Assembly: GCA_963749495.1 (NCBI GenBank)
Contig: CAVVMW010000023.1
Location: 768,001-832,000 of the forward strand
Length of the DNA stretch: 64,000 nucleotides
Direction of reading: 5' to 3'
From: an uncultured bacterium
GTDB taxonomy: Bacteria; Verrucomicrobiota; Verrucomicrobiia; Limisphaerales; UBA8199
In this document: positions 1-64,000 of the stretch, one piece after another
How the letters are laid out: each line of letters begins with the position of its first letter
Numbering within the stretch: the stretch's first letter is position 1
Made by a program: the position numbers and the translations under genes
Notes under the pieces: generated by a model
Told to the model about the DNA's origin: nothing
Seen by the model: the letters and a program-made list of their open reading frames with translations, nothing else
The model's database searches: none

Positions 1-1620
1 GATGCGGTTAGCGTCTTCCTCGCTGCGGGTGAGCATCAGTTCGTTGAAGAACGGGACAGCGAAGACGGGCAGGCAAGCCGTGGGAGAGTTTTGGAGTTCC
101 TTGTAGGCCCACTCGAAGAGGGCCTGGATGTTGCGATAGGGGTGGGTTTCGGGGAATCGCCACTGGAACTGGCGGATGACCTTGAGGCCGTCGCGGGTGG
201 TGATGGAAACTCGAAATTGCAGTCCGGGTTCGGAGGCGCGGGCGGAGCGGTACTCCATGTCGTTACCCGGGGTGAGCGGGCAGAGGGTCGAGCGGACGTC
301 CACGGACTGTTCGCCAGCGGGAGCAACGCCCGAAATGCGGAGGTTGCTCTGAAGCAGATCGTCCAGGCCGCCGATGCACTTCTGGAGCAGGCGACGGGCG
401 TTGTCGCGCATGGTCTCCTTGTCTTCACCGTCACAGTCGTGGCGGAAGCAGGAAGCGGCTATGGAGATGCTTGAAATGGCTTCCTCGGCAAGGAGATTGG
501 CGTCGTCCGCCTGTTCCTTGAAGGCGCGGAGGGTGGTCCAAACGGCCTCCAGGACGACTTCGAGAGGCGAGCCGGAGAGTTTCTTGATGCGCTCGGTTTT
601 GTCGGGATCGGGATCCTCCTTCTTCTTTTTGGCTTTGAGGATCTGATCGCGGATGAAGACGAAATTCGCGCCGAGGAGCTGGTCGGCGGAGGACTGGTCC
701 CGCTGGTCGATGAACCTGATCAGACCGGCTACGAGGTCCGGCGCGTCGGCGTAGGGACCGAGGTCCTCTTTTTCAACGGTGATTTCGCCCTGGTTGAACT
801 GTTCGGAGAAAGTGGCGACGGACTTGAGGGCCTTCTTCCGTTTGGCCTCATCAATGTAGTCATGGTAGCCAAAGAAGGTGATGGCGTCATTGATGTAACC
901 TTCGAGGGCTTTGGGCTTGGTGATTTGGGGCAGATTGCGCAGGAGTGGGAGGCCGACGGAAAAAAGGTTGCGGCCCATTGCGCGGAGGACATCACGACCG
1001 TCCTGAGCAGCGGAGAGATTGAGGCCTTCCAGGAAAGAACTGACGCGGACCAGATCCATTACCTGGCAGGCCTGGAGCGTCTGGAGAAAGAGATCGATCT
1101 GCTCCAAGTGTTCCTCCTCGCAGGCGATGTGTTTATCAGAGAGCCAGGGTTTCAGCCAGGATTCGAAACTGGCGTCCATATGCTGACTCCAAATGACCTT
1201 GCGGTCCACGAGGTAGAAATCTTCAAGGCCGGCCTGGTCGGTTACCTGATCCACGCCGACCAGGAGGATGAGGACGAGGCGGCCGGGGGAAAGGGAGACG
1301 ATGTTGCGATAGCTGGTGATGTGGTTTTTGGCATCCCACCAATCCTTGGATTTGACGAACTCAAAATCCTGGCGGATGGCGGGGTCCGGGCTGGCAGCCC
1401 ACTGGTTGCCGAGCTGGTGGGCGATTTTGAAATGGTAATCAACTCTGGTTCCCGGCACCGCGAGGAAGTCAGCCAGGCTGGAGCAGACGGCCCGGACCAC
1501 GGGGGCGGGCAGAGATTGGAGGACGACGCGGATGGAGCGACCAGAGGCATCGTCGCGTTCGACGGCCAGTTCGACGTGGCGTCGGATGAGGTCGGTGATA
1601 GAAGAGGCGAGCCATTTCAT
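1..1620 (-). CDS. SspH/DptH-like large protein, N-terminal ~540 aa, runs off the window edge
   Basis: ATG at 1620 (MKWLASSITDLIRRHVE...ITSYRN...LVGVDQVTDQAGLEDF...). No stop in the stretches translated, and absent from the ORF track, consistent with being open to base 1. Third gene after the F-like and G-like genes. The expected ATPase domain would lie outside the window. Confidence 0.65.
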   Translation of the reverse strand, partial: MKWLASSITDLIRRHVELAVERDDASGRSIRVVLQSLPAPVVRAVCSSLADFLAVPGTRVDYHFKIAHQLGNQWAASPDPAIRQDFEFVKSKDWWDAKNHITSYRNIVSLSPGRLVLILLVGVDQVTDQAGLEDFYLVDRKVIWSQHMDASFESWLKPWLSDKHIACEEEHLEQIDLFLQTLQACQVMDLVRVSSFLEGLNLSAAQDGRDVLRAMGRNLFSVGLPLLRNLPQITKPKALEGYINDAITFFGYHDYIDEAKRKKALKSVATFSEQFNQGEITVEKEDLGPYADAPDLVAGLIRFIDQRDQSSADQLLGANFVFIRDQILKAKKKKEDPDPDKTERIKKLSGSPLEVVLEAVWTTLRAFKEQADDANLLAEEAISSISIAASCFRHDCDGEDKETMRDNARRLLQKCIGGLDDLLQSNLRISGVAPAGEQSVDVRSTLCPLTPGNDMEYRSARASEPGLQFRVSITTRDGLKVIRQFQWRFPETHPYRNIQALFEWAYKELQNSPTACLPVFAVPFFNELMLTRSEEDANRI

Positions 1621-1635
1621 GGTAGGAATCTCCGG

Positions 1636-3264
1636 CTAATGCGTATTCTGGGCGGTAACGACGTCGCCATCGAATGGGTTATGGACCAGAGAGCAGGCGT
1701 CCGAAAGGTGGATGAGGAAGCCGGCGGTGCGGAGCATTTCCTCGAACCAGGCAGCGGAGGAACTGATAGCGTCCTCAAGGGGAGTGAGGTCAGACCAACG
1801 GCAGGCTTGCTTCAACTGGCCGCCCGAGATGGCGATACCGTAGTGGGCGTAGAGCACGGACCTGAAGGAATCCAAGGTGCATTTCTGGCCAGGCCGGACG
1901 AGGGCGAGGACGAGGTAGCGGAGGATCTTGTCGTTGAGGGTAAAGTGAGCACCGGGTCCGCGCTGGGGCACAATGAGGCCAATCTTTTTGCCCAAAGAAA
2001 GCAGGAGCTTGTGGCCGTATCGGCGGTCGGCCTCGGCGTAGTCCTTGTCGTCGGCCACCTGACGGATGTCGTCGTGGCGCAGGGCGGAATAAATCAGATT
2101 CTGGACGGCCATGAGATTGCGTTCGGAGAGTTTCCAGGATGCGCGGTCGCGTTGGGAGGGGCTGGCGATTATCCAGGCAAAAGAGAGGGGGCCGCCGTTG
2201 GTTTTCCGATCCTGGTCCAAGGTGAGGTCGTAACGGGCGCTTTGGGCGCACAGGCTGCGGAGAACCTGGAGGGCACAGCCGACGGAGAGAAGCTCGACGC
2301 GTTCGATGGGGTCGATATTGGCGCGGCAGAGCCGGGCAATTTCGACGGCGAAGAGATAGCCTTCGCGCCACGATTCTTCCGGGCACCAACCGCATTCGGC
2401 CGCGTTGCGGTTGTCCGTGTAGGCTGCGGTGCTGGCATCAAGCTGGTCAATCCATGAGGCCAGTTCCTGGATGCCGCGTGGACATTGGTTGGTGATGGAT
2501 GGCAGGGCGCCGGAAAGGTGTTGGTGAAGGGATGATGGTGCCGCTTCAGGGCCGGAAAAGCCGAACTGGGATTGGTTGACCCAGGCAGCGACGGTGGCGT
2601 CTGATTGACGGAGAGCGTTACATATCTGCAGGTAGATCAACTCTCCGCCTCGAGCCAGGAAGCGGTGCTTTGAGATGCTGAAGTATGTTGATAGGTGTTG
2701 CAGCGCATCGTCCCATGACAGGTTGTCCGCGGCGTTGGCCTGTGTCTCATTCCACAGGGTTTCGCCTGCCAGGACGCCGGGCGACACCGGCATGAAGGTT
2801 TGTGCGCACCAGGTGCGGCTGAGGCCGGCGCCTTGGAACCCCTGGAACAAGTTTTCCAACCCGCGTAGAACGTCATCTTTGGAGACACCATTGGCGGTTT
2901 CCATTTTGCTCTTCATATCGAGGAGCAACTGTTTGTAGTGCTGCCGGTGGCTGGCGTGGCGGGTGTCCAGCTTGGAACTGCCGAGAAAGGCAAAGAGCTT
3001 CAGGTTGAGTCGCATTTTGGGCCGGTAGCAGAGTGGGGTATTGGGCGGCCAGCTAAGGAGTTGATCGCGTGACGGCACGAGAGGACCATCGCCTAGATCC
3101 GATTGTCCAATGAGTTTCTTGGAATGCAAGACGAGTAAGAACTCGGCTAGCAGCTCCAAAGCAGTTTGGTCCGCAAAGAATCGGCGGCCGAACAGAACAA
3201 TCGCGGGATTGCGATCTTGATCCTCCGTATCGAGGGTGAGGTTCGGGAATGGTGTTGGAATCAT
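1636..3264 (-). CDS. SspG/DptG-like phosphorothioation-associated restriction subunit (542 aa)
   Basis: Start overlaps the stop of the F-like gene. C-terminal LYAHYGIAIS...FEEMLRTAGFLIHLSDACSLVHNPF resembles the DptG-family terminus. Position in the operon. Confidence 0.7.
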   Translation of the reverse strand: MIPTPFPNLTLDTEDQDRNPAIVLFGRRFFADQTALELLAEFLLVLHSKKLIGQSDLGDGPLVPSRDQLLSWPPNTPLCYRPKMRLNLKLFAFLGSSKLDTRHASHRQHYKQLLLDMKSKMETANGVSKDDVLRGLENLFQGFQGAGLSRTWCAQTFMPVSPGVLAGETLWNETQANAADNLSWDDALQHLSTYFSISKHRFLARGGELIYLQICNALRQSDATVAAWVNQSQFGFSGPEAAPSSLHQHLSGALPSITNQCPRGIQELASWIDQLDASTAAYTDNRNAAECGWCPEESWREGYLFAVEIARLCRANIDPIERVELLSVGCALQVLRSLCAQSARYDLTLDQDRKTNGGPLSFAWIIASPSQRDRASWKLSERNLMAVQNLIYSALRHDDIRQVADDKDYAEADRRYGHKLLLSLGKKIGLIVPQRGPGAHFTLNDKILRYLVLALVRPGQKCTLDSFRSVLYAHYGIAISGGQLKQACRWSDLTPLEDAISSSAAWFEEMLRTAGFLIHLSDACSLVHNPFDGDVVTAQNTH

Positions 3265-5177
3265 AAGACCTCGAGGACGCCGTTATTGAGTGCGAATTTC
3301 TGGGTGGCGAAGCGGTGATTGGTCTGAAGGCGGACGAGCATCACGTCCTGTTCGGCGGAAGCTTTATAGGCATTCAGAAGCTGGGCTTTGAAGCGTTCGA
3401 GGCGGTCGAGGTAGCCGGCCTGGATGGAGCTGGCGATGTCGCCGGTATGGCGCTGGATGACGAAGTTGAGGAACGGGAGCTCCAATTTGAGGAGGGCGCT
3501 GGAGCGGGATTCGGTCAGCAGGAGATCGGATCGGCGGGAAACGCCGGGCCAGGCCTTTTCGTTGAGGGCGAGTTTGAAATCGCTGCGATTGAGGCGAGCA
3601 AGGACGACCTGGGCGCTTTGGCGGATGTCGTGGCCGTGGCGGGTGAGGGTGATGTAGAGATTGTCGTCCAGGGAAGAGCCTTCTTCCGGGAGGTGGAGGC
3701 CGGCGAAGTGCTCCTGGAGGACATGCAGGACGTTCTTGAGAAGGCGGTCGCGGTCAATGTTGCTGAGCTGGGCGCCTTGTTTTTGCCAGGCGGCGTACTC
3801 TGGCAGCATACGAGAGTTGAGGAAGGCGGCGACATATTCGCGGGCGATTTCAGGCAGTTGGAAACTGCCGAAGAAAAAGAGCAGGCGGCGGAGTTGGGCG
3901 CGGCCCTGAGAAGGGTGAAGGCCTTCGGCTTCAGCAAGTTTGCGACCGAGTTGGCGGAGGCTGGCGAAGACGGTCTTAAGGTTATCGGGGACGGCGGGCA
4001 GGGGTTCGTCCTCGCCACGCATCCAGAGTTTACGTTCCAAGCTTGGAACGAGGTGGCGTCCCGCACCGATGGTGCGGAGGACGCGAACGGCTTTAAGTTG
4101 GAGAGCGCGGTCGTCAAATCCGGTGGCACCTTCGCCCCAGAAACGATTGAAGAAGAGGAAATCGGTGATGGGGCGGGAGATGGGGTGGAGGGACTGGCCG
4201 GAGACATCCTGGCAGGTGAGTCCAGAGGTGATGGCATAAGCGAGGTGGGCTGTGGTCTGGCGGAGAGTGAGGCGGTCGCCATACTCGAAGAGGCGGCGAT
4301 AGACCAAGCCGACCCGTTCGCGGATAGTGGCCCAATTGTTCCGCAGCAAGGCGACGTTGCGGAAGACAGGGCAGGCGTAGCGGCAGGACTGGGTGGCACA
4401 CGATTCCCATGGTTTTTCGTCCACCATGCGCTGGAAGATGTTGAGAGTGGCATTCAGGTTATCCACCTGAACGAGGTTGACCACATCAAAGGCTCCTGAC
4501 GAGAGGGAGAACTGCGAGGGGGGCTTGACGGAGAGGGCATCAAGGAGGGTGTTCTCCAGGTCGGGCCACTGACAGGGTTGGTCCTCGAGCATCTCCTTGA
4601 AGGTGGCAAGGAGGGTGCCGGTGTTGGAAATGATGAAGAAACGCTCGGAGTTGGCGGAGCAGGCGCGGGTGAGGACGCGGAGGCGGTCGAGCGCGGGGAG
4701 CTCGCTCATATCCTTCACCAGCGTAATGCGAGGCTGGCTGGGAAGGTGAATTTCCTCGACGGGTTGAAGGGGTTGGGAGAGGGGCTTGTCCATCGCCAGA
4801 GCCTTCAGGGACTTAAAGAGTTCGAGACCGATGGTGGATTTGCCGTCGCCAGCGTGGCCGGTGAGGATGACATGGCGGCGGTCCTTGCCGGTGAGCTGTT
4901 TGCGGGCGTAATCGGCGACGGCCGAGGGGACATGGATCAAACCAAAGAAGGGGTTAAGGGCCTGGGTTTCGGCGAGGGAATTTTCGTTGGACCCCGTCGT
5001 ATTCTGCAAGGAGTTGAGGTAGGCGAGGAAAGGGTTGCCCGGGACAGGCTCGATGCCGAAGGTGACTTCGGGGATAGGGGTCTCAGGGCGGGTGGGTAGT
5101 GGGGCCGGAGCGGGAGCGGGAGTACCGAGCTTCGACCCAGGCCTGAGTGAGGCCACGCAGCATTTCGTCAGCGTCAC
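3261..5177 (-). CDS. SspF/DptF-like P-loop NTPase, probably the C-terminal part of a frameshifted fusion with 5083..7824
   Basis: Walker A VILTGHAGDGKST, then VKDMSE, NTGTLL and a Cys cluster (CATQSCRYACP). It opens with a Pro-rich linker and only a weak GTG start. Confidence 0.75.
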   Translation of the reverse strand: MTLTKCCVASLRPGSKLGTPAPAPAPLPTRPETPIPEVTFGIEPVPGNPFLAYLNSLQNTTGSNENSLAETQALNPFFGLIHVPSAVADYARKQLTGKDRRHVILTGHAGDGKSTIGLELFKSLKALAMDKPLSQPLQPVEEIHLPSQPRITLVKDMSELPALDRLRVLTRACSANSERFFIISNTGTLLATFKEMLEDQPCQWPDLENTLLDALSVKPPSQFSLSSGAFDVVNLVQVDNLNATLNIFQRMVDEKPWESCATQSCRYACPVFRNVALLRNNWATIRERVGLVYRRLFEYGDRLTLRQTTAHLAYAITSGLTCQDVSGQSLHPISRPITDFLFFNRFWGEGATGFDDRALQLKAVRVLRTIGAGRHLVPSLERKLWMRGEDEPLPAVPDNLKTVFASLRQLGRKLAEAEGLHPSQGRAQLRRLLFFFGSFQLPEIAREYVAAFLNSRMLPEYAAWQKQGAQLSNIDRDRLLKNVLHVLQEHFAGLHLPEEGSSLDDNLYITLTRHGHDIRQSAQVVLARLNRSDFKLALNEKAWPGVSRRSDLLLTESRSSALLKLELPFLNFVIQRHTGDIASSIQAGYLDRLERFKAQLLNAYKASAEQDVMLVRLQTNHRFATQKFALNNGVLEVL

Positions 5178-7824
5178 TGAAGCGCTGGGGCTTTGTGGTA
5201 GCTACGGCATGGACGAGCCAATCGTGAATGGGAGAGGGGACGGGTTCGGAGCGCAAGCCGGCGACGTCGCGGCAGGCAGCGCCGACCACGGGAGTTTCGT
5301 ACGGCCTGAGTCCGTAGAACCATTCGAAGAGGGTGGTTCCCAGCGCAAAGAGATCGCCACTGGGACAGAACTCCAGGTCAGCGCCGTTGCGGAGGTCGGG
5401 GGCAACGTAGCCCTCGGTGCCGACATAAGTGGCAACGCCGGGCGGGGAGGCGACGCCGAAGTCAATGAGGACGGGGTGATTGGCGGCGCGGAGCAGGACG
5501 TTATCGGGCTTGATGTCATTATGCAGCACGGGGGCCGGGTGGCCGTCCGCTTTGCGGCCGTGGAGCTGGGCCAAAGCCTGGAGGAGAGCTTGAGCGACCT
5601 CGATGAAGCGGTCCTGGGTCGGATGTTTGCCTTCGCGGATTTCGTTGCGCAGCGAGGGGCCCTCGATGAGGTTTTGAACGAGGAAGAAGCGCTCATTTTT
5701 CCAATGGCCGAGGGACTCGACGCGGACGGCGTAGGGGGAATTGATGGCTTGAGCGGCGCTCAGCTCGGCGCGAGCGCGGTCCTGGGAAACATCGGCATTG
5801 AAGACCTTAAGGGCGACGCGCTCTTGCTGCGAGCCGCGGATGGCGCGATAGATCTGGGCGTGGCCGCCCTGGGCGTGCAGGGCTTCGATCTCGAACAGGT
5901 CATGAGTTTCTCCGGGGCTGAGTTGCCGGTTGGGTAAGAGGGGAGCGGGGGCAGCCGGTTTGGCGGGGGCAAGCAATTCAAGGACCTGCTCAACCCGCTG
6001 AAAGCGTTTTTCAGGTGCGGTTTGGACCAGGGCATGGACGATTTGGCGGGCGAGATCCGGAATAGGCGGGGCCAAGAGGTCAAGCTGGCGTGGCGGCAAC
6101 TGCCCGCCGGTGGCAGCGAGGTCTGCGGAAGCGCTGAAGGGCGGATGACCGGTCAGCAGCTCGAAGAGAATTACGCCAACGCTAAAGAGATCGGTTGCCT
6201 CGCTGGGTTCCTGTTTGAGGAACACCTCAGGAGCGGTGTAGGGATTGGGTTTGATGACGGAGGCATCAGGGATGACGGTGACGTGGTTTTCTTCGAGCTG
6301 GTAGGCGAGGTCGAAATTCATCAGGCGAGGAATGGCTCCGCAGATGAGGACATTTTCAGGTTTGAGCATCCGGTGAATGACCGCTTGCTGATGCACGACC
6401 GCCAAGCCGGCCAGGATGCCATGCACCAAGGGCAGGGCTTGCTCCCAAGGCATGCCCCGGGGAAAGTGATCGAGCAGGTCGGCGAGAGTGCCTTCCTCGG
6501 ACCATTCGGAGCCCTCAATGACTTGGCCGCATTCGTGAGGGACGCTCCAGACGCGCAAGAGGTTGGGGTGCTCGCCGGCTTTGGCGAGGGCGTCCAAGGT
6601 GTTATTAGCTTTCCGCAGGAAGCGCTCGCGCTCGGCGGGCGGGGCTTTGAGGGGCGGGGAGAAAATGCGAAATCGCTGGAGATTACGGCGTCTTCCGGTG
6701 GTGGAGCGGACGATCAATTCGATGAGGTCTTCACGCTGAGTGAGGCGGTCAACGACTTCATAGCCGGGGAAATTGTAGCCTTTAATGCGATCGAGAACGC
6801 GGAGGCTTTCGAACTTCGCGGCGACAGCCTTGATTTGTTCCGGGCTGAGTGTGCGACTGGCGTATTGGGCCTGTCGGTATCTGAGAAAATCCATGAAGCG
6901 GTGAATGCCCGCGAAGGTGGGATTATGCTGGTCGGTATTGGTTGATGAGGCATTGACGACGGCGGCTTCCGGGTTGGTCAGCACCACTACGGACTCGAAC
7001 CAGAGGTCGGGAAGCGTGGGGAAGGCATGGCGATAGATGCCGCGGAGGATCTTGGATTTGAAGCGATTACTGGCGTGCGGGTCGGGGCGATACTGGGAAC
7101 CATTTATACGCCAAGTGCGAGCGCCTACTTCGATGCAACCAGTCCAATGTTTTAGCTCGGTGACAAAGATGCCGAAACCGCATATTGCGATTAGGTCGCA
7201 CTCGTAGTAATCGTTGGTCGCACGGTCGTAAACCTCGAGTGTTGGGATGCCGTCTCCTAGGGTTGCCGATTGAAGGAGGCTGCATATGGCTCTGAGGCTT
7301 TCTGCCTCATGGGGGAAGCGGCTAATGCTCCCGCCTGCGGCAGGGGACATCTCTGATGGCTGCGAGCCGACCGTGTTGCGTCCTGCAACCCAGCGCTGCA
7401 GAATGGCTTCCGCAGTTGTGAGGACGTAATCCAACTGTTTTCCTTCGGTGAGCTCTTCATAGAGGTCCTCGTCCAGGTAGGCGTGTGAGACAAGCCGGGC
7501 TAGGGCGCCCGGGCCGCCAACTGATTCCGTCCGAGCGAGCTCGGTTTCCATACCTGGGAGAGGAGCAAGTTTCCAGAACCCGGTGGTCCGTAGATGAAAA
7601 AATGGAGCAAGAGGCCTGTCTCTGTTGGTAGAAGCCGCGTACTTAACAAAGAGTGTGGAGAATAGCTGGCGGAAAGTGGTGTCAAAGAATATTCTGTTAT
7701 CCCTTAGCCTCCCCTGCTTCAACCCCGTGAGCACGGCCAAAACGGCCAGTAATCTGTGAGGCTTCGTTGTCGCAGGGTCGTTGGCGAGATCAGTCACATC
7801 CTTCAGGAACTCATTGGTAGTCAT
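5083..7824 (-). CDS. SBD (sulfur-binding domain)-NERD-pseudokinase-Ser/Thr kinase protein, PglW-like core
   Basis: N-terminal KPHRLLAVLAV...PFFHLRTTGFWKL (SBD-like). YYECDLIAI..GIFVTELKHWTG (NERD). Kinase 1 is degenerate (HRMLKPEN, NFD). Kinase 2 is intact (VALK, HNDIKPDN, DFG, GTEGYVAP). Confidence 0.85.
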   Translation of the reverse strand: MTTNEFLKDVTDLANDPATTKPHRLLAVLAVLTGLKQGRLRDNRIFFDTTFRQLFSTLFVKYAASTNRDRPLAPFFHLRTTGFWKLAPLPGMETELARTESVGGPGALARLVSHAYLDEDLYEELTEGKQLDYVLTTAEAILQRWVAGRNTVGSQPSEMSPAAGGSISRFPHEAESLRAICSLLQSATLGDGIPTLEVYDRATNDYYECDLIAICGFGIFVTELKHWTGCIEVGARTWRINGSQYRPDPHASNRFKSKILRGIYRHAFPTLPDLWFESVVVLTNPEAAVVNASSTNTDQHNPTFAGIHRFMDFLRYRQAQYASRTLSPEQIKAVAAKFESLRVLDRIKGYNFPGYEVVDRLTQREDLIELIVRSTTGRRRNLQRFRIFSPPLKAPPAERERFLRKANNTLDALAKAGEHPNLLRVWSVPHECGQVIEGSEWSEEGTLADLLDHFPRGMPWEQALPLVHGILAGLAVVHQQAVIHRMLKPENVLICGAIPRLMNFDLAYQLEENHVTVIPDASVIKPNPYTAPEVFLKQEPSEATDLFSVGVILFELLTGHPPFSASADLAATGGQLPPRQLDLLAPPIPDLARQIVHALVQTAPEKRFQRVEQVLELLAPAKPAAPAPLLPNRQLSPGETHDLFEIEALHAQGGHAQIYRAIRGSQQERVALKVFNADVSQDRARAELSAAQAINSPYAVRVESLGHWKNERFFLVQNLIEGPSLRNEIREGKHPTQDRFIEVAQALLQALAQLHGRKADGHPAPVLHNDIKPDNVLLRAANHPVLIDFGVASPPGVATYVGTEGYVAPDLRNGADLEFCPSGDLFALGTTLFEWFYGLRPYETPVVGAACRDVAGLRSEPVPSPIHDWLVHAVATTKPQRFSDADEMLRGLTQAWVEARYSRSRSGPTTHPP

Positions 7825-9003
7825 CGAAAGTTTCCTTTGGCTTCAGGAGCCTGGTCGGGGTCACGGGCTAAGGTCGCGATGGTTGCGAGGACCTGCTGGC
7901 AGGCGGAATCAATTTCACCCTGGGTATTGTTTCGCCCAATTCCGAATCGAACCGTGCATCGGGCGTCCTCGCGGGAGAGCCCTAGGGCCAGTAAAACGTG
8001 GGAGGGAGAAACGGTGCCGTCGCTACAGGCAGAACCCCCGCTAAAGCATACGCTCGGCGTGTTGGCGATCAAGGCGTCGGCTTGCATGCCGGGAATTGTG
8101 ATATTAGTCGTGCCAGGGAGACGTTTGGAAAGGGATCCGTTGGCAGTTGCTCCGGGTATTTGGCTTAGCAGTGCGGCTTCAAGGCGGTTTCGGAGATCGG
8201 TGATGCGCTCGAACGTCCCGTGAGAGATCGCGGCGGGCGGCGGTGCATGCAGCAGCAAATCCGACGATGCCTGGAACATTGAGTGTACCTGCTCGAAGAG
8301 CACCCTCTTGCGCCCCTCCCCTCAGTAGAGGGACAACGAATCGCCGGGGATTGCCCTGCCTTACGAAAAGGGCGCCGACCCCTTTTGGACCATAAAGCTT
8401 GTGGGCGCTGAAAGAGGCGAAATCCAGGCCGAGGCCGTAAACATCGAGAGGCTCTTTGCCCAAGAGTTGCGTAGCATCGCAGTGCATGTAAGCTCCGCAA
8501 GCGCGGACACGGTCCGAGATTTGCCGGATGGGCTGTATCGTCCCGATCTCATTATTCGCTGCTTGAACGGAAACGAGGAGGGTTGAGTCATCTAGGAATT
8601 CATCCAGGGAATCCAAGCGCGCAGCGCCGCTGTGTTCAACGCCGAGTTTCTGGATTGCGAAACCTAAGTCAGAGAGCCGTTCTGCGGGGGCGAGGACCGA
8701 TTTGTGTTCGATTGATAGCACGATGATTTTGCGTCGTTTATCGGCGGACCAGGCGCAGCTTGAAAGAACCTGGTTGTTGCTTTCGGTCGCCCCGCTCGTG
8801 AACAGGAGCTCCGAAGGGTCGCAACCGAGCTCGGCCGCAATCGTCTCTCTGGCTTTTGTGACGGCGACATGTGCCTGGCGCCCAAGCTGATGCACGCTTG
8901 AGGGATTGCCGGATTGGAGGGTGAAAAACGGGCCCATAGCCTCGACCGCTTCTGGCGCGCAGGGCGTCGTTGCGTTGTGGTCCAGATATATGGTATTTGG
9001 CAT
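7821..9003 (-). CDS. Cysteine desulfurase (IscS/DndA/SspA-like), frameshifted near 8215
   Basis: IYLDHNATTP, GNPSS, FTSGATESNN and SAHKLYGPKG in ORF 8179..9003. SGGSACS and SHVLLALG in ORF 7821..8303. Confidence 0.9.
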
Positions 9004-9027
9004 GGTGCGGTGCGAGCGGCCTCGGCT

Positions 9028-9861
9028 CTAGAGGTGGCAGACTAGGCAGCCCGCCGGATCGCTGGAAAAGACGTCCATGAGGGAGCTGTCGCATTTCGGT
9101 TTGTGGGTGGATTGCTGTCGGCGCTCATATTCGTCTTTGATCTGAGCGATTCGCTCTGGTTTGGCGAGCTCGGCGAGGCTCTCCCCCTGTACCCAGGTGT
9201 ACGAAATCCCTGTGACCGCATCTGTTTTCTCATACTCCATCGCTTTTTTAAAAAGGTCGGGGTGCTTCTCTAACAGTCCGACCCATTCGCGCCGTTGCTG
9301 GTAAAAGCAGAAGTAACACCCCGAGCGAGACCGCCACTCGTAATAGGAGGGAAGGCCGAGCTTTCTGTGCATTTTGAGAATGTGAAGTACGTCGGCGTGT
9401 TTGATCCCGTCTTCAATAAAGGGAAAACGGGCGGTTATGTTGGGTTTTGTGGAAATGTAGCCCTTGCGGTGTGGCTCGTCAGCCCGAATGCCAATGTAGC
9501 TTATGACGGGGTCATCGCCGACGTATTGTTCAAACGGTTTGATCTTAAGAGGCTCCGTACACCAGCGGACTTGCGGCGAAGGAAGATAGCCTTTTCTTCT
9601 TTCGAGAAGGTCGTCAAAATTGTACCCTTCAGCCTTTAGATGGACTATGGGCTTATTAAGAAAGACCTGAAGCTTCTTTAAGTAGTCATAAGTTTCGTCA
9701 AGCTCTTTGTCTGTGTCGCAGAAGACGTACTCCAATTCGGGAAGTTTGTCTCTCATGTAAAGGGCGAGAGCAGTGCTGTCCTTTCCTCCTGAAAGCGACA
9801 ATATATGCCTGGGAGGTTTGGCATCTGGTGCTGGTGCGTTCGGCGTTTGGGGTGCGCTCAT
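9028..9861 (-). CDS. sspD: PAPS reductase-family protein, SspD-like (277 aa)
   Basis: SLSGGKDS, RWCTEPLKIKP, GIRADE, RSRSGCYFCFYQ and terminal CLVCHL. ATG at 9861 lies just after the ATPase stop. Confidence 0.8.
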   Translation of the reverse strand: MSAPQTPNAPAPDAKPPRHILSLSGGKDSTALALYMRDKLPELEYVFCDTDKELDETYDYLKKLQVFLNKPIVHLKAEGYNFDDLLERRKGYLPSPQVRWCTEPLKIKPFEQYVGDDPVISYIGIRADEPHRKGYISTKPNITARFPFIEDGIKHADVLHILKMHRKLGLPSYYEWRSRSGCYFCFYQQRREWVGLLEKHPDLFKKAMEYEKTDAVTGISYTWVQGESLAELAKPERIAQIKDEYERRQQSTHKPKCDSSLMDVFSSDPAGCLVCHL

Positions 9862-12800
9862 TGGTGTGGTTAATCCTCTCTTTCCTGGAGCTGCTGTGCG
9901 AGCGCCAGGAGTGCCGCACATACGGGCTGACGGGAATTGTGTCGTAGAACAGGGCTGAGGAATTCTCGTAGCTGCTTTTGGATTTTCTGAGCTTGACCAC
10001 GCTGCTCAGGGGAGAGTTGCGCCGTTAGAGCACGATACGCATGGCGTGCCTGGAGGCCTTCGGCTTCGCCGAAGAGAATGCCGACTGACTTGGCATGACT
10101 GGGAAAGGCATCGACTTCAGAGTCCGTCCAGGAATTCAGCGGGGCGTTCGCCACCAACTCAACTACGGATGCTATGCCGGCTTGGTGTGTGGTGGCCTGG
10201 CTGACGCGTTCCAGGAAAGACCGAAGCTCTGTATTTGTCGCGAATGGTTCGATTCGGATCGCTGCCTCCCGGAGAGCTTGCCAACCTTGGGGCTGGGGCG
10301 GGAAACCACATGCTCGCAGGAGATGGTCTTGAGCTTGGCGTAGGGTTGTTGGTGTGACGTCGCGGAGAGCCTGGAGTCTCTCGTTTAGCTTATTGAAAAA
10401 GGAATCGAGCGTGGCGGGGCCGATGCCTTCGTCGGGGATTGGGTTTAGGCCAATCGCTTGTGGCAGCTCGACAAAGAGGAAGTTCTCTGGCGATTTGGCG
10501 CTATTAAATGCCTGCCTGAGGGATTTGACTTCCTGTGGCAGGCGATTTGTGCGCCAAGCCAGTTCCGGGAGAGAGCGAACCATGGAGAAGAGCGCGCGAA
10601 CCACTGGTACGGTGGCAGGTTTGGTACTTAGTCCCTTGGCGAGGCGAGCTACTATTTCACGGCGGGCGCCTTGCACGCGCGTGCCGGCGATTGCGAATAG
10701 TTCGGGGCGACGGAGGACGGTTTCAAAATCGGCGATACCAGGGTTGGGAAGGAACGTGCCCTCACGGTACAAGGTGACTTCATCGGCATGGACGAGCATG
10801 AAGGCGCAAAGGAGTACGGGGTGGAGACCGTCCATGACTCCATGGGGCGGTGCGGCGAGCGAACGGAAGAGCTGGTCGAGAGGCTGGGGTTCGGGCTGGG
10901 GCGTAAAAACCAGGTCAGAAAGCCGCTGCCAAGCCGGGGCTAGGCGAGTGGGATGTCTGTTGGGTGGAGCAGTGAAGTGCCAGGCTCCGGAGTCGTCCTG
11001 AGCGTGGATCCCGGTGGCGTGGAGTACCGATTCGTACATGCTGCGCTCCGGGGGGTAGCCCTCGATTCCGAGAGCGGGATTAGAACCACGCGTAAGCATG
11101 GCCTCAATGAGGTTACGCCGAGCGGCAGCGGCGGCCGAAGATAGAGACCGGCGGACAATCAACTCGTTGCGAATGCGAGGAGCATTGTCGAAGAGCAAAT
11201 TGCAAACCTGGGAAAGCAGTTGCGAAACGTTAACCCGTGACTGGGCCGGCATTTGCACTCCTTGGTAGTACCATACGCATTTGCTGCCAGCGGGGTCATC
11301 GCGGGGATCGAGCAGGCGGTGAACACTTGCCTTCAACAGTTGCTCAGCGTCGGCAATGCGCAGAGCCAACTCCCGCCGGGATACTCGGTCGTCGCGAAGC
11401 TGCGGTGTGTTTTCCCAGACCCACCGCAGAGCGGCGAGTTCGGATGCTGCGGAACGAATTTCACCAATGTCCTGGGGAATGGCTATAAGGAGATTGTCGA
11501 TGCCTGGTTGAAGTGTTTTGACAAGATCCTGGTATTGCTGAACCTGACCCACTGAAGAGGAAAGGCAAACCACGACCTGCCCGTCGGAGTTCGACTTGCC
11601 TGTGGCGCTGCGCTGGAGTTCTTCGACATTATCAACATAGCTGACCGAGAAGAAACGCAAGGCGCCGGTCTCAAAACTATGACGACGCGCAACAAGAGGG
11701 AGAAGTTCCAAATAGCGCGCCAGCGTGGCGGAGAGGCCAAGAGTATGCAGAGTCCTGCGCGAGCCTTCGGCGACCTTCTCGTCGAGGTCCACGTCACTGC
11801 CCTCCCAGATACGGTAGGTTTCGTTGAATTTGCGATAGATGAGGATGGATTGATCCTTGAGCAATGCCAGACCCGTCGCCACCTCGGGACTAGGAGCAAT
11901 GGTATCGGCTAGCGCATAGTGGATGACCAGCTTGCGGGCGCTGAGCGGGCTGAATTCGCCGAGGGCGTTGAGAATGCCGATGCTTTTGACGAGCTTGACC
12001 TGGTGCGGATGAAGGGCGTCCTTTCGATCCAGAACATCGGCCGCCTCCATCCATCGCCGGGCTTGGGGCTGCCGGAACAAGCCCAGACCGAAGTTCTGGG
12101 TGAAGTAATCAAAAAGGTGCTCCAGTCGCACAAAGTGAGGATGCTCAGGGTTTAGCTCGTGGCTCCGAAGGAAGGCTTGGAAGCCAAACGGTTCTAGGCT
12201 GCTCAGGTAGGAGAAAAGACTGCGCTCGTTTTGGGCAAAGCGGCGGAACAGAAACGGCAAGGCGACCAGAGTGCAAGGATGCAACGGATAGGCGGCCAGT
12301 GCCGTGGCCTCAAAGTCGTCCCGGCGCATTCCAGAGGGGATGATTCCGCACTCCCCGCCGAGCTGGACGATGGCTGTGATCTTCCTGCGCAGCGTTTCGT
12401 CGTGTGATTGGGCCTTCCAGCGAATCGCCGACGCGATCATGCGGATCACTTGGTCGGCTGGCTCAAGAAAAGCCACGTCCTCGTAGCGTCCCTGTATTTT
12501 TGCCCATTCCCTACGGGATACCATGTCGAGATGCTGGCCATAGTCCTCGAAGGATTGGTGGAGGAGCCCAAGGAGGAGAAGCGGTTTATCGGCGCTTCGA
12601 GAAGCCTGCTCGGCAAGCTGCTGCAAGAGAAAAACGTCGGCCTTGTTCGGACTGCGGGCGGCGAACTCGAAGAGCTTGCCAAACTCGTCAATGAGCAGGA
12701 GCACACCGGAATAGCCGGCATGGATCGCAGTCGAATTAACCTCAACCAGGGCGCCAACCACGGCGGCACTGTCGAGGAAGTTGTCTCGCTGAGCCTGGCG

Positions 12801-13186
12801 GAGCAGATGGCCAAGGTTTCTGGCGGCAGATTGGAACTGACGCCCCGGTGCTAGAGAAACAGCGGCGGAGGTACCTTGGAGAATGCAGACGGACGTGGCG
12901 GCCCGGCGGGCAGTGATCAAGATGGGGAAAAAGCCCTTCCTTGATTCTTCGAACGCCTTTACTCCGAGCAACCGGCTAGCGAGGGCGGGGTCCACGCCTT
13001 GAAGTTGATGGCGTGCGGTAGTAGTGGATTCACCGGTGGGGCAGAACAGGCGAGTCAGGAAAACAGCGAAGGCGGATTTTCCGACACCGTAAGGGCCGGT
13101 GATGGTCCAGGCTCGATAAGGGGAATTGTCGCGGAGACCTTCAGCCACCCGATTGAGGACCTGGCGGGCGGTGGGAGTGACGATGT

Positions 13187-15371
13187 CACGGCTTCGGCGG
13201 ATCATTGCGTAAGTTGTTGCTGATCAATTGGATATAACGTGGGACTGGACAAAGCCCCCCGAGGCTGCCAAACTCGGCGGCATGATTTGTCCTGCACAGA
13301 TAAAACGGACCTCCAAACCTGAGGACCTCGTCACCCAAATCCTCCGAGAGACCACCGATAAGACGATCACCGTCGAGTTGGTCAAGAGCCTTGAGGAGGA
13401 AGCTCGGTGGAACAAACTGATCCGAAAACACCATTACCTCAAAGAGCATCGCATGGTCGGCGAGTCGCTTCGCTATGTGATCAAGAAAAAGGGGCGATGG
13501 ATCGGCCTGTTGGGTTGGTCCAGCGCCGCCTTCCATCTGCGGCCCCGCGATGCCTGGATCGGCTGGACCGACGCTCAGCGACAGGCCGGACGCCACCTGC
13601 TGGCCTGCAACGCTCGCTTCGCGCTGCTTAGGCCCAAAGGCCGCTCGCCCAACCTGGCTTCCCACTGCCTGAGCCTCAACCTCCAGCGCCTCAGTGCCGA
13701 CTGGCTGGAACACTACGGCCACCCCATCGCCTTGGTCGAAACCTATGTGGACCCCAAACGGTTCGAAGGCACCTGTTATCGTGCCGCCAATTGGTTTGAA
13801 ATCGGCGTGACCAAAGGCTGGGGACGCTCCCGCCTGGATTTCTATCAACTCCACCAGCAGCCCAAAGCCATCTTCGTGTATCCGCTGGTCCGCAACGCCC
13901 GCCAGATCCTCTCGGCTCCGCTCATGCCGGCAGCTTGGGCGCCCTATCGCCGAGAGCCCCCGCCTCAGGAATATCCTTTGAGCGGAAAACAAACCCAAAG
14001 CTTGCTCCACGCCCTGGCCCCACTCCACGACCCCCGCCGCTACCGGGGTTGGCGCCATCGCCGCGTCGCCTCCATTGTGGCCATTGCTGCCGCCGCGATG
14101 ATTGCGGGCAACAACTCCCTGATCGATATCGGCGAGTTCTCCCAGTCCCTCAACCAAAACCAACTCCGCAGCCTGCGCGCCTGCCGTTGCCGCAAGACCC
14201 GCAAGTTCATCCCTCCCAGCGAAACGACCATCCGCCGAATCCTCCAGCGCCTGGACCCGACAGAATTGGACAGGCTGATCAACGATTGGCTGCGCTCCCA
14301 CCTCAAGAACGCGGGCATCGCCGCACTGGCCGTCGATGGCAAATGTGCCCGCACCGCCACCAAAATCAACGGACAAGGCATCCAACTCTTCGGCGCCCTG
14401 GACACCCAAACCCAACTCTTTTGCCGCCAAATCCAAATCCCGGCCAAGACCAATGAAATACCCACCCTCAAGGACCTGCTCCGGGACTTGGACCTGCGCG
14501 GCACCTTGGTCAGCGCCGACGCGCTCAATACTCAGACCGCCACCGCCGACCATGTGGTCGAGGAAAAAAAGGCCGACTACCTCCTGGTCGTCAAAGCCAA
14601 TCAACCCAAGCTCTTCGACAAACTGGCCCGCCTGTCTCACGCGCCGAAAGGCGTTTTTTCCCCCTGAGCACATCACGATTGACCAAGGCCATGGACGGCA
14701 TGAAACCCGCGAGGTCTGGCCCTTTGAAGTCACACCCCAACAGTGCGGCTTCCCACACGCCCTCCAAGCCGCCGTCATCGTGCGCACTACTCACCATCTC
14801 AAAGCCGTTCGCGTTACCGAAGAGGCCGAACTGGTCTTGAGCAGCCGCCCCAATGCGCAGATGGATGCGGCGCAATTGCAGGCCTTTCGCCGTGGCCATT
14901 GGAGCATCGAGTCGGTCCACTACGTGCGCGATGTCACTTTCGGCGAAGATGCTTGCACCGTCCGCACCGGCCACGGCCCGCAAAACCTGGGTGCCTTGCG
15001 CAACCTGGTCATCGGCCTCTGTGCCCTGGATGCTGCCCGCCAGCACAAAGCCACCTCCTATCTGCCACGCTTTCGCTGTGCCGCCAGGAACAATCGCCGC
15101 TTGGCCATCGACCTGGTCGGTCGTCCTCTGCTCAATAACACCTGATGGGGTGCTCCCCTGAGTCTGAGCATCGGTTCGGCTCTGATCGGTCTGGTCTCTC
15201 TGCATGCCGGACGTTTCTATGGCTTCCCACATTGCTGCCCGGATCTGAGCAAATCCTTCCTATAACAGCCTGGCAATTGACAGTGCGCGAGCCGTTGTGG
15301 CGACAAGATCCTCGCCTGCGCTCACGCCCCGATTCCACCCGACAAGGGCCGTTCTAAACGCCGAAGCCGTG
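13187..15371 (+). mobile_element. ISAs1-family insertion sequence, 2185 bp
   Basis: Perfect 13-bp IRs CACGGCTTCGGCG (13187-13199) and CGCCGAAGCCGTG (15359-15371). 10-bp TSD GTGACGATGT at 13177-13186 and 15372-15381. Confidence 0.95.
13228..15145 (+). CDS. DUF4338 + ISAs1 DDE transposase, in two frames joined at GTTTTTTCCCCCTGA (~14653-14667)
   Basis: HHYL, NARF, ETYVD and GTCYRAANW (DUF4338). DPR, AVDGK, KTNEIP, ADALNTQ, VKANQP, GHGRHETR and HWSIE..HYVRDVTFGED (ISAs1). Confidence 0.9.
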
Positions 15372-15498
15372 GTGACGATGTAGTCGCCATTTCGTTGGCC
15401 GCCAGCGTAGTCCTTTTCGAGATTGACCGATCGCAGAAAGCGGGCGCGGACCTGAACACAATCAGAGAGGGTTTGGCAGGGGGCTGGTTTCATCGGGC

Positions 15499-16425
15499 CT
15501 ACGTTCGGTAGTGGCTTTCGAGAAGCCGCATGGAGTCGAGTTTTTGGCGCCGATAGATCTGCTTGAGCCCGGCCGTTTCGTCAAGCGCGATAACGCCTCC
15601 GGTCATGTCCTCGATGGCCTCGATGTACTCAACGAGGCTGTTTTCATCCAGCTTGAAGGCTTGCCCGGGGCTTTCGATGCCGTATAAGCACTCCTGAACG
15701 CTCATGGGATTGCGCTCGGACTTGCTTCTGGCGAAATACTCGTCCAGCGCAACGACAAAAACGGCGGCAGGGAGTGACGGTTTGGGGCCAATGGCAAAGC
15801 GGAAAAACTCGCCGTCCGGGGATGCCTGCATGAGGCCGAGTTCCTGGAGTGGACAATCAAAGGTCTCTTCGGCGACTTCAGGACGAGTCCCATTGCGCAC
15901 CGGCAGATACGTTCTGAGGAGGCAATCAATGTCGCGGGCGAGCGACGATTCGCGGACTCGGATCGAGTGCTTTTCGGCAAACGACTTCACGAAATCAACC
16001 AGTTCGCGCTTTGAAAAATCAGGCCGGTGGAAGTGGCCAAAAGCCAGTTGCCAGCTCGTGCCAATGGTCGGATTAGAGACCAGCAGCCAATGAACGAGCC
16101 ACAGCGAAGCGTCGTTCTCCAGGAACGGGTCCCATCCTCCCTTCAACAAGAGCCGTTTTGCGAGGGTGGAGGGTTGAAAGACGCGCTTAGTGGCGTCTTC
16201 GGGGGCGGGTTTCTCCTCGAGCATCTGGGTCGCCAAACACCAATGGCGGATGCTCTCAACCATATTCTTGCCCACGCCCAAATGAACAATGGCGTCCTCG
16301 GCCGAGAAGATGTCCGGGGATTCAGCGGCTGACTTCACACCTTTCTCGATCCAGCCGTAGCGGAAGGCGAACGTCTGGTGGCCTGAGAACTTCATCTTTT
16401 TTGCAGCTCCGGACATCTCGGACAT
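15499..16425 (-). CDS. sspB: DUF4007 family protein, SspB-like
   Basis: FSGHQTFAFRYGWIEKG, LGVGKNMVESIRHW, WDPFLE...LWLVHW, CPLQELGL, SPGQAFKL and ETAGLKQ. First gene of the operon. Confidence 0.9.
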   Translation of the reverse strand: MSEMSGAAKKMKFSGHQTFAFRYGWIEKGVKSAAESPDIFSAEDAIVHLGVGKNMVESIRHWCLATQMLEEKPAPEDATKRVFQPSTLAKRLLLKGGWDPFLENDASLWLVHWLLVSNPTIGTSWQLAFGHFHRPDFSKRELVDFVKSFAEKHSIRVRESSLARDIDCLLRTYLPVRNGTRPEVAEETFDCPLQELGLMQASPDGEFFRFAIGPKPSLPAAVFVVALDEYFARSKSERNPMSVQECLYGIESPGQAFKLDENSLVEYIEAIEDMTGGVIALDETAGLKQIYRRQKLDSMRLLESHYRT

Positions 16426-16953
16426 ATTGATACTTGCGAAAATCGCGCCGTTCCATGCAGATTGCCGTTCAACAGACCAATGCCCCTGCGAACTTGTATA
16501 CGGCTCATGTTGTATGCTGAATCGCAGGGTTCTGCAATTCTTTTGCGATTGGAGCTTCTGGAGAGCCGGGTGCGCTTATTCAGGCCGAAGAGGGCGGCGT
16601 GAATGGATATTGCCAGGGTCGGTGATCGGGTGGCCCGGGGTGGCCCCGGCACGGGCAGGCATATGCGCATGGCGACGGCTTCCTATGGCTGGGCGCTTGG
16701 GGCGGTCCGTTCGGCATCGCAGCGAAGCTGGGCGCCGTCGAGCAACGTCCGGCTCATGAGCCTGGACATGGAAAGTGAGGCCAAATACGCCGGTTTTCTT
16801 TCAGGGTAAGCAAGGGGCCGAGGCGTTTCCCCCTTTACTGCTCTTGGAACCGTTTTCTGGCACGCCGACTGCTTTCATCAACCGATTTACGGAGGTTTTT
16901 TCGCCGGGTGTCGTAGGGCAAGCCGTCCAGCCACAGACTATCTGCCAGAGCCG

Positions 16954-17005
16954 CCGTTTCCCGTTCCCCGCCCTATGGGCCCAGGCGAAACGGAAACGGG
17001 AAACG
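16954..17005. repeat. Palindromic GTTTCC/GGAAAC element, copy A
   Basis: ccgtttcccgttcccc...gaaacggaaacgggaaacg. Its reverse complement aligns with 35961-36011. Confidence 0.7.
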
Positions 17006-17358
17006 ACGCCTTGGGTCCACGCAACGGCACGCCTTGCCAAACTTTGCTGGAGCAAGCCAAAGGCGTTAAATCCCGGGCAGTCCGGGGGGACAGCGCCCCC
17101 CAGGACCACTCCGCTGAGCGCCGAGCTTGGCTTGATCGGTTGGAGCAAGCGCCCTCTGCCTGACAAACTGCGCACGGCCTGCGGTTCGAGACGGTTGCTG
17201 ACCTACCTGCCAGAGGACTGGGCTGAGCAGGCACTTGGGGGCGCACCTCCTCTGCCGGCAGACTCAAGGTCGCAGATGTTCTCATCGGTATCGCGCCTAA
17301 GCAAGAGAAGCCGGTGGCGTGACGTCCGCCAGGCACTGCAGGCAGGGCGTTGGAAGGA

Positions 17359-18581
17359 ATGACGCGGCCGGTGCGTTGCGACATCTCACATAAATTCAAG
17401 GAAGATGCGCGACGCCGGGGCGCCAGGCGGGCACTTGAGGCGAGCGCGGTGCCCCAGACCCGCGCCTCCGGGTCGAACAGACCAGCGCATCGCTTCAGTC
17501 GCTGGTCGGGATGGATGTCGAAGGAGTCGGTGCCAGGTTGGCCCGGACCTGATTCCCGTAGCCGAGAACCAACCGGCCGACGTTGGACCTCCCCAGTTCC
17601 GGACAACCCGCCTGGACGCCGGGATCACGGTAGCGCATGGCGGACCTGGGCAAGGCGCTGAACTGGCCTCCCTTGCGCAGACACCAGCCCAGATGCCGGC
17701 GCACGGTGCTGGCCGGCTCGCATTCCTGAGGCGCGTGCCGAAGTTGGACGAACTCTAAATGAACCGGCTGATCGGGACGGTCCGCCAAGTCCAGCGGAAA
17801 TTGCCGGGTGAGCCCCTGCAACTGCCTCCGGCCCAGACCCGCCAGCGCCAGCGAGCGCAGGAGGGTCGAAGTAGCGGGCACCCGCTAGCAGAACGTTCCA
17901 CCGGCGGAGACGCCCCGGCCCAAGCGTGAAATCATATTCACGATTGTCCAGGTACCGGACGTTCGCCACCAAGAGCCGTTCAAAGTGCATGTGAAGCAGG
18001 TTGCCTCGGAGACTCTCCTCAGAATCTGCCAGGAAGGCGCCAGATTTCCAACGCTGGACACCGGACTCCGGGGCAAGCTCGGGTTGTCTCATGAGGACAT
18101 GGGGCTTCCGCTGAGAACCTTCCGCAAGCTCCCGGTCGCCGGGGTCGGACTGGTGATCACCGAGAACCTGATGAATTTCGAGACCCTTCCCGGCGTTGAA
18201 GGAGCGCTGGCCATCTTCGGCGGCGGCAACGCCGCGGAAATCCTGATCACGGTTGACTGGCTCATGGACTGCAACGTTCTTTACTGGGGCGACATTGATG
18301 AGCACGGCTTTCACATTCTCTCGCGGCTGCGGCACAGGTTTCCCGGCATCCGAAGCCTCATGATGGAGGCCGACCCCCTCAAGGCCTTCCACGGCCTGGC
18401 CGGCAAAGGGGAACGCGTCGGGAAACCTCCGGCCAATTTGACCGCTTCGGAGAACGACGCCTACGCGGAGGTCGCGCGGAAAAATCTTCGGCTCGAGCAG
18501 GAGAAGATCCCGCATGCCTACGCCCTGCAGGTGTTGGCCAAGGCGCTGGCAACGTCCCCTGCAAAGCAGCAGACGAGGTAA
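17359..18581 (+). pseudogene. Wadjet JetD-like (DUF2220 toprim) remnant; only 17985..18581 is open
   Basis: ITENLMNFETLP, AIFGGG, YWGDIDEHGFHILSRLR, SLMM and RLEQEKIP. The upstream part is broken by stops and shifts, so the 5' boundary is approximate. Confidence 0.75.
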
Positions 18582-18796
18582 ACGCGGAGCGGGAGGCACC
18601 CGCGGTCCAATCGTGAATCCCGTGCGGATCTTCCTCGAGGTCTCCTCAAGCTGACCGAAGCCGGCACGAGGAAGAGACCTGCCGGCACGGGCTTTCTCTG
18701 ACATTCCAATCCCATGCGGCATGAAGCTCAAAACACCAGGCAGGGCCTTATAATGGGGAATACCGCCTCGGGCGGAAACGGATCGAACATTGAACT

Positions 18797-19312
18797 ATGA
18801 AGCCACGACTACTGGCAGCCCTCGCAGCGGCGTCCTGTCTGGTCGGGTGCGGCACGACCCACCTGCAGGATGAAGACGAACGCGCGGTATTCAACCGAAC
18901 CCAGGAGGTCGGCAGCAAGCTCGCCGTCGAGCTAAGCCGCAAGAACCCCAAGGCGGTCGTGATGGTTACCAGCTTCCAGACCGCCAACGACCTCCAGCAA
19001 ACGGACGGATTCGGCCGGATCGCCGCCGAACAGGTTGCCGGGTGTCTGGCCAGGAGAGGGTTGCGCGTGGTCGAGGTGCGGCTGAGGAACCCTGAGGATC
19101 CGCCCGGCCGGAACTCCCAAACGCCGGCGGAGTTTGCTCTGTCGCGCGATGCCAAAAAGATCGCCCAAGAAGCCAAGGCCGATTACGTGGTGACCGGGGT
19201 TTACGCGCACGGCAAGTTCAACAGCATCGTGGCGCTCAGAGCCATGGATACGAATGGTGTGGTCCAGGCTTCTTACAATTACACGGTGCCGGCGCGCCTC
19301 ACCCCCCGGTGA
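18797..19312 (+). CDS. FlgO-like lipoprotein
   Basis: Signal peptide with lipobox LVGC. VTSF..ANDL..TDGFGRIAAEQ, EFALSRD and VVTGVY. Confidence 0.7.
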   Translation: MKPRLLAALAAASCLVGCGTTHLQDEDERAVFNRTQEVGSKLAVELSRKNPKAVVMVTSFQTANDLQQTDGFGRIAAEQVAGCLARRGLRVVEVRLRNPEDPPGRNSQTPAEFALSRDAKKIAQEAKADYVVTGVYAHGKFNSIVALRAMDTNGVVQASYNYTVPARLTPR

Positions 19313-19487
19313 CCTGACGAAACGGGGCCTTATCGGGTGCGTGCAGCTTTGAGTATGGCGCTCCGGTCCCAATCAAAGCTGACGGTTGCCGGCATAGGCC
19401 GCCCGGCACGGGGGATTCAACAGTCAAGGGGGCGGCCTTTGACGGGGCCGAGGAAGAGCCTACGGCCAAAATCCACCGCCGACGCGA

Positions 19488-20474
19488 ATGAGGAATCCCA
19501 ACGCCATCAGACCGCAGGCGCAGGAGCTCAACGAAAGCATCCGTCGGCCGGAGGACATTCTTAAGCTCCCGGTGGGGCCGGTCATGGTCGAGCCGAAATT
19601 CGACGGCTCTTTCGCCTACATCACGCGGGATCGCGCCACGGGGGAGACCGTGATCTGCACCAGGGATGGAAACCAAATCCAGCTTGAACCGGCAGTCCAA
19701 AACTTCATCGGCCATCACTTTGCGCCCTTGACGGAGCACTTCCTCTTCGAAGCCGAGATCGAGCCCTCACCCTGGACGGAAACCAACAAGGTCCTCTTGA
19801 ACGGCAATCTCTACACCGCCAAGCCAATGCCATTTCAGATTCACCTTGTGGTGCATGATGTGCTGCCCATGGACGAGATCGGAAAGCCCGCATCCAAGGC
19901 GCGCGAACGTTACGGTTTGATGCGCAGCCTGGCCGGTGTGGCGGAAGAAGTGAAGCTGGCGCAACCGTACGTCTGGGACAAAAGCGAGCGCGCCAGTATC
20001 TGTATTACGCCTTGTCAGGAGCTCACGCTGGGCGAGGCCGCCGAGTTGTTTCGCCAGGGGTGGGAGGCCGGGAAGGCCCGGAAGCGCGTCATGGTGGCCG
20101 GGCTTCCCTACGAGGGCATCGTGCTCGTGAACCCGGAAAGCCTGCACAAAGGCGGCCGGAGCAACAAATGGAAGGTGAAGCCGTTTCACACCCTGGACAT
20201 CCGGGTCACGGAACTCAGGGCAGGGCACAGCGGCACAGTCCCGCTCTTCGAGGTCCACGGGTACGACACCAAGACCGGCGACACCGCCAAGATCACCAGC
20301 GGAATCAGTCCCGAAATGTTTGCGGCGCTCGAGCGCACCGAAAAGCGATATGCCGCCATGGTCGTCGAGGCAGAGGTTTCCTCGCTCAAAGATCTGAACG
20401 CCGCCAACCCGACCCTCTTGACGATCCGCTACGACAAGATGGGCTCGCCGAAACCGGAGCCAGAACTGGTTTGA
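19488..20474 (+). CDS. ATP-dependent DNA ligase-like nucleotidyltransferase
   Basis: Motif I EPKFDG, TRDG, FEAE, VHDV, YEGIVL and KWKVK, plus a C-terminal OB-like region. Confidence 0.75.
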   Translation: MRNPNAIRPQAQELNESIRRPEDILKLPVGPVMVEPKFDGSFAYITRDRATGETVICTRDGNQIQLEPAVQNFIGHHFAPLTEHFLFEAEIEPSPWTETNKVLLNGNLYTAKPMPFQIHLVVHDVLPMDEIGKPASKARERYGLMRSLAGVAEEVKLAQPYVWDKSERASICITPCQELTLGEAAELFRQGWEAGKARKRVMVAGLPYEGIVLVNPESLHKGGRSNKWKVKPFHTLDIRVTELRAGHSGTVPLFEVHGYDTKTGDTAKITSGISPEMFAALERTEKRYAAMVVEAEVSSLKDLNAANPTLLTIRYDKMGSPKPEPELV

Positions 20475-20557
20475 GAGACTCGCAATCTCCCTCCTCGCGT
20501 GAACGCTGTGCCCGCAATGCCGGGGAGGCGCTCGTCGGACCAGGCCAAACACAAAGC

Positions 20558-20857
20558 ATGAGCGACACATTCCACTACACGTTCAAGTGCCCCAGGTGTG
20601 AATGCCCGACTTTTGAGGAGATTCTCACCGGGGTGACGCAGAGCACCGTTTTCCAGCGGGTCAATTGCGACGACGGCTTCGCGGAGCCTGACTACCAGAA
20701 CACCTCAACGGAAGGCGGAGAAATCAACCGTTACCAATGCCAAAGCTGCGGTTTTGTCCTGTGCAATGAGCGCGGGGAAACCATTAAGGATCCTCAGGCC
20801 CTGCGGCAGTGGGCGGAGAAACACGGCCACAAGCACCCCGAGGATTCACCGGGTTAG
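20558..20857 (+). CDS. Small zinc-ribbon protein (99 aa)
   Basis: MSDTFHYTFKCPRC...YQCQSCG: two CxxC pairs. Confidence 0.65.
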   Translation: MSDTFHYTFKCPRCECPTFEEILTGVTQSTVFQRVNCDDGFAEPDYQNTSTEGGEINRYQCQSCGFVLCNERGETIKDPQALRQWAEKHGHKHPEDSPG

Positions 20858-20873
20858 CTGGTTAGCTCGAACG

Positions 20874-20901
20874 GAAGGGTTCGACTCCCTTCACCCGCTC
20901 C
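20874..20901 (+). other. 3' fragment of a tRNA-Gly (att-like site)
   Basis: GAAGGG-TTCGACT-CCCTTC-ACCCGCTCC gives a T-arm plus acceptor 3' strand. No D or anticodon arm upstream. Confidence 0.7.
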
Positions 20902-21091
20902 CTCCCTCTGGCTCAACCACGTGCGCGAGACTCCTCGGAAGATTTACAGCAGCAGCTACAGCGAATTCGCCCTCGTGAGGGGGCGTTCGCCGACGCAAAA
21001 TGGGTCAGTGGCAGGATCGATGGAGATGAGTCACGCCGTAAGGGTTTCGACTGCATAGCGCACCGGCCGACGGTCACAGTGACGAGGATTC

Positions 21092-22528
21092 TCAGGTCCG
21101 ACACGGCAACACCGCCCGATCTCCCCGCGCGAGAATTGATTTCGATGAACTGCTACAGTGCAGGCATGTCGCACTGGCTTTGCAATCAGCCGACATCCAA
21201 CGGCGCTCGCGGCAGAAATGCATGCTGTAACCTCTTCGCGCGGACTTGCTGAACAGACCGGAGTAGCCGAGAAGAAAATCGTTCGCCGCCTGCGCTGCGG
21301 CAACAGCGTTCAGCGTTATGACGCTGGGCGCAAACACCAGTTCATCGTCCACGTACGCTTGTCGTTGGCGTTCCCGCTCCGTGAACGCTTCTTGTTGCAG
21401 CTTGGCGGCAGAGATAAGCCCGTTGCAAAGCAGACAGCCGCCGCCGGCATGAGGCAACACGGGTCGCGAAACCGCGAAGATTTCACCGATTTCGCCGGTT
21501 TCCTTGTCAACGGGAACCTTCGAACCGACTTGGACGCCCGGGATTTGGTACTGATGCACAAGGGCGTTGAAGACCAATCGAGCTTGTGCAGAGTCGGCGC
21601 AAAGAAAAATGAAATCGGCGTCTTTGAGCAACAACGCAGCGTCGCGTCGCGTGACGTCGTCAACCACCGCACGATAACGGATTCTCGGATTTGCGCGTTT
21701 TGCAACACGCTCTGCGACCTTCACCTTGAACCTCGCCAAGCGGCGGCCCAACCTTTGCATCCCACTCCAGTTCATCATCGAGAGGAACACCCGGGCGTCG
21801 CACGGCCGCGAGCCGACGACGCGCGGTTGGTTGCTCGGATCGAGTTTGTCAAAGTCAATTCCGACAATTTTGCCGATTCCCAGGTGCGCCAGCCATTCGT
21901 TCAGGAGCGAGCCGGCGCCGCCGAGTCCGATGATGCCCACCTTTGCTCGCTTCAGGATTTCCTGACCTCCCGCTCCAAAAATCAGGGACTGGCGGTGATA
22001 AAGTGGAATGGCCGCGATGGGTGACTTCTGTGGTGACGGGTAAAGCCGGCGGATGTTTTGTCCGATGACAACGAGGTTTTCGAGCGGGAACACACCCTCC
22101 ACAGTCCAGATGCTTCCCGCGACGGCTTTACGCGCAAACACGAGCGCGCCGACCGGGCCCCCTCTGGTAATATCCAGCAGCGCCGGGTAGCCGCGACGGT
22201 GCGACTTCACGTCGGCCGTGGAAAAACCCACGAAATCATCTCCCTCGTGACAATGCACGGCGAGGTAGCACAAGTTCTCTTGCGCGCAATGATGCGAAAC
22301 ACGGGCGACGAAATCGGCCGTGAGCGCCCGATAGCCATACTTTCCCGGCACGTAATCAATGCCGTCTTTCGCAACGAAAACCTCGCGGGCAAGCAAGCGC
22401 GCTTCGCGGCCTGATTCGCAAATGCCGGCGGCAATAATCGCTCCGTGCTCGTCAGCGTCGCCGGGGAACAAATGGGACATGAGTTGCTCGAAGAGCGTCT
22501 CCGAAATTCTGAACGTAAATTTCTTCAT
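21092..22528 (-). CDS. JAB peptidase-ThiF/E1 fusion (478 aa)
   Basis: N-terminal EHG...VHCHEG..FSTAD (JAB). GLGGAGS, DFDKLDPSNQPRV, CADS..AR, CLLC and CLHC (ThiF). ATG overlaps the E2 stop. Confidence 0.9.
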   Translation of the reverse strand: MKKFTFRISETLFEQLMSHLFPGDADEHGAIIAAGICESGREARLLAREVFVAKDGIDYVPGKYGYRALTADFVARVSHHCAQENLCYLAVHCHEGDDFVGFSTADVKSHRRGYPALLDITRGGPVGALVFARKAVAGSIWTVEGVFPLENLVVIGQNIRRLYPSPQKSPIAAIPLYHRQSLIFGAGGQEILKRAKVGIIGLGGAGSLLNEWLAHLGIGKIVGIDFDKLDPSNQPRVVGSRPCDARVFLSMMNWSGMQRLGRRLARFKVKVAERVAKRANPRIRYRAVVDDVTRRDAALLLKDADFIFLCADSAQARLVFNALVHQYQIPGVQVGSKVPVDKETGEIGEIFAVSRPVLPHAGGGCLLCNGLISAAKLQQEAFTERERQRQAYVDDELVFAPSVITLNAVAAAQAANDFLLGYSGLFSKSARRGYSMHFCRERRWMSADCKASATCLHCSSSSKSILARGDRAVLPCRT

Positions 22529-22920
22529 TGGCCTCTTATCCAATCCAACACTTTTGCCAGCTTGAGAGCGGCGGTGTCCGTTTCCGGATTCAAACGATTC
22601 GAGCGGCGTGACAGCATGATTGCCGGTTCGGTCGCCTTCGGCGTTCGCCACTGGTTGTTCAGGTTGAACCCGCCGCCGAGCGAACGTCCGTCCTTTCGTT
22701 TCAATGCCGGAATGCAGAAATGCGGATAAATGTCCGCGAACGGATATTGAAACGTGATTGGGAACGCGAGCCACGACACAGACGGCTCGTACTTATCGCC
22801 AAGGATCAGGTCGTGAACCTTGACGTAGGCACCGCCGTCTGTGTCCGGGTCAACGTCCATCTGGCGACGGGGAAATGCGACTCGGATTTCCGCGATCGCT
22901 TGTTGAACCGCGGCTGTCAC
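22525..22920 (-). CDS. E2/UBC-like protein of a bacterial ubiquitin system
   Basis: ITFQYPFADIYPHF and LSRRSNR. Lies between the multi-Ubl and JAB-E1 genes; GTG start at 22920. Confidence 0.7.
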   Translation of the reverse strand: MTAAVQQAIAEIRVAFPRRQMDVDPDTDGGAYVKVHDLILGDKYEPSVSWLAFPITFQYPFADIYPHFCIPALKRKDGRSLGGGFNLNNQWRTPKATEPAIMLSRRSNRLNPETDTAALKLAKVLDWIRGQ

Positions 22921-22922
22921 GG

Positions 22923-23663
22923 CTAGGAGTTGTCGTCGGGCGTGACACAACGGAATTCCTCGCAGTCCCTGAGCGTGACTTTTTCGGAGTCGCCGATGGA
23001 TGCGCCCAGGGTGCCGTCCGGCTTCACTTTGTAGAGAACGCCATCAAGGGTGATTTTTACCTGCTGCGCGATGGCGGTCTGCTTGATTTCGAGACCAGTG
23101 ACCCGCCGTTTGTGGAATGTCACCGGATAATTGTTCACCTTCACCGTGATGGTGACGCGCTCCGTGCGAAACACTGGGCCGTCGGCGAAGTTGGCCGCCT
23201 CGTCATCCGCGATTGGCTCGTCGTGCGGCAACTCGTAGTCACGCAGCAACTCGACTTGCGCTGAAAGCTCGAACAGCCGGCGCAAGGTCGCACCAGTCTG
23301 GCGGGGATCAAGAGTGATTTCCCATTCATCGTCCACCACGAATGCACATTTCGCCGGTTCATGGCATGGCGGTGGCGGCGCGGCTTCGCAGAGCGGGATC
23401 ACTCGGAAGACATTTCCCGCTGCCAGATCGATCTCGGCCTCCTCCGCGACGACCACGTCATTGCGGGATTGATAATCGCGCACCAGCACGAAGCCCGCAC
23501 CGATGCCGGCCTGGTCTTTGATGGTCTGGGCGGTCACGACCCGTCGAGGCATTGAAATCGCCCGATCGTTGACGAGAACCGCCCACTTTGGCGCGGGGCG
23601 GCAATCAGGCGCTTCCTTCGCCAGGGCTTTCTCCTGGCCCATTTGAATTTCCGAATCAGTCAT
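22923..23663 (-). CDS. Multi-ubiquitin domain protein (about three beta-grasp repeats)
   Basis: Repeats VND...VTAQTIK..AG..LVRD; VDD...TGATLRRL..LLRD; VNN...VTGLEIK..A. Ends FRCVTPDDNS. Confidence 0.8.
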   Translation of the reverse strand: MTDSEIQMGQEKALAKEAPDCRPAPKWAVLVNDRAISMPRRVVTAQTIKDQAGIGAGFVLVRDYQSRNDVVVAEEAEIDLAAGNVFRVIPLCEAAPPPPCHEPAKCAFVVDDEWEITLDPRQTGATLRRLFELSAQVELLRDYELPHDEPIADDEAANFADGPVFRTERVTITVKVNNYPVTFHKRRVTGLEIKQTAIAQQVKITLDGVLYKVKPDGTLGASIGDSEKVTLRDCEEFRCVTPDDNS

Positions 23664-23849
23664 AATCATAACTTCGATTTTCTTTGTGTTCTGGACGCCG
23701 CCGAAGTTGTTCATCCGTCTGCGGCGAGCCGTTCCAATAGGGATTGCTGAAAACGCGGCCGACCGTGGGGCAAAGAATTTGCCGTTCTGCGAAAGATTTT
23801 CCCCCAAAGGCCAAGACTTGTTAGCCTGTTACGTGTGAATGGACCAACT

Positions 23850-24437
23850 ATGGACGACAACGCAATGAGCAAGCTGGGTGCGGTGGACTGGGACGATGCC
23901 GCGCCCCGGCTGCTTCAGTTTGCGCGCCGGTGGGCCGCTGGCCTTTACTATTGGTGCGAAGGCACCGCGCTGCCCAACGGGATGGGCATCGAGGACGTCG
24001 TCAAGGATGCCGTGGCGGCGTTCGCGCGCGGTGAACGAAAGTTCAATCCGCGTTTCGAGGTCATGGTCCAGTTGAAGGGCGCAATCCGCAGCATCCTGTG
24101 GAACATCCACAAGCGGAAAGCCGCGGGGTTGACGAGTTCGGAAGCGCCAGCGTTCTTCGAGGCGCAATTGGATGCGGCGCTCGACCCGGCAGCGAAGGCT
24201 GAAAGTGAAGATTTTTGCCGGACGTTGCTGGAAAGCCTCGCGGGCAACCAGCAGGTCCAGGACAGGCCGGAGTTGCTGGCCGTTGTGAAAGCGTATGCAG
24301 GCGGCGCCGAGTCCGTCGAAGAGTTGGTCGAACAAACCGGCCTGCCGGTGCGCCGCATCTACGAACTGCGCCGGCAGATGAGGGAGATCGCCGCTAAGGT
24401 CTTGGGAAGATTGAGCAGAAAGGGAAAAGCGTTATGA
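23850..24437 (+). CDS. ECF/sigma-70-like transcription factor
   Basis: DWD..PRLL.FA, EDVVKDA...GERKF..., IRSILWN (region 2-like) and C-terminal HTH ELVEQTGLPVRRIY. Confidence 0.7.
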   Translation: MDDNAMSKLGAVDWDDAAPRLLQFARRWAAGLYYWCEGTALPNGMGIEDVVKDAVAAFARGERKFNPRFEVMVQLKGAIRSILWNIHKRKAAGLTSSEAPAFFEAQLDAALDPAAKAESEDFCRTLLESLAGNQQVQDRPELLAVVKAYAGGAESVEELVEQTGLPVRRIYELRRQMREIAAKVLGRLSRKGKAL

Positions 24438-24805
24438 GCAAGAGCTATCAGAATGCCGTTGAGCACCTGCATCTGTTTCTGGCCGACACGGAGGGCGAGA
24501 GCCGTGACGAGGTTACGCGTGGATTGCGCGCGGCGGGAGTGGATGTCAACCGATTTATTTCCGACATCAAACGGATTGCCGGGGTGCGAAGCGGGTTTTC
24601 CCGTGTGGGACGGTTCGCAAACAAGACGCGCGCGCAGATTCTGAAGCTGCTCGAAGAATTGCAGCTTGAAACTTCGGGGGCGTTTTCAAACGTCGGCCTG
24701 GCGGCCCGGGAAGGCGGCGGATTGAATCAGTTGTCCGATGAGCAACTTCGAACGTTGCTGGAAAAACTGGAGGCGGAGCGGTCGCACGACGAGTTGAAGG
24801 ACTAA
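24434..24805 (+). CDS. Small partner of the sigma-like factor (anti-sigma candidate), 123 aa
   Basis: ATGA overlap with the sigma-like gene. Helical, ending AAR...LSDEQLRTLLE. Confidence 0.55.
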   Translation: MSKSYQNAVEHLHLFLADTEGESRDEVTRGLRAAGVDVNRFISDIKRIAGVRSGFSRVGRFANKTRAQILKLLEELQLETSGAFSNVGLAAREGGGLNQLSDEQLRTLLEKLEAERSHDELKD

Positions 24806-24835
24806 AGGGAGGTCTCTCGTCGCAAGCACAACAAA

Positions 24836-25831
24836 ATGACTGCCTGGAAGCCCAAACGAAATGGTTGGAACGGGCCAACCTGGTCCGTCAGCCGCAACCA
24901 ACAGCTCCAGACGTGCGAGCGCAAATACTATTTCCAGTATCTCGCTGGCGCACGGGTCAACGCCACCGAACCAATGCAACGGCGGCTCGGGATGCTGAAA
25001 AAGCTCAAAAGCATCCGCATGTGGGAAGGCGACTGTGTGCATTGGGCCGTCGCCCGTTTTCTCGGAGCGGTTCGAGACAAACGCAGTTTGAGCGCCGAAC
25101 AGGCACTGGCTCAGCTGCGGGATAAGATGGAACGTGAGTGGCAATTCTCGGAGCGGAGGTGTTTCCGGACGCAGCCGCTGCTCATTGACAAGGGCGGCTT
25201 GGGTCTGGTGGAGCACGAATACGATAGCGTGCCGGCGGGCGTTACTGCCGACAGTGTGTACGACGATGTCGCGAGTGGATTCCACAAATTCGTCGCGTGG
25301 GCGGACGGCATCTGCGCGAGAATTCGAGTTGCTGACAACGTTTGGATTGAGCCGCCCGTGTTTGGCCCGGAAGCGCCGGGCTTCCCTCTGGACGGCGTTC
25401 AAATCATCGGGAAGGTGGACCTTGCCATCGAGAAGAGCGGTGAGTTCTTTGAGATTTACGACTGGAAGACCGGCGGAGCACCGGTTCAGAAGAGATCCTG
25501 CATCACGCAAAACGAACTCCAGGTTTGCGTGTACCAATTGTGGCCGCATCTCTCGATGCGACTGCCGCTTAGTCTCGTGTCGAGCCAGTTGGTTTATCTG
25601 GGCGGTGAAACGCCGGAAGCCCGCACGCATCGTCTGGATGAAAACTCAGTGCCCCTCGTTGTTCAAATGGTGCGGAACAGCGTCGCGTTGGCAACCCGTT
25701 GGGAAAAGAATTTCGAGAAGGGCCTGTTGCGGCTGAACGATTTGGATTACGCCGCCTGGCCCGGCGCTTGTCGCGAGTGCGCGTTCAAAGCGGTCTGCCG
25801 TGAAAGTTTGCATTATGAAAACGTCGCCTAA
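24836..25831 (+). CDS. Cas4/RecB-like PD-(D/E)XK nuclease with four Cys (probable Fe-S cluster)
   Basis: TCERKYYF, G..VH, GKVDL, IYDWKTG, Q..VY and CRECAFKAVC. Confidence 0.9.
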   Translation: MTAWKPKRNGWNGPTWSVSRNQQLQTCERKYYFQYLAGARVNATEPMQRRLGMLKKLKSIRMWEGDCVHWAVARFLGAVRDKRSLSAEQALAQLRDKMEREWQFSERRCFRTQPLLIDKGGLGLVEHEYDSVPAGVTADSVYDDVASGFHKFVAWADGICARIRVADNVWIEPPVFGPEAPGFPLDGVQIIGKVDLAIEKSGEFFEIYDWKTGGAPVQKRSCITQNELQVCVYQLWPHLSMRLPLSLVSSQLVYLGGETPEARTHRLDENSVPLVVQMVRNSVALATRWEKNFEKGLLRLNDLDYAAWPGACRECAFKAVCRESLHYENVA

Positions 25832-28214
25832 CCGAAAGCTGCTGGCGGCGTCTCTGTTTGCCATCAGCGGGCTGCAGGGACTGCCGTTCAAGTTGCGTGT
25901 GCTGCGCGTCGTCAATGCGCTGCCGAATGACAATTATCGTCCCATTCGCCTGCAGGGATGGGCCGACAACCTCTGGCATGACGTGCTGAAGTGCCCGGTG
26001 TTTCCGACATCGCGCTTTGACTTTCCGGGGTTCATCGTTCCGGCCGACGCGGCCGCGGAAGTCGGTCAGGTGATTTCCTTGCCTGGTGTAGCAGATAAAG
26101 AGTTCCGCATCGAGGTCACTGATCGCGTTTTGGAAATCGATCCGAAACAGGCGCGGCCGGAGGAGCGCGACTTGGCGGGCAAGATGATTGAGCGCGTCAT
26201 CAGCGACCGTCTCAGCTCGCTCAAGTCGAAATTCTGGCGGACTGAATGGACGCTTTATTTCCACCTGCTTCCCGAGAACGAGCGGGAAGCACGTGACCGC
26301 GTCAACGCCTATCGCGGGTTCAAATTCGGCGTCGTGTTGCTGGAAACCGGCGAGCTTCTGTTGGCCGGCGACATTCGCACGAAATACATCGGGCGTCGCT
26401 CGCTTGCTCAATACGATCAGGTGGAGCGCGAACTCGTATTGGCTCGGCATCTGGACCTCGAAGTTGACATCGAAGACCGCGCCACGTTTGTGCGTGACAA
26501 CGGCTCGGCGAAATATTCGTGCCGCTACGCCGGGCCGACGGGACAATCCATCAGCGAGTATCGCATCAAAGAATTGAACCAGACTGTGCTGGACTTCTAC
26601 GTCAAGAACTATCCCCGACTCCGCCTCGATCCGAATGATGCGGCTGTATTCTTCGACAGCGGCGGGAAGAAGAAAGACATGGCTGCGCCGGCGTCACGAA
26701 TGTTTCCGGTGTTTACCACCGAGGATGAGAGTTTGCGCGAGTGCTCGATCAAACCCCAGATGACCCCCGAAGCGCGAGTTCAGGAAATCCATTCGTTCCT
26801 GGGCGAGCTCGCGGGATTGAATTACGCGGGACGGGACCTCAGCATCGATCGCGAACTCGTTACGCGCGAGCGCAGCATTTTTCTTCCGCCGAAACTTGAA
26901 TACGGCAAGGGCAACATTCTTGCACCGTATCCGCAGAACGGCAGGGCCGGCGCTGTATTACCCGATCTTGAAAAAGCGATTGCCGACTGGCGATTCAGCA
27001 AAATGCCAATGCTTTATCGGCACGGGCCGTATTTCAATGAGCCGCTGCCGGACGTGGTGTTCTTCTACCCTGATGGATTGCCTCGCGATATACGCGAAAG
27101 ATTTCTGGAGCAACTCGACCTGGAAATCCTCAAACAGACCGGATCGAAGATGAACGTCATCGCGCGCCGCTCGTACCGAATCGGACAAGCCGAGCGGAGC
27201 GGCGCGTCGCTGCTCGCAACCATCAAAACAGTTATTGGCGAACAGCCCGGAATGTTCCTGGCACTCGTCGCTCTGTGGGATCGTTTCCTTGACAGCGTGC
27301 ATCCGAATTTGAAGGACGCGGTGAAAGGCCGCCCTTCGCAATGTGTCACCGAGCGGGTGCTGCGGACGATTGCGAATACTACCGACCCGATGCGCGCCAC
27401 AGGGCGCGTCCGAAACCTCGCGCTTGGCGTTTTGATTGCCGCAGGCGTGCAACCCTGGGTCTTGTCGGAAGAACTGCACCACGACGTTTACATCGGCATC
27501 AACACTCTGCATGGCCGGGTCAGTTATCATTTTCTTTTCGGCAAGGGTGGTCGCCAGGTTTTGACCTCGCTCGGAGCGTCCATTAAGCGGGGACGAACAC
27601 AAGAGTCGCTGGACAAAGTGGAACTTCGGACAAGAATCGAGTCCACTGTTCGCGAGATTCATCAGGCCGGCCATCCGCTTCGCAGCGTGGTCGTCCATCG
27701 CGACGGACGCTGGTGGAAGCGTGAAAGTCAGGCGCTCAACGAAGCGGCCTCGAATTTGGTTCGCGACAAGATTCTGGCAAAGGATTGCGCCATCGGGGTG
27801 GTCGAAATCCGCAAGAGCCATTTTCCCGTCCGGCTGTTCACGAAAGTTGGGCCGCCGGCAAATCAGCTGCTGAATCCGCTTCCCGGCACTCACTTGGTGC
27901 TCGATCAGCAACGCGCTTTGCTTTCGACGACGGGCAGACCCGGCGCATGGGACAAGAGCGAAGGGCGAACCGCGGGAACGCTTCTGCTGAATCTCATCGA
28001 GAGTTCCCCGCCGATGGACATCGAGGCTTTGGCGGAAGACGCTTACCGGCTCACGCATCTAAATTGGAGTGCGCCCGAGATTGAAATTTCCGTCCCGGTC
28101 ACGATTCGGTGGAACGACGATGCGCTGCGGGCTTCGCTCGTTAGCCAGCAGCAGGAGGAAGATGAAACTTACGACGAGACGAACGAACTTAAGATGGAAG
28201 GAGCGAACGTATGA
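25815..28214 (+). CDS. Long prokaryotic Argonaute (799 aa), catalytic tetrad apparently incomplete
   Basis: MID motifs HPNLK and PSQCV. PIWI motifs G..PW.L, YIGIN, VVHRDG, VEIRKS, YRLTHLNW and PVTI. N-terminal YRGF and PAZ-like TVLDFY. Confidence 0.9.
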   Translation: MKTSPNRKLLAASLFAISGLQGLPFKLRVLRVVNALPNDNYRPIRLQGWADNLWHDVLKCPVFPTSRFDFPGFIVPADAAAEVGQVISLPGVADKEFRIEVTDRVLEIDPKQARPEERDLAGKMIERVISDRLSSLKSKFWRTEWTLYFHLLPENEREARDRVNAYRGFKFGVVLLETGELLLAGDIRTKYIGRRSLAQYDQVERELVLARHLDLEVDIEDRATFVRDNGSAKYSCRYAGPTGQSISEYRIKELNQTVLDFYVKNYPRLRLDPNDAAVFFDSGGKKKDMAAPASRMFPVFTTEDESLRECSIKPQMTPEARVQEIHSFLGELAGLNYAGRDLSIDRELVTRERSIFLPPKLEYGKGNILAPYPQNGRAGAVLPDLEKAIADWRFSKMPMLYRHGPYFNEPLPDVVFFYPDGLPRDIRERFLEQLDLEILKQTGSKMNVIARRSYRIGQAERSGASLLATIKTVIGEQPGMFLALVALWDRFLDSVHPNLKDAVKGRPSQCVTERVLRTIANTTDPMRATGRVRNLALGVLIAAGVQPWVLSEELHHDVYIGINTLHGRVSYHFLFGKGGRQVLTSLGASIKRGRTQESLDKVELRTRIESTVREIHQAGHPLRSVVVHRDGRWWKRESQALNEAASNLVRDKILAKDCAIGVVEIRKSHFPVRLFTKVGPPANQLLNPLPGTHLVLDQQRALLSTTGRPGAWDKSEGRTAGTLLLNLIESSPPMDIEALAEDAYRLTHLNWSAPEIEISVPVTIRWNDDALRASLVSQQQEEDETYDETNELKMEGANV

Positions 28215-28621
28215 GTCTATTGGGATTCATGTCCGTCAAGTTGGACAAGCAGCAAACGTTGCTGGAACGGCTCAACGAGGCGCTGCTCATGGTTCAAAGC
28301 GAATCGCTGGGCCGGGCCGCCGACCTCGGCTTCACGTCGGCGCAAATTGCCGCGGCGAAGGAAACGCTGCGCGAGTTCGTCAATCGCTTGCGGACAAAAC
28401 TGGCGGGCAACCAGGACAACGAAGAATTGAACGTCCTGGTGGCGCGAATTCGCGAAGGCCAGTTCGAGCTGAATGAATGGCTGGAGGAATTAGCGCAACT
28501 CGAAACGCAGTTGGCGCAACCCGGGCTGCTGCCGCTGACGGCCATTCCCACGCTGGAAGGAGTTTTGGCGATACTGGATGAAGAACTGACTGCCGAATTC
28601 AACCGGCTTTATTCGCGATAA
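28211..28621 (+). CDS. Alpha-helical hypothetical protein (136 aa)
   Basis: ATGA overlap with the pAgo gene, GGAG RBS upstream, Leu/Glu-rich amphipathic helices. Confidence 0.75.
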   Translation: MSLLGFMSVKLDKQQTLLERLNEALLMVQSESLGRAADLGFTSAQIAAAKETLREFVNRLRTKLAGNQDNEELNVLVARIREGQFELNEWLEELAQLETQLAQPGLLPLTAIPTLEGVLAILDEELTAEFNRLYSR

Positions 28622-28636
28622 GCACAAGGATGGGGC

Positions 28637-29788
28637 ATGCCTTCATACCGGATCGCCAAGACGGCGGAATTGGATATACTCTTCGATTGGCTGGAGGATC
28701 AACTCCGCCAGCTGCGGCAGACCAATCCTGACCATCGCGTCGTCCTTGATTATCTCGACCAGCAATACACCCAGGCCGAGAACAAGCTTGCGCTCCTCCA
28801 GGCTTTGCTGGCGCTCAAAGACCCGAACCTCGACAAACGCGCCGACAGGCTGGCTCACGACTTGTCTCGCCACGTTATTCCGACGGCGAACCACTATATC
28901 GCGGGTCTGCAGCGGCAAGGCCCGCAGGACCGGCGAGTAAGGCAGGTGCTGCTGCGTCTGTGCCAGCGGCTCCGGTTGGATTGGATTGAAGACATCCTGG
29001 TCTGCTTGCTGCGGGATTTGGCATTGCTGGCTGAATACCGCGGAATCTTCGCCATCCCGGTGTTCTACGGCCCGCCGCATCTGCTGGAGACAATTCTCGA
29101 AGTCCCCGGAATTTATCACGAATTCGGTCATAGCGTCTTCGCGAGGGATGACGTGTTCCTTCGCGAAATGTCCTCAATCGTGAAGCGCCATTTCGTCCAA
29201 CTGAAACAACAGGCCGGCCCGATTCCACCGGTGCAGAAGGCGCTCCGCGACCAGGAACTCGACCGTGCCGCCAACTCCTGGAGTGCGCTGTGGTTGGCCG
29301 AGGTTTTCGGCGACCTCTTCGCGGGATATGTTTGCGGGCCGGCCAATCTGGCTTCGATGGTGGACCTGGGCCGCGCTCAAGGTTTTCCTCCCTACCTGCT
29401 CGCCTCAAACTCACACCCGCCAAACTGCGCTCGCGTCCTGGTTTCCTATTTCGCCCTCTCCGACCAGCAACGTCAGCATCCAACCGTGCAAAAAATCCAC
29501 GACGCATGGCAGCATTTTGCCCGGGGATTTACACCCGGCCAGGATTATAAGTTGCGTTGTGCTGAGGATCTCTTGAGGTCGGTGGCCAACGCGGTCAATG
29601 CCCTCATCGCGCAACACCTGCCAAATATTCCTCGGTACACAAAGATGCCTCCTGATCTGGCATCGGCGCGGGCTGTGAAAGCCGGTATCGCCCTTGAAGA
29701 CCTTATCAATGCCGGGGTGACGATTCTCTTTGAAGCGCCGGCTGAATTTTCTGCCTGGCAGCAATCCTCTCGCCTGCTGATCGCGTGA
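28637..29788 (+). CDS. HEXXH zincin-like metallopeptidase-fold protein (383 aa)
   Basis: IYHEFGHS, downstream WLAEVFGDLFA..CGPA and SHPP..AR. Confidence 0.75.
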   Translation: MPSYRIAKTAELDILFDWLEDQLRQLRQTNPDHRVVLDYLDQQYTQAENKLALLQALLALKDPNLDKRADRLAHDLSRHVIPTANHYIAGLQRQGPQDRRVRQVLLRLCQRLRLDWIEDILVCLLRDLALLAEYRGIFAIPVFYGPPHLLETILEVPGIYHEFGHSVFARDDVFLREMSSIVKRHFVQLKQQAGPIPPVQKALRDQELDRAANSWSALWLAEVFGDLFAGYVCGPANLASMVDLGRAQGFPPYLLASNSHPPNCARVLVSYFALSDQQRQHPTVQKIHDAWQHFARGFTPGQDYKLRCAEDLLRSVANAVNALIAQHLPNIPRYTKMPPDLASARAVKAGIALEDLINAGVTILFEAPAEFSAWQQSSRLLIA

Positions 29789-30680
29789 GCACTGGCACAT
29801 CAACTTTGCCTTCGTAAACGTAAGCGGAGCCTTCTGTAATCCGTGCAACGTTCTGGACGGCTGCTCGCGCTACCCGGTGGAACGAGAGATACAGGAAGCG
29901 ACAGAGTCGGCCGATGCCGAGCTGGTGCTAAAACGGGCCAGGGAGAAGCACCCCAGGCCCGGCCGCAGGTTATTGTTCCGCACAGGTGTTGGCGAAATTA
30001 GACTCCAGCGAGTATCCTCGCCGGCTCCCCCCCAGATGCGGAAAGTCGCCGAGAATCTGAAGCATTTCTGGCGACAGAATCCTACCTGTACTCTTGACGA
30101 CCGTCGATCGCGGCGACAACAACATCGCGTTTGTTGTAAGATCAACAATAACTGAACCTTGGCCGCCCAGCTGGCTGAAGGAACTGCTTCAACAGCCCCC
30201 CCCGCACCTCAAGCAGGGGAGGCACTGCGGGATGGACCTGCATTCTTGGGCAAGCTCATGGCTGCGCCCAACAAACAGCGCCAGTGGCCAAATGCAATCA
30301 GCCAGCAGCCAGATCGAGTTCAAAGACCTCCCGCCGCGCACCGCACCGGCGCCAGTCGAAGAAGTAAGCGAGCTGGAAGAGGTCCTCTGCGCGCTCTTGC
30401 TCGCTCAAACCCCGCCTCAGAAGGTGGAGACGAGCCAGCAACTTATCTGCGCCGCGCTCCGGGGCGAGGAACTCCACCTGCTCATCGGGCCGCCGCGCCT
30501 CCACATCGGGCGGATGAACGGCTGTCTCAAAAGGACCATCAAGCTTTCCGGGGAAACGGTGGTAAGGACACTGCTGCGGGTCCTGGTAGGCAGGAACGCG
30601 CCGGAACCTCAGCCGTGCCCGGAAGGGCAGGCCCAGAAGAAAGTAATCCGCCAAACATCAAGGCAAACTGATCACGTTTC

Positions 30681-31133
30681 ATGTTCACCAAAATCGCAAA
30701 GCCCTTGCTCGAAGGAGAAAGCACGCTCCACCTGGTTGTCTGCCGGGACAGTGACACCCAACTGCGCGTCACTGTCCATGTGATGGACCCCAAGCCGGAT
30801 GCCAACGCGAAGGAATCGGCGCTCTCGCGGCCTGTCACCATCGTGGACACGCCGGAGAATTTGGACGCCACCCTGGGTGACCAGCTCGCCAATTTCCAGG
30901 CGACTCGCCAGGAAGCGCGGTCCTCGCTCGCAGACGTTACCGCGGCACTCAAGGAGGAAGCTGACCAGAACCGCAAGAAGGCCCGGCAAACCCGCGCCAA
31001 ACTTGGAGCGCCTGAGAAGACTGGCGTCTCGGATACCACAGCCGCCAAAGCTGAGCGAACCGGAACGGCCCAAATGCAGCTTGGCGAGGCCACGCCAGCC
31101 CCGGCGCCCGCCCCCGTTGCCGCCGCAGCGTAG
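30681..31133 (+). CDS. PRTRC system protein E
   Basis: MFTKIAKPLL...LRVTV...ALSRPVTIVDTPENLDA and a low-complexity tail. First gene of the cassette. Confidence 0.8.
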   Translation: MFTKIAKPLLEGESTLHLVVCRDSDTQLRVTVHVMDPKPDANAKESALSRPVTIVDTPENLDATLGDQLANFQATRQEARSSLADVTAALKEEADQNRKKARQTRAKLGAPEKTGVSDTTAAKAERTGTAQMQLGEATPAPAPAPVAAAA

Positions 31134-31160
31134 CCAGAAACACAAAGGACTATCGACATT

Positions 31161-31382
31161 ATGAGCGTTACAGCCACCGCCAAGCTCAAACCCCTGACCC
31201 GGGTTTTCCAGTGGAACGGATTGGAAATTCCCGATCCAAACCCGCGTTTGAAGCCGGAGGAAGCAATCAAGCTGTTGAGCCCGGTTTACCCGGAACTCAA
31301 CAACGCCTCCCTTGAGGGCCCCTCTTTCCATGGGGACGATGAGGTCTACAAGCTTTGCACCCGCCTCGGCACCAAAGGGTGA
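31161..31382 (+). CDS. PRTRC system protein C (prokaryotic ubiquitin-like)
   Basis: RVFQWNG.EIPDPNP...YPELNNA..EGP...GTKG. Confidence 0.9.
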   Translation: MSVTATAKLKPLTRVFQWNGLEIPDPNPRLKPEEAIKLLSPVYPELNNASLEGPSFHGDDEVYKLCTRLGTKG

Positions 31383-31482
31383 AAAGAGGGAGGCGAACTT
31401 CGCCGCGTCGCATCCTTCGCGCGTGCCATTGCGAAGAGCATCCCCTGATCCAAGAGGCCCGGCGGGAGCCCACCCAGCAAAC

Positions 31483-33239
31483 ATGCGTTCAAGCCCTGTC
31501 CGAGTTCCTCGCGGCCATCCGCGAGGGCGCACCCGAGGCCCAGGGTCTCAACGGACCGCTGACCGCTTATTAGCGACGCCGCTGCCGCACCTGCACCCGG
31601 CGGTTCCCGGCCGTTTGAAAGTGCGCGAGCACGAATACTCGGCGGCGCTCGTGTACTCCCACCTGACCCAATTGGGCTGGGTGCAGTCCTTGCCCAAAGA
31701 CAGCATCTTGGCTGGGGCCGCGCGATGCCTCACTGGGCGAGTAGCCCGGTATCGGCAGCGGCGGCTCCCGCTGGAGTTTTGCCTCGCCACCAATCTCCAG
31801 CATCTGCCACTCGGCGGGGAGGCCGGCGACGCCGCCATTGTGGTGAGCGTACCCGACACGCAACTGATCGAGTTGCAGCAGCCAATCCAACGTTTGGAGA
31901 AGAAGCACCCGCAGGCGGGTCGTTTCGTTTGGAGCGCGTTGCATCGCGGGTTGGGCTCCTGGGGGAGTACTGTTCGCCTCAGTGCCTGCTTTATCTTCTG
32001 TCGATGTATTACTGGCAGGGCGAAGAGAATGAGGAGCAAGCTCTAAAAGATCTCAAGGCGCAGGGAGAGGACATCTCCCAAGTCGAAATGATCCGGCGGG
32101 CCGACGTTGAGCGGCAATTCCCGAAATGGGTAATCGGCTTGGAAAAGGAACCGGCCAAACCGCCCGCCCGGTTGCGCCAACTGCCCTTCCACGGGGCGGT
32201 AACGAGGCTGACCGCCTTTCGACGCGATCAGTTCCCGGAGAATTGGATCGAGAGCCGCAGCCTCCCCATCGTTTACATCCCCTGGGAAGGCACGGTCTTG
32301 GCCCAGGCGACAGACGAGCACTTCGAGGCGCTCAATCAGGAATACGAAACCGCCCAGTGGGTGTTCCGGTTCAACCCGCGCTCCCTGGAATCGTTCGAGC
32401 TGGCCTGGACACAATTCGAACTTTACCTCGAGGTTCTCCATGCAGTGGAAGACGTGCTTGACGGTCTGCTGGGCGCTGCCGAACCCCGCCCGGTGACCAT
32501 CGGCGTCCCCAAGGAGGAGCCCAGCGAACTGTCCGCAACGCACGCGTTGCTCCTTTACAGCGGCGGGAGCAACAGTAGCAGGGCCATTGTGACCACGCAC
32601 TCCATCGCCAGGGCACCCGGACGTTACGTGCTCCTACCCGGAAAACCGGCCAGCGCCGCAGCCTTGTTCCAGTTGCTGGCCCGGTTCAATCCCAATATTG
32701 CGTACCAGGGGATTCTGCCTGAAAACCTGCTGCGGCACACGCCCGCTGAACTGTTGTGGCACTGCCCGAGCCGGATCGAGCCAATCTTTTTCAAAACAAA
32801 CCAGGAGGAACTCAACGCCATCAGCGGCGCCCGCGTGGTCCACCCGCACCTGGCGTTTTATGTAAATCAAGGCAGCCTCTTTGTTGCCGCCCTGCCGGAC
32901 GACCAGCGCCCGAGCCTGCAAACAAAGCTCTTCCGCGCGCCCTATTTCAACGTCAGCCCGGAAGGCAGAGTATGCCAGGGAAGCATGAAAGGCCCGCGCG
33001 AAAACCGGCCCGAGAGTCTGCCCCAGTGGGAGCACGCCTTTTTTCACTCGGCCTTCACGCATCCCCATGGGGGCGCCTATCGCATCACGTCACACCCAGA
33101 CGGTCATGCGGCGCTCTGGCTGGCGCAGGCAAAGAAGCCGTATCCGAAATTCCCGATCCAGCACCTGGTGCCACTCGAGATGACCTTGGGCGATTGGTTA
33201 AAAGACTGTGCCGAATTCAAGTCTGGTTGGCGCCCGTGA
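31483..33239 (+). CDS. PRTRC protein F running into protein B (E2 family D); frameshift near 31960
   Basis: F-like LEKKHP and YYWQGE.NEE. B-like LPENLL, HPHLAF, LFRAPYFNV..EGRVCQG and WE.AFF.SAFTHP. Confidence 0.75.
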
Positions 33240-34024
33240 GCAGTTTCGTCCACAAACTCCCGGCCCAATGGCATTCGCGCGCCGTGCATATCAACGTCGC
33301 CGGCTGCGGTGGAAGCGGCTGCCATCTGCTCATGGGGTTGGCGCAGCTCCAGAAAGCTCTACGGGGGTTGGGGCATCCGGGCCTGGAAGTCACAGCGTTC
33401 GATCCGGACACCGTTTCCGAGGCCAACCTCGGCCGCCAATTGTTCACCGAGGCGGATATTGGCCAGAACAAAGCCCTCACCCTGATTCACCGGCTGAACA
33501 TCGCCTTTGGCCTGGATTGGTCTGCCATCCCGCTGGAATACCGGCCATACCAAAGAACCCCGGACCTGCTCATCTCGGGCGTGGATTCCAAACAGGCCCG
33601 CGCCAGCATCTATGAGCGGATCCGGGACGGTCGGGCGGACTACTGGATGGATCTCGGCAACGGGGCCGATTACGGCCAGGTCGTGCTCGGCCAGGTCGGC
33701 CCATCGAAGAAACGTTTGGCCAATGTCGCCGAGCTGTACCCGGAGATGCTGGAAGGGTACGAAAACGACGAGCCGTCCTGTAGCCTCACCGAAGCGCTCA
33801 ACCACCAGGAGCTGTTCGTCAACCGCGCGCTCACGGCCTTCGCGCTTCATTTGGTCTGGACGATGTTCCGGCGAGGCGAAATCCGGGTAGCGGGCTGCTT
33901 CCTCAACCTCAAAGAAATGACGACCGTTCCGCTACCGCTGAAGCGACCAAAACCACCAGGCAGGCATAGAGCCGGAGGCGAGCGTCTAAACCAGGGGTGC
34001 AAGGTCCCCATTCGACGGGATTGA
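33236..34024 (+). CDS. PRTRC system ThiF-family (E1-like) protein
   Basis: GCGGSG, DPDTVSEANLGRQ, YWMDLGN..GQVVLG and PSCSL.EAL..QELFVN. Confidence 0.9.
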   Translation: MSSFVHKLPAQWHSRAVHINVAGCGGSGCHLLMGLAQLQKALRGLGHPGLEVTAFDPDTVSEANLGRQLFTEADIGQNKALTLIHRLNIAFGLDWSAIPLEYRPYQRTPDLLISGVDSKQARASIYERIRDGRADYWMDLGNGADYGQVVLGQVGPSKKRLANVAELYPEMLEGYENDEPSCSLTEALNHQELFVNRALTAFALHLVWTMFRRGEIRVAGCFLNLKEMTTVPLPLKRPKPPGRHRAGGERLNQGCKVPIRRD

Positions 34025-34511
34025 GAGCGTGTCGGTTTTTGCTCGGTGGAAGACGCCCGATGACTCCGCGGGAGTCGTGGCAGTTAGGGCAGCGCTGCGG
34101 AAAGCGTCCCGGGAGGAAGCGTCGAGCCTGTGCCCTTCGACAGGATTGCCATGGAACTCGTGGTGATACCAAGGGTAGTTCACCCTGGAAGTACCGTGAA
34201 TCAGCCTCCTCCTCGACCTGGCACATCGCCAGGCGCAGCAACCGTCGGCAGGCTCCCATGATTCCAGTCCCGACCGTTTTGCTGGCGGGTGGTTGGTTTT
34301 CATGGACGGATTGCCGCAGAGGGGGTTGGCAGTCCAAGGCGAAAAAATCCTGTGACTTTTTGAAGGAGGTTGGGAGCAGAAACCGGTCGGCTGGAATTCA
34401 GTGTGCCCAAGCGGTTTACGAGGCAGGCGAAGGCCACGCAAACCACATGAACCCCGGTCTGACGAAATCCAGGCTCGACAGCCGGCAGTTCCTGGTAGAG
34501 GAATTGACCAA

Positions 34512-34817
34512 ATGAACGCGATAATTGATTTGTGCATTGTCCCGATTGGCGTGGGCGTATCCCTGTCCCCCTACGTGGCGGCCTGTGAGAAGGCCTTGAA
34601 GGAGGCGGGGCTGAAGACGGCGCTGCATGCTTACGGGACCAACATTGAAGGAGACTGGGACGAGGTGTTTGCTGCGGTCAAACGGTGCCACGAAGTGGTT
34701 CACCAAATGGGCGCACCACGAATTTCCACCACCATCAAACTGGGGACACGAACTGACCGTGCTCAGACGCTGGAGGAGAAGGTCAGGAGCGTGGAGACCA
34801 AATTAGCCGGCCTGTAA
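34512..34817 (+). CDS. MTH1187/thiamine-binding family protein
   Basis: IVPIGVGVSLSPYVA, HAYGTNIEGDWD and GAPRI.TTIK.GTRTDR. Confidence 0.9.
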   Translation: MNAIIDLCIVPIGVGVSLSPYVAACEKALKEAGLKTALHAYGTNIEGDWDEVFAAVKRCHEVVHQMGAPRISTTIKLGTRTDRAQTLEEKVRSVETKLAGL

Positions 34818-34960
34818 CACCATCAGCGCGGCCGGATTTCTGGCGACGACATGAGAATCTGCGCACGCTGCGAGGACCCTTGTCAACGGTAGTTCGACCT
34901 CAGAAGCAAGGCTTTTCATTCGGACTTTTCATGCGGAAATGCAATCGCTAATAATTGGGC

Positions 34961-35767
34961 ATGGAACGACGCGCATTCATAAAGGACACCGCTTTGGCAG
35001 CCGGCCTTGTGGCGGCCATGCCCTGGTCGAACCTCGCCCGGTCTGCGGAGAACTCTGATGCCCCGGTGTGGGACCTACATGTTCACATGGCGCCAGGCTT
35101 TTCGATTGAACAGATCCTGGAATTGGCCCGGCAGCGCAAGGTTCGCTTCGGTATCCTGGAGCATCCCGCCCCCGGACCGATCAAGAACGACGCCGACCTG
35201 AGGCGCTATATCGAGCGCCTGCGTCAGTACCCGGTCCGGATCGGGCTGCAACCGGTGCACCTGGGATGGTCCAGGAACTTCTCTCCCGAAGTCCTGGCCC
35301 AGCTTGATTATGTGCTGATGGATCCGCAGACCATCCCGCTGGGAAACGGCGAATTCATGCACATTTGGGAATTCAGCACCTACGTGGAAGACACGGAAGA
35401 ATTCATGGAGAAATACATGGCTTACAGCCTGGAAATCCTCCGAAACGAGCCGATCAACATCTTCGGCTGGCCGCTGTTCCTGCCGGTTTGCATCGCGCGC
35501 GACTACTACACCTTGTGGACCGACGACCGCATGCAGCAGCTCATTGCCGCTGCCAAGAGGCGAAACATCGCCTTTGAGATCAACGACATGGCGCACACGC
35601 CGCACGAGAAGTTCATCAGGATGGCCAAAGAGCAGGGCCTGAAGTTCACGTTCGGTTCCGACTCCCGCAACAACAACGCCGGCCGCCTGGCCTACTGCAA
35701 ACGAATCGCCGCAAAGTGCGAATTAAAGCCGGACGACTTTTACCTCCCGGCACACAAGACAGCGTAA
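34961..35767 (+). CDS. Tat-exported PHP-like metallohydrolase
   Basis: Twin-arginine signal ERRAFIK. DLHVH, EH, FEIN and FGSDS. Confidence 0.75.
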   Translation: MERRAFIKDTALAAGLVAAMPWSNLARSAENSDAPVWDLHVHMAPGFSIEQILELARQRKVRFGILEHPAPGPIKNDADLRRYIERLRQYPVRIGLQPVHLGWSRNFSPEVLAQLDYVLMDPQTIPLGNGEFMHIWEFSTYVEDTEEFMEKYMAYSLEILRNEPINIFGWPLFLPVCIARDYYTLWTDDRMQQLIAAAKRRNIAFEINDMAHTPHEKFIRMAKEQGLKFTFGSDSRNNNAGRLAYCKRIAAKCELKPDDFYLPAHKTA

Positions 35768-35960
35768 GTTTGACCCGGACGAATTGGCGCTGCGTGGATT
35801 TGGCCTGTACGAGCGATTCCGGCCTCGAATTCCAGAGGGTGAGAGGCGATGGGGAGGAAAGGGGGAACTGGATCTCGACGGCATACGGGAGATGGCTCTG
35901 CAAATAAATGAGGCTCCGAGGCGCTGGACCGGTGAGCTTCGAACAGGGCCTTGGCCAGCC

Positions 35961-36011
35961 CGTTTCCCGTTTCCGTTTCCCAGGGACCCTATTGAGCGGG
36001 AAACGGGAAAC
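35961..36011. repeat. Palindromic GTTTCC/GGAAAC element, copy B
   Basis: cgtttcccgtttccgtttcc...gcgggaaacgggaaac, an inverted homolog of 16954-17005. Confidence 0.7.
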
Positions 36012-36024
36012 ACCGACACGACCT

Positions 36025-36061
36025 GAAAAATGAAAAGGGCGGAGGATGTCAACCCTCCGCC
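36025..36061 (-). terminator. Intrinsic terminator of the RRM gene
   Basis: Stem GGCGGAGG/CCTCCGCC followed by TTTTCATTTTT on the minus strand, about 26 nt after the stop. Confidence 0.75.
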
Positions 36062-36087
36062 GGATCAAACTCGTTCAGATTCCGGCA

Positions 36088-36411
36088 TCAGTAACGGTCT
36101 CGACCACCGCCACGCCCACGACCGCCGTAACCACCACGCCCTCCGCCACCGCCCGAACGTTCCTCCTTGGGCCTGGCGATATTGACGGTGATCGCCCGGC
36201 CACCCAGGTCTTTGCCATTTAGCCCATCGATGGCCTTCTGCGCTTCCTCCGGCGTGCTCATGGTGACGAAGGCGAACCCACGAGGACGGCCGGAGGCACG
36301 ATCCATCATCAGGTTGGCTTCCTCGACCGTGCCGAACACCGCAAAGGCGTCCTGCAGGTCATTTTCAGTGGTGTTGAACGAAAGGTCCCCCACAAACAAT
36401 TTGGTACTCAT
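36088..36411 (-). CDS. RRM RNA-binding protein with Gly-rich tail
   Basis: KLFVGDLS (RNP2), RGFAFVTM (RNP1) and an RGG tail. Confidence 0.95.
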   Translation of the reverse strand: MSTKLFVGDLSFNTTENDLQDAFAVFGTVEEANLMMDRASGRPRGFAFVTMSTPEEAQKAIDGLNGKDLGGRAITVNIARPKEERSGGGGGRGGYGGRGRGGGRDRY

Positions 36412-36572
36412 CTGGTTTGTGTATTGTCCTGGACAGCTCTGCGCTGGCCACAATGTTCTCGCCCGCCGGGTCTCAAATCGTCTCTGCTGACAACGAAAAC
36501 GGCGACAGACCTGAATCCTCCGCCGGTTCGGTGAAAAGCCTGTGAATACCCTGCAAACAACCCTGCGAACAA

Positions 36573-36860
36573 CTACTTGGCGCCCAAAATCGCGTCTTTG
36601 GCGGCCTTGGCAACCCGGAACTTGACCACGCGCTTTGCCGGGATCTGGATCTGCTCCCCGGTGGCTGGATTTCTCCCCATCCGGGCTTTGCGATTGACCA
36701 GGACCAGTTTGCCCAGTCCAGGAATCGTGAAGGAATTCTTGGCGTTTTTGTACGCAAGGGCCACAAGGGCTTCGACGGTTTGGACGGCCTGCTTTTTCGT
36801 GAGGCCGGTCGTTTCCGCTATTGACGCGGTAATTTGAGATTTGGTCAGTGCTTTTGCCAT
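36573..36860 (-). CDS. HU family DNA-binding protein
   Basis: TKSQI, IPGLGK and RKARMGRNPATGEQIQIPAKRVVKF. Confidence 0.95.
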   Translation of the reverse strand: MAKALTKSQITASIAETTGLTKKQAVQTVEALVALAYKNAKNSFTIPGLGKLVLVNRKARMGRNPATGEQIQIPAKRVVKFRVAKAAKDAILGAK

Positions 36861-37142
36861 AGGGCGGAATGAAAGAGGGAAAGGGTGGGCGGGGCAAGCC
36901 GAAATGGATCAGGAAAGCACCAACGAGAAGAGGTGCAGGGAGGGAGAAAACGAACGGTTCAATAAGGCTCAATTGCGATAATGCACTGCCAAAAGAAGAA
37001 TTCCGGTTTTATGGATCTGATGCTGCCATTTGATACTCGGAGGCCCAAAACGGGTCTTTTCAGGGGCTCAGCAGGGCCAGACCTCAAACTGGTGAACATG
37101 CGAAGGAGGCCGGTAAATGCGAGCGGATCCTCGCTTGTCCCC

Positions 37143-37205
37143 GTCAGGGGCGGAACCCGGTTCGGGAGTTTCAGTCCTCTGCTCAACCAACCGAGCTACC
37201 CAGCC
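37143..37205 (-). pseudogene. Degenerate tRNA-Phe(GAA)
   Basis: GGCTGGGTAGCTCGGTTGGTTGAGCAGAGGACTGAAACTCC has a D-arm and a GAA anticodon loop. The variable and T arms are truncated. Confidence 0.7.
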
Positions 37206-37283
37206 GGCCCGTGAAAAGAGGCGTTTGCCGACGGCGAGACAGTGGCCGATGCGGGGGCGGCTCGGCAAGTCCCCCAATGGAAT

Positions 37284-40150
37284 TCACCTAAAGCGGACCT
37301 CGTAATAAAGCGCGCGGTTGCGGGCACCGTCGATGGTGAAACGGCCCTCGGGGGCGGGCAGCGAATTGCCTGTGCGGCGACCGTTGTGATCCAGCACGTT
37401 CACTGCGGCGACGCTGCGGCCGAAGATCGCGACGGTGGCCCTCACCGGCTCGAGGAAGATGGGGTCCTTTCCGTTGTCGAGGGTGTGGCTGTCGAGGGTG
37501 AAATACCTGAAGCCGCTGTTGCAGTTGCGGGCCATGGCACAAAGCAGCGCGGCTCGGGTGTTCGCGAGCGTGGCGTTGCGCTCCAGGGCGGTCAGGAAGA
37601 TCGAGGCAAAAGGGCAGCCGAGACGGATGGTGACCTCGCCCAACCGCAGTTCCTTGCCCCTGGCGAACCCGACGACCCCTTTGGTGCCGGGCGTGTTCAC
37701 GGTGAAGAAGCCCTGGCCCGAGGTGTCCCAGGCAAGCTGCCCGGTGCTTGAGGCGATGACGCCGCCGGTCCGGAACCTCGATAGATCCGGCAAAGCCGAG
37801 GGCTGCGGGTGGTCGGTGAACTCGACCAGGACTCGACCGGCGGCCAGGGCCTCCTGGGGCACGCTGCCGCCGAAAGACTTGATGTCCCCTGCCTGCGTCA
37901 CCGTATCGGAGAAAGCGAACTGGCATGTGGCCAACTCCTCCGGGCTGAGGCGGCGTGTCGAAATGACCTCGCCCTCGCGCACGTCCCCGCGGTAGAGCAT
38001 TCGGGCCAGGACGGGATATTGGCCGAGTTGGGTCGGCACGTCGGCTTCCCACACGCCCCAGGGCGGCCAGCCAACGCGGTCGCTGAAGAGGCGGGGAGCA
38101 GCCTGGGCCTGGAATTCATAACTGGCGTCCCAGCCCTGCAGGCCCATCCCGTACGCGGCTACGATGGCCGGGCCCTCGGCGCTGTAAAGGGAAGGATAGA
38201 CGTGAATCCATTCACTCAATCAGAAGGGCCGGTTGGCCACCTGCTGCAAGCCGGAGGAAAAGTAGCCGCTGCCCGGATGGGCCAGCATGGAGTCGAACAA
38301 ACCCCCGCCGAAGTAGTTATGCCGGTCCACGTAACCGACCAAGGCGTCGGAGCGCAGGTTGCAGTAGTGCGGCAGCATCGCCGGCGCCTGCCAAGGCGAG
38401 CCGCAGAGCGGGCCGCGGTAGCCGGCATCGCGAATGGCCCGGGCAAAGCGGGCATAGAACCGATTCTGAATCTCGTGGAGCCAGGCGGCGGCATCCAGCA
38501 GGCGCCGCCGGGCGCCGCCGGATTGGCTGGGCAGATGATCCTGGCCGAAGAACCACGGGTTGGTCTGGGGCTCGATGTTCTTTGCCTCAAGGCTCTCGCC
38601 GGGCTTGAGGGCGCCGGACCAGGCCTGGCGGAGTTTCTCCTGCGTGCCGTACCGGGCCGCGAGCCAGTCGCTGAACCGGGCGGCAAAGTGCTTGCGATAG
38701 CTTGGGCAGGCTGTAAAGGCCCTTTCCGAGGTATAGAAAAAGATGTCGTCCTCGTTCTGCAGCTCGATGAATGAGAGCGCCGGTTCCTGGGCATACGTCA
38801 GGCCGGTGTAAGGGTTGCGGTGGTGGAGCAGGTTGACCACCATCTCGATCATCAGGTCCTGGACGTCCTCGGCGAAGTTGACGAACCCGTAGGTGTTGCC
38901 TTTGAGGTTGCGCTCGATCTCGTCGTAAGCCAGCAGGCGCGCGCGGTTGCCAGGGCAGACGTGGAAGCCGTAGGTGTGCGACCAGCCGAAATAGACACCG
39001 TTGCTCTTGAGCTGCGCCGCGAAATAATCGAGCCGGTCCAGGCCCTCGGGCGTCATTTTGGTCGCGTCGGTTGGGTCGCCGATGCCCATCTGGTCCGCCG
39101 GATAAGTGAATTTGTGCAGGCGCACGCCGTTGACACCGTAGTTGGCGAAACGTGCGGCGGTGAATTCGGCGGCCTTCTTCTCCGGCGCGCAGCCGCTCCC
39201 GTAAGAGAGATTGAGGCCCCAGAACTTCACAGGCGTCTTGTCCTCGAACTCGAAGTGATCGCCGGCCATCCTCACGCCGCCATGAGCGCCCGCGGGCTTG
39301 TCCAACCACTGGTCCATGCTGATGACGCTCGGGCCCGTGTCGTCGGCAGGGGCAAAGGCAAACCAATCCGCGTCCGGCAGCGTCCGGATGAATGGAGCAA
39401 GGTCCGCAGGCTGCGCCGCAAACCCGGCTTCGGAAGGGAACGTGACCTCGAGCGTGTTGGTGCGGGAACCCGCCTTAAAGACCTGCGAGGCCAGCACGAT
39501 GCGCATCTCCCCGTCAAAGGCGATCGGGCAGGGCGGGTCCAGGGCCACGGCGAGGTCCCCTCCTTCTCGAGATGCAGCACCAGGTTCGAGGTCGCCGGCA
39601 GCGCGCCCCGGCCAAAGGGGAGAGCCTGTTCATGGTGTTGTCCGTTGGTCTGGAAGGCAATCAACTTGCCCCGCGCGAAGGTCTTGTCTATGCGAAGGCT
39701 GGCCATGACCAGGGTGATCGGAACGTCTTTGGACGCCTTCAAGCCGTAGCGAAAGGAGACCTGCCGTGGCCCGGTTTTCACAGCCTGGAACCGAATCTCG
39801 ATGACCTCGCCCTTCGCCTGGTTCACGGTAAACGGCACGATCGTGACAAGGCCGTCAGCGGCGGCTATGTCCCTGGAGGAGACGCCGACCCACTGCCAAT
39901 TCGGTCCCCAGCCGCCGAGGCCCAGCCGGCCCACGGGCGCTTGGCCGCCGACGAGGTAAAACTCAAGGGAGTTGTCCGGCGACATGACGGCCGACCAGCG
40001 CTCGACGGGCTGACGCAGCCCTTGGCCTAGCGGGCCTTCGCTGCCGGCCGGTTGTCCTGCCGCGGTTCCGGCAAGCAGGAGCCACAAACGCTCACCCGCA
40101 TCCAATGAAAGAGAGAGGTCATCAACAGGCGACGCAGCACGGCGGGACAT
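37284..40150 (-). pseudogene. Large glycoside-hydrolase-like (TIM-barrel) gene broken into three ORFs
   Basis: VKFWGLN, YGVNGVRLH, LDRLDYF, HRNPYTG, ELQNED, DRHNYF and SEW. Frameshift near 39560 and in-frame TGA at 38220-38222. Confidence 0.7.
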
Positions 40151-40375
40151 TAGGAGGCGGTCCGTAGATTAGTCAAGGCGCGGGTACCGAGGGATAGTTA
40201 TAATAGCTGCCCGCGGCGCGGTTCGGTTCGGGCACGCGCAGGAAATCTGGCGGGTGCTCCGCGCCGCCCCATCAATGCCGCCCTCGGAATTCAGGTGGCG
40301 AAAAATTTGATTCTCCGTGGCGGGAGCGGCTGCTTCTTGGCTGCGCCAAAAAACCGAAGGTCGGCAAGCGCCGTC

Positions 40376-40786
40376 ATGAAAGAAGCCGTCACCATCATCG
40401 TCATCCGCAACGGGCACGCCTACCTGGCTCCGCGCCTGAAGATCTCCGATAATTTCGGAAAGCTCGGCTTCCCTGGGGGCAAGCGTGAGCAGAACGACGT
40501 GGATCCCACCGAGGCGGCAGCGCGCGAGCTTGCTGAAGAAATGGGTCTGGCCGTTTCCGCCGGCGATTTGCGCTGCGTGGGCCAGTCGGAGTTTCGCACT
40601 GAAGATTTTGGGCATTACCGAACGACGGCCTACGTCCTGCGCCTGCGCGACGGGCTGCAACCCAGGAACATGGAACCCTCAAAGCACGGGCCGTGGATCC
40701 CAATTCCTATTCCTGAGATTCATGACATGCCTGACGACAAGTTGCTGCCGGGCACAAAGGAGTTCCTCAAAGCGGCTGTGGCCTGA
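40376..40786 (+). CDS. NUDIX hydrolase
   Basis: PGGKRE...EAAARELAEEMGL and NMEPSKH. Confidence 0.9.
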   Translation: MKEAVTIIVIRNGHAYLAPRLKISDNFGKLGFPGGKREQNDVDPTEAAARELAEEMGLAVSAGDLRCVGQSEFRTEDFGHYRTTAYVLRLRDGLQPRNMEPSKHGPWIPIPIPEIHDMPDDKLLPGTKEFLKAAVA

Positions 40787-40792
40787 AAGCGC

Positions 40793-41311
40793 ATGAGCGC
40801 CCAGCAGATGTTTACCGTTTCTGAAGCAAGCCTGAAACTGGGGACGACCACCATTTATCGCCGCCCCGGTGTTGTCACCCGGGTGACGCCGGTTCACCTG
40901 GCGCAGCCTTACTGCGGGTTCCCTGCCGGAACCCTGTTGGGCCGGGTCCAAACCCGCACGCAAGGGAAGCTTCCTCAGGCTTCAGCCACTTTCTCCGAAA
41001 GCAGTGGCGCGGTCCTGGGGCACGATTACCACTGGCTTGTCCGCATGTTCAAAGAGGGGCCCTGTGGTGGTAGGCAAGCCCGGCTTGATCGGATCAACCC
41101 GGGGAGTCAATACCGGGTGGCGCGAACGTTTGGTTTTCTGGGGCACCAACCGTGTGTTTACGAAGAGGGGGATGAGCTCACCGTGCAGCAGTCTGGGGAT
41201 CCAATTGCCACGCTGGTCCGACGAAAGGGAAAGGGCCAATATACCGTCTCGTGGCCGCGCACAGCATTCGAGAGCTGCGTGGACACGTTCGCTCTCCGCG
41301 AGATCTCATAG
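40793..41311 (+). CDS. Hypothetical protein
   Basis: ATG 6 nt after the NUDIX stop; part of a co-oriented run. Confidence 0.55.
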   Translation: MSAQQMFTVSEASLKLGTTTIYRRPGVVTRVTPVHLAQPYCGFPAGTLLGRVQTRTQGKLPQASATFSESSGAVLGHDYHWLVRMFKEGPCGGRQARLDRINPGSQYRVARTFGFLGHQPCVYEEGDELTVQQSGDPIATLVRRKGKGQYTVSWPRTAFESCVDTFALREIS

Positions 41312-41313
41312 CA

Positions 41314-41490
41314 ATGAACACCAAGGCCTTCAATCTGGGGAAAATCCGCGAAACGCTCAAAAACAGCAAGGAACCGTGTCCCTGGCAGCGACTCGTCAAC
41401 CTGGGCTACGGAGAATGTCAGAAGCCTGAGAACCGCAATTGGGGCTACGGCGGAGTGGTTGAGCGGGCCGGGCACATCTACGGAGAATAA
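41314..41490 (+). CDS. Small hypothetical protein (58 aa)
   Basis: MNTKAFNLGKIR...; fills the gap between tightly spaced genes. Confidence 0.4.
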   Translation: MNTKAFNLGKIRETLKNSKEPCPWQRLVNLGYGECQKPENRNWGYGGVVERAGHIYGE

Positions 41491-41525
41491 CGCATATCAG
41501 CCAGATTTTGCCCAAACACAATCGC

Positions 41526-42917
41526 ATGCGCTTTCTCCGCGTCACAACGCCCACCCGCCTCGACATTCGTGAGATCGTCACGCTCGGGATGACGACCAAG
41601 GCCAACACGGACAAAATTGGCCACAAAGGCAGCGGGTTGAAATTCACGTTGGCCTACCTGCACCGGCTCGGCGGCTGCCTCCAGGCCCGCAGCGCGGACT
41701 ACCACCTCCACAGCGAGGTCTTCGCCGCGCGCATCCGCAACCTCGACCATCAAATGATCCGGCTAAGGAGCGTGGAGGGAGACCAGGTCTGGGAAGCCCA
41801 CATCACGACCCAGGCTGGTGCGGACACGTGGACCGAGCCTTGGTTCATCCTGCGCGAAATGCTCCAGAATGCCCTCGACGAGGGGGGACAATTCGGAGTC
41901 GGCGATGAAGAAACGCTGCCGGAAACGGCCGGGACCATCCTCCAGATCCCCCTCACGTCCGAACTGGAGCAAGCCTGGGCTCAGAAGGACCGTTGGATGC
42001 AGCCTCGCTATCCTCATGTGATCGGCCGTGGCCATCCTGAAGCCAAAGGGCTGTACTACCACGGCTTCCTCATCTACAACGCAGGCGGCAAATGGAAATA
42101 CAGCTACGACGTGACGCCGTTCCTGAAGCGCAGCCAGCTCTCCGAGGATCGCCAGCTCCGCAACGGGGATCTCCAGGCCGTCTTCTGCCAGATCGCCGTT
42201 GAGGCCGGGTTTAACGCGCTGGCCCCGGAAATCTACGAGGACGCTTTCGATTTGGACCAAAAGGAGGATGTCCACCTCCTCTACGAAGGCGTTTACCATC
42301 ATATCCAATCCGACCGCAAGGCCTGGGGCGGGCCAGACGGATTCGACCTCAAGCGAATGGAGGAGGTCTTCCACAAGAATTTCGGGGGCAACGCCGCCTT
42401 CCACACCCATACCCTGGCAGAAAATGATCCCACGGCCTATTACGCCCGCGCGGCCGGGTTCACGCCCGCCCGGGTGCCTTACCGGACCGGCAGCATCCTG
42501 AGCGGCTACTCGGACGTGAAAGCCCTGGAGGCCTGCCTGCCCACCCTCCAGCAACGCCTCCGCAAGGTGAAGAACACCGATTTCACCAAACGCGAGAAGC
42601 TGAAGCTGGCGATGAAATTGGTGCGCAAGATCCAGCCGCCGGGCATCAAAGTTGAGGTGGTTCAAAAGATTCATCACGAGGACAAGATCGAATGCCTGGC
42701 GCTGGCCGACCCGGCCAACCAGCGCATCCAAGTGCTTGAGGAACTCCTGGAAAAGGATGTTCCCGAAATCGCCAAAGCCCTGATTGAGGAATACACGCAC
42801 CTCCGAACCGGCGGCGGGGACATGTCCATGCTGCTCCAAAGAGGGCTGATTGAAATCATCTACGACCTCCTGGCGCGCAGGCGCAAGGTGTCCGTCGAAC
42901 ACCTGCAGACCACCTGA
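41526..42917 (+). CDS. GHKL/HATPase-like protein with C-terminal EExxH motif (phage-type)
   Basis: LGMTTK...IGHKGSGLKF, LREMLQNALDEGG and IEEYTHL. Confidence 0.65.
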   Translation: MRFLRVTTPTRLDIREIVTLGMTTKANTDKIGHKGSGLKFTLAYLHRLGGCLQARSADYHLHSEVFAARIRNLDHQMIRLRSVEGDQVWEAHITTQAGADTWTEPWFILREMLQNALDEGGQFGVGDEETLPETAGTILQIPLTSELEQAWAQKDRWMQPRYPHVIGRGHPEAKGLYYHGFLIYNAGGKWKYSYDVTPFLKRSQLSEDRQLRNGDLQAVFCQIAVEAGFNALAPEIYEDAFDLDQKEDVHLLYEGVYHHIQSDRKAWGGPDGFDLKRMEEVFHKNFGGNAAFHTHTLAENDPTAYYARAAGFTPARVPYRTGSILSGYSDVKALEACLPTLQQRLRKVKNTDFTKREKLKLAMKLVRKIQPPGIKVEVVQKIHHEDKIECLALADPANQRIQVLEELLEKDVPEIAKALIEEYTHLRTGGGDMSMLLQRGLIEIIYDLLARRRKVSVEHLQTT

Positions 42918-42932
42918 CCCTCGCCCGCGGCA

Positions 42933-43154
42933 ATGCCCACTCTCCACGCCCAGCACATCGAGGCCGCCAGGCAGGAGTTCTTTGTCCGCGTCCTGCGCGC
43001 GCCGTGCTTCAACGTGTTTTTCAAGCCGGCCCGCTGGGAAACCTGGCGGGTGCTGGCAGAAACGTCCGCAGGCGCCCTGCGCGTCGCCCGATACCACTTC
43101 TACCGGTCCGACCAGATCGAACTGGCCCAAGTCGGGGCTGCGGCAGCGACTTAA
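42933..43154 (+). CDS. Small hypothetical protein
   Basis: ATG-initiated, tightly packed between neighbours. Confidence 0.5.
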   Translation: MPTLHAQHIEAARQEFFVRVLRAPCFNVFFKPARWETWRVLAETSAGALRVARYHFYRSDQIELAQVGAAAAT

Positions 43155-43155
43155 A

Positions 43156-43773
43156 ATGGACAAGGTTATGCGGCTCAAGAAGCTTGAAGAGGGCCATTGG
43201 GTGAGCGACGACGCGATGCAGCTCCATTTCTTCGCCAGGACGCCTCCGGAAAGGCTCGCCGGCCAAGCGCCTGGACCGCCGACGGCGTTCAAGGCCGAGC
43301 GTGCCGGACACGACGCTTGCTACGACCCATACGCGCCAGTCAATGTCCCGGTGGAGAATCTCCAGCTTCTGGCTGCGGTCAATTTCGGGGAGGCCAGGTT
43401 GTGCTGGCCCGGAAACGAAACCCGCTGGAGCGGCGATTCCTTCCGCTACGGCATTTACCGGGTTATGAAGGAGGCTGGGCAGCCAGATGGCCGGCGCGTT
43501 CTGCTGGTCGAGGTCACCGGCGCCGGCATGTTCTTTTACCAGTGGCAACAAGCCGATTCACTGCGCCTGTGGGAAAGCCTGGTGGCGGCCCTGTCGGAGC
43601 CACGGCTTTGGGACCTCATCCACGGCCTTGTCGGCACGTGGCGAAAGGGCGGCAACCGCGAGCGGGACCGGCTGCACCAACTCATCGTCGCAGGCCGGAT
43701 CAAACGCCGAAAGGTCCGGGGGGAAGATGCGTGGGAGGTGGCGGTTTCCCCGCACGCGGAGACCGTCCCCTGA
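43156..43773 (+). CDS. Hypothetical protein
   Basis: ATG 1 nt after the upstream stop; protein-like composition. Confidence 0.55.
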   Translation: MDKVMRLKKLEEGHWVSDDAMQLHFFARTPPERLAGQAPGPPTAFKAERAGHDACYDPYAPVNVPVENLQLLAAVNFGEARLCWPGNETRWSGDSFRYGIYRVMKEAGQPDGRRVLLVEVTGAGMFFYQWQQADSLRLWESLVAALSEPRLWDLIHGLVGTWRKGGNRERDRLHQLIVAGRIKRRKVRGEDAWEVAVSPHAETVP

Positions 43774-43982
43774 AGTGTGAGTGGTTCCCTGCCTCGAAGC
43801 GCCAGCTCGACTGTCATGAATCTCGATCGGCTGGGTAATCCTTCGAGACACCGTGCTCGACCTGACTGCGGACCTGTTCCAAGGGAGGAGACAAAGGCTT
43901 TGCCCAAAGGACCAGTCCAGCGACAGAGACACTGGCTGCTTCCGCCCCCGGATGCCGGGGAAATATCCACCGCACGAGGAAG

Positions 43983-44882
43983 ATGAGTTCCATGACTTTC
44001 GACCAAATAGTTGCGGCGATCCAGAGCCGCCGGTTTCTGCCGAGCAAGCCCATCCGGGAAATCCGCCCCATCGATCAGGAGCGCAACCCGCGCATTGTCG
44101 CCAGCCGCAAATACAACGGGAATTTCGCCACGGCTGTTGTCATGCAGCCGGGCCAGGTCGAATTCTACACCTCGTCCAACCTTGGCCTGGCCGGTCTCCA
44201 TCGCAGCCCGTGGTTTGAGGACGGGGATTGGCGAATCGCCCTGAGCGCGGCCGAGCCGGGCGCCATTTTTCTCGGAGAGCTTTTCATCCCGAGCGCCGGC
44301 ATCGAAGATCTCGGGGCTTTTCAGACGTGGTATTCCTGGCACCGCAATGGCGCCCGCGAAACTCCGCCCAAAGCCAGATTCCTTTCGTTCGACCTGCTTG
44401 CGCTGGCCGGCAAATCCGTTCATCAGCATCCGTACGAAGATCGTCATCAGCTCATCCCTTCCGCCATGCGCGTGGCCGCCGCGCCTTATACGAGGCTGGC
44501 TCAGGCAGCCGTAGCGGTTGATGACAGCACCACCATTGGCTGTGAAGGGTTTGTCTTCTGGGAGGCCGAGGCGGCTTCTCTGTGCAAGATCGGCGGTCAA
44601 AACAAACACCGCGGAGGCGCGTGGAAAGTGAAACCCGTCCGAAAGGAGACCTTCATCTTGCAACGTTTCCTCAGGGCGGAACCCGGCAGCTTCGTGATGA
44701 TCCTCGCAAGACCCGGCCAGCCTGAGTTTCCGTGCGGCAGCGGACTCGCCCACGAGGAACGCCGGCAGTTGGCCCAGGACTTCCAATGCGGCAAAACCGT
44801 CGTCGTGGAGGTCGCCCACTACGGATATGACGAGAAAGGCAGGCCCGAGATGCCGCGGGCCCTCGGCTGGCACAAGGTCTAA
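43983..44882 (+). CDS. Second ATP-dependent ligase-like nucleotidyltransferase (KYNG motif I)
   Basis: SRKYNG, LGEL, FDLL, YEDR, EGFV, WKVKP and OB-like CGSGL. Confidence 0.75.
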   Translation: MSSMTFDQIVAAIQSRRFLPSKPIREIRPIDQERNPRIVASRKYNGNFATAVVMQPGQVEFYTSSNLGLAGLHRSPWFEDGDWRIALSAAEPGAIFLGELFIPSAGIEDLGAFQTWYSWHRNGARETPPKARFLSFDLLALAGKSVHQHPYEDRHQLIPSAMRVAAAPYTRLAQAAVAVDDSTTIGCEGFVFWEAEAASLCKIGGQNKHRGGAWKVKPVRKETFILQRFLRAEPGSFVMILARPGQPEFPCGSGLAHEERRQLAQDFQCGKTVVVEVAHYGYDEKGRPEMPRALGWHKV

Positions 44883-45065
44883 TGCCTGGAAGATGCGGCA
44901 AAAGGGGAAGATCAAAGGCCAGATGAGCCCGAGCGCAGGTCAGCGAGTGGACCCATCGGACGCTCGCAGTCATCCAACAGCCGGATTGTTGCGACGGCAA
45001 TTGCCGCGACGGCGCGGGCTCCGTGGGCGGGAAACGGTGCTGCAGAACGTGAAATCCGATTCATC

Positions 45066-45749
45066 GTGTCCGTGAGCCTTTACGTCCAGATCACCCAACG
45101 CTGCAACATGACGTGCTGTCATTGCGCGTTCAACTGTGGCCCCGGGGGAGCGGACATGTCGGCGGAGACCTTCCGGCGCGTGCTGGACCTTGGGGAGAAG
45201 GAGCAAGCGCCAATCACTGTTGGAGGAGGGGAGCCCACGTTGCACCCCAGGTTCATGGATTTCCTTTGGTGGGCAATTCGCCGTCAGGCCCCCTTGACCT
45301 ACGAAATGGGGATGCCTGCTGTGGGCTTGGTCACCAACGGGAGCCAGACAGCAATTGCGCTGGAGTTGGCGGCTCTGGCGCGTGTCGGGGTCATTTGCGC
45401 CAGCGTGTCCAGGGATGAGTTCCACGATCCAATTGACCCGAAGGTTTACCGGGCCTTCGAACCGTCACAGGAACCGGGAGACTGCCGGCGCATCAGCCGG
45501 CCGGGTTTGATTGTGCCGGCGGGCCGGGCACGGAACTGGGGGGACCATCCTTTCAAGCGCTGCGTCTGCGAAGGGCCCTTTATCGTCCCAACCGGCGAGA
45601 TCTACTCCTGCGGATGCCGGGTGATCCGGCTTGGGTGCGTGCGCGACGACAACCTGCATCTGCCGATGGAATGGCACGATCTCCCCTGTCCCATCGAAGC
45701 CGCGCGGACAGGCGGACGGCAGAAGGCGAAGGAAATGGCGCCAGCGTGA
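45066..45749 (+). CDS. Radical SAM protein
   Basis: CNMTCCHC, GGGEPTLHP, VTNG, S.DEFH and C-terminal Cys residues. Confidence 0.9.
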   Translation: MSVSLYVQITQRCNMTCCHCAFNCGPGGADMSAETFRRVLDLGEKEQAPITVGGGEPTLHPRFMDFLWWAIRRQAPLTYEMGMPAVGLVTNGSQTAIALELAALARVGVICASVSRDEFHDPIDPKVYRAFEPSQEPGDCRRISRPGLIVPAGRARNWGDHPFKRCVCEGPFIVPTGEIYSCGCRVIRLGCVRDDNLHLPMEWHDLPCPIEAARTGGRQKAKEMAPA

Positions 45750-46161
45750 CGAGCCCTGGGTGCGGGCAGCCCGTCTGCCGAGCCGCTGCGCATCCAGGTC
45801 CCGCCGGACGCGCGGCTTCCGGATCGGCAAAGAAGGCTTCGCCCAGAACTCCTGGAGCCAGGAACCTATGCAGGCACTTCTCGCATATTGGCAGACCGCT
45901 TGGGCGATCCTCGCTGGACATCAGAGGTTCCTCGTGCGCGGCAGGAACGCGCAGACCCCGAACCGTTACACCTGCGTTTGGGCCAGAGACCAACAGGATG
46001 CCGTAAGGCGGTTCGCAAGACGGAACCTGGAGTGCGACCGCATCGAGGTGCTTGCCTCACTCTGAACCGTGCCGGGGAAAACCCCACTGGATGCTTCCAG
46101 CGGCTGGTCTGGTCCAGGCCCACCGGGACCAGAAACGTCCTCGAGAACCCTAAAATAGAGT

Positions 46162-46542
46162 ATGAAGAAGATACTGTTGATTGAAGACACCCCCACGCTG
46201 AGGGAGTCGCTCAAAATGATTTTGTCCAGGGAGTTCAGTGTCGTTGCCGCAGCAACCGGCCAGGAAGCTTTGGAGGCGCTGCGAGGCCAGACCTTTGACC
46301 TGGTGTTGAGCGATTTTCGCCTCCCCGACATGACCGGCGCCGACGTCTACCGCTTGCAAGCAGGCGATCATCCACCTTGGATGGCCATCTCGGCGTCGGC
46401 AGGCGAGGCAGAGTTCCAGGAATGGGTCCAGCGCGAGGGTATCCCCTATTTGACCAAGCCGTGCCCGGCTGCGTTGTTGATGGGCCGCGTGCGCCAGCAA
46501 TTTTCCGGACCCGGAATTCCCGCTGAAGCAGTGCCGGCGTGA
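46162..46542 (+). CDS. Stand-alone response-regulator receiver
   Basis: ILLIED, DLVLSD..LPDMTG and YLTKP. Confidence 0.9.
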   Translation: MKKILLIEDTPTLRESLKMILSREFSVVAAATGQEALEALRGQTFDLVLSDFRLPDMTGADVYRLQAGDHPPWMAISASAGEAEFQEWVQREGIPYLTKPCPAALLMGRVRQQFSGPGIPAEAVPA

Positions 46543-46596
46543 CGGCCCTTTTGGCGTTCCGAGGGTGATCGAACACACCGGCGAATCGCCCATCGC

Positions 46597-47091
46597 TTGA
46601 ACATCCGCAAAATCATCTCGGGCGGCCAAACGGGAGCCGATCGGGGCGGGCTGGATTTTGGTCTTGCCAACCGCATCCCGATTGGCGGTTGGTGCCCAAA
46701 GGGGCGGCGAGCAGAAGACGGAATGGTGCCGGTGAGTTATCAGATGCAGGAGCACCCGCAGTACTCCTATCAGCCGCGCACAATCCAGAATATCAAAGAA
46801 GCGGACGTCACGGTGATCTTTGCTCCGGCGCCTCTGAGTCCCGGCAGCCGCTTCACACTCCACCAATGTCAAAGGCTGGGAAAGGCCTGCATCTGGCTCC
46901 ACAACTTCCCGGATGCGGAAGCCGACGCGAGGCTCCTGCGCGCTGCACTGCTGACGCTCGACGGAATACTCAATGTCGCCGGCAGCCGCGAAAGCAGGTG
47001 TCCGGGCATTCATCGACACGTGATGCGCGTCTTCGAACTCACCAACACTCAACCTGGCCTGGCCGCCGTTCGGGCAGCAGCGTCACCGTAG
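46597..47091 (+). CDS. Putative molybdenum-carrier (SLOG superfamily) protein
   Basis: KIISGGQTGADRGGLD, GGWCPKGRRAEDG, RT..N..AD.T and LNVAGSRES. Confidence 0.85.
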   Translation: MNIRKIISGGQTGADRGGLDFGLANRIPIGGWCPKGRRAEDGMVPVSYQMQEHPQYSYQPRTIQNIKEADVTVIFAPAPLSPGSRFTLHQCQRLGKACIWLHNFPDAEADARLLRAALLTLDGILNVAGSRESRCPGIHRHVMRVFELTNTQPGLAAVRAAASP

Positions 47092-47173
47092 GGCCTGGAC
47101 CGCTGCTTGCCGGATCAGAACGGAGCGGCGCCGCACGTCAACTGCGCATTCCGGATTGAAAACGGCCGCCGGA

Positions 47174-47392
47174 CTAATTCCGGCCCGGCGAGGGCTCCCG
47201 GGCAACGATATGGAGGTTCAGCCCGGCTTCCGCCAATCGTGACAGGCTCTCGATCACCTCGTCGTAGGTATCTCCCAGCGCCCAAGGGTAGGCAACCACC
47301 ATTTGAGTTGCCCCTTTGGCTTTGAGCTCGGCGCACATTCGGATGAAGTCAGCAAATTTTTGTTCGTATCCAGGCGGCGTGCTGTGGTTCAT
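47174..47392 (-). CDS. Small hypothetical protein
   Basis: YEQKFADFI...PWALGDTYDEVIESLSRLA; protein-like, with an RBS-like GGAAGGA upstream. Confidence 0.55.
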   Translation of the reverse strand: MNHSTPPGYEQKFADFIRMCAELKAKGATQMVVAYPWALGDTYDEVIESLSRLAEAGLNLHIVAREPSPGRN

Positions 47393-47395
47393 GGG

Positions 47396-47878
47396 TCAAT
47401 TCCTTCCTTGGGAGATTGTTTCATCAGGAGAGCGGCAAAGCTCGGGCCGCCACCCCCGTTTTGTCACGTTGCTTTCAACGGGGACTCTCTCGCCAGATTC
47501 GGGCACCGCAGGCGCGCCGCCTTTTGCAGTCTGATTCAGCAGCCTGTGTGCGGGGCCATCATTGAGCATATCCATGCAGGCACGGTAATCCTGAGGAGAC
47601 ATGAGCGCTAGCTTAACCAATGCGCTCCATGTGCGCGGCGGCTCGACACAACAGAATTCAAGGAGCATCTCTGCCAGGCAATGAAAGGGGTGCGCCACGT
47701 TGCCTTTTTGCGACAGGCGCTTGATCGTTTCACGGGACAAATATACTCGCCAGGCCGCAACCGTGGAATGCCAGTCCCAAAAGAGCCGACCACCATCGGC
47801 GGTCACCTCAGGCGGCAACGCGGCCTGCGTTAAGGGGCCGGCGAGCGAGGAGGCGAAGGCGAGGATCGGCGCCTTCAT
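47396..47878 (-). CDS. Hypothetical protein
   Basis: ORF abutting the 72-aa gene; no motifs recognised. Confidence 0.35.
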   Translation of the reverse strand: MKAPILAFASSLAGPLTQAALPPEVTADGGRLFWDWHSTVAAWRVYLSRETIKRLSQKGNVAHPFHCLAEMLLEFCCVEPPRTWSALVKLALMSPQDYRACMDMLNDGPAHRLLNQTAKGGAPAVPESGERVPVESNVTKRGWRPELCRSPDETISQGRN

Positions 47879-48381
47879 CAAAGAATATGCGGAGTCGCCC
47901 AAGATGGCCGGTCGACGAGAGCGATTTTCACGCTGTCAAGTGGTAACATGATAACTTTGCTAAGGACGTCCGGCCATGGCTGGAGCGGGGCTTCCGCGTC
48001 ACCTTCGAGTGGTTCCTGGACGAGGTGCAACCTGCGCCAAAATGTGTCCCGCGAAGGCCCCCGACAAGCCGCGCCGGCGAGGGCGATGGACCGAACCGGC
48101 GGAGAGAAACGACCTGAAAAAAGGCCACGGCGACAGGAGGCGGAAGGGAGGCGCCCGCCCGAACGGCTCCGTCGCTTATCGAGCGAGGCGAGCCGGAGTC
48201 CACTCGCTCGCGAGGACCAGCACGAGGGGTAGAAGGGAGGCTGGCCGGAGCGAGTCTCTGCGACGGCCCAGAAGAAAATGTCGTGGATCTGGGCCGGCAC
48301 TGGAAACCTCTGAAGGAGCCCTTGCCGGACGGGCGCGAGCCTTCGGGGTTTCGAGGCGTAGTCGCGTTGGAGTGACGGCAG

Positions 48382-48470
48382 GCACTCCGATACGATCCGA
48401 ATCGGCCGGAGGATGTGCTGAAGGTGGAGGCTGACGAGCAGGGGATCGGCAGGTACTTGGTGGTGGCTAG
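48382..48470 (+). pseudogene. Terminase large-subunit C-terminal remnant (copy 1)
   Basis: Translates ALRYDPNRPEDVLKVEADEQGIGRYLV; aligns with 55451-55575. Confidence 0.55.
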
Positions 48471-49195
48471 GGCGCGAACAATCGCGCAACGCAAGCTAAG
48501 AGGCGTTGAATAAGCGGAGGCCGCGTTGCATTTGGGGCCGCGAGGCCACGGTTCCGTAGCTCCTGCACAATGTTGGCGACGTCCTCGCGCGCGAGGTAGT
48601 CGAGTAGGCAAAGTCTATTGCCGATTCCGTTCAGCGACGTTCCCACGACAATGCCGCGGGCCCCGTTGACTATCCAGAAGCGATCGTGGAAGTCCAATGA
48701 GTGGTGGTTTGAGATATGGAGCGTGGGGTGTGCGGAGAGGAGCGCGGTGGTTATGGTGCTTAGCGCTCCTGGAGTATCCTTCGTCATGTCGCGGACGATT
48801 ATGAGGTGCTGAACCCGCTGGAGGGTCGGGCCTAAGACGTTCTGGATGGCGGCTACGTACGCCGGGTCATTTCGGGACTTTAGGAAATAGGGGTCGATGA
48901 TGGTGATGCTTGTTGGTGGGTCGAGTTTTGCGAGGAAGGCCTTCAGCATGTCGTAGAGGGGTTGGCGGGCGGTGCGGGCTGCTTGCGGAAGTATGGCTTC
49001 TTCGATTAGGTGGGCGGTCCAGATGGAGGTTGTACCGTTCCGGAGGATATAGTCTGGCCCGTGCTCTTTTATGATGGTGTCTGGGGTGACGACGCCCACC
49101 GCCACGTCGAGCGGGTTCAGCGCGTCCTGAATTGCGAGGAGGCGTTCGGTCGGAAAGGGTCGCTGGGAGATGAACTTGACTAATAGCTCTTGCAT
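48467..49195 (-). CDS. Protein with PLD-like nuclease fold
   Basis: IIDPYF, FHDRFWI and GTSLNGIG. Confidence 0.7.
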   Translation of the reverse strand: MQELLVKFISQRPFPTERLLAIQDALNPLDVAVGVVTPDTIIKEHGPDYILRNGTTSIWTAHLIEEAILPQAARTARQPLYDMLKAFLAKLDPPTSITIIDPYFLKSRNDPAYVAAIQNVLGPTLQRVQHLIIVRDMTKDTPGALSTITTALLSAHPTLHISNHHSLDFHDRFWIVNGARGIVVGTSLNGIGNRLCLLDYLAREDVANIVQELRNRGLAAPNATRPPLIQRLLACVARLFAP

Positions 49196-49327
49196 ACGTG
49201 TATGTTCAGCAGGGTAATTCTGGGGAGGGGCCTTTCAATACAGAATTTGGGCGGTGGCGGTCGCGTAGCCCCCTGGGAATGCTGAGCTGGCTGCTCTTTG
49301 TCGCGTCAGATTCGGAAGCTCCCCTTT

Positions 49328-50002
49328 TCACTTCCCGGCCATCGCGAGAACTTCGTCCACGAATGTGTCAAACGCCTTTGCCGGGTCTTTTGGATTCTCG
49401 GCTTTAAGCTTGTCCAGCAGGTTCTTGAAATCAGCCGTCTGCCTCCGATACTTTTCCGAGTCATCTGCAAACCTATCTAATAATTCGGTCTTGTGGGCCG
49501 ACATATTCAGAAATCTTCCACTAAGTGTTCCGATTCGAGCCACCATTTTGGCGGTTATCCGTTCGGCCGGCGCCTTGAAGTGACCATCATCGAAATCCAC
49601 GTAAAGCGCCGAATTCTTCTCCAAATTCGACCGGTTGTGAAAATGCCGCTGGGCGATTTCAAAGGCAGCCGAGGACTCCGCAATTCGTCCCGCCTTCCCG
49701 GCGCTCTGTTCTCTCGGCAACGGATTCAAAAAGTAGGCATTCACTTTGTTCTTCCGCTCATGGCTCCGAAATCCCTCAGCCACTTTCTTGAAATTCACCG
49801 ATTCGCCCATTAGCAAAGCGACGGCATTAGCCCCCAGGATTTCGACTTTGGCACACTCCTCCATTGAAATCTGATGCAGGAACAATGCCCGGCTCAAGGC
49901 ACCCGCCTTCGTCAAGAGTAGCGCCTCGTTGTAGAGATCAAGCGCATTCTGCAGCACCTTGTGAGTGCCGGCGCTCAGCGTTTTCGACAGCTTCTTATCC
50001 AT
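49328..50002 (-). CDS. AbiV-family abortive infection protein
   Basis: NA..L..EA.LL, RALFL..ISMEECAK, SHERK and KNSALYVD. Confidence 0.8.
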   Translation of the reverse strand: MDKKLSKTLSAGTHKVLQNALDLYNEALLLTKAGALSRALFLHQISMEECAKVEILGANAVALLMGESVNFKKVAEGFRSHERKNKVNAYFLNPLPREQSAGKAGRIAESSAAFEIAQRHFHNRSNLEKNSALYVDFDDGHFKAPAERITAKMVARIGTLSGRFLNMSAHKTELLDRFADDSEKYRRQTADFKNLLDKLKAENPKDPAKAFDTFVDEVLAMAGK

Positions 50003-50099
50003 CTGTAGAATGGAAACCCTTTGCTGAGCGGCTGTCGAGAAAATGATTGCCGCAAAGCGACTGACGACAATTACTTACCCGGTGTCGCTGTGACCGGGG

Positions 50100-50543
50100 T
50101 CATACCTGAGCAAGGCTGGCAGATTTTACGGTCCGGGCCTCGGGAATTGGCTGAGCCACCGGCGGCGGGCCGGGGGGCTTAGCCGGTGCAGCTTCTGCAA
50201 CAGGTCGCTCTATGGATGTCGCTTGGTGCGCGTCGGAAGCGCCGAAGTTGGCCCGTCCAGTCATTTCTGCGGAATGAGCGTCCCGAAGATGGCCGTAGAC
50301 ACTCATGGCCAAGGTTCCGCCGTACTTCTGTCCGGGCCAGTGGGAGACGGTGGGGATGTCCACGCCTGACTCGATACAGCGCGTTGCGAAAAGGTGATGT
50401 AGGTCGTGGTGGGTGATGCGGGCCATGCCCACAATCTTTGCGGCCCGGTTCATGGGCTTTTGGCATTCGCGCACGCGCATGACCTGGGTCTGCGGGGTGA
50501 GGTCGGGCCATTCAGCACGCAAGCGGCCAAGGAGCTTCTTCAT
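50100..50543 (-). pseudogene. Tyrosine integrase C-terminal remnant
   Basis: HHDLHHLFATRCIESGVDIPTVSHWPGQKYGG...VYGHL. The catalytic R and LGH are mutated and the N-terminus is missing. Confidence 0.8.
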
Positions 50544-51253
50544 CTCGCCTGGCTAGGCCAGCCTGGCCGGGTAGTCCAGGTAGAACTGGACCGCGTTTTG
50601 GAGGGTGCGGCCCGACGGCAGCTTCGCCTTGGCCTCCAGGGCGGCCTGGATGTCCGCCATGGTCAAGGATGCCTCGCAGGCGGGCCTCTGGGTCGGCGCG
50701 GGCGGTGCCGGCGTCGCGGACGCAGGGGAGTAGGCGGGCAGTAGGACCGCCCGGTCTCCTTGCGGAGGCTTCTCATGGTGCCTGAGAACGGCGACTTGAG
50801 GTGGCCGGGATACTTCACGACGGCCTCCTGGCCCGGCGCCAGGGCCTTGACGAGCTTCCGCCATTCGCGCATGGGCACTTCCGGTGCAGGTGGTGGTGCG
50901 CTCGGTCCCAGGCCGCTCATCATCATTAACCACGTCACGCTTGCCCCAGGCGAAGACGCCCGCGTCCCGCTGGGGCCCGCCGGGGACGCGCACTATGATC
51001 GTCCGGTGCCTCGAGGTAACCGCCCAGTCAGCCCAGGTCCTGGCCAATGGGAACCCCACAACTCTTTACCTGGCTTCCGAGCATGGCTCTCCACCGTGAT
51101 CGAGGGTTGCCTGTACGCTGCCCACGCGCGCGCTGCTGATACATTATAAAATCCAGAGGCGTCGCAGCTGAGAACCCGCTCTCTGCCGTTCACCCGGTTT
51201 CTTCCGGATCGATGCCAAACGAGTAAACGGCTCCCCAACGAAGCCGGACTAGC

Positions 51254-51799
51254 GTGAACGTGAGCGATTCGGACCTCTTCCTGGCGGGTCTCGGCCTGTT
51301 GATCGGCTTCGTCACCACTTCCTCCATGGACCTGCGACACTGCCGGCTGCTCCACATGGCCCTGATACCGGTGTTGTTGGTCGGGCTGTGCCATCTAATC
51401 CCCGACGGTCGGGATTTGGCCGTCAACCTCGCCGGGTTCACTGGTTTTCTTGTGCCCATGCTCATTCTGGCGGTTCTGCTTGCACCGAGCCTGGGCTGGT
51501 TCTTTGGCGGGGCGCTGTTGGGCGTCCTCGATCACCCCGATCACCGACCGGAACGGACGCTGGAGTTGCACCAGGTTCGGCGGCTCATCGCAAGTGGCCA
51601 ACGGGCAGAGGCCTACCAACTGCTGGCCCGCAACCTTCGCCGCACCATGCCGACCTACGAGGCCCTGTACCTGAAGGCCACCCTGGAGCTGGACATGGGG
51701 AAGATCAGCCGCGCTCGCTGCACGGTGCGCCGGATGAGACGGTTCGCCATTGGTGACACACAAAAGCAGTTTGTCGCGCAGCTCTTGAGGAGTCTTTAA
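51254..51799 (+). CDS. Membrane protein with a TPR-like C-terminus
   Basis: About 3-4 hydrophobic segments, then EALYLKA.LE..MG. Confidence 0.55.
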   Translation: MNVSDSDLFLAGLGLLIGFVTTSSMDLRHCRLLHMALIPVLLVGLCHLIPDGRDLAVNLAGFTGFLVPMLILAVLLAPSLGWFFGGALLGVLDHPDHRPERTLELHQVRRLIASGQRAEAYQLLARNLRRTMPTYEALYLKATLELDMGKISRARCTVRRMRRFAIGDTQKQFVAQLLRSL

Positions 51800-52311
51800 G
51801 GTGCCGAGGCTTATCTCGCCACGTGTGCGAGAGGTTACCGGCCTGCCCTTGGTGGCCCCCCTGGCATCTCCTCCTGTCGGCCCCGCCACTCTTCCAGCGC
51901 CCGCTGGGCCTCGGCGAGCGTCCGGTCCAAGCCGGTCAGCTCCCGAATCTCCTGGTCAGGAGGCGCCGCCCTGGAACGGAGCCGCGACCGCTTCCGCTCC
52001 CGGTCCTGCAGGGCCGACCGGATGCGGCGGCGCAAAGCGGCGATTTCCTGCGCCAAGCCGTCAGCCTCCAAGGACGCGGATTCGTCTGTACTCCTCATGT
52101 CGAACGCAGCCGAGATCATGGTCCATTCTGATAAACTTTCATCGCCGCCACGAGTCCCGGCGGATTACCGGCAGAGTGGGAGGTTTGGCGGGGAATGCAA
52201 GCCGGGTCTGCGGTCGGCGTCTCCCATTTGCAAGCTCCGCCAAGTGTGACTGTGCTCGGGAAGGACCACTGACGGAAAGGCCTGAAACCAGGCCGCCTTG
52301 GCACTAACCCG

Positions 52312-52911
52312 CTCAGGCCGCTGGGCCGCATCCTGGCCACAATGGACCTTCGCCCTGCCGGTGGCGCCACCCTCAGGCCGGGCGGCCATTTCAATAACAC
52401 AATGGACCTTCGCCGGCGCTGTCGCGCCGTTGCAGGGGGCCGCAGTCCGCCCCGGCCAGCTCTTGAGCCTGCGGAACCTGCCCTCTCCTCAGGCGCCGAT
52501 TGCCCTCAACCTGGGCTCTGCCAGGCGGGTTCGGAGGGGGCGGAAACCATGGCGTTGATTCGTTCCACCCATTGGCAGCCAAACCAACAAACACGAAAGA
52601 CCCGGTCCAAACTCGGCCCGGCATCCGCCGCCGCCGGTGTCGGCGGTGTCGGCGCAGCGCTTGGCAATTAGGCTGAGAGGCACCACATTGGCGCCGGTGG
52701 ATGCGCCCGTTGACATCCGAGCGATTTAAGGTCGTCAGCGCGCCGAAGACTTGCGGCGCCTGGCCGCAGGCGAAGTCACGCCGGAGGAATCACGCGGTGT
52801 AAGCACGTGATCGGACGCGGCCCCAGCTTCGGCCAAGAGGAGCCAGGCTCCCTCAGGCCCGGGGGGCCATTTCAATTGCACAATGAACCTTCGCCGGGGC
52901 TGCCGCCCCGT
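52312..52911 (+). repeat. Three copies of a ~60-bp direct repeat
   Basis: CTCAGGCC...CACAATG(G/A)ACCTTCGCC with units at 52312, 52372 and 52852. Confidence 0.8.
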
Positions 52912-53055
52912 GACATGGGGCCCTGTTGGCAAAACCGCAACACCCCGTTCCGGACCCAAGCGGCACCCTGCCGGATTGAAAATGCCCGGCGGGTGAACGC
53001 GCGAGCCGGTCGGCTACGCCCAGACCGGCGGGCCTGGCCCCCGGAGTTGACTGCG

Positions 53056-53085
53056 CCTGCTCGCACCTGCTCGCACCTGCTCGCT
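53056..53085 (+). repeat. 10-bp tandem repeat x3
   Basis: CCTGCTCGCA CCTGCTCGCA CCTGCTCGCT. Confidence 0.8.
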
Positions 53086-53337
53086 CTGCGCCCCAGACAG
53101 GGAGGGACTGTCGGGAGCATCACTGCGCACCGCGGCTTTCGGACCGGCACCAACCAAGCGCTTTGGCGATCCCGAAGGGAGCCGCCCGGCCGCCCGGTTG
53201 TCCGCAGGGTATCCCATGAGGCGCCGGCGGAATGCCGCGCCATCCGCAACGTTGCTCTCGTGATTCTCGCCCTCTCCACCCATCCAGGGCAGGGGCAAGC
53301 TCCGCTCAAGAAGGACAAGGGCCAGGTAAACCGATCA

Positions 53338-53535
53338 ATGAAGACCCAGCTCGAACTTGCCCGGCAGTGCCTGACCCTGGCGGGAACGCCGTTCACCGAA
53401 GAAACCCTCACCGGAGGCTGGACCAAGCTTCGTATCCAGAACACCCCCGGCAAGTGCCCCGAGGAGAACCTCCGCCGGTTCTTCCCCTCAGCCGCCAGCT
53501 TCGACAGCACGGGCAACCTTGTCGCAGTCGGCTGA
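53338..53535 (+). CDS. Small hypothetical protein (65 aa)
   Basis: MKTQLELARQCLTLAG...; G/C-rich third codon positions. Confidence 0.5.
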   Translation: MKTQLELARQCLTLAGTPFTEETLTGGWTKLRIQNTPGKCPEENLRRFFPSAASFDSTGNLVAVG

Positions 53536-53725
53536 CCCATTGGGGGGGGCGCCAAAGAGGTTCTCGTCCGGGATCCCTGGGGCGCCCACGGCCTCCGCAG
53601 GGTTCCGCTTGGCGGCCGGCTGGGAGTTGCCAGGGTCAGACTGGAATTCCTCCGGGCCGATCGCCGGAAGCCGCTCGGCAGCCCAGCTCGAAATAGACTC
53701 TGTCCAAAAACCCTCGCCGGATCGT

Positions 53726-54451
53726 ATGAGCAAGGCAATGTCAGCAAAGCCAGGCGATGTAATCACCAAGGTCGCCGTCCGGGTCGTGTTCGACGCCTAT
53801 TTCGAGCGCGTCATCCTTGGCAGCCACCTGGAACGGCTCCCCCGCGCGAGCCGCCAGGCGCCCATTACCTATCGGGTGAGGGCGGCTCTGCCGCAGCCGG
53901 AGGTGTACCGGGAATTGCGCAACCAGCGCTTCACCACCACGGTGGAGGATCTCGTCTCGGCCGCCCAAGGCGAGGTGGAGGCGCTTGCTGGCGAGTTGCG
54001 CGACTGGCACGGCAACCTGCCCGAGGGGATCAACAACTCGGATAAGGCCGGCGAGATCGACGAGGCAGCCAGCGCGCTCGAGAACGTCAATTTCCCGGAG
54101 GTCCCAGAGGGCCTCTGCGACATAAAGGTGTTGCACCTGCCCGCCCTGGAGCAGGATTCACGGCCCAAGCGCAATGCCGAGGTTGTCAGCATGCTGGACG
54201 ATGCCCTCGGCGCCCTGAACTCCAAGGCGGATGAACTCAAGGAGGCCATTGAGGACACCAAGAAGACGCGGGATGCCGGCGAACCCGGTGGAGACCCCGA
54301 CGCTGTGGCAGCGGTGGCGGCCTCGGTTTGCCCCGGCAACGAGGATGAGACCGACCCGCAGGAGCTGCTTAACGAGATCGAGTCTTTTGCGAGCGAGTTG
54401 GAGGAGGTCAAGGGCGAGCTTGAGAACGTCAGCTTCCCCAGCATGATGTAG
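53726..54451 (+). CDS. Acidic helical hypothetical protein (phage/plasmid-like)
   Basis: ELRDWHGNLPEG...IDEAASALENVNFP; internal repeat LENV.FP. Confidence 0.65.
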   Translation: MSKAMSAKPGDVITKVAVRVVFDAYFERVILGSHLERLPRASRQAPITYRVRAALPQPEVYRELRNQRFTTTVEDLVSAAQGEVEALAGELRDWHGNLPEGINNSDKAGEIDEAASALENVNFPEVPEGLCDIKVLHLPALEQDSRPKRNAEVVSMLDDALGALNSKADELKEAIEDTKKTRDAGEPGGDPDAVAAVAASVCPGNEDETDPQELLNEIESFASELEEVKGELENVSFPSMM

Positions 54452-54613
54452 TCCCTCCGAGGCGGAGGGGGAAACCCGCCGGAACTTGTGGCCCGGACCG
54501 TTTGAGTGGGGCCGGGCATCTCATGCATGGCCTTTTTCGGCACGGATACCCGGACCAAACCCAGGGGGCTGCTCGCACGAGCGCGTGTTGCACTCGCACC
54601 TCCCAGAGCTACA

Positions 54614-55444
54614 ATGCCGCGTATGGCTACGCCACAACAGAGAACAGCCGCCGAAAGGTACTGGAATTCCGTCTGCTTTGACGTGAACGAGGCGATGCGC
54701 GCCCACGTTCAGCCCTTCGTCACCCCAGTTTCGATGGTCTTGGCCGACGATCACGGCGAACTGCTCGGGACAGGCTCGTACATTGAGATTAACGGTAGGC
54801 GCTACCTGCTTACGAACGAGCACGTGGCTCGCGCACTCAACCACCATTCAATCGCGCACCAGTTTTCCGGGACCAACAACGTCTTCCGCTGTATAAACCC
54901 GATGGTCGCCGACCCCGCCCCGGTCGACGCCGCGCTCGCACTCATTGAAGACAGGGTCTGGGGACATTGCGGCCATACTGCCTCCGCAATCCCGCTGTGC
55001 CGATTCGCCACAACGCACGCCCCGGTACCCGGCGAGCTCCTTTTTCTCGTGGGCTACGCCGGCGCAAGGGCCAGATTTCTCTTTAACACGCTAATAGCGC
55101 CAGGCACACCCTACCTAACGCAGGAGACGCTAATGCAGGCCACCCACGGAAGACCAGAGTACCACTTCGCCCTCCCCTACGCACCGGACAGGGCCATATC
55201 GCCAGAACAGCGCGCCCAGCCCCTGCCCACGCCTCCCGGGATGAGTGGTTCACTGGTCTGGAACACCCGCGTTATCGAGTGCCACCGCGCTGGCATTGAC
55301 TGGACTCCGGCCGAAGCGCGAGTCACCGGGATCGTGTGGGGCTGGCCCGACGTTTTCCTCATTGCCACGAAAGTCGAGCATCTCCGGCTCGCGGATCTTG
55401 CCGCCGAGGCATCACGCCAAGCACTATTACGGGCTGGACCCTAA
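54614..55444 (+). CDS. Trypsin-like serine protease, no signal peptide
   Basis: GTG, LLTNEHV (His), DAAL (Asp) and GMSGSLVW (Ser). Confidence 0.75.
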   Translation: MPRMATPQQRTAAERYWNSVCFDVNEAMRAHVQPFVTPVSMVLADDHGELLGTGSYIEINGRRYLLTNEHVARALNHHSIAHQFSGTNNVFRCINPMVADPAPVDAALALIEDRVWGHCGHTASAIPLCRFATTHAPVPGELLFLVGYAGARARFLFNTLIAPGTPYLTQETLMQATHGRPEYHFALPYAPDRAISPEQRAQPLPTPPGMSGSLVWNTRVIECHRAGIDWTPAEARVTGIVWGWPDVFLIATKVEHLRLADLAAEASRQALLRAGP

Positions 55445-55450
55445 GGTCCG

Positions 55451-55575
55451 TCACACTCCCCTTAACTTCCTTTGGTGGACTGCTCGCGACTTCGACGCAA
55501 CCAAGTACCGTAGCGCGTCGGTGGCGTCATCGCCGCCGGCGCGGTCCTCATCCGCATGCACCTTCAGCACGTCAA
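55451..55575 (-). pseudogene. Terminase large-subunit C-terminal remnant (copy 2)
   Basis: DVLKVHADEDRAGGDDATDALRYLVASKSR...KLRGV*, with a DDxxDALRY motif. Confidence 0.6.
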
Positions 55576-55888
55576 CGGAAGCGTTTCCGCTAGGTGTGCG
55601 CACCCGGGTAGCCGCGGGAGTCCCGATGCTCTTGTGGTGCGCCTTCCCGCAGGGGCTTGGAACGGGTGACGCCCAGTAGAAGCGCAAGTAGGTGTTCCAC
55701 ACGCATTTCCAGCAAGGTCATGGGGGAGTTTTTGTGACATGCACGCACCACAATCAGCCCTGTTTTTGTGAGGTCCAGGCCGAAGCCGTGGTTTTCTGGT
55801 GACTTGCGCCTTCATGAAGGCCGCTCTTTGCGCAAGGCATGCGGGAGCTTTTGTGACCTGAGGTCCGAATCGGCCCTATAATGGTGAC

Positions 55889-56413
55889 ATGGACGAAGGC
55901 AACGATGATCGGCGGCGGCATGAAAAGACCCTGGTTGAGGCAGGCAACCTGGAGGGGGACACGAGCCTCGAACGTGGCACGACTGAGTCGCCCAATGGGA
56001 CCGTCCAGGCGGCCAGCGATAGCGGCATCGAGGAGGAATCCCTTGACGATGGCCCCGGCGTTGATCCGATACAAACCCTTCTCAACCGGCGATACCCCCA
56101 AGTCGCCCTGCACCGGGACACGCTCCGTCTGCTCCAGCGCGTTGAATGGACGAGCCGCATTCAAGGGGTCAACGATTTCTGCAACGATGCAATCCGTTAC
56201 GTAATCCTGGCGCGCGAGTCCGGCACCATCACGTTCAACGACCTGCACGCCGTGTCCGCCGCGCTCGATGCCAGGCTCGATGAGCTGAGCGTAATCCTGC
56301 TGCACTTGCACCAGGCCGTAGGCAACCTGTCCATCATCGTCGAGCACCAACGGCTCATCGGGGCTTATGGCGAGCGGCTGAAGAAAGCCGCCGCAACGAC
56401 GCGCGATCAATAA
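55889..56413 (+). CDS. Hypothetical protein, first gene of the relaxase operon
   Basis: Followed after 7 nt by the next gene; helical C-terminal half. Confidence 0.6.
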   Translation: MDEGNDDRRRHEKTLVEAGNLEGDTSLERGTTESPNGTVQAASDSGIEEESLDDGPGVDPIQTLLNRRYPQVALHRDTLRLLQRVEWTSRIQGVNDFCNDAIRYVILARESGTITFNDLHAVSAALDARLDELSVILLHLHQAVGNLSIIVEHQRLIGAYGERLKKAAATTRDQ

Positions 56414-56420
56414 AAGGGTC

Positions 56421-56750
56421 ATGGACGAGCTGCTGACATTGGCCATCGGGAAACTCGCAGACCATTATCAGGTTAGTGAGGATTACCTGAAGAGGGCCCT
56501 GCTGCTTCGGGCAGTAGCCGAGTTGAACGCAACTACGGACCGGACCAGGCCGGCCAGGCCAGGGGAACTTGAGGTCGTTCTCACGAACCTGAACAAACCG
56601 CTCGACAACGTCCTCGAGGGCTTTCGGCGGCAGCTCGTTGAGGCAGAGAACGCCGTCCAAAACGCCAACATCGCCATCGCGATCGCCGAACGGGTGACGG
56701 CAGTCCTTCGCACACAGGTGGAGGCCCCACCGCTCAAGTCTGCTGGTTGA
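56421..56750 (+). CDS. Relaxase accessory (MobC-like position) hypothetical protein
   Basis: Stop overlaps the relaxase start. LADHYQVSEDYLKR could be RHH-like. Confidence 0.5.
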   Translation: MDELLTLAIGKLADHYQVSEDYLKRALLLRAVAELNATTDRTRPARPGELEVVLTNLNKPLDNVLEGFRRQLVEAENAVQNANIAIAIAERVTAVLRTQVEAPPLKSAG

Positions 56751-58219
56751 ACGTGATCCTCAAGCGCACCAAGTCGCTCAGGCAGCCCTCCAAGGCGATG
56801 GAATGGGCGAAGGAGTATCTGGATGAGCTGGGCAAGCACAAGGGGCAGGGCGTAGGCCAGCTTGGGCTGGGCATCGGAAAGAAATACCACTGCTCGCGCC
56901 CGCCCGGCCTCCTTACAGCTCACGGTTATATCCGGCGGCAGGTGGACGAGATCCGGCAGCAGCTGTTCCCCGGAAGCGTTGAACGGGCCGGAGCCTCGGG
57001 GAACAACCAGGCCGTCCAGGAGTTCGTCCGCCAGCATTGCCGGTCGCAACGGGAGAAGAAACGGAAGATACTCGCGCTTCGCCTGATAGCGAGCCTGGAC
57101 CCGGAGACGGTGGAGGCGATGGTTCGCTACCCCGTTGACCTCGACCGGCTCTTGGTCGGCGCCATCGAAGGAACCCTCACCCGGGCGGCCGCTAAGTATT
57201 ACCCGGGGGACGAACTGGGCTACATCATCGGAGTCCACCACGATGCCCTCGACCGATTTGGCCGGCCACATCTCCACGCCCATGTCTTCCTTCTGCCGCA
57301 GACCCGCAATGGGCTCCGGATCAGTATGAGCAACCACAATTGCCCGGGCCGCGACGGGAAGTTCGTAAACGTGCTGTCGGAAACCCGGGACGAGTTCTGT
57401 GAAATTGCCTCGGACCTCCTGGACGCCACGGCACCCGCCCGTTACCGGGGCTATGCCACCCAGGAGTGGGACGACTTGGCCAAGGAGATCAGCATGAAGA
57501 CCGCGGAGACGGTGGCGGCGGCTAGGCCGATGAGCACGGACCGAACCCGGCATTACGCGATCAGCACCTTCATGTTCTACGTGAAGAAGACCAACCCAGC
57601 CTGGCTGCGGCGGCGGCTCGACAGGCTGAAGGAGAGAATCCAACGGCTCTCGGAGGCCAGGCGGCAGGATCTGATCTCGGAGCTCAAGTTCATCTACGGG
57701 GGGATTGAAGGCCGCATCGTCCGGACGGGCTTCGAGCAGCGGCGCGAGCTCTTGCACAGCATCCTTCCCGCCTTTCGAGCGGAACGGGTGAAGTGTGAAA
57801 CAAGCGATTGCCGGCTGGAGGCGACCCGCACCTGCCTGGTCCGATGGAGGACGGTGGGCAGCCGAAGAGGGCTCATCGAGCGGGCGATGCAGGAGGTGGA
57901 CGACCGCCGGATGGCTTCCCGGATAAGCATGCTGGCGGAGACGGCCTTGATGGATTTGCACTTCGCGGCCGCCAGGTTGGCCCCCAACCCGCCTGCCTGG
58001 ATCCAGAGACTCGAGCTTTGCGCGGAAAACGATCGGTTGCCCAACAGAGAAATGGTGGACCGAAAACAGCCGGAACCTGATTTTGAGGCTCCAGCGCCGG
58101 AGCTCGAGACCTCGGACGCAGACCTGCGCGCGCCAGCACCAGCCCAACCTCCGGCGACCCCTTCGAGGGAGCCTCCGCTTTTCCCGCCCACTACGGCCGC
58201 CCCCATTTCAAAGCGGTAG
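56747..58219 (+). CDS. HUH-family relaxase
   Basis: N-terminal Tyr (AKEYL), RLIASLDP and GVHHD...RPHLHAHVFL. Confidence 0.75.
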   Translation: MNVILKRTKSLRQPSKAMEWAKEYLDELGKHKGQGVGQLGLGIGKKYHCSRPPGLLTAHGYIRRQVDEIRQQLFPGSVERAGASGNNQAVQEFVRQHCRSQREKKRKILALRLIASLDPETVEAMVRYPVDLDRLLVGAIEGTLTRAAAKYYPGDELGYIIGVHHDALDRFGRPHLHAHVFLLPQTRNGLRISMSNHNCPGRDGKFVNVLSETRDEFCEIASDLLDATAPARYRGYATQEWDDLAKEISMKTAETVAAARPMSTDRTRHYAISTFMFYVKKTNPAWLRRRLDRLKERIQRLSEARRQDLISELKFIYGGIEGRIVRTGFEQRRELLHSILPAFRAERVKCETSDCRLEATRTCLVRWRTVGSRRGLIERAMQEVDDRRMASRISMLAETALMDLHFAAARLAPNPPAWIQRLELCAENDRLPNREMVDRKQPEPDFEAPAPELETSDADLRAPAPAQPPATPSREPPLFPPTTAAPISKR

Positions 58220-58303
58220 CCGACAGAGAACGAAGTCCACCTCAGAAAAAGAACAAGGCGCAACACCCCATCAGGAGCATTGCGCCTTTCGAACGACCAA
58301 GAT

Positions 58304-58774
58304 CTACGCCTTCTTTGCCGCCCTCACCTTTGCCCACCTTGCCTCACGGGCCTTCGCCAATGCCGCCAATCGTGCCTCACTCACCTGCTTCTTCTTGGCT
58401 GCCGCGGCCTTCTTTGCCGCCCTGAACTTCGCCCATCTCTTCTTGGCGGCCAAGGCCAAGGCCTTCCTGCCGGCGGCACTGACGTTTCTCTTCTTGGGCT
58501 GTTCTCCTGTCGCCGGCACTGCCTTCAGTTGAACTTCTCCCCTCTCTCTAGCGCGTCTCGCCCTCTGGGCGGCCCGGAGATTCGCCAGGCCCTCAGCGCT
58601 CATCTTCCTGCGCTTCTTCCTGCCCCTCCTTGCCGGTTGAGGTGCTTCAGGGGCAGGCCCAGGGATTTCAACGCCAAGAATCTCGTTGAGCTTATCCTGG
58701 AGCGCATCAATCCTCTCTTTGACTGTTGCTGCCTTTCGCAGTTGTCGGGGCGTAAGCGCGGTCAGTGCATTCAT
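58304..58774 (-). CDS. Lys/Arg/Ala-rich histone-like DNA-binding protein
   Basis: LRKAA.VKERIDALQ coiled coil, then three S(A/E).(G/R)...RWAK-type repeats. Confidence 0.75.
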   Translation of the reverse strand: MNALTALTPRQLRKAATVKERIDALQDKLNEILGVEIPGPAPEAPQPARRGRKKRRKMSAEGLANLRAAQRARRARERGEVQLKAVPATGEQPKKRNVSAAGRKALALAAKKRWAKFRAAKKAAAAKKKQVSEARLAALAKAREARWAKVRAAKKA

Positions 58775-59116
58775 TGGGCGCAAAGTGGCTGGACCCGGGA
58801 GGATGTCAAGCGTTCTAATCGAAAAGAACCCGGCATGAACGCCACTCGCTAACCCCCATATTCCAGGTCCCGGTAGCGACTGCCTCTAAATCTAAACAAG
58901 CGCCGTTATCTCCCGCCAGCCGATCCCGGAATCGCTCAGGATTCCACGCCCGCCAAATGTGGAGGCTCCAATGCCGGAGGTTGAGCCCTCGGATGCGGAG
59001 TTGCCCGGCCCCGCCCCGGCCAAAGAGCCAACGGGCCGCTCAAAGGAGCCTCCGGACGCTTCGCCAGCTACGGCCGCCCCCTCGTCTGGCCGGTAGAACG
59101 TGGCCGAACAATAGGC

Positions 59117-59608
59117 ATGGAAGAACACGGCCACACGACCGTCCACCTCGCCCAGAAACCGGACGGAACTTGCAAGCGGACTGTTACGATCATCGAGTAT
59201 GGCGCCTTCTTGAAATTGGTGGCCAAGCCGAAGCGCAAGCTGTTCACCGACCGGCACGGAGATCTCTGCACTTCGAAGTTCCCCGGAGCGGCCACCAGCC
59301 AAGTGCTCTACCTGCGCATACAACCGGGTGGAGAATTCCTCTTTGGGAGGCATATCGAGGACGCCACCCTGTTCACCAACGCCTCTCACGTGCTTTCCAG
59401 GCTCATCGATATGGTCCAAATCAATTGCGAGCATTGCGCGGCGATAGAAATCGGCAATGACCGGCAAGCCTCCAGAGTCAAACTACCTCACCGAACAGCT
59501 TTTCAAATCGCCAGTTTGAAGGCAAAGGCAAAGGCCGACAGCACCGGTCGGCCCGTTCCCATCTTAGTCCCAAGCCAGGGCAAGCCGGCGTCCGTCCAAG
59601 ACCGCTGA
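59117..59608 (+). CDS. Hypothetical protein
   Basis: ATG-initiated and protein-like; no motif recognised. Confidence 0.5.
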   Translation: MEEHGHTTVHLAQKPDGTCKRTVTIIEYGAFLKLVAKPKRKLFTDRHGDLCTSKFPGAATSQVLYLRIQPGGEFLFGRHIEDATLFTNASHVLSRLIDMVQINCEHCAAIEIGNDRQASRVKLPHRTAFQIASLKAKAKADSTGRPVPILVPSQGKPASVQDR

Positions 59609-59780
59609 TGCCCTCCAACGGCGGCGATCGGTGTTCATGATGTTGCTCGGCCTGCTCCCGCAAGGAATCTCCGGAGATCGATGGTCGAAGGAATCGCCTC
59701 GAACCGGGCCTACAATGGAGATAGCGGAGCAAGATGCCGAGTTGATGCACGGACCGTATGGCCGATAAGCCCGCCAAACA

Positions 59781-60417
59781 AATGAGCGGTATGCGAGCGT
59801 TGTACATCCATACTTTCGCACGGCAGGCCCAGGTGGACGACGAACCTGCCTGGGTCAACCCCTTTCATGCCCAGATATTTGGCATATACATGATCGGCGA
59901 GTTAAATACCCAACCGACCGCGGTCGTGGTGGCGCCGGGTCAAAAGTTGGAGTGCCGGGAAGCGGCCTTATCTGCTGCGCGAACGAGGCCGACATGCTGA
60001 AGCAGTTTTGGGGCTTCTACAAATCAGGCCCCGGAGAACCTGGTGACCTTCAACGGGCGCAAATACACGATTCCGTGCCTTTACTGGCGCAGCGCGCTGC
60101 ATGGGGTGGAAATCGCCAACACGGACTTGCTGCATGACCGGTACAAACCCGGCCCGCACGTGGACCTGGCGGACGTGCTCACGTATCACGGGCTCCTGCG
60201 AATTCCGGCGCTTGAGGTTCTGGCCGCGCAGTTGAGCATCCCGATGCCTTCCCTGCGGGAAGGGGCCGCCATTCAGCAGATGATCAGCGCAGTCCTGGCG
60301 GCGCCCAACCCGGCCATGCTGCAGATGCTCGCAAAAAACGGGGTCGAGTACGCCGCCGTGATTTCGCGGATCAGCGCGCACTGGCGCAAGCAGCTCAACA
60401 AAACCGCATATCGATGA
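59781..60417 (+). pseudogene. PolB-related 3'-5' exonuclease-like gene with two compensating frameshifts
   Basis: NPFHAQI, NEADMLKQFW (other frame), LVTFNGRKY.IP.LY.RS and RY...HVDLAD. Catalytic acidic residues are not evident. Confidence 0.6.
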
Positions 60418-60821
60418 AGTCGAGGAGACAAGGGTTCACCCTGATCGAAGTGGTCGTCGTCGTGGTTGTGGTCCTCATCCTGGCGGCCATCGTCATCGCC
60501 CAATTCGGGCGGGTTGGGGAGAGCGCGCGCAACGCGGTCATCCACAACTTCCTTAAAGACTGCCGCACAGTCTATGTGCGGCTGAATTACGGGCAGGCCC
60601 CCGACTATGCCACGGTCACCAACGCCGTGTCGCTCAAGGATTATGTGGCCGCGACCACGTTGGGCGACGTGCAGGCCCAGTTAAACGGGAACACCTTGCT
60701 GGTCAGTGGGGTGCCCGACAGCCTCTTCAAGGACAAACGCACCGCCCTCACGGTCGATTACCAGCACAACACTTATGATGGGGACAGCGAGGACGTGTTT
60801 CTAGGGAAAGTCCTCTGGTAG
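60414..60821 (+). CDS. Type IV pilin-like protein
   Basis: Prepilin cleavage motif RQG/FTLIE followed by a hydrophobic helix. Confidence 0.85.
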   Translation: MKSRRQGFTLIEVVVVVVVVLILAAIVIAQFGRVGESARNAVIHNFLKDCRTVYVRLNYGQAPDYATVTNAVSLKDYVAATTLGDVQAQLNGNTLLVSGVPDSLFKDKRTALTVDYQHNTYDGDSEDVFLGKVLW

Positions 60822-60922
60822 CTTGCGCCGCCGAGCCACGATCGCGCTGACGCGGTCCGCTGCACCTGCGCCGCGCAGGGCGGCCTCGAGTACCAGGGCA
60901 GGACGGCCGCGCAGAACGGCGA

Positions 60923-61528
60923 TCACGAGATTTCGGCCAGCGATGGGGAAGGCGCCGGACTCATCTCGCTGGGCAGGAGTCCGTTGTTCAAGAGAAAGAA
61001 CACCTGGGAAGCAACAGAGAAATGGGCGCTTCCTTCTCCGCGGGGATTATCCAGCTCTTGCGCGCTCTCCAGGTCGTCGGCGAGGGACTCAGGCGAGGCC
61101 GCCTCGCTGAAGGGGACGGTCCGCAGGTTGCAATTGCCGTTGCTCTGCCGCAGCAGCGTCAGCTTCTTGACCTCAGACGGTTTGAGCCCTGGAAAGCGGC
61201 TCACAAAAGCCAGCGTGTCGGCAACCAGTTTTTCCCGATCCGGCGCCCGCCTGGGAATGTTGGCATTCACGATCTGCGCGCGCAATTGCGCCCGGGCCTT
61301 GAGGGCGTCCGCTTTTTTCTGCTCCGGCTCATCCATAAGCATCTCCTGGTTTTGCAGCAGTGCCTGGGCCTGCTCCATGGAGGGCGCTTCGACCTTTTCC
61401 AGGCGGGAAAGCAATTGGCCGTAAACCCGGTCGAAGTCCATGCCGGGCTTCAGGCCTGCCCAGACTTTCGGAATCAGATCCACGCGGAGCTGGACGGGAA
61501 CACGACTGCGATGCTGCTGCAACTTCAT
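60923..61528 (-). CDS. Hypothetical protein
   Basis: ATG-initiated 201-aa ORF, protein-like. Confidence 0.6.
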   Translation of the reverse strand: MKLQQHRSRVPVQLRVDLIPKVWAGLKPGMDFDRVYGQLLSRLEKVEAPSMEQAQALLQNQEMLMDEPEQKKADALKARAQLRAQIVNANIPRRAPDREKLVADTLAFVSRFPGLKPSEVKKLTLLRQSNGNCNLRTVPFSEAASPESLADDLESAQELDNPRGEGSAHFSVASQVFFLLNNGLLPSEMSPAPSPSLAEIS

Positions 61529-61626
61529 ACCGCCATTATAGGTTTGGCGGGGTGTTAAGCTCTGACCGGGCGGGAAAGCCGCAGGAGAACGCAGCCAATC
61601 ACAATTCGGCGAATTAGAATGCGAGT

Positions 61627-62115
61627 GTGAGCGAAAGTGCTGCCAAGGCCATCGACATCCGCCAATTGCGCGAGGAGAAGCCCAAGCTGGGCTGGCTCGC
61701 CGACGTTCGCTTTAGCATCCTGCACAACCACCGGAAACTGGAGGAATTGGAGGCCCCGGTGAGCGCCCACCTGAAGGCCAGCGGGCCGCTCAGGGTGGTG
61801 ACCCGCCAGAACCTGTTCGAGTTCGCCCTGGACGGCGATCAGGTCAGCCTGGTCATCAGGGAAGGACGGAAACTCGACGGTTTGCCTTACCAGGCTGTGC
61901 CGGAAGCCGTGCAACTCTTTTGCAACGAGGCCATCACCCTGCACAAGAACCAGCACCTGTTCTGGCATCTGACGGAGGACGAGGTCCGCCAGGTGGCGGC
62001 TGAATTCCAGGAACTGGCCGGTGCCGGCGGCATCCTGGTGACGAAAGGGCGCCACGCCGTGCTCGTTCAAATCAAGGACGGGAAACTCGACCTGAGCGCC
62101 TGCGATAGCCTCTGA
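61627..62115 (+). CDS. Hypothetical protein
   Basis: Strong G/C third-position bias; lies upstream of the coupling protein. Confidence 0.65.
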   Translation: MSESAAKAIDIRQLREEKPKLGWLADVRFSILHNHRKLEELEAPVSAHLKASGPLRVVTRQNLFEFALDGDQVSLVIREGRKLDGLPYQAVPEAVQLFCNEAITLHKNQHLFWHLTEDEVRQVAAEFQELAGAGGILVTKGRHAVLVQIKDGKLDLSACDSL

Positions 62116-62202
62116 CTCGCTCCATCTGCCGTTTTGCGACGTTCTTTGACTTCCGCGAGGGCGACAGCGGCCAAACGGGACGGGAAGGCAATACAATGGA
62201 GG

Positions 62203-64000
62203 ATGCTGGGTGAAGTTGCACGCCGACTGGCGCGCCAGGTTCCTGAATGCCGCAACTGGGCATACGGGGCCCAGGCAACCTCGCTTCTAGTGCTGGCCAC
62301 GCCGCAGTTGGGCGTCTTGTCCCGCCTGATGCGGCCGGCCGCGTTGTGGCTGCCGGGAGGCGTTGTCATCCCCGAGGCCGCGCTGGGAGTGCTCACGGTT
62401 TCCCTGGGCAGCCTGATCGCTTCCAAGCTGGCGGTCAAAAACAACTGGCCCATCGCCCGGCCCCGCAAACGGGTCAAGAACCTGGAAATCACCCTGGGCG
62501 GCATGACCTTCAATGAACAGGCGCTCTTCACGAACATCATCGCCTTTGGCGCCATCGGCGCGGGCAAAACGGCGGCCGTCATTTATCCGATCCTCAACTC
62601 GATCACCGCCCTTTACAAAAACGAAGACCCCAAGGAACCGGACGCCAAGTGGGGCGGATTTGTCCTCGACGTTAAAGGCGATTTCCACGAGGCCCTGATA
62701 CTTCTAATGCAGAAACACGGCCGCGATCTCCTGGAGGACCTGGTCGTCATCCGCCCGGACAACGACTATTACATCCTGGAATTCGAGGAGGTCACGACGG
62801 GCGAGCATTTCCTGGTGAGTTGCATGGGCGGCACTTCAATGCAGGAATGCGACCTGGTCCTGGAAACGGCGGCGGGGCCTCCGGAGGTCATCACCACGGA
62901 CCCGTCCGGCAACAAGGTGCTGTTGCTGCAGGACGGCAGCGGGCAGGAGATGCTCTCCTCGCACATGTTCAGCGACCGCGGCACGTACCTGCGGCCGGAG
63001 GTTTACGCCCGGCTCAAACAACTCGAATTCGACGTGACCGGGAAGGCCATCCGCTGGCTTGGTTGGCGCGAGGAGAAAAGCGGCACGCTGAGCCGGGTTT
63101 CCCATACCCAGAAGCGCCAGCGCGTTTACGTTCGCGACGCCCGGGGCGGCATCGTCACGACCGAGAAACCCAAACGCCTGCGCTACCTGGGCGTGCATTC
63201 CATCAACAACGGCCTGACATACAACCTCGTGCCGCGCGGCGCCGCCTCCACGGAAGCCGCGGGCCGCATCATGTCGGTGGCCGAGGTCACCGGGAATTCG
63301 TTCGGCAGCGACAACGCCTACTGGGCGCAGGCCTCGGAAAAGCACATTGCCCATTGCATCGAGTTGTTCCGGCAGGTGGAAGGCCCCCAGGGCCGCGAAT
63401 GCAGCGTCAACGACATTCAGCGGTTCACGTCGAATGAAAACGATCTCAAAGAGTACCTGAACAAGCTCGAAGCCGTCATCCGCCGCAAACAGGAGATGGG
63501 GGCCAACGATTACGAAATCCTCCTGTTGCGCAACCTGAAGGACTACTTCCTGGGCGAGTGGGTGCCGCACGATCCCAAGACCAAGGGCAATATCATGTCG
63601 TGCGTGACCAACCTTTTCGGCGACGTGACGCGCAACGCGCAACTGCTGAAGACCTTTTGCCAGCCCTCCCGCTTCAGCTTCGAGGACTGCCTCAACAGCG
63701 GCAAGGTCTACACGCTGGTCTTGAGCGCCTATCCCAACGCGCAAATGCTGATCGGCACGTGCATGAAATTGGATTTCCAGCAGGTGGTCCTGAAGCGAAC
63801 CCAGGCCGCGCCGGTCAACAAGAAGCGGTTTCTTTGCTTCGTGGCCGACGAATACCAGTTCTTCATCACCACCTCCGGCGGCGGGGCCAGGTCGGGCGGA
63901 GACGAGAAGTTCCTGTCCCTCTCCCGCCAGTCGCGGATTCTGAACCTGGTCTGCACCCAGGCCAAGTCCATGCTGCTGGCGGTGCAGCGCGACGAGAACA
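62203..64000 (+). CDS. VirD4/TraD-like type IV coupling protein, runs off the window edge
   Basis: N-terminal hydrophobic segments, Walker A GAIGAGKT, GGFVLDVKGDF, YN.V, Walker B FVADEYQ and SRQSR...CTQ. Confidence 0.85.
   Translation, partial: MLGEVARRLARQVPECRNWAYGAQATSLLVLATPQLGVLSRLMRPAALWLPGGVVIPEAALGVLTVSLGSLIASKLAVKNNWPIARPRKRVKNLEITLGGMTFNEQALFTNIIAFGAIGAGKTAAVIYPILNSITALYKNEDPKEPDAKWGGFVLDVKGDFHEALILLMQKHGRDLLEDLVVIRPDNDYYILEFEEVTTGEHFLVSCMGGTSMQECDLVLETAAGPPEVITTDPSGNKVLLLQDGSGQEMLSSHMFSDRGTYLRPEVYARLKQLEFDVTGKAIRWLGWREEKSGTLSRVSHTQKRQRVYVRDARGGIVTTEKPKRLRYLGVHSINNGLTYNLVPRGAASTEAAGRIMSVAEVTGNSFGSDNAYWAQASEKHIAHCIELFRQVEGPQGRECSVNDIQRFTSNENDLKEYLNKLEAVIRRKQEMGANDYEILLLRNLKDYFLGEWVPHDPKTKGNIMSCVTNLFGDVTRNAQLLKTFCQPSRFSFEDCLNSGKVYTLVLSAYPNAQMLIGTCMKLDFQQVVLKRTQAAPVNKKRFLCFVADEYQFFITTSGGGARSGGDEKFLSLSRQSRILNLVCTQAKSMLLAVQRDEN

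Follow-up and report, generated by a model that had tools for sequence, protein, structure and literature searches.

Within the window, i.e. the 64,000-nucleotide stretch analyzed here, positions 3261–7824 of the minus strand constitute a single gene, which encodes a long-form SspF of ~1520 amino acids, the F subunit encoded by a phosphorothioate (PT) defense operon of the SspBCD(A)-SspFGH type. Its product comprises, in this order, an SBD, a NERD nuclease domain, a pseudokinase, an active-type kinase and the SspF nucleotide-binding core. This identity is based on homology, on the folds predicted for SBD-NERD and for the F core, on conserved catalytic and pocket residues and on strict synteny. 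The initial annotation had listed the same domains (SBD, NERD, pseudokinase, intact kinase and P-loop F), and all of its structural claims are supported. As an overall explanation, we favor a ~1520-aa long-form SspF gene with an artefactual split and a PT-reading mechanism, at a probability of about 78%. The architecture is already in print, in Rakesh et al. 2024 (PMC10853773) and in the SBDHga paper of 2023 (PMC10602919). The present analysis adds a short SBD-SspF form, which resides in the same operon and outnumbers the long form among the loci retrieved.

Operon and domain architecture

The operon has the order sspB-(IS)-sspC-sspD-sspA-[long-form sspF]-sspG-sspH. The following features were assigned:

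1..1620, minus strand: sspH, N-terminal part, continuing beyond the window (weak PADLOC SspH match)
1636..3264, minus strand: sspG (PADLOC SspG, E 8.4e-22; syntenic in all loci with downstream flank)
3261..5036, minus strand: SspF core (six PADLOC SspF models, best E 3.5e-33)
5037..5123, minus strand: Pro-rich linker, read in the F frame
5124..5124, minus strand: one extra base, +1 frame shift between AWVEAR and TPAPAPAP (both frames read against in-frame homologs)
5125..5907, minus strand: active-type Ser/Thr/Tyr kinase, aa ~640–900 (Pfam Pkinase over 652–843; PADLOC PD-T4-6, E 3.8e-66)
5950..6777, minus strand: pseudokinase, aa ~350–625 (Pfam PK_Tyr_Ser-Thr over 409–566; motifs)
6925..7326, minus strand: NERD PD-(D/E)XK nuclease domain, aa ~167–300 (Pfam NERD, E 1.8e-11)
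7366..7824, minus strand: SBD, a winged-helix DNA reader, aa 1–153 (phmmer against PDB, Foldseek, pocket columns)
7821..9003, minus strand: sspA, cysteine desulfurase, in two frames, 8179–9003 and 7821–8303 (PADLOC SspA/DndA, E 5.5e-96 and 1.1e-29)
9028..9921, minus strand: sspD (PADLOC SspD, E 2.5e-107)
9870..13205, minus strand: sspC, BrxC/PglY-type ATPase (PADLOC SspC, 1054 bits)
13206..15372, plus strand: insertion sequence between sspB and sspC (Pfam DruA, DDE_Tnp_1_assoc, DDE_Tnp_1)
15499..16425, minus strand: sspB, DUF4007 (Pfam DUF4007, E 1.8e-85; PADLOC SspB, E 6.7e-93)

The interval 3261–7824 is filled by two ORFs, 5083–7824 (913 aa) and 3261–5177 (638 aa), which share 95 nt and differ in frame by +1. 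Read-through yields 900 + 620 = 1520 aa, in agreement with the fused length estimated initially. ATGA overlaps at 7824–7821 and at 3264–3261 join the gene to sspA and sspG, respectively, and bear out the coupling to an upstream desulfurase and a downstream G-like gene that had been noted. The sspA frame is broken near a C-run at ~8235–8240, the exact position being a by-eye reading. Likewise, sspH is frame-broken further on, its continuation being divided between a 1174-aa and a 583-aa frame; its C-terminal part matches DndH models (E 6.5e-38). The insertion sequence is present in five full copies in the genome at 99.4–100% identity.

Residues 18–128 of the long-form protein match PDB entry 8h0l_A (SBDHga1) in a phmmer search against the PDB (E 4.5e-21). 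The same structure is the best Foldseek match of the predicted fold (E 8.8e-9, TM 0.79–0.81, rmsd 2.4 Å), while the SBDs of SprMcrA and ScoMcrA appear further down the list. The sulfur pocket of SBDHga is formed by H25, K26, L75, P76 and H79 (PMC10602919); adopting these residue names, the predicted counterparts are H23, R24, A73, P74 and H77, residing in a KPHR motif (7753–7764) and an APFFH motif (7594–7608). Across 23 family rows, P74 and K/R24 are present in all, and H23 and H77 in 22 each. Position 73 is variable (A10, N5, L3, Y2, E2, T1). Judged by sequence, modeled fold and pocket residues, the N-terminus is a genuine SBD, as the initial annotation had suspected and as the structure prediction it called for bears out.

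The Pfam NERD match scores 45 bits (cut-off, 22.1), and the predicted model of this part resembles the PD-(D/E)XK nucleases SduA, Can2 and McrC. The catalytic-type residues E208, D210, E223 and K225 are invariant in 23/23 family rows; this conservation is no less compatible with an active nuclease effector than with a regulatory role. Pfam detects two Pkinase stretches in ORF 5083–7824 (E 5.4e-51). In the first (IHRMLKPEN, MNFD), HRM replaces HRD, NFD replaces DFG and the glycine loop is absent; the residue following HR varies within the family (M/A/D), while N503 and D505 are invariant. The second carries the G-loop GGHAQIY, VALK, HNDIKPDN and IDFG, and its catalytic residues (K673, H768/D770/K772/N775, D788-F-G) are invariant in 26/26 rows of alignment A1. 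The motifs of the HRM/NFD pseudokinase and of the intact kinase lie where they had been placed. Residues 167–895 of this ORF match PADLOC PglW (model positions 11–772 of 1403, E 1.2e-45), and we regard the block from NERD through both kinase domains as a PglW-type cassette that was inserted.

The SspF core is built from a derived P-loop nucleotide-binding domain bearing a large helical lid, followed by a C-terminal domain of alpha+beta type. In the second ORF, aa 48–375 align with positions 1–315 of the 560 positions of the best PADLOC SspF model. Walker A (GHAGDGKST) is encoded at 4833–4859, IISNTG at 4617–4634 and a Cys-rich insert at 4368–4400. The AlphaFold model of the core (pLDDT 86.4, pTM 0.88) retrieved no solved relative: the best Foldseek match had an E-value of 6.8e-3 and the sequence search returned generic P-loop matches only. 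PADLOC files the core under SspF, with no DndF match at E <= 0.01.

The frame break and the homologs

At the junction, the kinase frame reads ...AWVEAR YSRSRSGPTTHPP*, and the F frame reads ...GTPAPAPAPLPTRPETPIPEVTFG.... In homologs P0002 and P0005, AWVEA(C/R)TPA(L/P)AP... is continuous in one frame, and therefore the break corresponds to one extra base at ~5124, which refines the one-base shift previously located in the Pro-rich linker near 5130. Contigs of ~90%-identical relatives cross this site with a net gain of 11 bases, which restores one frame, and the sole contigs at 99% identity (run X1) end before it.

We consider the extra base most likely to be an assembly indel, since other genes of the same assembly are likewise frame-broken: rpoB is divided into three frame pieces, the breaks falling at G/C runs, and gyrA and uvrA are in two frames each, while rpoC, dnaE and secA are intact. 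This amounts to ~4 breaks in the ~20 kb of these six genes (~1 per 5 kb) as compared to 3 in ~18 kb of ssp genes. Since the essential rpoB and gyrA are broken at the same density as the ssp genes, the frame breaks in this assembly are mostly errors. A real split appears unlikely by comparison. It would mean either a frameshift pseudogene or two proteins, i.e. a 913-aa SBD-NERD-kinases protein and an SspF restarted at GTG 5177, in a decaying system. The extra base is indeed present in the assembly, position 5124 is without read coverage from this genome, sspA and sspH are frame-broken too, and an insertion sequence separates sspB from sspC; given this insertion, the ssp system may truly be decaying here. 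However, the equal break density in rpoB and gyrA argues against a real split, no homolog is divided at this point, and the SspF model begins only 47 codons past GTG 5177.

The homologs speak for one gene. Among 42 family matches, 27 are 1510–1553 aa and 13 are 1139–1436 aa long; the two shorter ones come from contigs measuring 6.7 and 1.7 kb. A stand-alone protein of ~913 aa was found in none of these 42. The junction between kinase and F core was read in six sequences; L090 and L095 carry the protein in one ORF each (1513 and 1534 aa), and metagenome loci contributed 11 complete copies, again single ORFs (1349–1593 aa). Hence the kinase-SspF fusion, initially only thought probable, is present in every informative homolog, and the alternative of unlinked genes was not seen. 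The suggested search for full-length fused homologs beside sspBCD located them between sspBCD(A) and sspG-sspH: sspB-C-D lies upstream in 9/9 genome loci with flank and in 7/7 metagenome loci, and sspG-H lies downstream in 10/10 and 9/9, respectively.

In the short form (~720–820 aa), the SBD is joined directly to the SspF core, without NERD and both kinases. Its SBD is the same as that of the window gene (profile against 8h0l, E 1.7e-28), its F core is 38–45% identical, and PADLOC SspF matched 15/15 proteins of 706–779 aa. The operon context is shared as well (sspD and sspC upstream, 33/33; sspG and sspH downstream, 39/39). The same fetch yielded 49 complete short-form and 11 complete long-form loci, a ratio biased by the use of a single motif each for SBD and Walker A. 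In a tree of the F core, 4/24 long forms are placed apart from the main long-form clade; the cassette may have been acquired repeatedly, unless the tree itself is unreliable. In addition, a 442-aa protein (P0124) consists of SBD plus NERD alone.

Relation to known systems

Among the closest described proteins is the kinase-fused DndF of Rakesh, Aravind and Krishnan (NAR 2024, PMC10853773; restated in PMC12839542), which comprises wHTH, NERD, inactive and active S/T/Y kinases and the DndF core, in the same domain order. The window protein also has the F-core features listed there, i.e. canonical Walker A, a Walker B Asn (IISN), the Cys-rich insert, the large helical lid and the C-terminal alpha+beta part, and its neighbors include partner genes G and H, H with its DndH-like C-terminus. 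However, the description of these fusions there neither names the N-terminal wHTH an SBD nor states a link to sspBCD, although the supplementary data may already list such proteins, and PADLOC assigns the core to SspF rather than DndF. The short form corresponds to proteins listed there as "wHTH" fusions of DndF.

With SspF of Vibrio anguillarum FF-93 (Wang et al., mBio 2021, PMC8092258), the window protein shares PADLOC homology, Walker A and the F-G-H order beside sspBCD; by analogy, the system would be expected to attack non-PT DNA. In contrast, the PADLOC models of this type (525–607 positions) begin at the core (aa 48 of the second ORF) and lack an N-terminal module; the ~900 additional residues of the window protein are reader, nuclease and kinases, and the words kinase, NERD and SBD each occur 0 times in the FF-93 paper. 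Hga of Hahella ganghwensis (NAR 2023, PMC10602919; PDB 8h0l) is the nearest solved relative of aa 18–128 (30–37% identity), with the same sulfur pocket apart from L75 and K26 being replaced by Ala and Arg, and its SBD is likewise paired with a PD-(D/E)XK nuclease. Hga, however, is a stand-alone type IV enzyme cutting PT-DNA, whereas the window gene neighbors the PT writers and its SBD is part of an SspF fusion. PglW (BREX type 2/Pgl) has the NERD-pseudokinase-kinase block in common, but its C-terminal half is described in PMC12839542 as a wHTH triad plus inactive STAND instead of an SspF core, an SBD is not part of that description, and its partners PglX and PglZ were not detected among the ORFs scanned.

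Possible roles of the PT reader

Rakesh, Aravind and Krishnan regard the N-terminal domains of such fusions as back-up suicide co-effectors, not regulators: the F core would sense invader nucleotides or proteins, and NERD and kinase would be released as suicide effectors once FGH restriction is blocked. The SBD would here aim NERD at PT-marked host DNA, resulting in abortive infection. We regard this as doubtful, even though it is the published reading of the architecture (PMC10853773, repeated in PMC12839542). The invariant NERD residues, the existence of P0124 and the origin of the nearest solved SBD from a PT-dependent nuclease that cuts PT-DNA (PMC10602919) are all consistent with it. However, the commoner short form carries the SBD on an F core without nuclease or kinase, and therefore aiming NERD cannot be the general role of the SBD; moreover, a constitutively encoded nuclease against self marks would need tight control.

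Less probable still is a PT-activated licensing as in SspE, in which the SBD on host PT sites would turn on the F-core NTPase and the kinase, so that self marks would be the site of loading or arming, and unmarked DNA the later target of the complex. SspE of sister Ssp systems is described as stimulated by PT (PMC8092258), and the SBD-F fusion is conserved, always beside PT writers; but the same account describes canonical SspFGH as toxic in cells lacking PT, indicating that PT is not needed for its activity. A type IV enzyme of the Hga or ScoMcrA kind, restricting foreign PT-modified DNA irrespective of self marks, is highly improbable: all characterized SBD proteins are PT-dependent restriction enzymes (PMC10602919), but the gene is in every case encoded together, and coupled in translation, with sspG and sspH as well as with the PT writers sspBCD(A), and an enzyme attacking PT-DNA would strike its own genome.

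The reading we favor is that of a reader of self marks. SspBCD would write PT marks onto host DNA, and the SBD of SspF would read them as "self", setting the state of the F core and hence of the DNA-binding, translocase and nuclease machinery of SspG and SspH. PT-marked host DNA would be spared and unmarked phage DNA attacked, as may be compared with the damage of non-PT DNA described for SspFGH (PMC8092258). That PT binding would switch FGH off is a direction we hold for somewhat less likely than not. The NERD-pseudokinase-kinase cassette would most likely serve as a switch, with PT reading leading to auto-phosphorylation or to phosphorylation of FGH. Phosphorylation control of FGH, the mechanism proposed in the initial annotation, is plausible by analogy to one experimental precedent, a phage kinase described as switching DndFGH off by phosphorylation (PMC12345140). 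Since the commoner short form, found in the same operon, has its SBD directly on the F core, we see the primary functional unit in the SBD-F link, the reader belonging functionally to F.

The ssp locus and its surroundings

ORF, Pfam and PADLOC scans showed that a single Ssp phosphorothioate (PT) locus occupies the first 16.4 kb of the window on the minus strand, in the following arrangement:

15499-16425, minus strand: sspB (ORF and Pfam/PADLOC scan)
13206-15372, plus strand: insertion sequence between sspB and sspC
9870-13205, minus strand: sspC (ORF and Pfam/PADLOC scan)
9028-9921, minus strand: sspD (ORF and Pfam/PADLOC scan)
8179-9003 and 7821-8303, minus strand: sspA, cysteine desulfurase, in two frames overlapping at 8179-8303
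5083-7824, minus strand: 913-aa ORF, the half with the sulfur-binding domain (SBD), NERD and kinases
3261-5177, minus strand: 638-aa ORF, the SspF-core half
1636-3264, minus strand: sspG (ORF and PADLOC scan)
1-1620, minus strand: start of sspH, which runs off the window

The junctions of sspA with the 913-aa ORF and of the 638-aa ORF with sspG are ATGA start/stop overlaps, in agreement with the initial annotation, which had described coupling to the desulfurase upstream and to a G-like gene downstream. Operon order and these overlaps put the interval 3261-7824 where SspFGH operons have their SspF gene. No PDB relative of SspG was found by sequence search. On the same contig, sspH continues past the left end of the window, spans positions ~764300-769620 (8340-13620, minus strand, in locus L077, which covers this left extension) and is frame-broken into pieces of 1174 and 583 aa. 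Beyond sspH, the stretch L077:3003-8353 (minus strand) carries a 286-aa ORF weakly resembling DUF4007/SspB, a further DruA-like piece and an ORF of 1198 aa that is weakly similar to SspC/BrxC (E 3.8e-17), and it may represent a second BrxC-type module or a remnant.

Upstream of sspB, a lone C-terminal domain of the Wadjet protein JetD (17985-18581, plus strand; 198 aa, E 1.1e-36) has the appearance of a remnant, as the ORFs scanned did not include JetABC. Further on, the cluster at 21092-33239 resembles a defence or conflict system based on ubiquitin-like conjugation, and the region is accordingly considered a defence island:

21092-22774: ThiF/E1-like protein
22923-23807: multiubiquitin-domain protein
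24836-25831: PD-(D/E)XK nuclease
31725-33239: prokaryotic E2 family D protein

One gene across a frame break

A homolog search with the 913-aa ORF returned 42 family members, 27 of which are 1510-1553 aa and 13 of which are 1139-1436 aa long; the two shorter members come from contigs measuring 6.7 and 1.7 kb. Not one of the 42 stops where the 913-aa ORF of the window stops. The closest homologs read ...AWVEA(C/R)TPA(L/P)AP... in one frame; the window reads AWVEAR, carries one extra base at ~5124 and continues with TPAPAPAP in the +1 frame, yielding a read-through product of 1520 aa. Thus, both the one-base shift that had been suspected near 5130 in a Pro-rich linker and the predicted fusion of about 1520 aa were borne out. 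Two contigs from relatives (~90% identical, two studies) cross the site with net 11 extra bases, so that both halves share one frame there. A programmed frameshift was rejected, given the in-frame homologs and the lack of conservation in the linker.

The assembly (11.4 Mb in 31 contigs, 88% complete) contains comparable breaks in genes that must be intact. Frame breaks located at G/C runs divide rpoB into three pieces (contig C14:203791-207603), and gyrA (C15:153277-155815) and uvrA (C7:218283-221431) are each found in two frames; rpoC, dnaE and secA are whole. This corresponds to ~4 breaks in ~20 kb, or roughly one per 5 kb of coding sequence, a rate at which the odds favour a break in a gene of 4.6 kb. 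The ssp genes show 3 breaks in ~18 kb, namely in sspA, in the SspF gene of the window and in sspH. We conclude that the extra base at ~5124 is probably an assembly artefact. The frame shift in sspA appears at a C-run near 8235-8240 and is probably an assembly indel of the same kind. In two loci of long-read metagenome-assembled genomes, a homologous sspC (locus L001:2688-5949) and a fused gene (locus L012:9977-12252) were recovered in several tblastn pieces, indicating that indel-type breaks also occur in other assemblies of the family. In every public sequencing run, the share of sampled words stayed at or below 0.10, and reads of the strain over the site were not found; contigs from one run (99% identical) cover 4922-5084, 6675-7239 and 8511-8742, that is, neither position 5124 nor the sspA break. 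For the window, one ~1520-aa SspF gene should be annotated, and split ORFs throughout this assembly are to be treated as suspect indels and not as biology.

The insertion sequence spans 2167 bp and occurs in five full copies in the genome, which are 99.4-100% identical; over 10.8 kb, the copies differ by two indel columns, and a C-run contains one of these. Its transposase, comprising a DruA/DUF4338-like N-terminus and DDE_Tnp_1, is found in two frames in four of the five copies. Because this arrangement recurs, the split was dropped from the count of assembly errors; it would be either inherent or the product of a systematic base-calling error. In the 9 genome loci that have upstream flank, sspB and sspC are direct neighbours, as they are in metagenome loci carrying both genes. 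The insertion between them in the window is real and may impair the operon, whatever the indels prove to be.

Predicted domains of the long-form SspF

When all PDB chains were searched with phmmer, residues 18-128 matched the SBD of Hga bound to PT-DNA (8h0l_A, E 4.5e-21), which was the sole PDB match of the N-terminus at E <= 10. Residues 1-170 gave no Pfam match, even at E <= 10, and the precomputed label PF26340 is assigned to the window protein and to many of the short forms described below. The predicted model of residues 1-345 (pLDDT 84.8) likewise retrieved 8h0l as top Foldseek match (E 8.8e-9, TM 0.79-0.81, rmsd 2.4 A), followed further down by the SprMcrA SBDs (probability 0.97-0.99) and ScoMcrA (5zmm). 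The sulfur pocket of SBDHga is reported to consist of H25, K26, L75, P76 and H79 (PMC10602919), to which H23, R24, A73, P74 and H77 of the window protein align in the phmmer alignment. Among 23 family rows, P74 and K/R24 are kept in all and H23 and H77 in 22 each; position 73 is variable. Judged from sequence and predicted fold, the N-terminus is a genuine SBD with a hydrophobic sulfur pocket around a central proline, and as such a predicted PT reader.

In the remainder of the 913-aa ORF, Pfam detected NERD (45 bits, cut-off 22.1) and two protein-kinase stretches. NERD contains the E/D...E-x-K motif, its residues E208, D210, E223 and K225 are kept in 23/23 rows, and it is a predicted PD-(D/E)XK nuclease. 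The first kinase stretch has HRM in place of HRD and NFD in place of DFG, and no G-loop was seen. In homologs, the residue following HR is M, A or D; N503 and D505 do not vary. By these features it is a conserved pseudokinase. The second stretch carries the motifs GGHAQIY, K673, HNDIKPDN and IDFG, and K673, E687, H768, D770, K772, N775, D788 and G790 are invariant in all 26 aligned homologs. It is therefore predicted to be an active Hanks-type kinase with every catalytic motif (G-loop, beta3 Lys, alphaC Glu, HxD...N and DFG).

The 638-aa ORF matches six PADLOC SspF models, which begin at residue 48 (best E 3.5e-33). It carries an intact Walker A motif (GHAGDGKST, 4833-4859), an IISN Walker B motif, whose N138 is invariant in the alignment, and a Cys-rich insert. 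In a confident AlphaFold model of the core (pLDDT 86.4, pTM 0.88), the P-loop is accompanied by a long lid of helices and, at the C-terminus, by an alpha+beta part. Its fold search yielded no PDB match at E <= 0.001, and a profile search of the PDB returned marginal P-loop matches only, e.g. APS kinases (E 0.4-0.5). Hence, the architecture initially read from the sequence, i.e. an SBD-like N-terminus, NERD, a pseudokinase, an intact kinase and a P-loop F-like protein, was recovered throughout.

Homologs, related systems and a possible role

This long form was found in twelve species genomes from Acidobacteriota, Syntrophobacteraceae, several Bacillota, Atribacteria and Muiribacteriota; one of the Bacillota, Desulfofundulus thermosubterraneus DSM 16057, is a cultured organism. 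In these loci, sspB-C-D lie directly upstream in 9/9 with flank and sspG-H downstream in 10/10. The kinases of two NERD-bearing loci (L090 and L095) were confirmed by Pfam. A full HMMER search in which only the SBD served as query returned 463 relatives, and the best 150 of these include, besides proteins of ~1500 aa, a class of 706-779 aa, in which the SBD is fused directly to the SspF core (15/15 tested). The profile of this short form also matches 8h0l (E 1.7e-28). Among 80 metagenome loci, complete short forms of 721-818 aa are encoded in 49 and complete long forms in 11, a ratio that is biased because the loci were fetched by one SBD motif and one Walker A motif; of the others, 15 are truncated at a contig end, 3 encode the core alone (2 of them broken) and 2 have odd lengths. 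Writer genes lie upstream of short forms (sspD and sspC, 33/33) and long forms (7/7), and sspG and sspH follow in 39/39 and 9/9 cases, respectively.

The best 120 F-core homologs comprise 81 of short-form and 32 of core-only length. In a midpoint-rooted FastTree phylogeny of 140 F cores, which left out three long forms and a few other rows lacking the core-start motif, a single clade of 31 tips (support 1.0) takes in 20 of the 24 long forms, and the other 4 fall outside it. The core-only tips are spread over the tree (31 Fitch changes); since truncated gene calls may account for many of them, no conclusion on gains and losses is drawn.

Elsewhere among the best 150 of the 463 relatives, the SBD occurs with NERD alone, DUF4007/SspB, NOV_C or HNH. 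Examples are protein P0124 (442 aa; SBD and NERD alone, with PglW-like similarity), P0180 (440 aa; SBD and a NOV_C nuclease-like domain) and P0143 (470 aa; SBD and DUF4007/SspB), in the last of which the SBD on the SspB subunit would read PT from the side of the writers. An unknown domain together with a kinase is noted for 3% of SBD homologs in PMC10602919.

Three known systems were compared with the long form. The initial comparison with PglW of BREX type 2 holds for the NERD-pseudokinase-kinase half: residues 167-895 align to positions 11-772 of the 1403-position PADLOC model (E 1.2e-45). However, the model is unmatched past 772, the C-terminal half of the window protein matches SspF models only, and neither PglX nor PglZ was found among the ORFs scanned. 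Since the C-terminal half of PglW (wHTH triad and inactive STAND) and these partners are missing, the window protein is not PglW. Kinase-fused DndF (Rakesh et al. 2024) shares a wHTH, NERD, an inactive and an active kinase and a P-loop core with a Walker B Asn; elsewhere, the same paper classes the SBD as a wHTH (PMC10853773), and a 2026 BREX survey restates the PglW/DndF parallel (PMC12839542). For the core of the window protein, PADLOC gave SspF models only, with no DndF model at E <= 0.01, and the C-terminal part of SspH matches DndH (HerA/FtsK region) models (E 6.5e-38). With SspF of SspFGH, the window protein agrees in its homology to the SspF models, its intact Walker A and its sspG/sspH partners beside sspBCD, and it is an SspF by these features. 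A literature search, which extended to sources other than subscription journals and the supplements of PMC10853773, returned no paper that identifies the wHTH in SspF/DndF fusions as an SBD, links it to sspBCD or tests it.

According to PMC8092258, SspFGH damages DNA without PT and is toxic in the absence of the writers, phage defence and damage to non-PT DNA being shown there for Vibrio SspFGH only. The SBD probably reads host PT marks and signals 'self' to the F core and thereby to SspG and SspH, a link that would need no nuclease or kinase, as the short form has neither. In the long form, the PglW-type NERD-pseudokinase-kinase cassette lies between reader and core, where it would most likely turn PT reading into a phosphorylation switch. 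A published alternative regards the N-terminal domains as suicide co-effectors (PMC10853773), and the invariant NERD active site fits this at least as well as a switch. We tentatively assign a probability of about one in four to the combined proposal that Ssp-type FGH modules distinguish PT-marked self from phage DNA through the SBD that SspF carries in its short and long forms, and that the cassette of the long form turns this reading into a phosphorylation off-switch acting on F, G or H. A phage kinase is reported to phosphorylate DndFGH and thereby turn it off (PMC12345140); the proposed off-switch would be the host's counterpart of the trick with which phage JSS1 silences DndFGH.

How FGH modules spare a partly PT-modified host genome is a question raised by the authors of the SspFGH study (PMC8092258). 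An SspF clade with a built-in, structurally understood predicted PT reader offers a direct experimental handle on the system: pocket mutants and kinase-dead mutants can be made, short and long forms can be compared, and one member comes from the cultured D. thermosubterraneus DSM 16057.

Follow-up and report, generated by a model that had tools for sequence, protein, structure and literature searches.

A Bub-like operon and a VbAgo-type Argonaute operon recur head-to-head around a conserved control region, with the Bub arm as an exchangeable partner

Within a 64,000-nucleotide stretch of bacterial DNA (hereafter, the window), minus-strand genes for a multi-ubiquitin-like (multi-Ubl) protein, an E2-like protein and a JAB–E1 fusion lie head-to-head with a plus-strand Argonaute operon that is led by a gene for a sigma-like protein (Table 1). 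The layout raises the question of what ties a set of protein-conjugation genes to an Argonaute (pAgo), and whether the two arms form one unit or are neighbors by accident. Our searches of the literature found no published description of a Ubl–Argonaute cassette.

Table 1. Genes and control elements of the two arms, by position in the window
Feature	Positions	Strand	Length	Evidence
JAB/JAMM peptidase–E1 adenylation fusion (BubCD-like)	21092..22528	-	478 aa	Pfam ThiF, E 2.8e-26
E2-like protein (BubB-like), GTG start	22525..22920	-	131 aa	AF2 model, pLDDT 97.8
Multi-Ubl protein (BubA-like)	22923..23663	-	246 aa	Pfam Multi_ubiq, E 3.1e-11
Control region common to both arms	23664..23849	.	186 nt	157-181 nt in 30 distinct relatives
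Degenerate inverted motif copy, toward the Ubl arm	23741..23782	-		PWM score 0.9, rank 7 of 127,918 in the window
Bipartite promoter-like motif (ATTTTCCCCCAAA, 11-nt gap, TAGCCT-like -10 box)	23789..23830	+		PWM
ECF-sigma-like protein	23850..24437	+	195 aa	AF2 model, pLDDT 77
Predicted anti-sigma-like binder	24434..24805	+	123 aa	Complex prediction with the sigma-like protein
Cas4-like PD-(D/E)XK nuclease	24836..25831	+	331 aa	Pfam PDDEXK_1, E 4.1e-25
VbAgo-type long pAgo	25815..28214	+	799 aa	PADLOC pAgo_II, E 1.3e-56
Conserved core protein	28211..28621	+	136 aa	Directly after the pAgo gene in related loci
HEXXH core protein, putative zinc metalloprotease	28637..29788	+	383 aa	HExGH...E signature

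Gene content of the two arms

The minus-strand genes lie where an initial annotation had placed them and are coupled as it had described, with a 2-nt gap between the Ubl TAG and the E2 GTG and an ATGA overlap that joins the E2 TGA to the JAB–E1 ATG. The longest E2 reading frame, from a TTG at 22950, would run 28 nt into the Ubl gene, and comparison with a related locus (L002) indicates the ATG at 23663 as the likely Ubl start. The intergenic region common to both arms, previously put at ~190 bp, measures 186 nt. On the plus strand, the stop of the sigma-like gene overlaps the start of the gene for the 123-aa protein, and genes for the Cas4-like nuclease, the pAgo, the 136-aa protein and the 383-aa protein, whose motif reads HEFGH, follow in that order. 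The window is a defense island: a phosphorothioation system is represented by SspB and SspC (9870-16425), and a further E2/E1 pair lies at 31725-34024.

The minus-strand genes represent a reduced and split version of the Type I Bub operon that encodes BubA-like, BubB-like serine E2 and BubCD-like proteins, without BubE. The Type I operon (formerly 6E.1/DUF6527) comprises BubAB, BubCD and BubE of Citrobacter sp. (Ye, Gong, Chambers & Corbett, bioRxiv 2024, PMC11601596) and corresponds to row 6e of Iyer, Burroughs & Aravind 2006 (PMC1779556). Both the Multi_ubiq match of the Ubl protein and the order Ubl, E2, JAB–E1 are shared with it. The JAB–E1 fusion is homologous to Citrobacter BubCD (9ea4_A) over its full length (E 8.4e-24, residues 9-419), and the alignment retains the JAMM Glu, the HxH...S..D motif, the adenylation Arg and a Tyr equivalent to Y370. 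The top PDB fold for the E2-like protein is Citrobacter BubB (9eae_C; E 8.3e-5, TM 0.71, rmsd 3.0, 125 columns), with Cap2 and eukaryotic E2s ranking below it. Across the 219 representatives of the E2 family, P60, Y65, P66, S104 and K120 never vary, and D63 hardly does. The conserved Tyr and the invariant E2 Ser fit the oxyester chemistry described in the Bub study (PMC11601596).

The window copy also departs from the Type I operon. Its Ubl and E2 are separate genes rather than a BubAB fusion, and DUF6527/BubE was found neither in the locus nor elsewhere in the genome. The Ubl protein ends in ...PDDNS, with no glycine to expose, at the position of the VGG junction of fused BubAB relatives in an alignment read by eye. 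The E2 has S-R-R where BubB has S-x-H, placing an Arg at the position of His335 (again by eye, on a poor hhalign match with E 0.005 and 6.8% probability). Because the Ubl protein lacks a C-terminal Gly and the E2 carries Arg in place of His335, conjugation by the window copy is only putative. In place of CapW, CapH/CapP or CapK/CapS, the candidate regulator in the window is the sigma-like protein, which the Bub arm shares with the Argonaute operon. Relatives of the Ubl protein, with 37-81% identity, occupy the same position in other loci.

The Argonaute operon contains a four-gene core of Cas4-like nuclease, pAgo, 136-aa protein and HEXXH protein. The profile of the pAgo clade matches VbAgo (9v65_A) at E 5.8e-287. 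VbAgo is a DNA-guided, RNA-cleaving pAgo and an active slicer from a Verrucomicrobia bacterium (PMC10448046; PMC13219720; PDB 9v65). The three Asp positions that we checked in its DEDD tetrad (D550, E584, D617, D756) are kept in 34/35 clade members; the window pAgo, unlike VbAgo, has Asn at the first of them (position 563), where 34 of 35 aligned pAgos have Asp. At one locus (L018), on a contig that starts inside the sigma-like gene, the pAgo matches the VbAgo N-terminus and three short motifs. The window pAgo also differs from VbAgo in being one gene of a six-gene arm beside a partner operon, and term searches of the two VbAgo papers (PMC10448046, PMC13219720) found neither operon context nor ubiquitin nor Cas4 mentioned.

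The best PADLOC models for the pAgo and the nuclease are pAgo_II and Aga_Cas4-like_Nuc (the latter at E 6.8e-23), and the Cas4-like nuclease gene lies immediately upstream of the pAgo gene, a neighborhood kept across related loci. Both features resemble long-B pAgo plus nuclease systems (PADLOC class II), for which Song et al. 2023 reportedly use the name BPAN. Long-B pAgos are described as catalytically inactive (Ryazansky 2018, PMC6299218), whereas the Asp residues of the tetrad are retained in the window's clade and VbAgo itself slices RNA. Unlike long-B systems, the core adds the 136-aa and HEXXH proteins, both absent from PADLOC. The 136-aa protein has no match in Pfam, PADLOC or NCBIfam. 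The HEXXH protein has no sequence relative in Pfam or the PDB, and a protein atlas gives a weak lead to Peptidase_U49/M48 (0.78-0.79); its H161, E162, G164, H165, E222 and D226 are invariant across 21 sequences.

Recurrence of the arrangement and exchange of the partner arm

To place the window among its relatives, we compared 26 genome loci, found via related pAgos, and 36 metagenome loci, found via the sigma-like gene. These loci are mutually related, so linkage counts do not equal independent events, and the scans were seeded with patterns from the window's clade, so that remoter sigma-like genes without a pAgo would escape. A sigma-like gene with a divergent Ubl/JAB–E1 arm is present at 10 of the 26 genome loci; 12 lack both the gene and the arm, 3 are cut at the flank and 1 (L010) carries a canonical BubAB–BubCD–DUF6527 operon. 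The Bub arm accompanies the sigma-like gene at every genome locus that has it (10/10) and is absent from the 12 sigma-less ones (0/12). Left flanks of at least 350 nt are available at 29 metagenome loci, of which 23 have a divergent Ubl gene; the remaining six comprise one with its Bub operon at the opposite end (L064), two with CBASS genes and three with unknown genes. On the other side, 31 metagenome loci extend at least 300 nt to the right, and in every one the 123-aa gene, the nuclease and pAgo genes, or all of these come next. Thirty of them have the 123-aa gene; the exception (L069) lacks it, yet nuclease and pAgo are present.

The initial annotation had called for a measure of this co-occurrence and allowed that the two operons might be adjacent only here, as a chance cluster in a defense island. 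Because the adjacency extends beyond this window, chance clustering is rejected. Adjacency of the arms is kept down to ~41% pAgo identity, despite the L064 rearrangement and changing flanks. None of the 25 window ORFs outside the block, which runs from JAB–E1 to the HEXXH gene, recurs beside it elsewhere, even at 87-92% pAgo identity, and the sole match to an outside ORF, an aminotransferase, lies at an unrelated place in one locus (L012).

What the initial annotation overlooked is that the Ubl arm is an exchangeable partner, filled by four Bub architectures or by CBASS. Three of these architectures carry lineages that split deeply in the JAB–E1 tree (branch lengths 2.5-3.1 changes per column), and all three lineages are found beside the pAgo cassette; one slot architecture has no recognizable E2. 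The same three lineages also occur alone (in G048; in G300; and in G144, G060 and G282). CBASS takes the partner slot at two loci (L044 and L045). In the tree of sigma-like proteins, the CBASS-partnered loci, the window's split-Bub clade and the fused-Bub partners nest in one 98%-supported clade. With such varied occupants, the linkage is not tied to a single clade of Ubl operons. Bub operons are rare in our sample of the phylum, with the window's JAB–E1 type in 5/401 genomes and the fused type in 1/401.

The sigma-like protein, its predicted partner and the promoter-like motif

The top Foldseek rows for the model of the sigma-like protein are ECF sigma factors, with E of only 0.18-1. Residues 1-94 align with sigma2 of M. 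tuberculosis SigH at a VIA Z of 7.3 and residues 114-193 with sigma4 at 8.2, a range open to helical proteins by chance. No Pfam sigma family matches the protein, and only HTH_28 appears, below the cut-off. These middling structural scores suggest an ECF-like fold. In complex prediction, the sigma-like and 123-aa proteins score 0.80 (best control, 0.01), a value that may simply mirror resemblance to solved sigma/anti-sigma complexes. The predicted interface sets residues 3-51 of the 123-aa protein against residues 6-59 (sigma2-like) and 116-181 (sigma4-like) of the sigma-like protein. Support for the sigma/anti-sigma switch that had been proposed for this locus thus comes from models, in which the 123-aa protein binds the sigma-like protein and may inhibit it.

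A possible parallel is DdvS/DdvA, an ECF sigma factor and transmembrane anti-sigma factor that control a CBASS–CRISPR-Cas island in Myxococcus xanthus (PMC11506125). By analogy, the window would have a dedicated sigma factor and binding partner inside a multi-system defense locus, and the partner, as the same paper reports for DdvA, is predicted to contact sigma2 and sigma4; CBASS is among the modules in both cases. Unlike DdvA, the 123-aa protein is small and soluble, and its sequence shows neither a membrane segment nor a CHAT domain nor a zinc motif. The window's sigma-like protein matches no Pfam sigma family, and the modules under putative control here are an Argonaute cassette together with a Bub operon.

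A consensus scan of the shared control region found no sigma-70-type promoter. The bipartite motif in this region ends ~20 nt upstream of the sigma-like start. A PWM whose training set excluded the window's clade gives it a score of 30.3, against 4.6 for the runner-up among 127,918 window positions. A gapped version of the motif gives 27.8 at the same site, the top score of 22.7 million positions in the 11.4-Mb genome and the sole one of at least 25. The motif lies upstream of the sigma-like gene in 30/30 distinct intergenic regions and is missing ahead of the fused Bub operon that stands alone in G300. It is unlike what we take to be the usual ECF promoter consensus. We infer that the motif may be a promoter read by the sigma-like protein.

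The inverted copy that faces the Ubl arm is weak and not significant in the window, where the best minus-strand score of the gapped scan is reached by 21/200 shuffles. A copy facing the partner arm is clear in most relatives, its score being reached by at most 1/200 shuffles in 20/30 regions, and at the two CBASS-partnered loci the twin motif copies beat all 100 shuffles. The earlier proposal that both arms form one co-regulated unit thus gains from the adjacency, from the motif at every sigma-like gene and from the inverted copy in most relatives, but not from the weak inverted copy in the window itself.

Explanations for the linkage

We hold with moderate confidence that the Bub arm and the VbAgo-type arm form a conserved, mobile, two-armed cassette that is co-induced by its own sigma-like switch; the purpose of the linkage is most likely transcriptional. 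The 123-aa partner would keep the sigma-like factor off until a signal triggers its release. Once freed, the factor would read the bipartite promoter ahead of its own operon and also a second, diverging promoter ahead of the partner arm, so that the Argonaute cassette and an exchangeable second module, a Bub lineage or CBASS, would be induced together.

The same components could instead act as a sensor, along the lines of the initial annotation: guide-directed recognition of invader RNA by the pAgo would activate the HEXXH protease, the 123-aa protein would be cut and the freed sigma-like factor would induce the partner arm as a second defensive line. Among genome loci, the sigma-like gene and its predicted binder are confined to those with a diverging arm, as this scheme would have it, and the operon also encodes a protein with an invariant HExGH...E signature. 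Control of anti-sigma factors by regulated proteolysis is well established. DdvA is itself proposed to undergo it (PMC11506125), and a repressor–metalloprotease pair, CapH/CapP, controls many Bub operons (PMC11601596). We nevertheless consider this scheme unlikely. The HEXXH and 136-aa proteins also occur at 12 loci without the sigma-like gene or the 123-aa gene (in cyanobacteria, Chloroflexota, archaea and others), so the 123-aa protein cannot be their primary substrate. The motif stands ahead of the sigma-like/pAgo arm too, which fits simple co-induction equally well, and in the window pAgo one catalytic Asp is replaced by Asn, a change that target binding might nonetheless tolerate. Less likely again is post-translational coupling, in which the Bub enzymes would attach the multi-Ubl to a component of the Argonaute arm, or remove it again, and thereby tune that component's activity (candidate targets being the pAgo, nuclease, 136-aa protein and anti-sigma-like protein), much as Cap2/Cap3 conjugate the CBASS cyclase. 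Such coupling would suit the tight, conserved adjacency of the arms and the slot arms that carry Ubl, JAB and E1 or CBASS operons, and E1/E2/JAB modules are accessory regulators in Type II CBASS, as the Bub study notes (PMC11601596). All three Bub lineages, however, also stand alone without a pAgo, so no Argonaute target is needed, and a specific enzyme–substrate pair would hardly tolerate the swapping of differing arms on one backbone. The CBASS contigs, at just 1.5-2.2 kb, are too short to reveal Cap2/Cap3, and no conjugation site was identified.

That the arms have no functional tie, and that two independent systems co-travel via a common defense island or integration hot spot, is already disfavored and seems to us very improbable. 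It would agree with the island character of the window (SspB/SspC and the second E2/E1 pair), with the occurrence of each Bub lineage alone elsewhere and of the pAgo core alone at 12 loci, and with a slot able to hold CBASS. But no gene lies between the arms, and the spacer keeps to 157-181 nt with its conserved motif down to ~41% pAgo identity, while the flanks vary even between close relatives that retain the block. Bub operons are rare, yet four architectures adjoin one pAgo clade, and at L064 a Bub operon was retained at the operon's other end after rearrangement. Among genome loci, the distribution of the sigma-like gene coincides exactly with that of a diverging arm. Co-induction of the two arms by their own sigma-like factor, the reading that we prefer, suggests that two very different immune machines are switched on jointly.

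The ubiquitin-like arm and its relation to Bub operons

The minus-strand arm of the divergent block consists of three coupled genes encoding a multi-ubiquitin-like (multi-Ubl) protein, an E2-like protein and a JAB–E1 fusion; the ORF list, translations and raw sequence bear out the coordinates and description of this operon in the initial annotation. Upstream of the block, an Ssp-type DNA phosphorothioation system, comprising genes for a class-V aminotransferase, a PAPS-reductase-like protein, SspC (PADLOC E 0), a 533-aa protein and SspB/DUF4007 (E 6.7e-93), places the block within a defense island. The window also contains a second ubiquitination-like pair, in which a 504-aa Prok-E2_D protein (E 1.1e-31) is overlapped in a different frame by a 422-aa ThiF/E1 ORF; the pair could be a frameshifted E2–E1 fusion or two overlapping genes. 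Just outside the island, a 294-aa protein has at its C-terminus an RRM_1 RNA-recognition motif of eukaryote type (E 1.3e-21).

Features of the divergent block and its surroundings, in window positions
Feature	Position	Strand	Remarks
Ssp-type DNA phosphorothioation defense system	8179–16425	-	Upstream of the block
JAB–E1 fusion, 478 aa	21092–22528	-	Pfam ThiF E 2.8e-26; ATG and E2 stop overlap as ATGA
E2-like protein, 131 aa	22525–22920	-	GTG start 2 nt past the Ubl stop
Multi-Ubl, 246 aa	22923–23663	-	Pfam Multi_ubiq E 3.1e-11
Spacer between arms, 186 nt	23664–23849		
Sigma-like protein, 195 aa	23850–24437	+	First of six tightly packed genes
123-aa protein	24434–24805	+	
Cas4-like PD-(D/E)XK nuclease	24836–25831	+	PADLOC Aga_Cas4-like_Nuc
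pAgo, 799 aa	25815–28214	+	PADLOC class II pAgo
136-aa protein	28211–28621	+	
HEXXH protein, 383 aa	28637–29788	+	Motif HEFGH
Second ubiquitination-like pair	31725–34024	+	2 kb past the HEXXH gene
RRM_1 protein, 294 aa	36088–36972	-	

A phmmer search of PDB sequences aligned the JAB–E1 protein over its full length with Citrobacter BubCD (PDB 9ea4; E 8.4e-24, residues 9–419 to 12–399), and the fusion of a JAB/JAMM peptidase to an E1 adenylation domain that is a feature of BubCD is present in the window. The alignment pairs the JAMM glutamate, the HxH...S..D motif and the adenylation arginine and, once a two-residue offset in chain numbering is allowed for, a tyrosine with BubCD Y370, the catalytic tyrosine of an E1 crossover loop without a catalytic cysteine (PMC11601596). 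The window protein also has CxxC-type cysteines, in the tyrosine region and near the C-terminus, which may be structural zinc ligands. NCBIfam returned ThiF/MoeB matches alone, all below cut-off.

Sequence searches of PDB chains gave nothing useful for the E2-like or multi-Ubl proteins (best E 0.25 and 0.065, respectively), and the identity of the former was resolved by fold alone. An AlphaFold model built on 65 of the 219 representative clusters in the E2-like family (pLDDT 97.8) has Citrobacter BubB as its best solved match (9eae_C, E 8.3e-5, TM 0.71), followed by the Cap2 E2 domain and then by eukaryotic E2 enzymes. The catalytic residues of BubB are S333, H335 and D299 (PMC11601596). Across the 65 family members S104 is invariant and D63 nearly so, and an arginine lies two positions past S104, where BubB has His335, an equivalence read from sequence. 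The window-type E2 profile matched the Prok-E2_E parts of fused BubAB proteins weakly (hhalign probability 6.8%, E 0.005).

The gene architecture corresponds to row 6e of Iyer et al. (2006; PMC1779556), namely a polyUbl, a cysteine-less E2/RWD-like domain and a JAB–E1, which Ye et al. renamed Type I Bub (PMC11601596). The window shares with Type I Bub operons a BubCD-like JAB–E1, a BubB-like E2 fold and a beta-grasp Ubl (one to three such domains in Type I operons), the last through a match of Multi_ubiq to the final Ubl domain above the Pfam cut-off. Whereas Type I operons encode a BubAB fusion that is cut after a conserved glycine, together with BubE, the Ubl and E2 genes of the window are separate, with a 2-nt gap, and the Ubl lacks a glycine end, reading ...PDDNS where fused relatives in pAgo-linked loci read VGG|FE. 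BubE/DUF6527 (PF20137) had no match across the whole 88%-complete genome in a search that matched the control genome, Caulobacter, and tblastn with the BubE of a canonical locus (L010) as query found none in any sigma-linked locus. Because of the split genes, the PDDNS end, the E2 arginine and the failure to find BubE, we refer to this arm as a Bub-like variant and not as a canonical member.

The Argonaute cassette and its exchangeable partner arms

The plus-strand arm encodes an Argonaute homologous along its full length to VbAgo, as judged from a profile of 22 aligned members of a clade of 40 clusters (9v65_A, E 5.8e-287, positions 5–785 to 2–775). VbAgo, which carries a DEDD tetrad, uses DNA guides to cleave RNA (PMC10448046, PMC13219720), and its activity is lost in D550A/D617A. 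Long-B pAgos that accompany a nuclease (PADLOC class II) are described as having an inactive PIWI domain, in contrast to the window's clade, which retains the tetrad aspartates and whose member VbAgo cleaves RNA (PMC10448046). In the window pAgo itself the tetrad is not intact: its first aspartate is replaced by asparagine (codon 563, 27501–27503). All 34 other pAgos in the 35-member clade alignment have aspartate here, relatives 87–92% identical among them, and, of the three aspartate columns scored, the third and fourth tetrad positions are kept in all 35. D563N may leave target binding without slicing, or else it may be an assembly error. The pAgo of one further locus, L018, on a Verrucomicrobia contig, shares its N-terminus and three short motifs with VbAgo; the studied enzyme therefore appears to derive from this cassette family. 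The partner arm of L018 is not visible because its contig begins inside the sigma-like gene, and a term search within PMC10448046 and PMC13219720 found no mention of the operon context of VbAgo.

The nuclease, pAgo, 136-aa and HEXXH genes form a four-gene core, found in 26 genome loci that span Verrucomicrobiota, Cyanobacteriota, Chloroflexota, Gemmatimonadota, Nitrososphaerota and an Asgard archaeon. In the HEXXH protein, residues H161, E162, G164, H165, E222 and D226 are invariant; no Pfam family at E up to 1 was common to more than two of 21 members, no PDB sequence relative was found, and the protein atlas gave weak Peptidase_U49/M48 leads. On one cyanobacterial contig (L027:407–949 and 6088–7518) a nuclease gene fragment lies ~5 kb from the pAgo gene, which suggests an insertion into the core cassette. 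Two metagenome-assembled genome records with the cassette, L002 and L019, bear the title Bifidobacteriaceae/Bifidobacterium; every tree places them closest to Verrucomicrobiota, and their bin labels therefore look unreliable.

The initial annotation took adjacency in this genome alone as a sign of chance clustering. The two arms also adjoin elsewhere, and their adjacency exceeds chance. In a search from the pAgo side, 10 of the 26 genome loci combine the sigma-like and 123-aa genes with a diverging Ubl/JAB–E1 arm. One locus, L010, has a canonical BubAB–BubCD–DUF6527 operon behind an XRE regulator; of the rest, 12 lack both the sigma-like gene and a Ubl arm and three are cut at the flank. A search from the sigma side yielded 36 metagenome loci, many on short contigs. 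Wherever the right flank extends to 300 nt or more (31 loci), the 123-aa gene and/or the nuclease and pAgo genes follow; among the 29 with at least 350 nt of left flank, the diverging gene is a Ubl gene in 23, CBASS genes occupy the position in two and unassigned genes in three. To the left of the sigma-like gene in the remaining locus, L064, lie genes for an integrase and a DUF6088/AbiEi-like protein (L064:6044–8135), and at the opposite end of the cassette a window-type Bub operon (JAB–E1 59% identical) converges on the HEXXH gene with a 12-nt overlap (L064:14085–16660). These locus counts are not independent events, because some loci are near-duplicates and all are kin, and the scans used this clade's patterns and so are blind to distant relatives.

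None of the 25 window ORFs outside the interval from the JAB–E1 to the HEXXH gene recurs beside the block in any locus, even at 87–92% pAgo identity, which marks the 8.7-kb interval 21092–29788 as the unit that was inherited or moved. Bub operons are rare in the phylum sample: the window JAB–E1 matched 5 of 401 genomes (E ≤1e-20) and the fused type 1 of 401 (E ≤1e-30). The recurrent linkage, the block boundaries and this rarity lead us to reject chance clustering of two defense systems as highly improbable.

What lies opposite the sigma-like gene varies. The JAB–E1 tree resolves three lineages (canonical, split as in the window, and fused-BubAB) separated by branches of 2.5–3.1 changes per column, and all three occur beside this pAgo cassette. 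Each also exists alone in the same phylum sample: split-type Bub in genome G048, behind an XRE regulator, fused-type Bub in G300, and canonical Bub with BubE in three genomes (G144, G060 and G282). The window JAB–E1 is 58–70% identical to more than 100 clusters among the matches listed (3231 hits in all) and ~27% identical to the JAB–E1 of most other pAgo-linked loci; fused-type JAB–E1 proteins number ~450. A fourth, Opitutaceae-like arm type (L014:2029–4377 and L023:5562–7910) encodes a 231-aa Ubl, a separate JAB protein of roughly 160–260 aa with an HxH...S..D motif and a 272-aa short E1; no recognizable E2 was found in either locus, and this type may be an E2-less conjugation variant. In two metagenome loci CBASS genes stand in the slot opposite the sigma-like gene, namely a CD-NTase cyclase (L045:83–1237(-), E 3.4e-113) and a patatin effector (L044:1–396(-), E 2.4e-34); both contigs are short and end before any Cap2/Cap3 could be seen.

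Quick trees of the pAgo and sigma-like proteins, with SH-aLRT as the sole support measure for the former, bear on how these combinations arose. In the pAgo tree the window clade has a fused-type locus as its sister, the midpoint root separates some fused types from others and the sigma-less loci form one clade. In the tree of sigma-like proteins, a clade with 98% support unites fused-type partners with the CBASS-partnered pair and the split-Bub clade of the window, which nest within it. The simplest reading is a conserved sigma/pAgo backbone whose diverging arm has been replaced several times.

A bipartite promoter-like motif and a candidate sigma/anti-sigma pair

Across 30 distinct relatives the spacer between the arms is 157–181 nt long, and all 30 spacers carry a bipartite element, ATTTTTCCCAAAA, then an 11-nt gap and TAGCCTA, that ends ~20 nt ahead of the sigma-like start. 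When the weight matrix was built with the window's clade left out, the window motif (23789–23830) scored 30.3, and the runner-up among 127,918 positions scored 4.6. With the gapped matrix its score of 27.8 is the best of 22.7 million genome positions and the sole one of at least 25; 26 positions reach 18 or more. The motif is therefore not the organism's general promoter, a role that these genome-wide counts rule out. A scan for sigma-70 consensus promoters found none in the spacer and two in 10 kb, against 2.7 expected.

Most relatives have a second copy of the motif, in the opposite orientation and ~75 nt ahead of the Ubl start. In 20 of the 30 regions no more than one of 200 shuffles reaches its score, and in 25 no more than five do. 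In both CBASS-partnered loci the two copies score 21.5–22.1, above all 100 shuffles. The window's second copy is degenerate (rank 7 in the window, score 0.9; 21 of 200 shuffles reach the best gapped score). The proposal that the two arms are one co-regulated unit thus gains from the conserved block and from the motif present in every spacer and loses from this degenerate copy. The motif is absent at the stand-alone fused Bub operon of G300. At the stand-alone Bub locus of G048 there are two motif-like hits, L035:15963–15997(-) and L035:10912–10948(+); one scores 25.6, above all 100 shuffles, and the other, just upstream of the Ubl gene, is borderline at 19.8. No sigma-like gene was found near them, the adjoining 199-aa ORF having an hhalign probability of 0.2%.

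The initial annotation had also invoked a sigma/anti-sigma switch. Two-domain fold likeness and predicted binding speak for such a pair; against it stands the lack of any sequence match to sigma families, as the sigma-like protein matched neither Sigma70_r2 nor Sigma70_r4 in Pfam, where the sole family at E up to 0.01 was HTH_28 (0.0021, below cut-off), and had no NCBIfam match. In the predicted model (pLDDT 77), the N-terminal half resembles SigH sigma2 (VIA Z 7.3, rmsd 3.1, 81 residues) and the C-terminal half a sigma4 domain (Z 8.2, rmsd 3.1, 75 residues), Z values that are middling for helical proteins. The top 50 VIA rows are mostly sigma factors, and Foldseek E values are weak (0.18–1). 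The case for an ECF-like protein is the match of both halves to one family in the correct order.

The predicted complex of the sigma-like and 123-aa proteins scores 0.80, compared with 0.01 for the best control, and passes a mark that 116 of 157 solved complexes attained, as did 2 of 215 mismatched pairs; contacts agree between runs to at least 82%, and the pLDDT of the 123-aa partner is at least 67. Predicted contacts fall on sigma-like residues 6–59 and 116–181, in both halves, and involve the conserved N-terminal 50 residues of the 123-aa protein. The prediction supports binding of the 123-aa protein between the sigma2-like and sigma4-like halves, the classical anti-sigma mode; because this mode is the classical one, the pass may partly reflect likeness to solved complexes.

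Proposed regulation and its significance

We consider it probable that a dedicated sigma-like factor, restrained by its small 123-aa partner, would act at twin promoters to switch on both the Argonaute operon that encodes it and the partner arm opposite, so that the pAgo cassette and, as an exchangeable second module, the Bub operon would be induced together. The initial annotation had proposed a cascade, in which the Argonaute senses, the HEXXH protein cuts the anti-sigma protein and the freed sigma factor turns on Bub. This reading is weakened because the HEXXH protein belongs to a core that is also found without the sigma-like gene, and we regard it as doubtful. Rather unlikely, too, is its extension to a two-tier circuit, in which a DNA-guided, RNA-recognizing Argonaute sensor would cause the HEXXH protein to destroy the anti-sigma protein and sigma would then launch a Bub or CBASS effector operon. 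Such a circuit, if true, would for the first time tie target recognition by an Argonaute to a transcriptional switch, and would supply Bub systems with the trigger that they now lack. The free exchange of partner arms and their existence alone make direct Ubl tagging of Argonaute-arm proteins distinctly unlikely. The window's own copy may be partly defective, given D563N in its pAgo, a Ubl without a terminal glycine and a weak second motif.

The components are known singly. Bub operons and regulators have been described (PMC11601596; PMC13373217); their biochemistry is characterized, but they have no known trigger, target or phenotype, and the authors of PMC11601596 report that they found no Bub operon that protects E. 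coli. An ECF sigma/anti-sigma pair is known to control a CBASS–CRISPR island (PMC11506125), and VbAgo has been studied as an RNA-cutting tool (PMC10448046, PMC13219720). Our literature search, which covered article texts, found none that connects an Argonaute to a sigma factor or to ubiquitin-like operons, Bub among them; such neighbors may be listed in Table S1 of Ye et al. or in the CapK/CapS paper's Dataset EV1. Term searches within PMC11601596, PMC13219720 and PMC10448046 likewise showed no Argonaute tied to a ubiquitin-like operon. They gave no hits for ubiquitin, ThiF, sigma or peptidase in the text of Ryazansky et al. 2018 (PMC6299218) and none for Argonaute in that of the CapK/CapS paper (PMC13373217).

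In a sizeable clade, then, Bub and a VbAgo-type pAgo are joined in one mobile cassette with a predicted sigma-like switch and a candidate control motif. With its switch as predicted, the cassette would be a second example beside the single described case of a sigma/anti-sigma-controlled defense island. The substitution of Bub by CBASS in the same slot constitutes a natural experiment. For VbAgo-type Argonautes the cassette provides four to five conserved partner proteins, and for Bub it offers a defined candidate promoter and regulator that can be tested.

Follow-up and report, generated by a model that had tools for sequence, protein, structure and literature searches.

A six-gene operon in the window (the whole 64,000-nucleotide stretch of DNA analysed here) is built around a long prokaryotic Argonaute (pAgo) whose sequence makes it a close homolog of VbAgo, a member of the long-A pAgo family that uses DNA guides to cleave RNA. 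Four of its genes form an invariant core and behave as a single unit across related loci; besides the pAgo, they encode a nuclease of the Cas4 family, a helical protein of 136 aa and a coiled-coil/zincin protein of 383 aa. Tentatively, and with a little less than even confidence, we read the operon as an immune-type module in which the nuclease would provide guides for an RNA-targeting Argonaute, the pAgo would act as sensor, and the last two proteins would form an output arm, possibly working through a sigma-like pair. A defence role is suggested by the protein family and by the genomic context. The six genes are as follows.

23850..24437, + strand: g1, divergent sigma-70/ECF-like protein of 195 aa (200 aa from an alternative GTG start at 23835)
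24434..24805, + strand: g2, partner of g1, 123 aa, family-less
24836..25831, + strand: g3, Cas4-family PD-(D/E)XK nuclease, 331 aa
25815..28214, + strand: g4, long pAgo of the VbAgo family, 799 aa from ATG or 804 aa from an alternative GTG start at 25800
28211..28621, + strand: g5, helical protein of 136 aa, family-less
28637..29788, + strand: g6, 383 aa, N-terminal coiled coil and zincin-like domain with HExxH

An earlier note on this DNA had described six co-oriented genes that overlap or lie close together, and the ORFs, the ATGA overlaps at 24434 (g1/g2) and 28211 (g4/g5) and the overlap of g3 with g4 (25815-25831) can all be read in the sequence. The gaps from g1 to g6 are -4, 30, -32 (from the GTG start of g4), -4 and 15 nt; residues of g4 are numbered below in the 804-aa frame that begins at this GTG. 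The arrangement of the six genes is more than a chance one, as their conservation in related loci shows. We compared 82 such loci, counting each gene in those with enough flanking DNA. A g3-type nuclease lies upstream of the pAgo in 49/49 loci, g5 is present in all 70 with at least 600 bp downstream, and g6 is found in 55/55, also where the gene order has been rearranged. The nuclease, the 136-aa gene and the HEXXH gene, which the note had grouped with the pAgo, are thus conserved neighbours of its homologs. The g5 and g6 genes adjoin one another in each of three layouts: on the same strand downstream of the pAgo (60 loci), convergent (9) and upstream (2). At locus L041 the four core genes stand alone, flanked by housekeeping genes.

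Outside this set, a search of 72,556 plasmids yielded five g6 homologs, all five adjoining a pAgo, and similar layouts occur on named plasmids of Runella, Spirosoma, Emticicia, Rhizobium and Aphanizomenonaceae. No g6 homolog apart from a pAgo was found among the 55 loci and the five plasmid homologs. Of 401 genomes searched in the phylum, the window's is the only one in which the pAgo was found, and likewise the only one with g6. PADLOC identifies g4 as pAgo_II (1.3e-56) and g3 as Aga_Cas4-like_Nuc (6.8e-23), its 'Class II' pAgo/Aga_Cas4-like_Nuc models matching these two genes only; no PADLOC model covers g1, g2, g5 or g6. Many of the related loci have mobile, defence-island surroundings, and the window itself is a defence island, with Ssp/Dnd-like genes and a second E2/E1 pair nearby.

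The Argonaute aligns with VbAgo (PDB 9v65) over residues 12-793 (E 7.8e-207), and a profile search gives E 4.5e-289. According to the texts of PMC10448046 and PMC13219720, VbAgo uses DNA guides to cut RNA, and the D550A/D617A mutant is inactive; the same activity has been shown for PliAgo and RslAgo, as reported in the text of PMC9360449 (Lisitskaya et al. 2022). The catalytic tetrad of VbAgo (D550, E584, D617 and D756) corresponds to N568, E602, D635 and D773 in g4. A complete DEDD tetrad is present in 66 of the 68 relatives, and so belongs to the family but not to the window copy; L075 has DQDD, and asparagine at the first Asp occurs in the window copy only, where codon 568 is AAC in place of the GAC or GAT of the nearest relatives. 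With D568N the window pAgo probably slices weakly or not at all but could still bind its targets, and the substitution may reflect a system in decay in this genome.

The earlier note had called the pAgo non-catalytic, which suits N568 in the window copy but not the family, and had placed it with the inactive long pAgos that pair with nuclease, SIR2 or membrane effectors, a placement contradicted by its membership of the catalytically active VbAgo family. Long-B pAgos are all catalytically inactive (PMC6299218). This family-wide loss of PIWI activity is not what the relatives of g4 display, and the long-B effector systems with nucleases, SIR2 or membrane effectors differ from the window's mostly DEDD family. 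Assignment of g4 to the inactive class is ruled out by the VbAgo homology together with the tetrads of the relatives.

The note's description of g3 as a Cas4-like nuclease is borne out by its match to PF12705 in Pfam (4.1e-25) and by the PADLOC result given above. Residues D195, D209-W-K211, Q229, Y233, C27 and C312/C315/C321 are kept in at least 43 of 44 homologs, and these D-DxK, QxxxY and four-Cys motifs suggest that g3 is nuclease-competent. The APACE nucleases share the D-DxK motif and the four Cys, one of them N-terminal and three C-terminal; in APACE1 and APACE2 such a Cas4-family enzyme is encoded next to a long-A pAgo and on the same strand. The text of PMC12094033 describes ACE1 as processing guides and dimerising with its pAgo, and APACE1 as acting in interference, and by this analogy g3 probably helps to supply guides. 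In contrast to APACE1, which comprises two genes, comes from cyanobacteria and targets DNA, the window has a pAgo of an RNA-targeting family and two more conserved genes downstream. No solved ACE1 chain in the PDB matches g3 at E <= 1, and the best PDB matches are AdnAB-type nuclease domains only (E 0.09-0.14).

Part of this organization is already known. Operons in which D-R pAgos are accompanied by a PD-(D/E)XK nuclease and an HTH regulator or sigma-70 factor are described in the text of PMC9360449, and the earlier note's statement that it recognized no described system with a dedicated sigma-like gene does not stand. The operons of PliAgo, RslAgo, PnyAgo, MbpAgo and VbAgo share with the window a long-A pAgo, the DEDD tetrad of the family, a distantly Cas4-related nuclease ahead of the pAgo and an HTH or sigma-70 regulator, and the RslAgo locus has a five-gene order like that of the window, where a PD-(D/E)XK nuclease likewise precedes g4 and a sigma-like regulator is present. 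The window differs from these operons in the D568N substitution and in g1, which has no detectable homology to the Spirosoma sigma (hhalign 0.2%). The running text of that paper names the nuclease and regulator only, not the helical gene, the HExxH gene or the Bub neighbour described below, and we have found no published mention of the two downstream genes or of the association with Bub.

The first gene of the operon appears weakly sigma-like. Against Pfam, g1 scores 16 bits for Sigma70_r2, under the 24-bit cut-off, and E 0.0021 for HTH_28; alignment by hhalign with 10 ECF sigmas from this genome reaches a probability of 67.7% (E 4.9e-5) over 138 columns from region 2 to region 4. The sigma-like factor of the earlier note therefore survives as a weak match, but one that falls below the family threshold. 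Its partner g2 has no family match in Pfam, PADLOC or NCBIfam, and always accompanies g1, to which it is joined by the ATGA overlap. Both are present in 19 of the 35 loci with enough upstream DNA and both are lacking from the other 16. The pAgos of the sigma-bearing loci form one clade with a branch support of 100%, and the Runella and Rhizobium operons carry an HTH gene in place of the sigma-like one. Upstream of g1 lie a candidate regulatory element and, on the opposite strand, a Bub-like operon.

23790..23828, + strand: upstream element of g1, GAAAGATTTTCCCCCAAAG, ~10 nt, TTGTTAGCCT
22923..23672, - strand: multiubiquitin (BubA-like Ubl) gene, PF14452 3.1e-11, divergent from g1
22525..22950, - strand: 141-aa ORF between the Ubl and E1 genes, possible E2
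21092..22774, - strand: JAB-E1 (ThiF) fusion-like, BubCD-like protein of 560 aa, ThiF 2.8e-26

The element occurs once in the window, against 0 occurrences expected, and most of the sigma-clade loci listed have its two boxes ahead of g1 at a spacing of 24-25 nt. L050 has a variant form, and L061 and L064 have box 1 only, given the chosen gene starts. It was found before g1 only, neither before the Bub genes nor upstream of the Spirosoma sigma gene, and it is a candidate promoter- or operator-like element.

The neighbouring operon resembles the Bub (6E/DUF6527) operons described in PMC11601596 in its multi-beta-grasp Ubl and its JAB-E1, both of which are encoded in the window; the Ubl-E2 fusion and JAB-ThiF of related loci correspond to type I Bub. 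The Ubl ORF is open to 23807, and its start is estimated at ~23672 because alignments begin there and on inspection of the sequence. The JAB-E1 protein is 25% identical to a Prok-JAB+ThiF protein of L063 (E 8e-18) in an alignment that spans the HxH stretch. The 141-aa ORF may be the E2 (BubB): Multi_ubiq+Prok-E2_E fusions occupy its position in related loci, and the ORF itself has no Pfam match and does not resemble the L020 Ubl-E2 fusion. Compared with Bub operons, the window has no recognized E2, and its genome, which is 88% complete, has no match to DUF6527 (BubE, PF20137) at E <= 0.01; DUF6527 is present in the Runella and Spirosoma loci. The preprint PMC11601596 leaves the biological role of Bub open and makes no link to Argonaute, a word that occurs 0 times in it.

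Of the 19 g1-bearing loci, 18 (all but L004) have Bub homologs next to the pAgo operon; tblastn found them in 0/16 of the non-sigma loci, among which only L021 has a JAB-ThiF gene nearby. Such a distribution could mean that Bub is a separate neighbouring system, as perhaps is the sigma pair, co-inherited in one clade and not functioning with the Argonaute core, a reading we consider somewhat unlikely. On the pAgo tree the association is confined to a single branch and so counts as one event within the family; the core is complete without these genes in 16/35 loci and on three plasmids (those of Emticicia, Rhizobium and Aphanizomenonaceae, where no Bub adjoins the operon); Multi_ubiq without such a pAgo occurs in nine other genomes of the phylum; and the window is a defence island with Ssp/Dnd-like genes and another E2/E1 pair. 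However, a different Bub type, DUF6791-ThiF with DUF6527, adjoins the very distant D-R pAgo operons of Runella (same strand) and Spirosoma (divergent), the link is kept in subclades whose pAgos are 40-46% identical to the window's, and Multi_ubiq is rare, occurring in 10/401 genomes. The Bub neighbour is not obligatory.

The g5 protein has no family match in Pfam, PADLOC or NCBIfam, and its gene always adjoins g6, also where the pair has been relocated. The g6 protein has a three-helix coiled coil at approximately residues 1-95 and, after it, a zincin-like domain that carries HExxH (here HEFGH) at 161-165 as well as E222/D226. H161, E162, H165, E222 and D226 are invariant in 43/43 homologs, which upholds the note's identification of a HEXXH protein, and E222 is the putative third zinc ligand. 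AF2 models the protein with a pLDDT of 95.5 overall and 95.6 on the domain, and in VIA-align the domain model finds zinc metallopeptidases at the top with modest scores (Z 5.0-6.1, all Z < 8), among them BepA (Z 6.1, 129 aligned, rmsd 4.0), ZMPSTE24 (Z 6.0) and M13 enzymes (Z 5.5-5.9). The invariant residues and the lead of zinc metallopeptidases in the fold search point to a zincin-like protein and predicted protease. Foldseek gave no match at E <= 0.001, the window protein matches 0 Pfam families and neither of the curated peptidase families PF01435 (M48) and PF10463 (U49), and hhalign gives 0.8% against M48 proteins of its own genome and 1% against a U49 protein. Among the 25 most-matched families of the 43 homologs there is no peptidase family except DUF4344 (putative metallopeptidase; one member, E 0.27). 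Weak Atlas leads, with scores of 0.78-0.79, connect g6 to two peptidase families, M48 and U49 (Lit).

A possible functional parallel is the type III-E Craspase (Cas7-11/gRAMP, Csx29, Csx30, Csx31 and RpoE), which likewise combines a guided RNA-targeting nuclease with a protease, family-less small proteins and a sigma factor. In the text of PMC9825189, target RNA triggers cleavage of Csx30, which binds RpoE. The two systems are not homologous: the window would use a DNA guide in place of crRNA, an Argonaute in place of Cas7-11 and a zincin-like in place of a caspase-like protease, and protease activation is conjectural here. By this analogy, the protease arm proposed in the earlier note, with the helical protein or the sigma partner as its substrate, is plausible; what that note observed is confirmed, and its interpretation is partly supported. 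In our favoured scheme, g3 would supply small DNA guides and probably bind the pAgo, as suggested by APACE1, and the guide-loaded pAgo would recognize invader transcripts, an activity known for VbAgo. Target-bound pAgo would then activate the g6 zincin, the g5/g6 pair forming the output arm, and the activated zincin would cleave a protein, for which g5, g2 and proteins of the host or of a phage are candidates. Within the sigma clade, cleavage might free the sigma-like factor and so alter transcription, possibly of the Bub operon, as in the Craspase-Csx30-RpoE relationship.

Strict co-occurrence of g5/g6 with the pAgo would also be expected if g6 were a maturation protease that trims an acidic, auto-inhibitory C-terminal tail of the Argonaute, or processes g5 as a chaperone or inhibitor, and so tunes the pAgo with no downstream signal. 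The window pAgo does end in an acidic tail, but recombinant VbAgo, PliAgo and RslAgo are active alone in vitro according to the published texts, so processing is not required, and we regard this explanation as rather improbable.

We find it distinctly improbable that g5 and g6 are a toxin-antitoxin-like or abortive-infection pair, in which the protease is held in check by g5 and has a trigger of its own, and which stays with the pAgo cassette only to stabilize or complement it. The pair does relocate together across positions and strands, the Atlas leads to M48 and U49 (Lit) and the defence-island surroundings at many loci are compatible with such a function, but all 55 loci and 5/5 plasmid homologs place g6 beside a pAgo, the hhalign comparison with U49 reaches only 1%, and no g6 relative was found on viral contigs.

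That the module regulates host or plasmid RNA, through transcript control or plasmid competition and not phage defence, is very unlikely: RNA targeting with a dedicated transcription factor would fit, the text of PMC9360449 lists gene regulation as an open possibility and several copies are on plasmids, but the module is sporadic (1/401 genomes of the phylum), its neighbours are mobile and defence-rich, and the family of the partner nuclease takes part in interference in APACE1 (text of PMC12094033).

Six plus-strand open reading frames make up the Argonaute operon, and all were found where the earlier note had placed them:

23850..24437, + strand: sigma-like protein (g1)
24434..24805, + strand: 123-aa protein (g2)
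24836..25831, + strand: Cas4-like nuclease (g3)
25815..28214, + strand: Argonaute, pAgo (g4)
28211..28621, + strand: 136-aa helical protein (g5)
28637..29788, + strand: 383-aa HExxH protein (g6)

Start and stop codons overlap as ATGA between g1 and g2 (at 24434) and between the pAgo gene and g5 (at 28211), and the nuclease gene, with its stop codon at 25829-25831, runs into the pAgo gene, with its ATG at 25815. The Cas4-like identity of g3 is borne out by PF12705 (PD-(D/E)XK, 4.1e-25) and by the PADLOC model Aga_Cas4-like_Nuc (6.8e-23). In family scans g1 gives sigma/HTH signals below threshold only, and g2, g5 and g6 have no match in Pfam, PADLOC or NCBIfam.

We considered 82 related loci (numbered with the prefix L), two from species genomes and 80 from metagenomes, whose pAgos are 36% to 92% identical to that of the window. 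The loci were gathered via the pAgo, neighbours were sought with HMMs built from first tblastn matches, and loci with too little flanking DNA were left out of the denominators. The earlier note had raised the question of whether the nuclease, small helical and HExxH genes are conserved neighbours of homologous pAgos. This proved to be the case, as the nuclease is present in 49/49 loci, g5 in 70/70 and g6 in 55/55. The g5 and g6 genes are neighbours whatever the layout (downstream of the pAgo gene with the same orientation in 60 loci, convergent in nine and upstream of the nuclease in two). The sigma-like g1 occurs in 19 of 35 loci, and g2 in the same 19. The flanks of loci lacking g1 are mutually unrelated (restriction-modification genes, transposases, other defence genes or housekeeping genes), and in L041 the four-gene core (g3 to g6) is flanked by lipid and amino-acid biosynthesis genes; therefore, the core behaves as a self-contained cassette. 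Every relative examined carries the linked zinc-protease-like and small helical genes, and thus the working unit implied consists of four genes, not one or two. Searches for the pAgo and for g6 in 401 sampled genomes of the phylum gave matches in one genome alone, that of the window.

Some loci depart from the common arrangement. Two deep-branching representatives (L078 2986-3402 and L082 3042-3425) have the order HTH, g5, g6, nuclease, pAgo, with an HTH 36-39% identical to that of the Runella operon listed below. A nuclease-pAgo fusion in L049 was ruled out by a stop codon between the two genes.

Genomic context on the g6 side comes from five plasmid records. A tblastn search of 72,556 plasmids with g6 and its plasmid homologs recovered these five, and in all five (5/5) the homolog lies beside a pAgo.

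Gene order around g6 homologs on plasmids
Runella slithyformis pRUNSL03 (same strand throughout): HTH, PD-(D/E)XK, RslAgo, 125 aa, 378 aa, multiubiquitin, DUF6791-ThiF, DUF6527
Rhizobium sp. L51/94: HTH, nuclease, Piwi, 118 aa, 412 aa
Spirosoma oryzicola: DUF6527, ThiF, multiubiquitin divergent from sigma-70, 181 aa, nuclease, pAgo, 132 aa, 387 aa
Aphanizomenonaceae plasmid: nuclease, pAgo, 145 aa, 381 aa
Emticicia oligotrophica (no adjacent Bub): sigma-70, 180 aa, 295 aa, 829-aa pAgo, 128 aa, 382 aa

The layout in Spirosoma oryzicola is that of the window, and the RslAgo of pRUNSL03 (WP_013921749.1) is the protein studied in PMC9360449. Four plasmid homologs (those of Runella, Rhizobium, Spirosoma and Aphanizomenonaceae) were compared with the g6 HMM; all four match it, with E values of 1e-26 to 1e-32, and their HExxH lies at residues 152-160. 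Searching 1.84 billion representatives with a profile yielded 74 relatives of g6 under a cut-off of E <= 1e-30 and 436 under one of E <= 1e-10, the weaker tier scoring like the plasmid homologs; a scan of viral contigs with the g6 profile found none.

A profile built from 31 pAgo homologs matches the solved VbAgo structure along its full length (E 4.5e-289; 7.8e-207 with the single protein g4), with more distant matches to PliAgo entries (7r8f and related) and one further Piwi-domain protein. According to PMC10448046 and PMC13219720, VbAgo performs DNA-guided RNA cleavage at 37 °C with the tetrad D550/E584/D617/D756, and a D550A/D617A mutant is inactive. Mapped from VbAgo, the corresponding residues of the window protein (804-aa numbering) are N568, E602, D635 and D773, and the first position is Asp in all 30 other aligned sequences. 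In a count of 68 pAgos (the window, 63 metagenome loci and four plasmid genes, with L002 left out), 66 have DEDD, L075 has DQDD and the window has NEDD. The window is thus alone in carrying Asn at the first catalytic Asp; its codon at 27501-27503 is AAC, one G-to-A change from the GAC of L017 and L001, and L004 has GAT. Either a genuine inactivating mutation or an error of assembly may account for this codon. Since the family is homologous to VbAgo, has DEDD in 66/68 members, and active PIWI domains are confined to long-A pAgos (Ryazansky survey, PMC6299218), it is of the active long-A type. The earlier description of a non-catalytic long pAgo holds as to the Argonaute (PADLOC pAgo_II, 1.3e-56); the non-catalytic part fails for the family and applies at most to the window copy. 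Interrupted pAgo frames in L080 (five stops), L081 (five) and L048 (one), and the fragmented frame of L002, may represent decayed copies or error-prone assemblies.

The nuclease residues D195, D209-W-K211, Q229 and Y233 and the four Cas4-family cysteines are conserved in at least 43 of 44 sequences, and H161, E162, H165, E222 and D226 of g6 are invariant in 43/43. In confident AlphaFold2 models of g6 (pLDDT 95.5 for the whole protein, 95.6 for residues 108-383), three helices form a bundle at the N-terminus and an alpha/beta domain follows. The bundle dominated the fold search with the whole protein. In a Foldseek-independent search with the domain model the top matches were almost all zinc metallopeptidases, with modest Z scores: BepA (6.1), ZMPSTE24 (6.0), Zmp1, PepO, neprilysin and ECE-1 (5.5-5.9), 3c37 (5.2) and Ste24p (5.0). 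Because these scores are modest, and neither Foldseek nor sequence profiles gave a family, we regard g6 as a predicted zincin-like protein not assigned to any family. Matches to PDB profiles were coiled-coil noise. Membership of M48 was rejected by sequence (hhalign 0.8% to three M48 proteins of the same genome, with only an 'RLxExFcD' stretch aligned). A Peptidase_U49 (Lit-like) gene directly adjoins the pAgo core in L033 (6557-7459, minus strand, 3.8e-24); assignment of g6 to Lit/U49 by sequence was likewise rejected (hhalign 1% to this neighbour), and PF10463 (U49) gave no match in either the window's genome or the controls. The small g5 is helical, has no family (Atlas scores <=0.77) and resembles neither the g6 N-terminus (2.7%) nor g2 (4.9%).

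The g1 protein aligns from region 2 to region 4 with ten ECF sigma factors of the same genome (probability 67.7%). Comparison of g1 and g2 with the Spirosoma sigma factor and its partner gave 0.2% each, and g1 does not align to that sigma factor. Most sigma-clade loci, that is, those with g1 and g2, have a conserved element upstream of g1 consisting of two boxes 24-25 nt apart, which occurs once in the window, at 23790-23828. A sigma-70 promoter scan was uninformative (two sites against 2.3 expected). In L008, a close relative, the product of the gene immediately downstream of g6 (3990-5540) has 516 aa and includes canonical Sigma70_r2 and r4 domains.

Upstream of the operon and divergent from it, the window carries a multiubiquitin gene and a gene for a 560-aa ThiF protein that aligns to JAB-ThiF fusions, components of the ubiquitin-like conjugation operons termed Bub. 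Of the 19 g1-bearing loci, 18 have a multiubiquitin homolog next to the operon, the exception being L004, and in L050 the Bub genes are convergent and downstream. The Bub genes of g1-bearing loci encode Multi_ubiq+Prok-E2_E and Prok-JAB+ThiF fusions, an architecture shared with type I Bub (6E/DUF6527) operons (PMC11601596); Runella and Spirosoma apparently have another type (DUF6791-ThiF plus DUF6527). Across the phylum, 10 of the 401 genomes have Multi_ubiq; of 14 control genomes, none does. A quick maximum-likelihood tree covered 53 pAgos; L002, L048, L080 and L081 were omitted because of internal stops, and RslAgo has a very long branch. In this tree, a branch with SH-aLRT support of 100% separates the sigma-bearing pAgos from the rest. 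Therefore, the sigma/Bub association within this pAgo family is one inherited event, and the Runella and Spirosoma cases are additional. Alternatively, Bub and sigma genes may be mere neighbours of the Argonaute core. Several observations count against an obligatory link. None of the 16 non-sigma loci gave a multiubiquitin hit, only L021 among these has a nearby JAB-ThiF gene, three plasmids lack Bub, and DUF6527 has no match in the window's genome, which is 88% complete.

Other ubiquitin-like genes were also observed. Just downstream of the operon, window 31725-34024 (+) holds a second pair, Prok-E2_D (31725-33239) and an overlapping ThiF ORF (32756-34024), both provisional gene calls. Downstream of the L021 core (10051-13205) are HTH_3, Peptidase_M78 and JAB-ThiF genes, a set that recalls a regulator pair of the CapH/CapP type (PMC11601596) together with an E1 like that of Bub.

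Known systems suggest how the parts might work together. In cyanobacteria, long-A pAgos have the Cas4-family partner ACE1, which forms a dimer with the pAgo and carries out the processing of DNA guides (PMC12094033), and g3 may similarly feed guides to its pAgo. DNA-guided RNA cleavage is shown for relatives; here the pAgo would sense invader RNA, and the g5/g6 pair, strictly linked to it, would form the output, for which the conserved zinc-protease-like gene names a concrete candidate, proteolysis. The closest working model, alike in architecture only, is the type III-E Craspase, whose protease is activated by target RNA and cuts Csx30; Csx30 in turn binds RpoE, a sigma factor encoded together with the system (PMC9825189). 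By analogy, an RNA-sensing pAgo could activate the g6 zincin to cleave g5 or g2, freeing the sigma factor to switch on Bub; we consider this full chain unlikely, and if true it would connect three systems, each with a natural role still open. Two alternatives give the pair other roles: g6 may trim an auto-inhibitory acidic tail of the pAgo, or g5 and g6 may be an independent protease/inhibitor pair. The earlier note, which had the nuclease making guides or acting as effector and the pAgo triggering a protease arm, was partly right in its interpretation; its underlying observation stands and is extended here.

PMC9360449 describes operons of constant composition for both groups of DNA-guided, RNA-cleaving pAgos, with a PD-(D/E)XK nuclease preceding the pAgo and an HTH regulator or sigma-70 factor accompanying it, and the ACE1 study (PMC12094033) leaves other accessory genes open. 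Judged from its listings, the literature since 2023 on VbAgo, PliAgo, PnyAgo, RslAgo and MbpAgo is biochemical or applied; the MbpAgo paper does not mention 'operon'. Our search, which lay outside figures, PDF supplements and subscription journals, found nothing linking pAgo with 'metalloprotease', or Bub, multiubiquitin or DUF6527 with Argonaute, and the term 'Argonaute' has no occurrence in the Bub preprint (PMC11601596). Within that scope, two universal components of the operon were not found described and the Bub link was not found reported. DNA-guided RNA-cutting Argonautes are under development as RNA tools, and their natural function is unknown. For Bub, phage protection has not yet been found (PMC11601596), and the recurring pAgo neighbourhood provides a first functional context. 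As the parts can be cloned from named plasmids (Runella, Spirosoma, Emticicia, Rhizobium and Aphanizomenonaceae), these hypotheses are directly testable.

Elsewhere, the window carries a phosphorothioation-like gene set at 8179-16425 (minus strand), which we take to be of the Ssp/Dnd type:

7821-8303 and 8179-9003, - strand: Aminotran_5 cysteine desulfurase, split in two ORFs
9028-9921, - strand: PAPS_reduct
within 8179-16425, - strand: ORFs of 1111 aa and 533 aa, no family
15499-16425, - strand: DUF4007

The gene at 5083-7824 (minus strand) encodes a protein of 913 aa that combines a NERD domain with two protein-kinase domains, and the 294-aa product of 36088-36972 (minus strand) has an RNA-recognition motif (RRM_1, 1.3e-21), a feature not often seen in bacteria.
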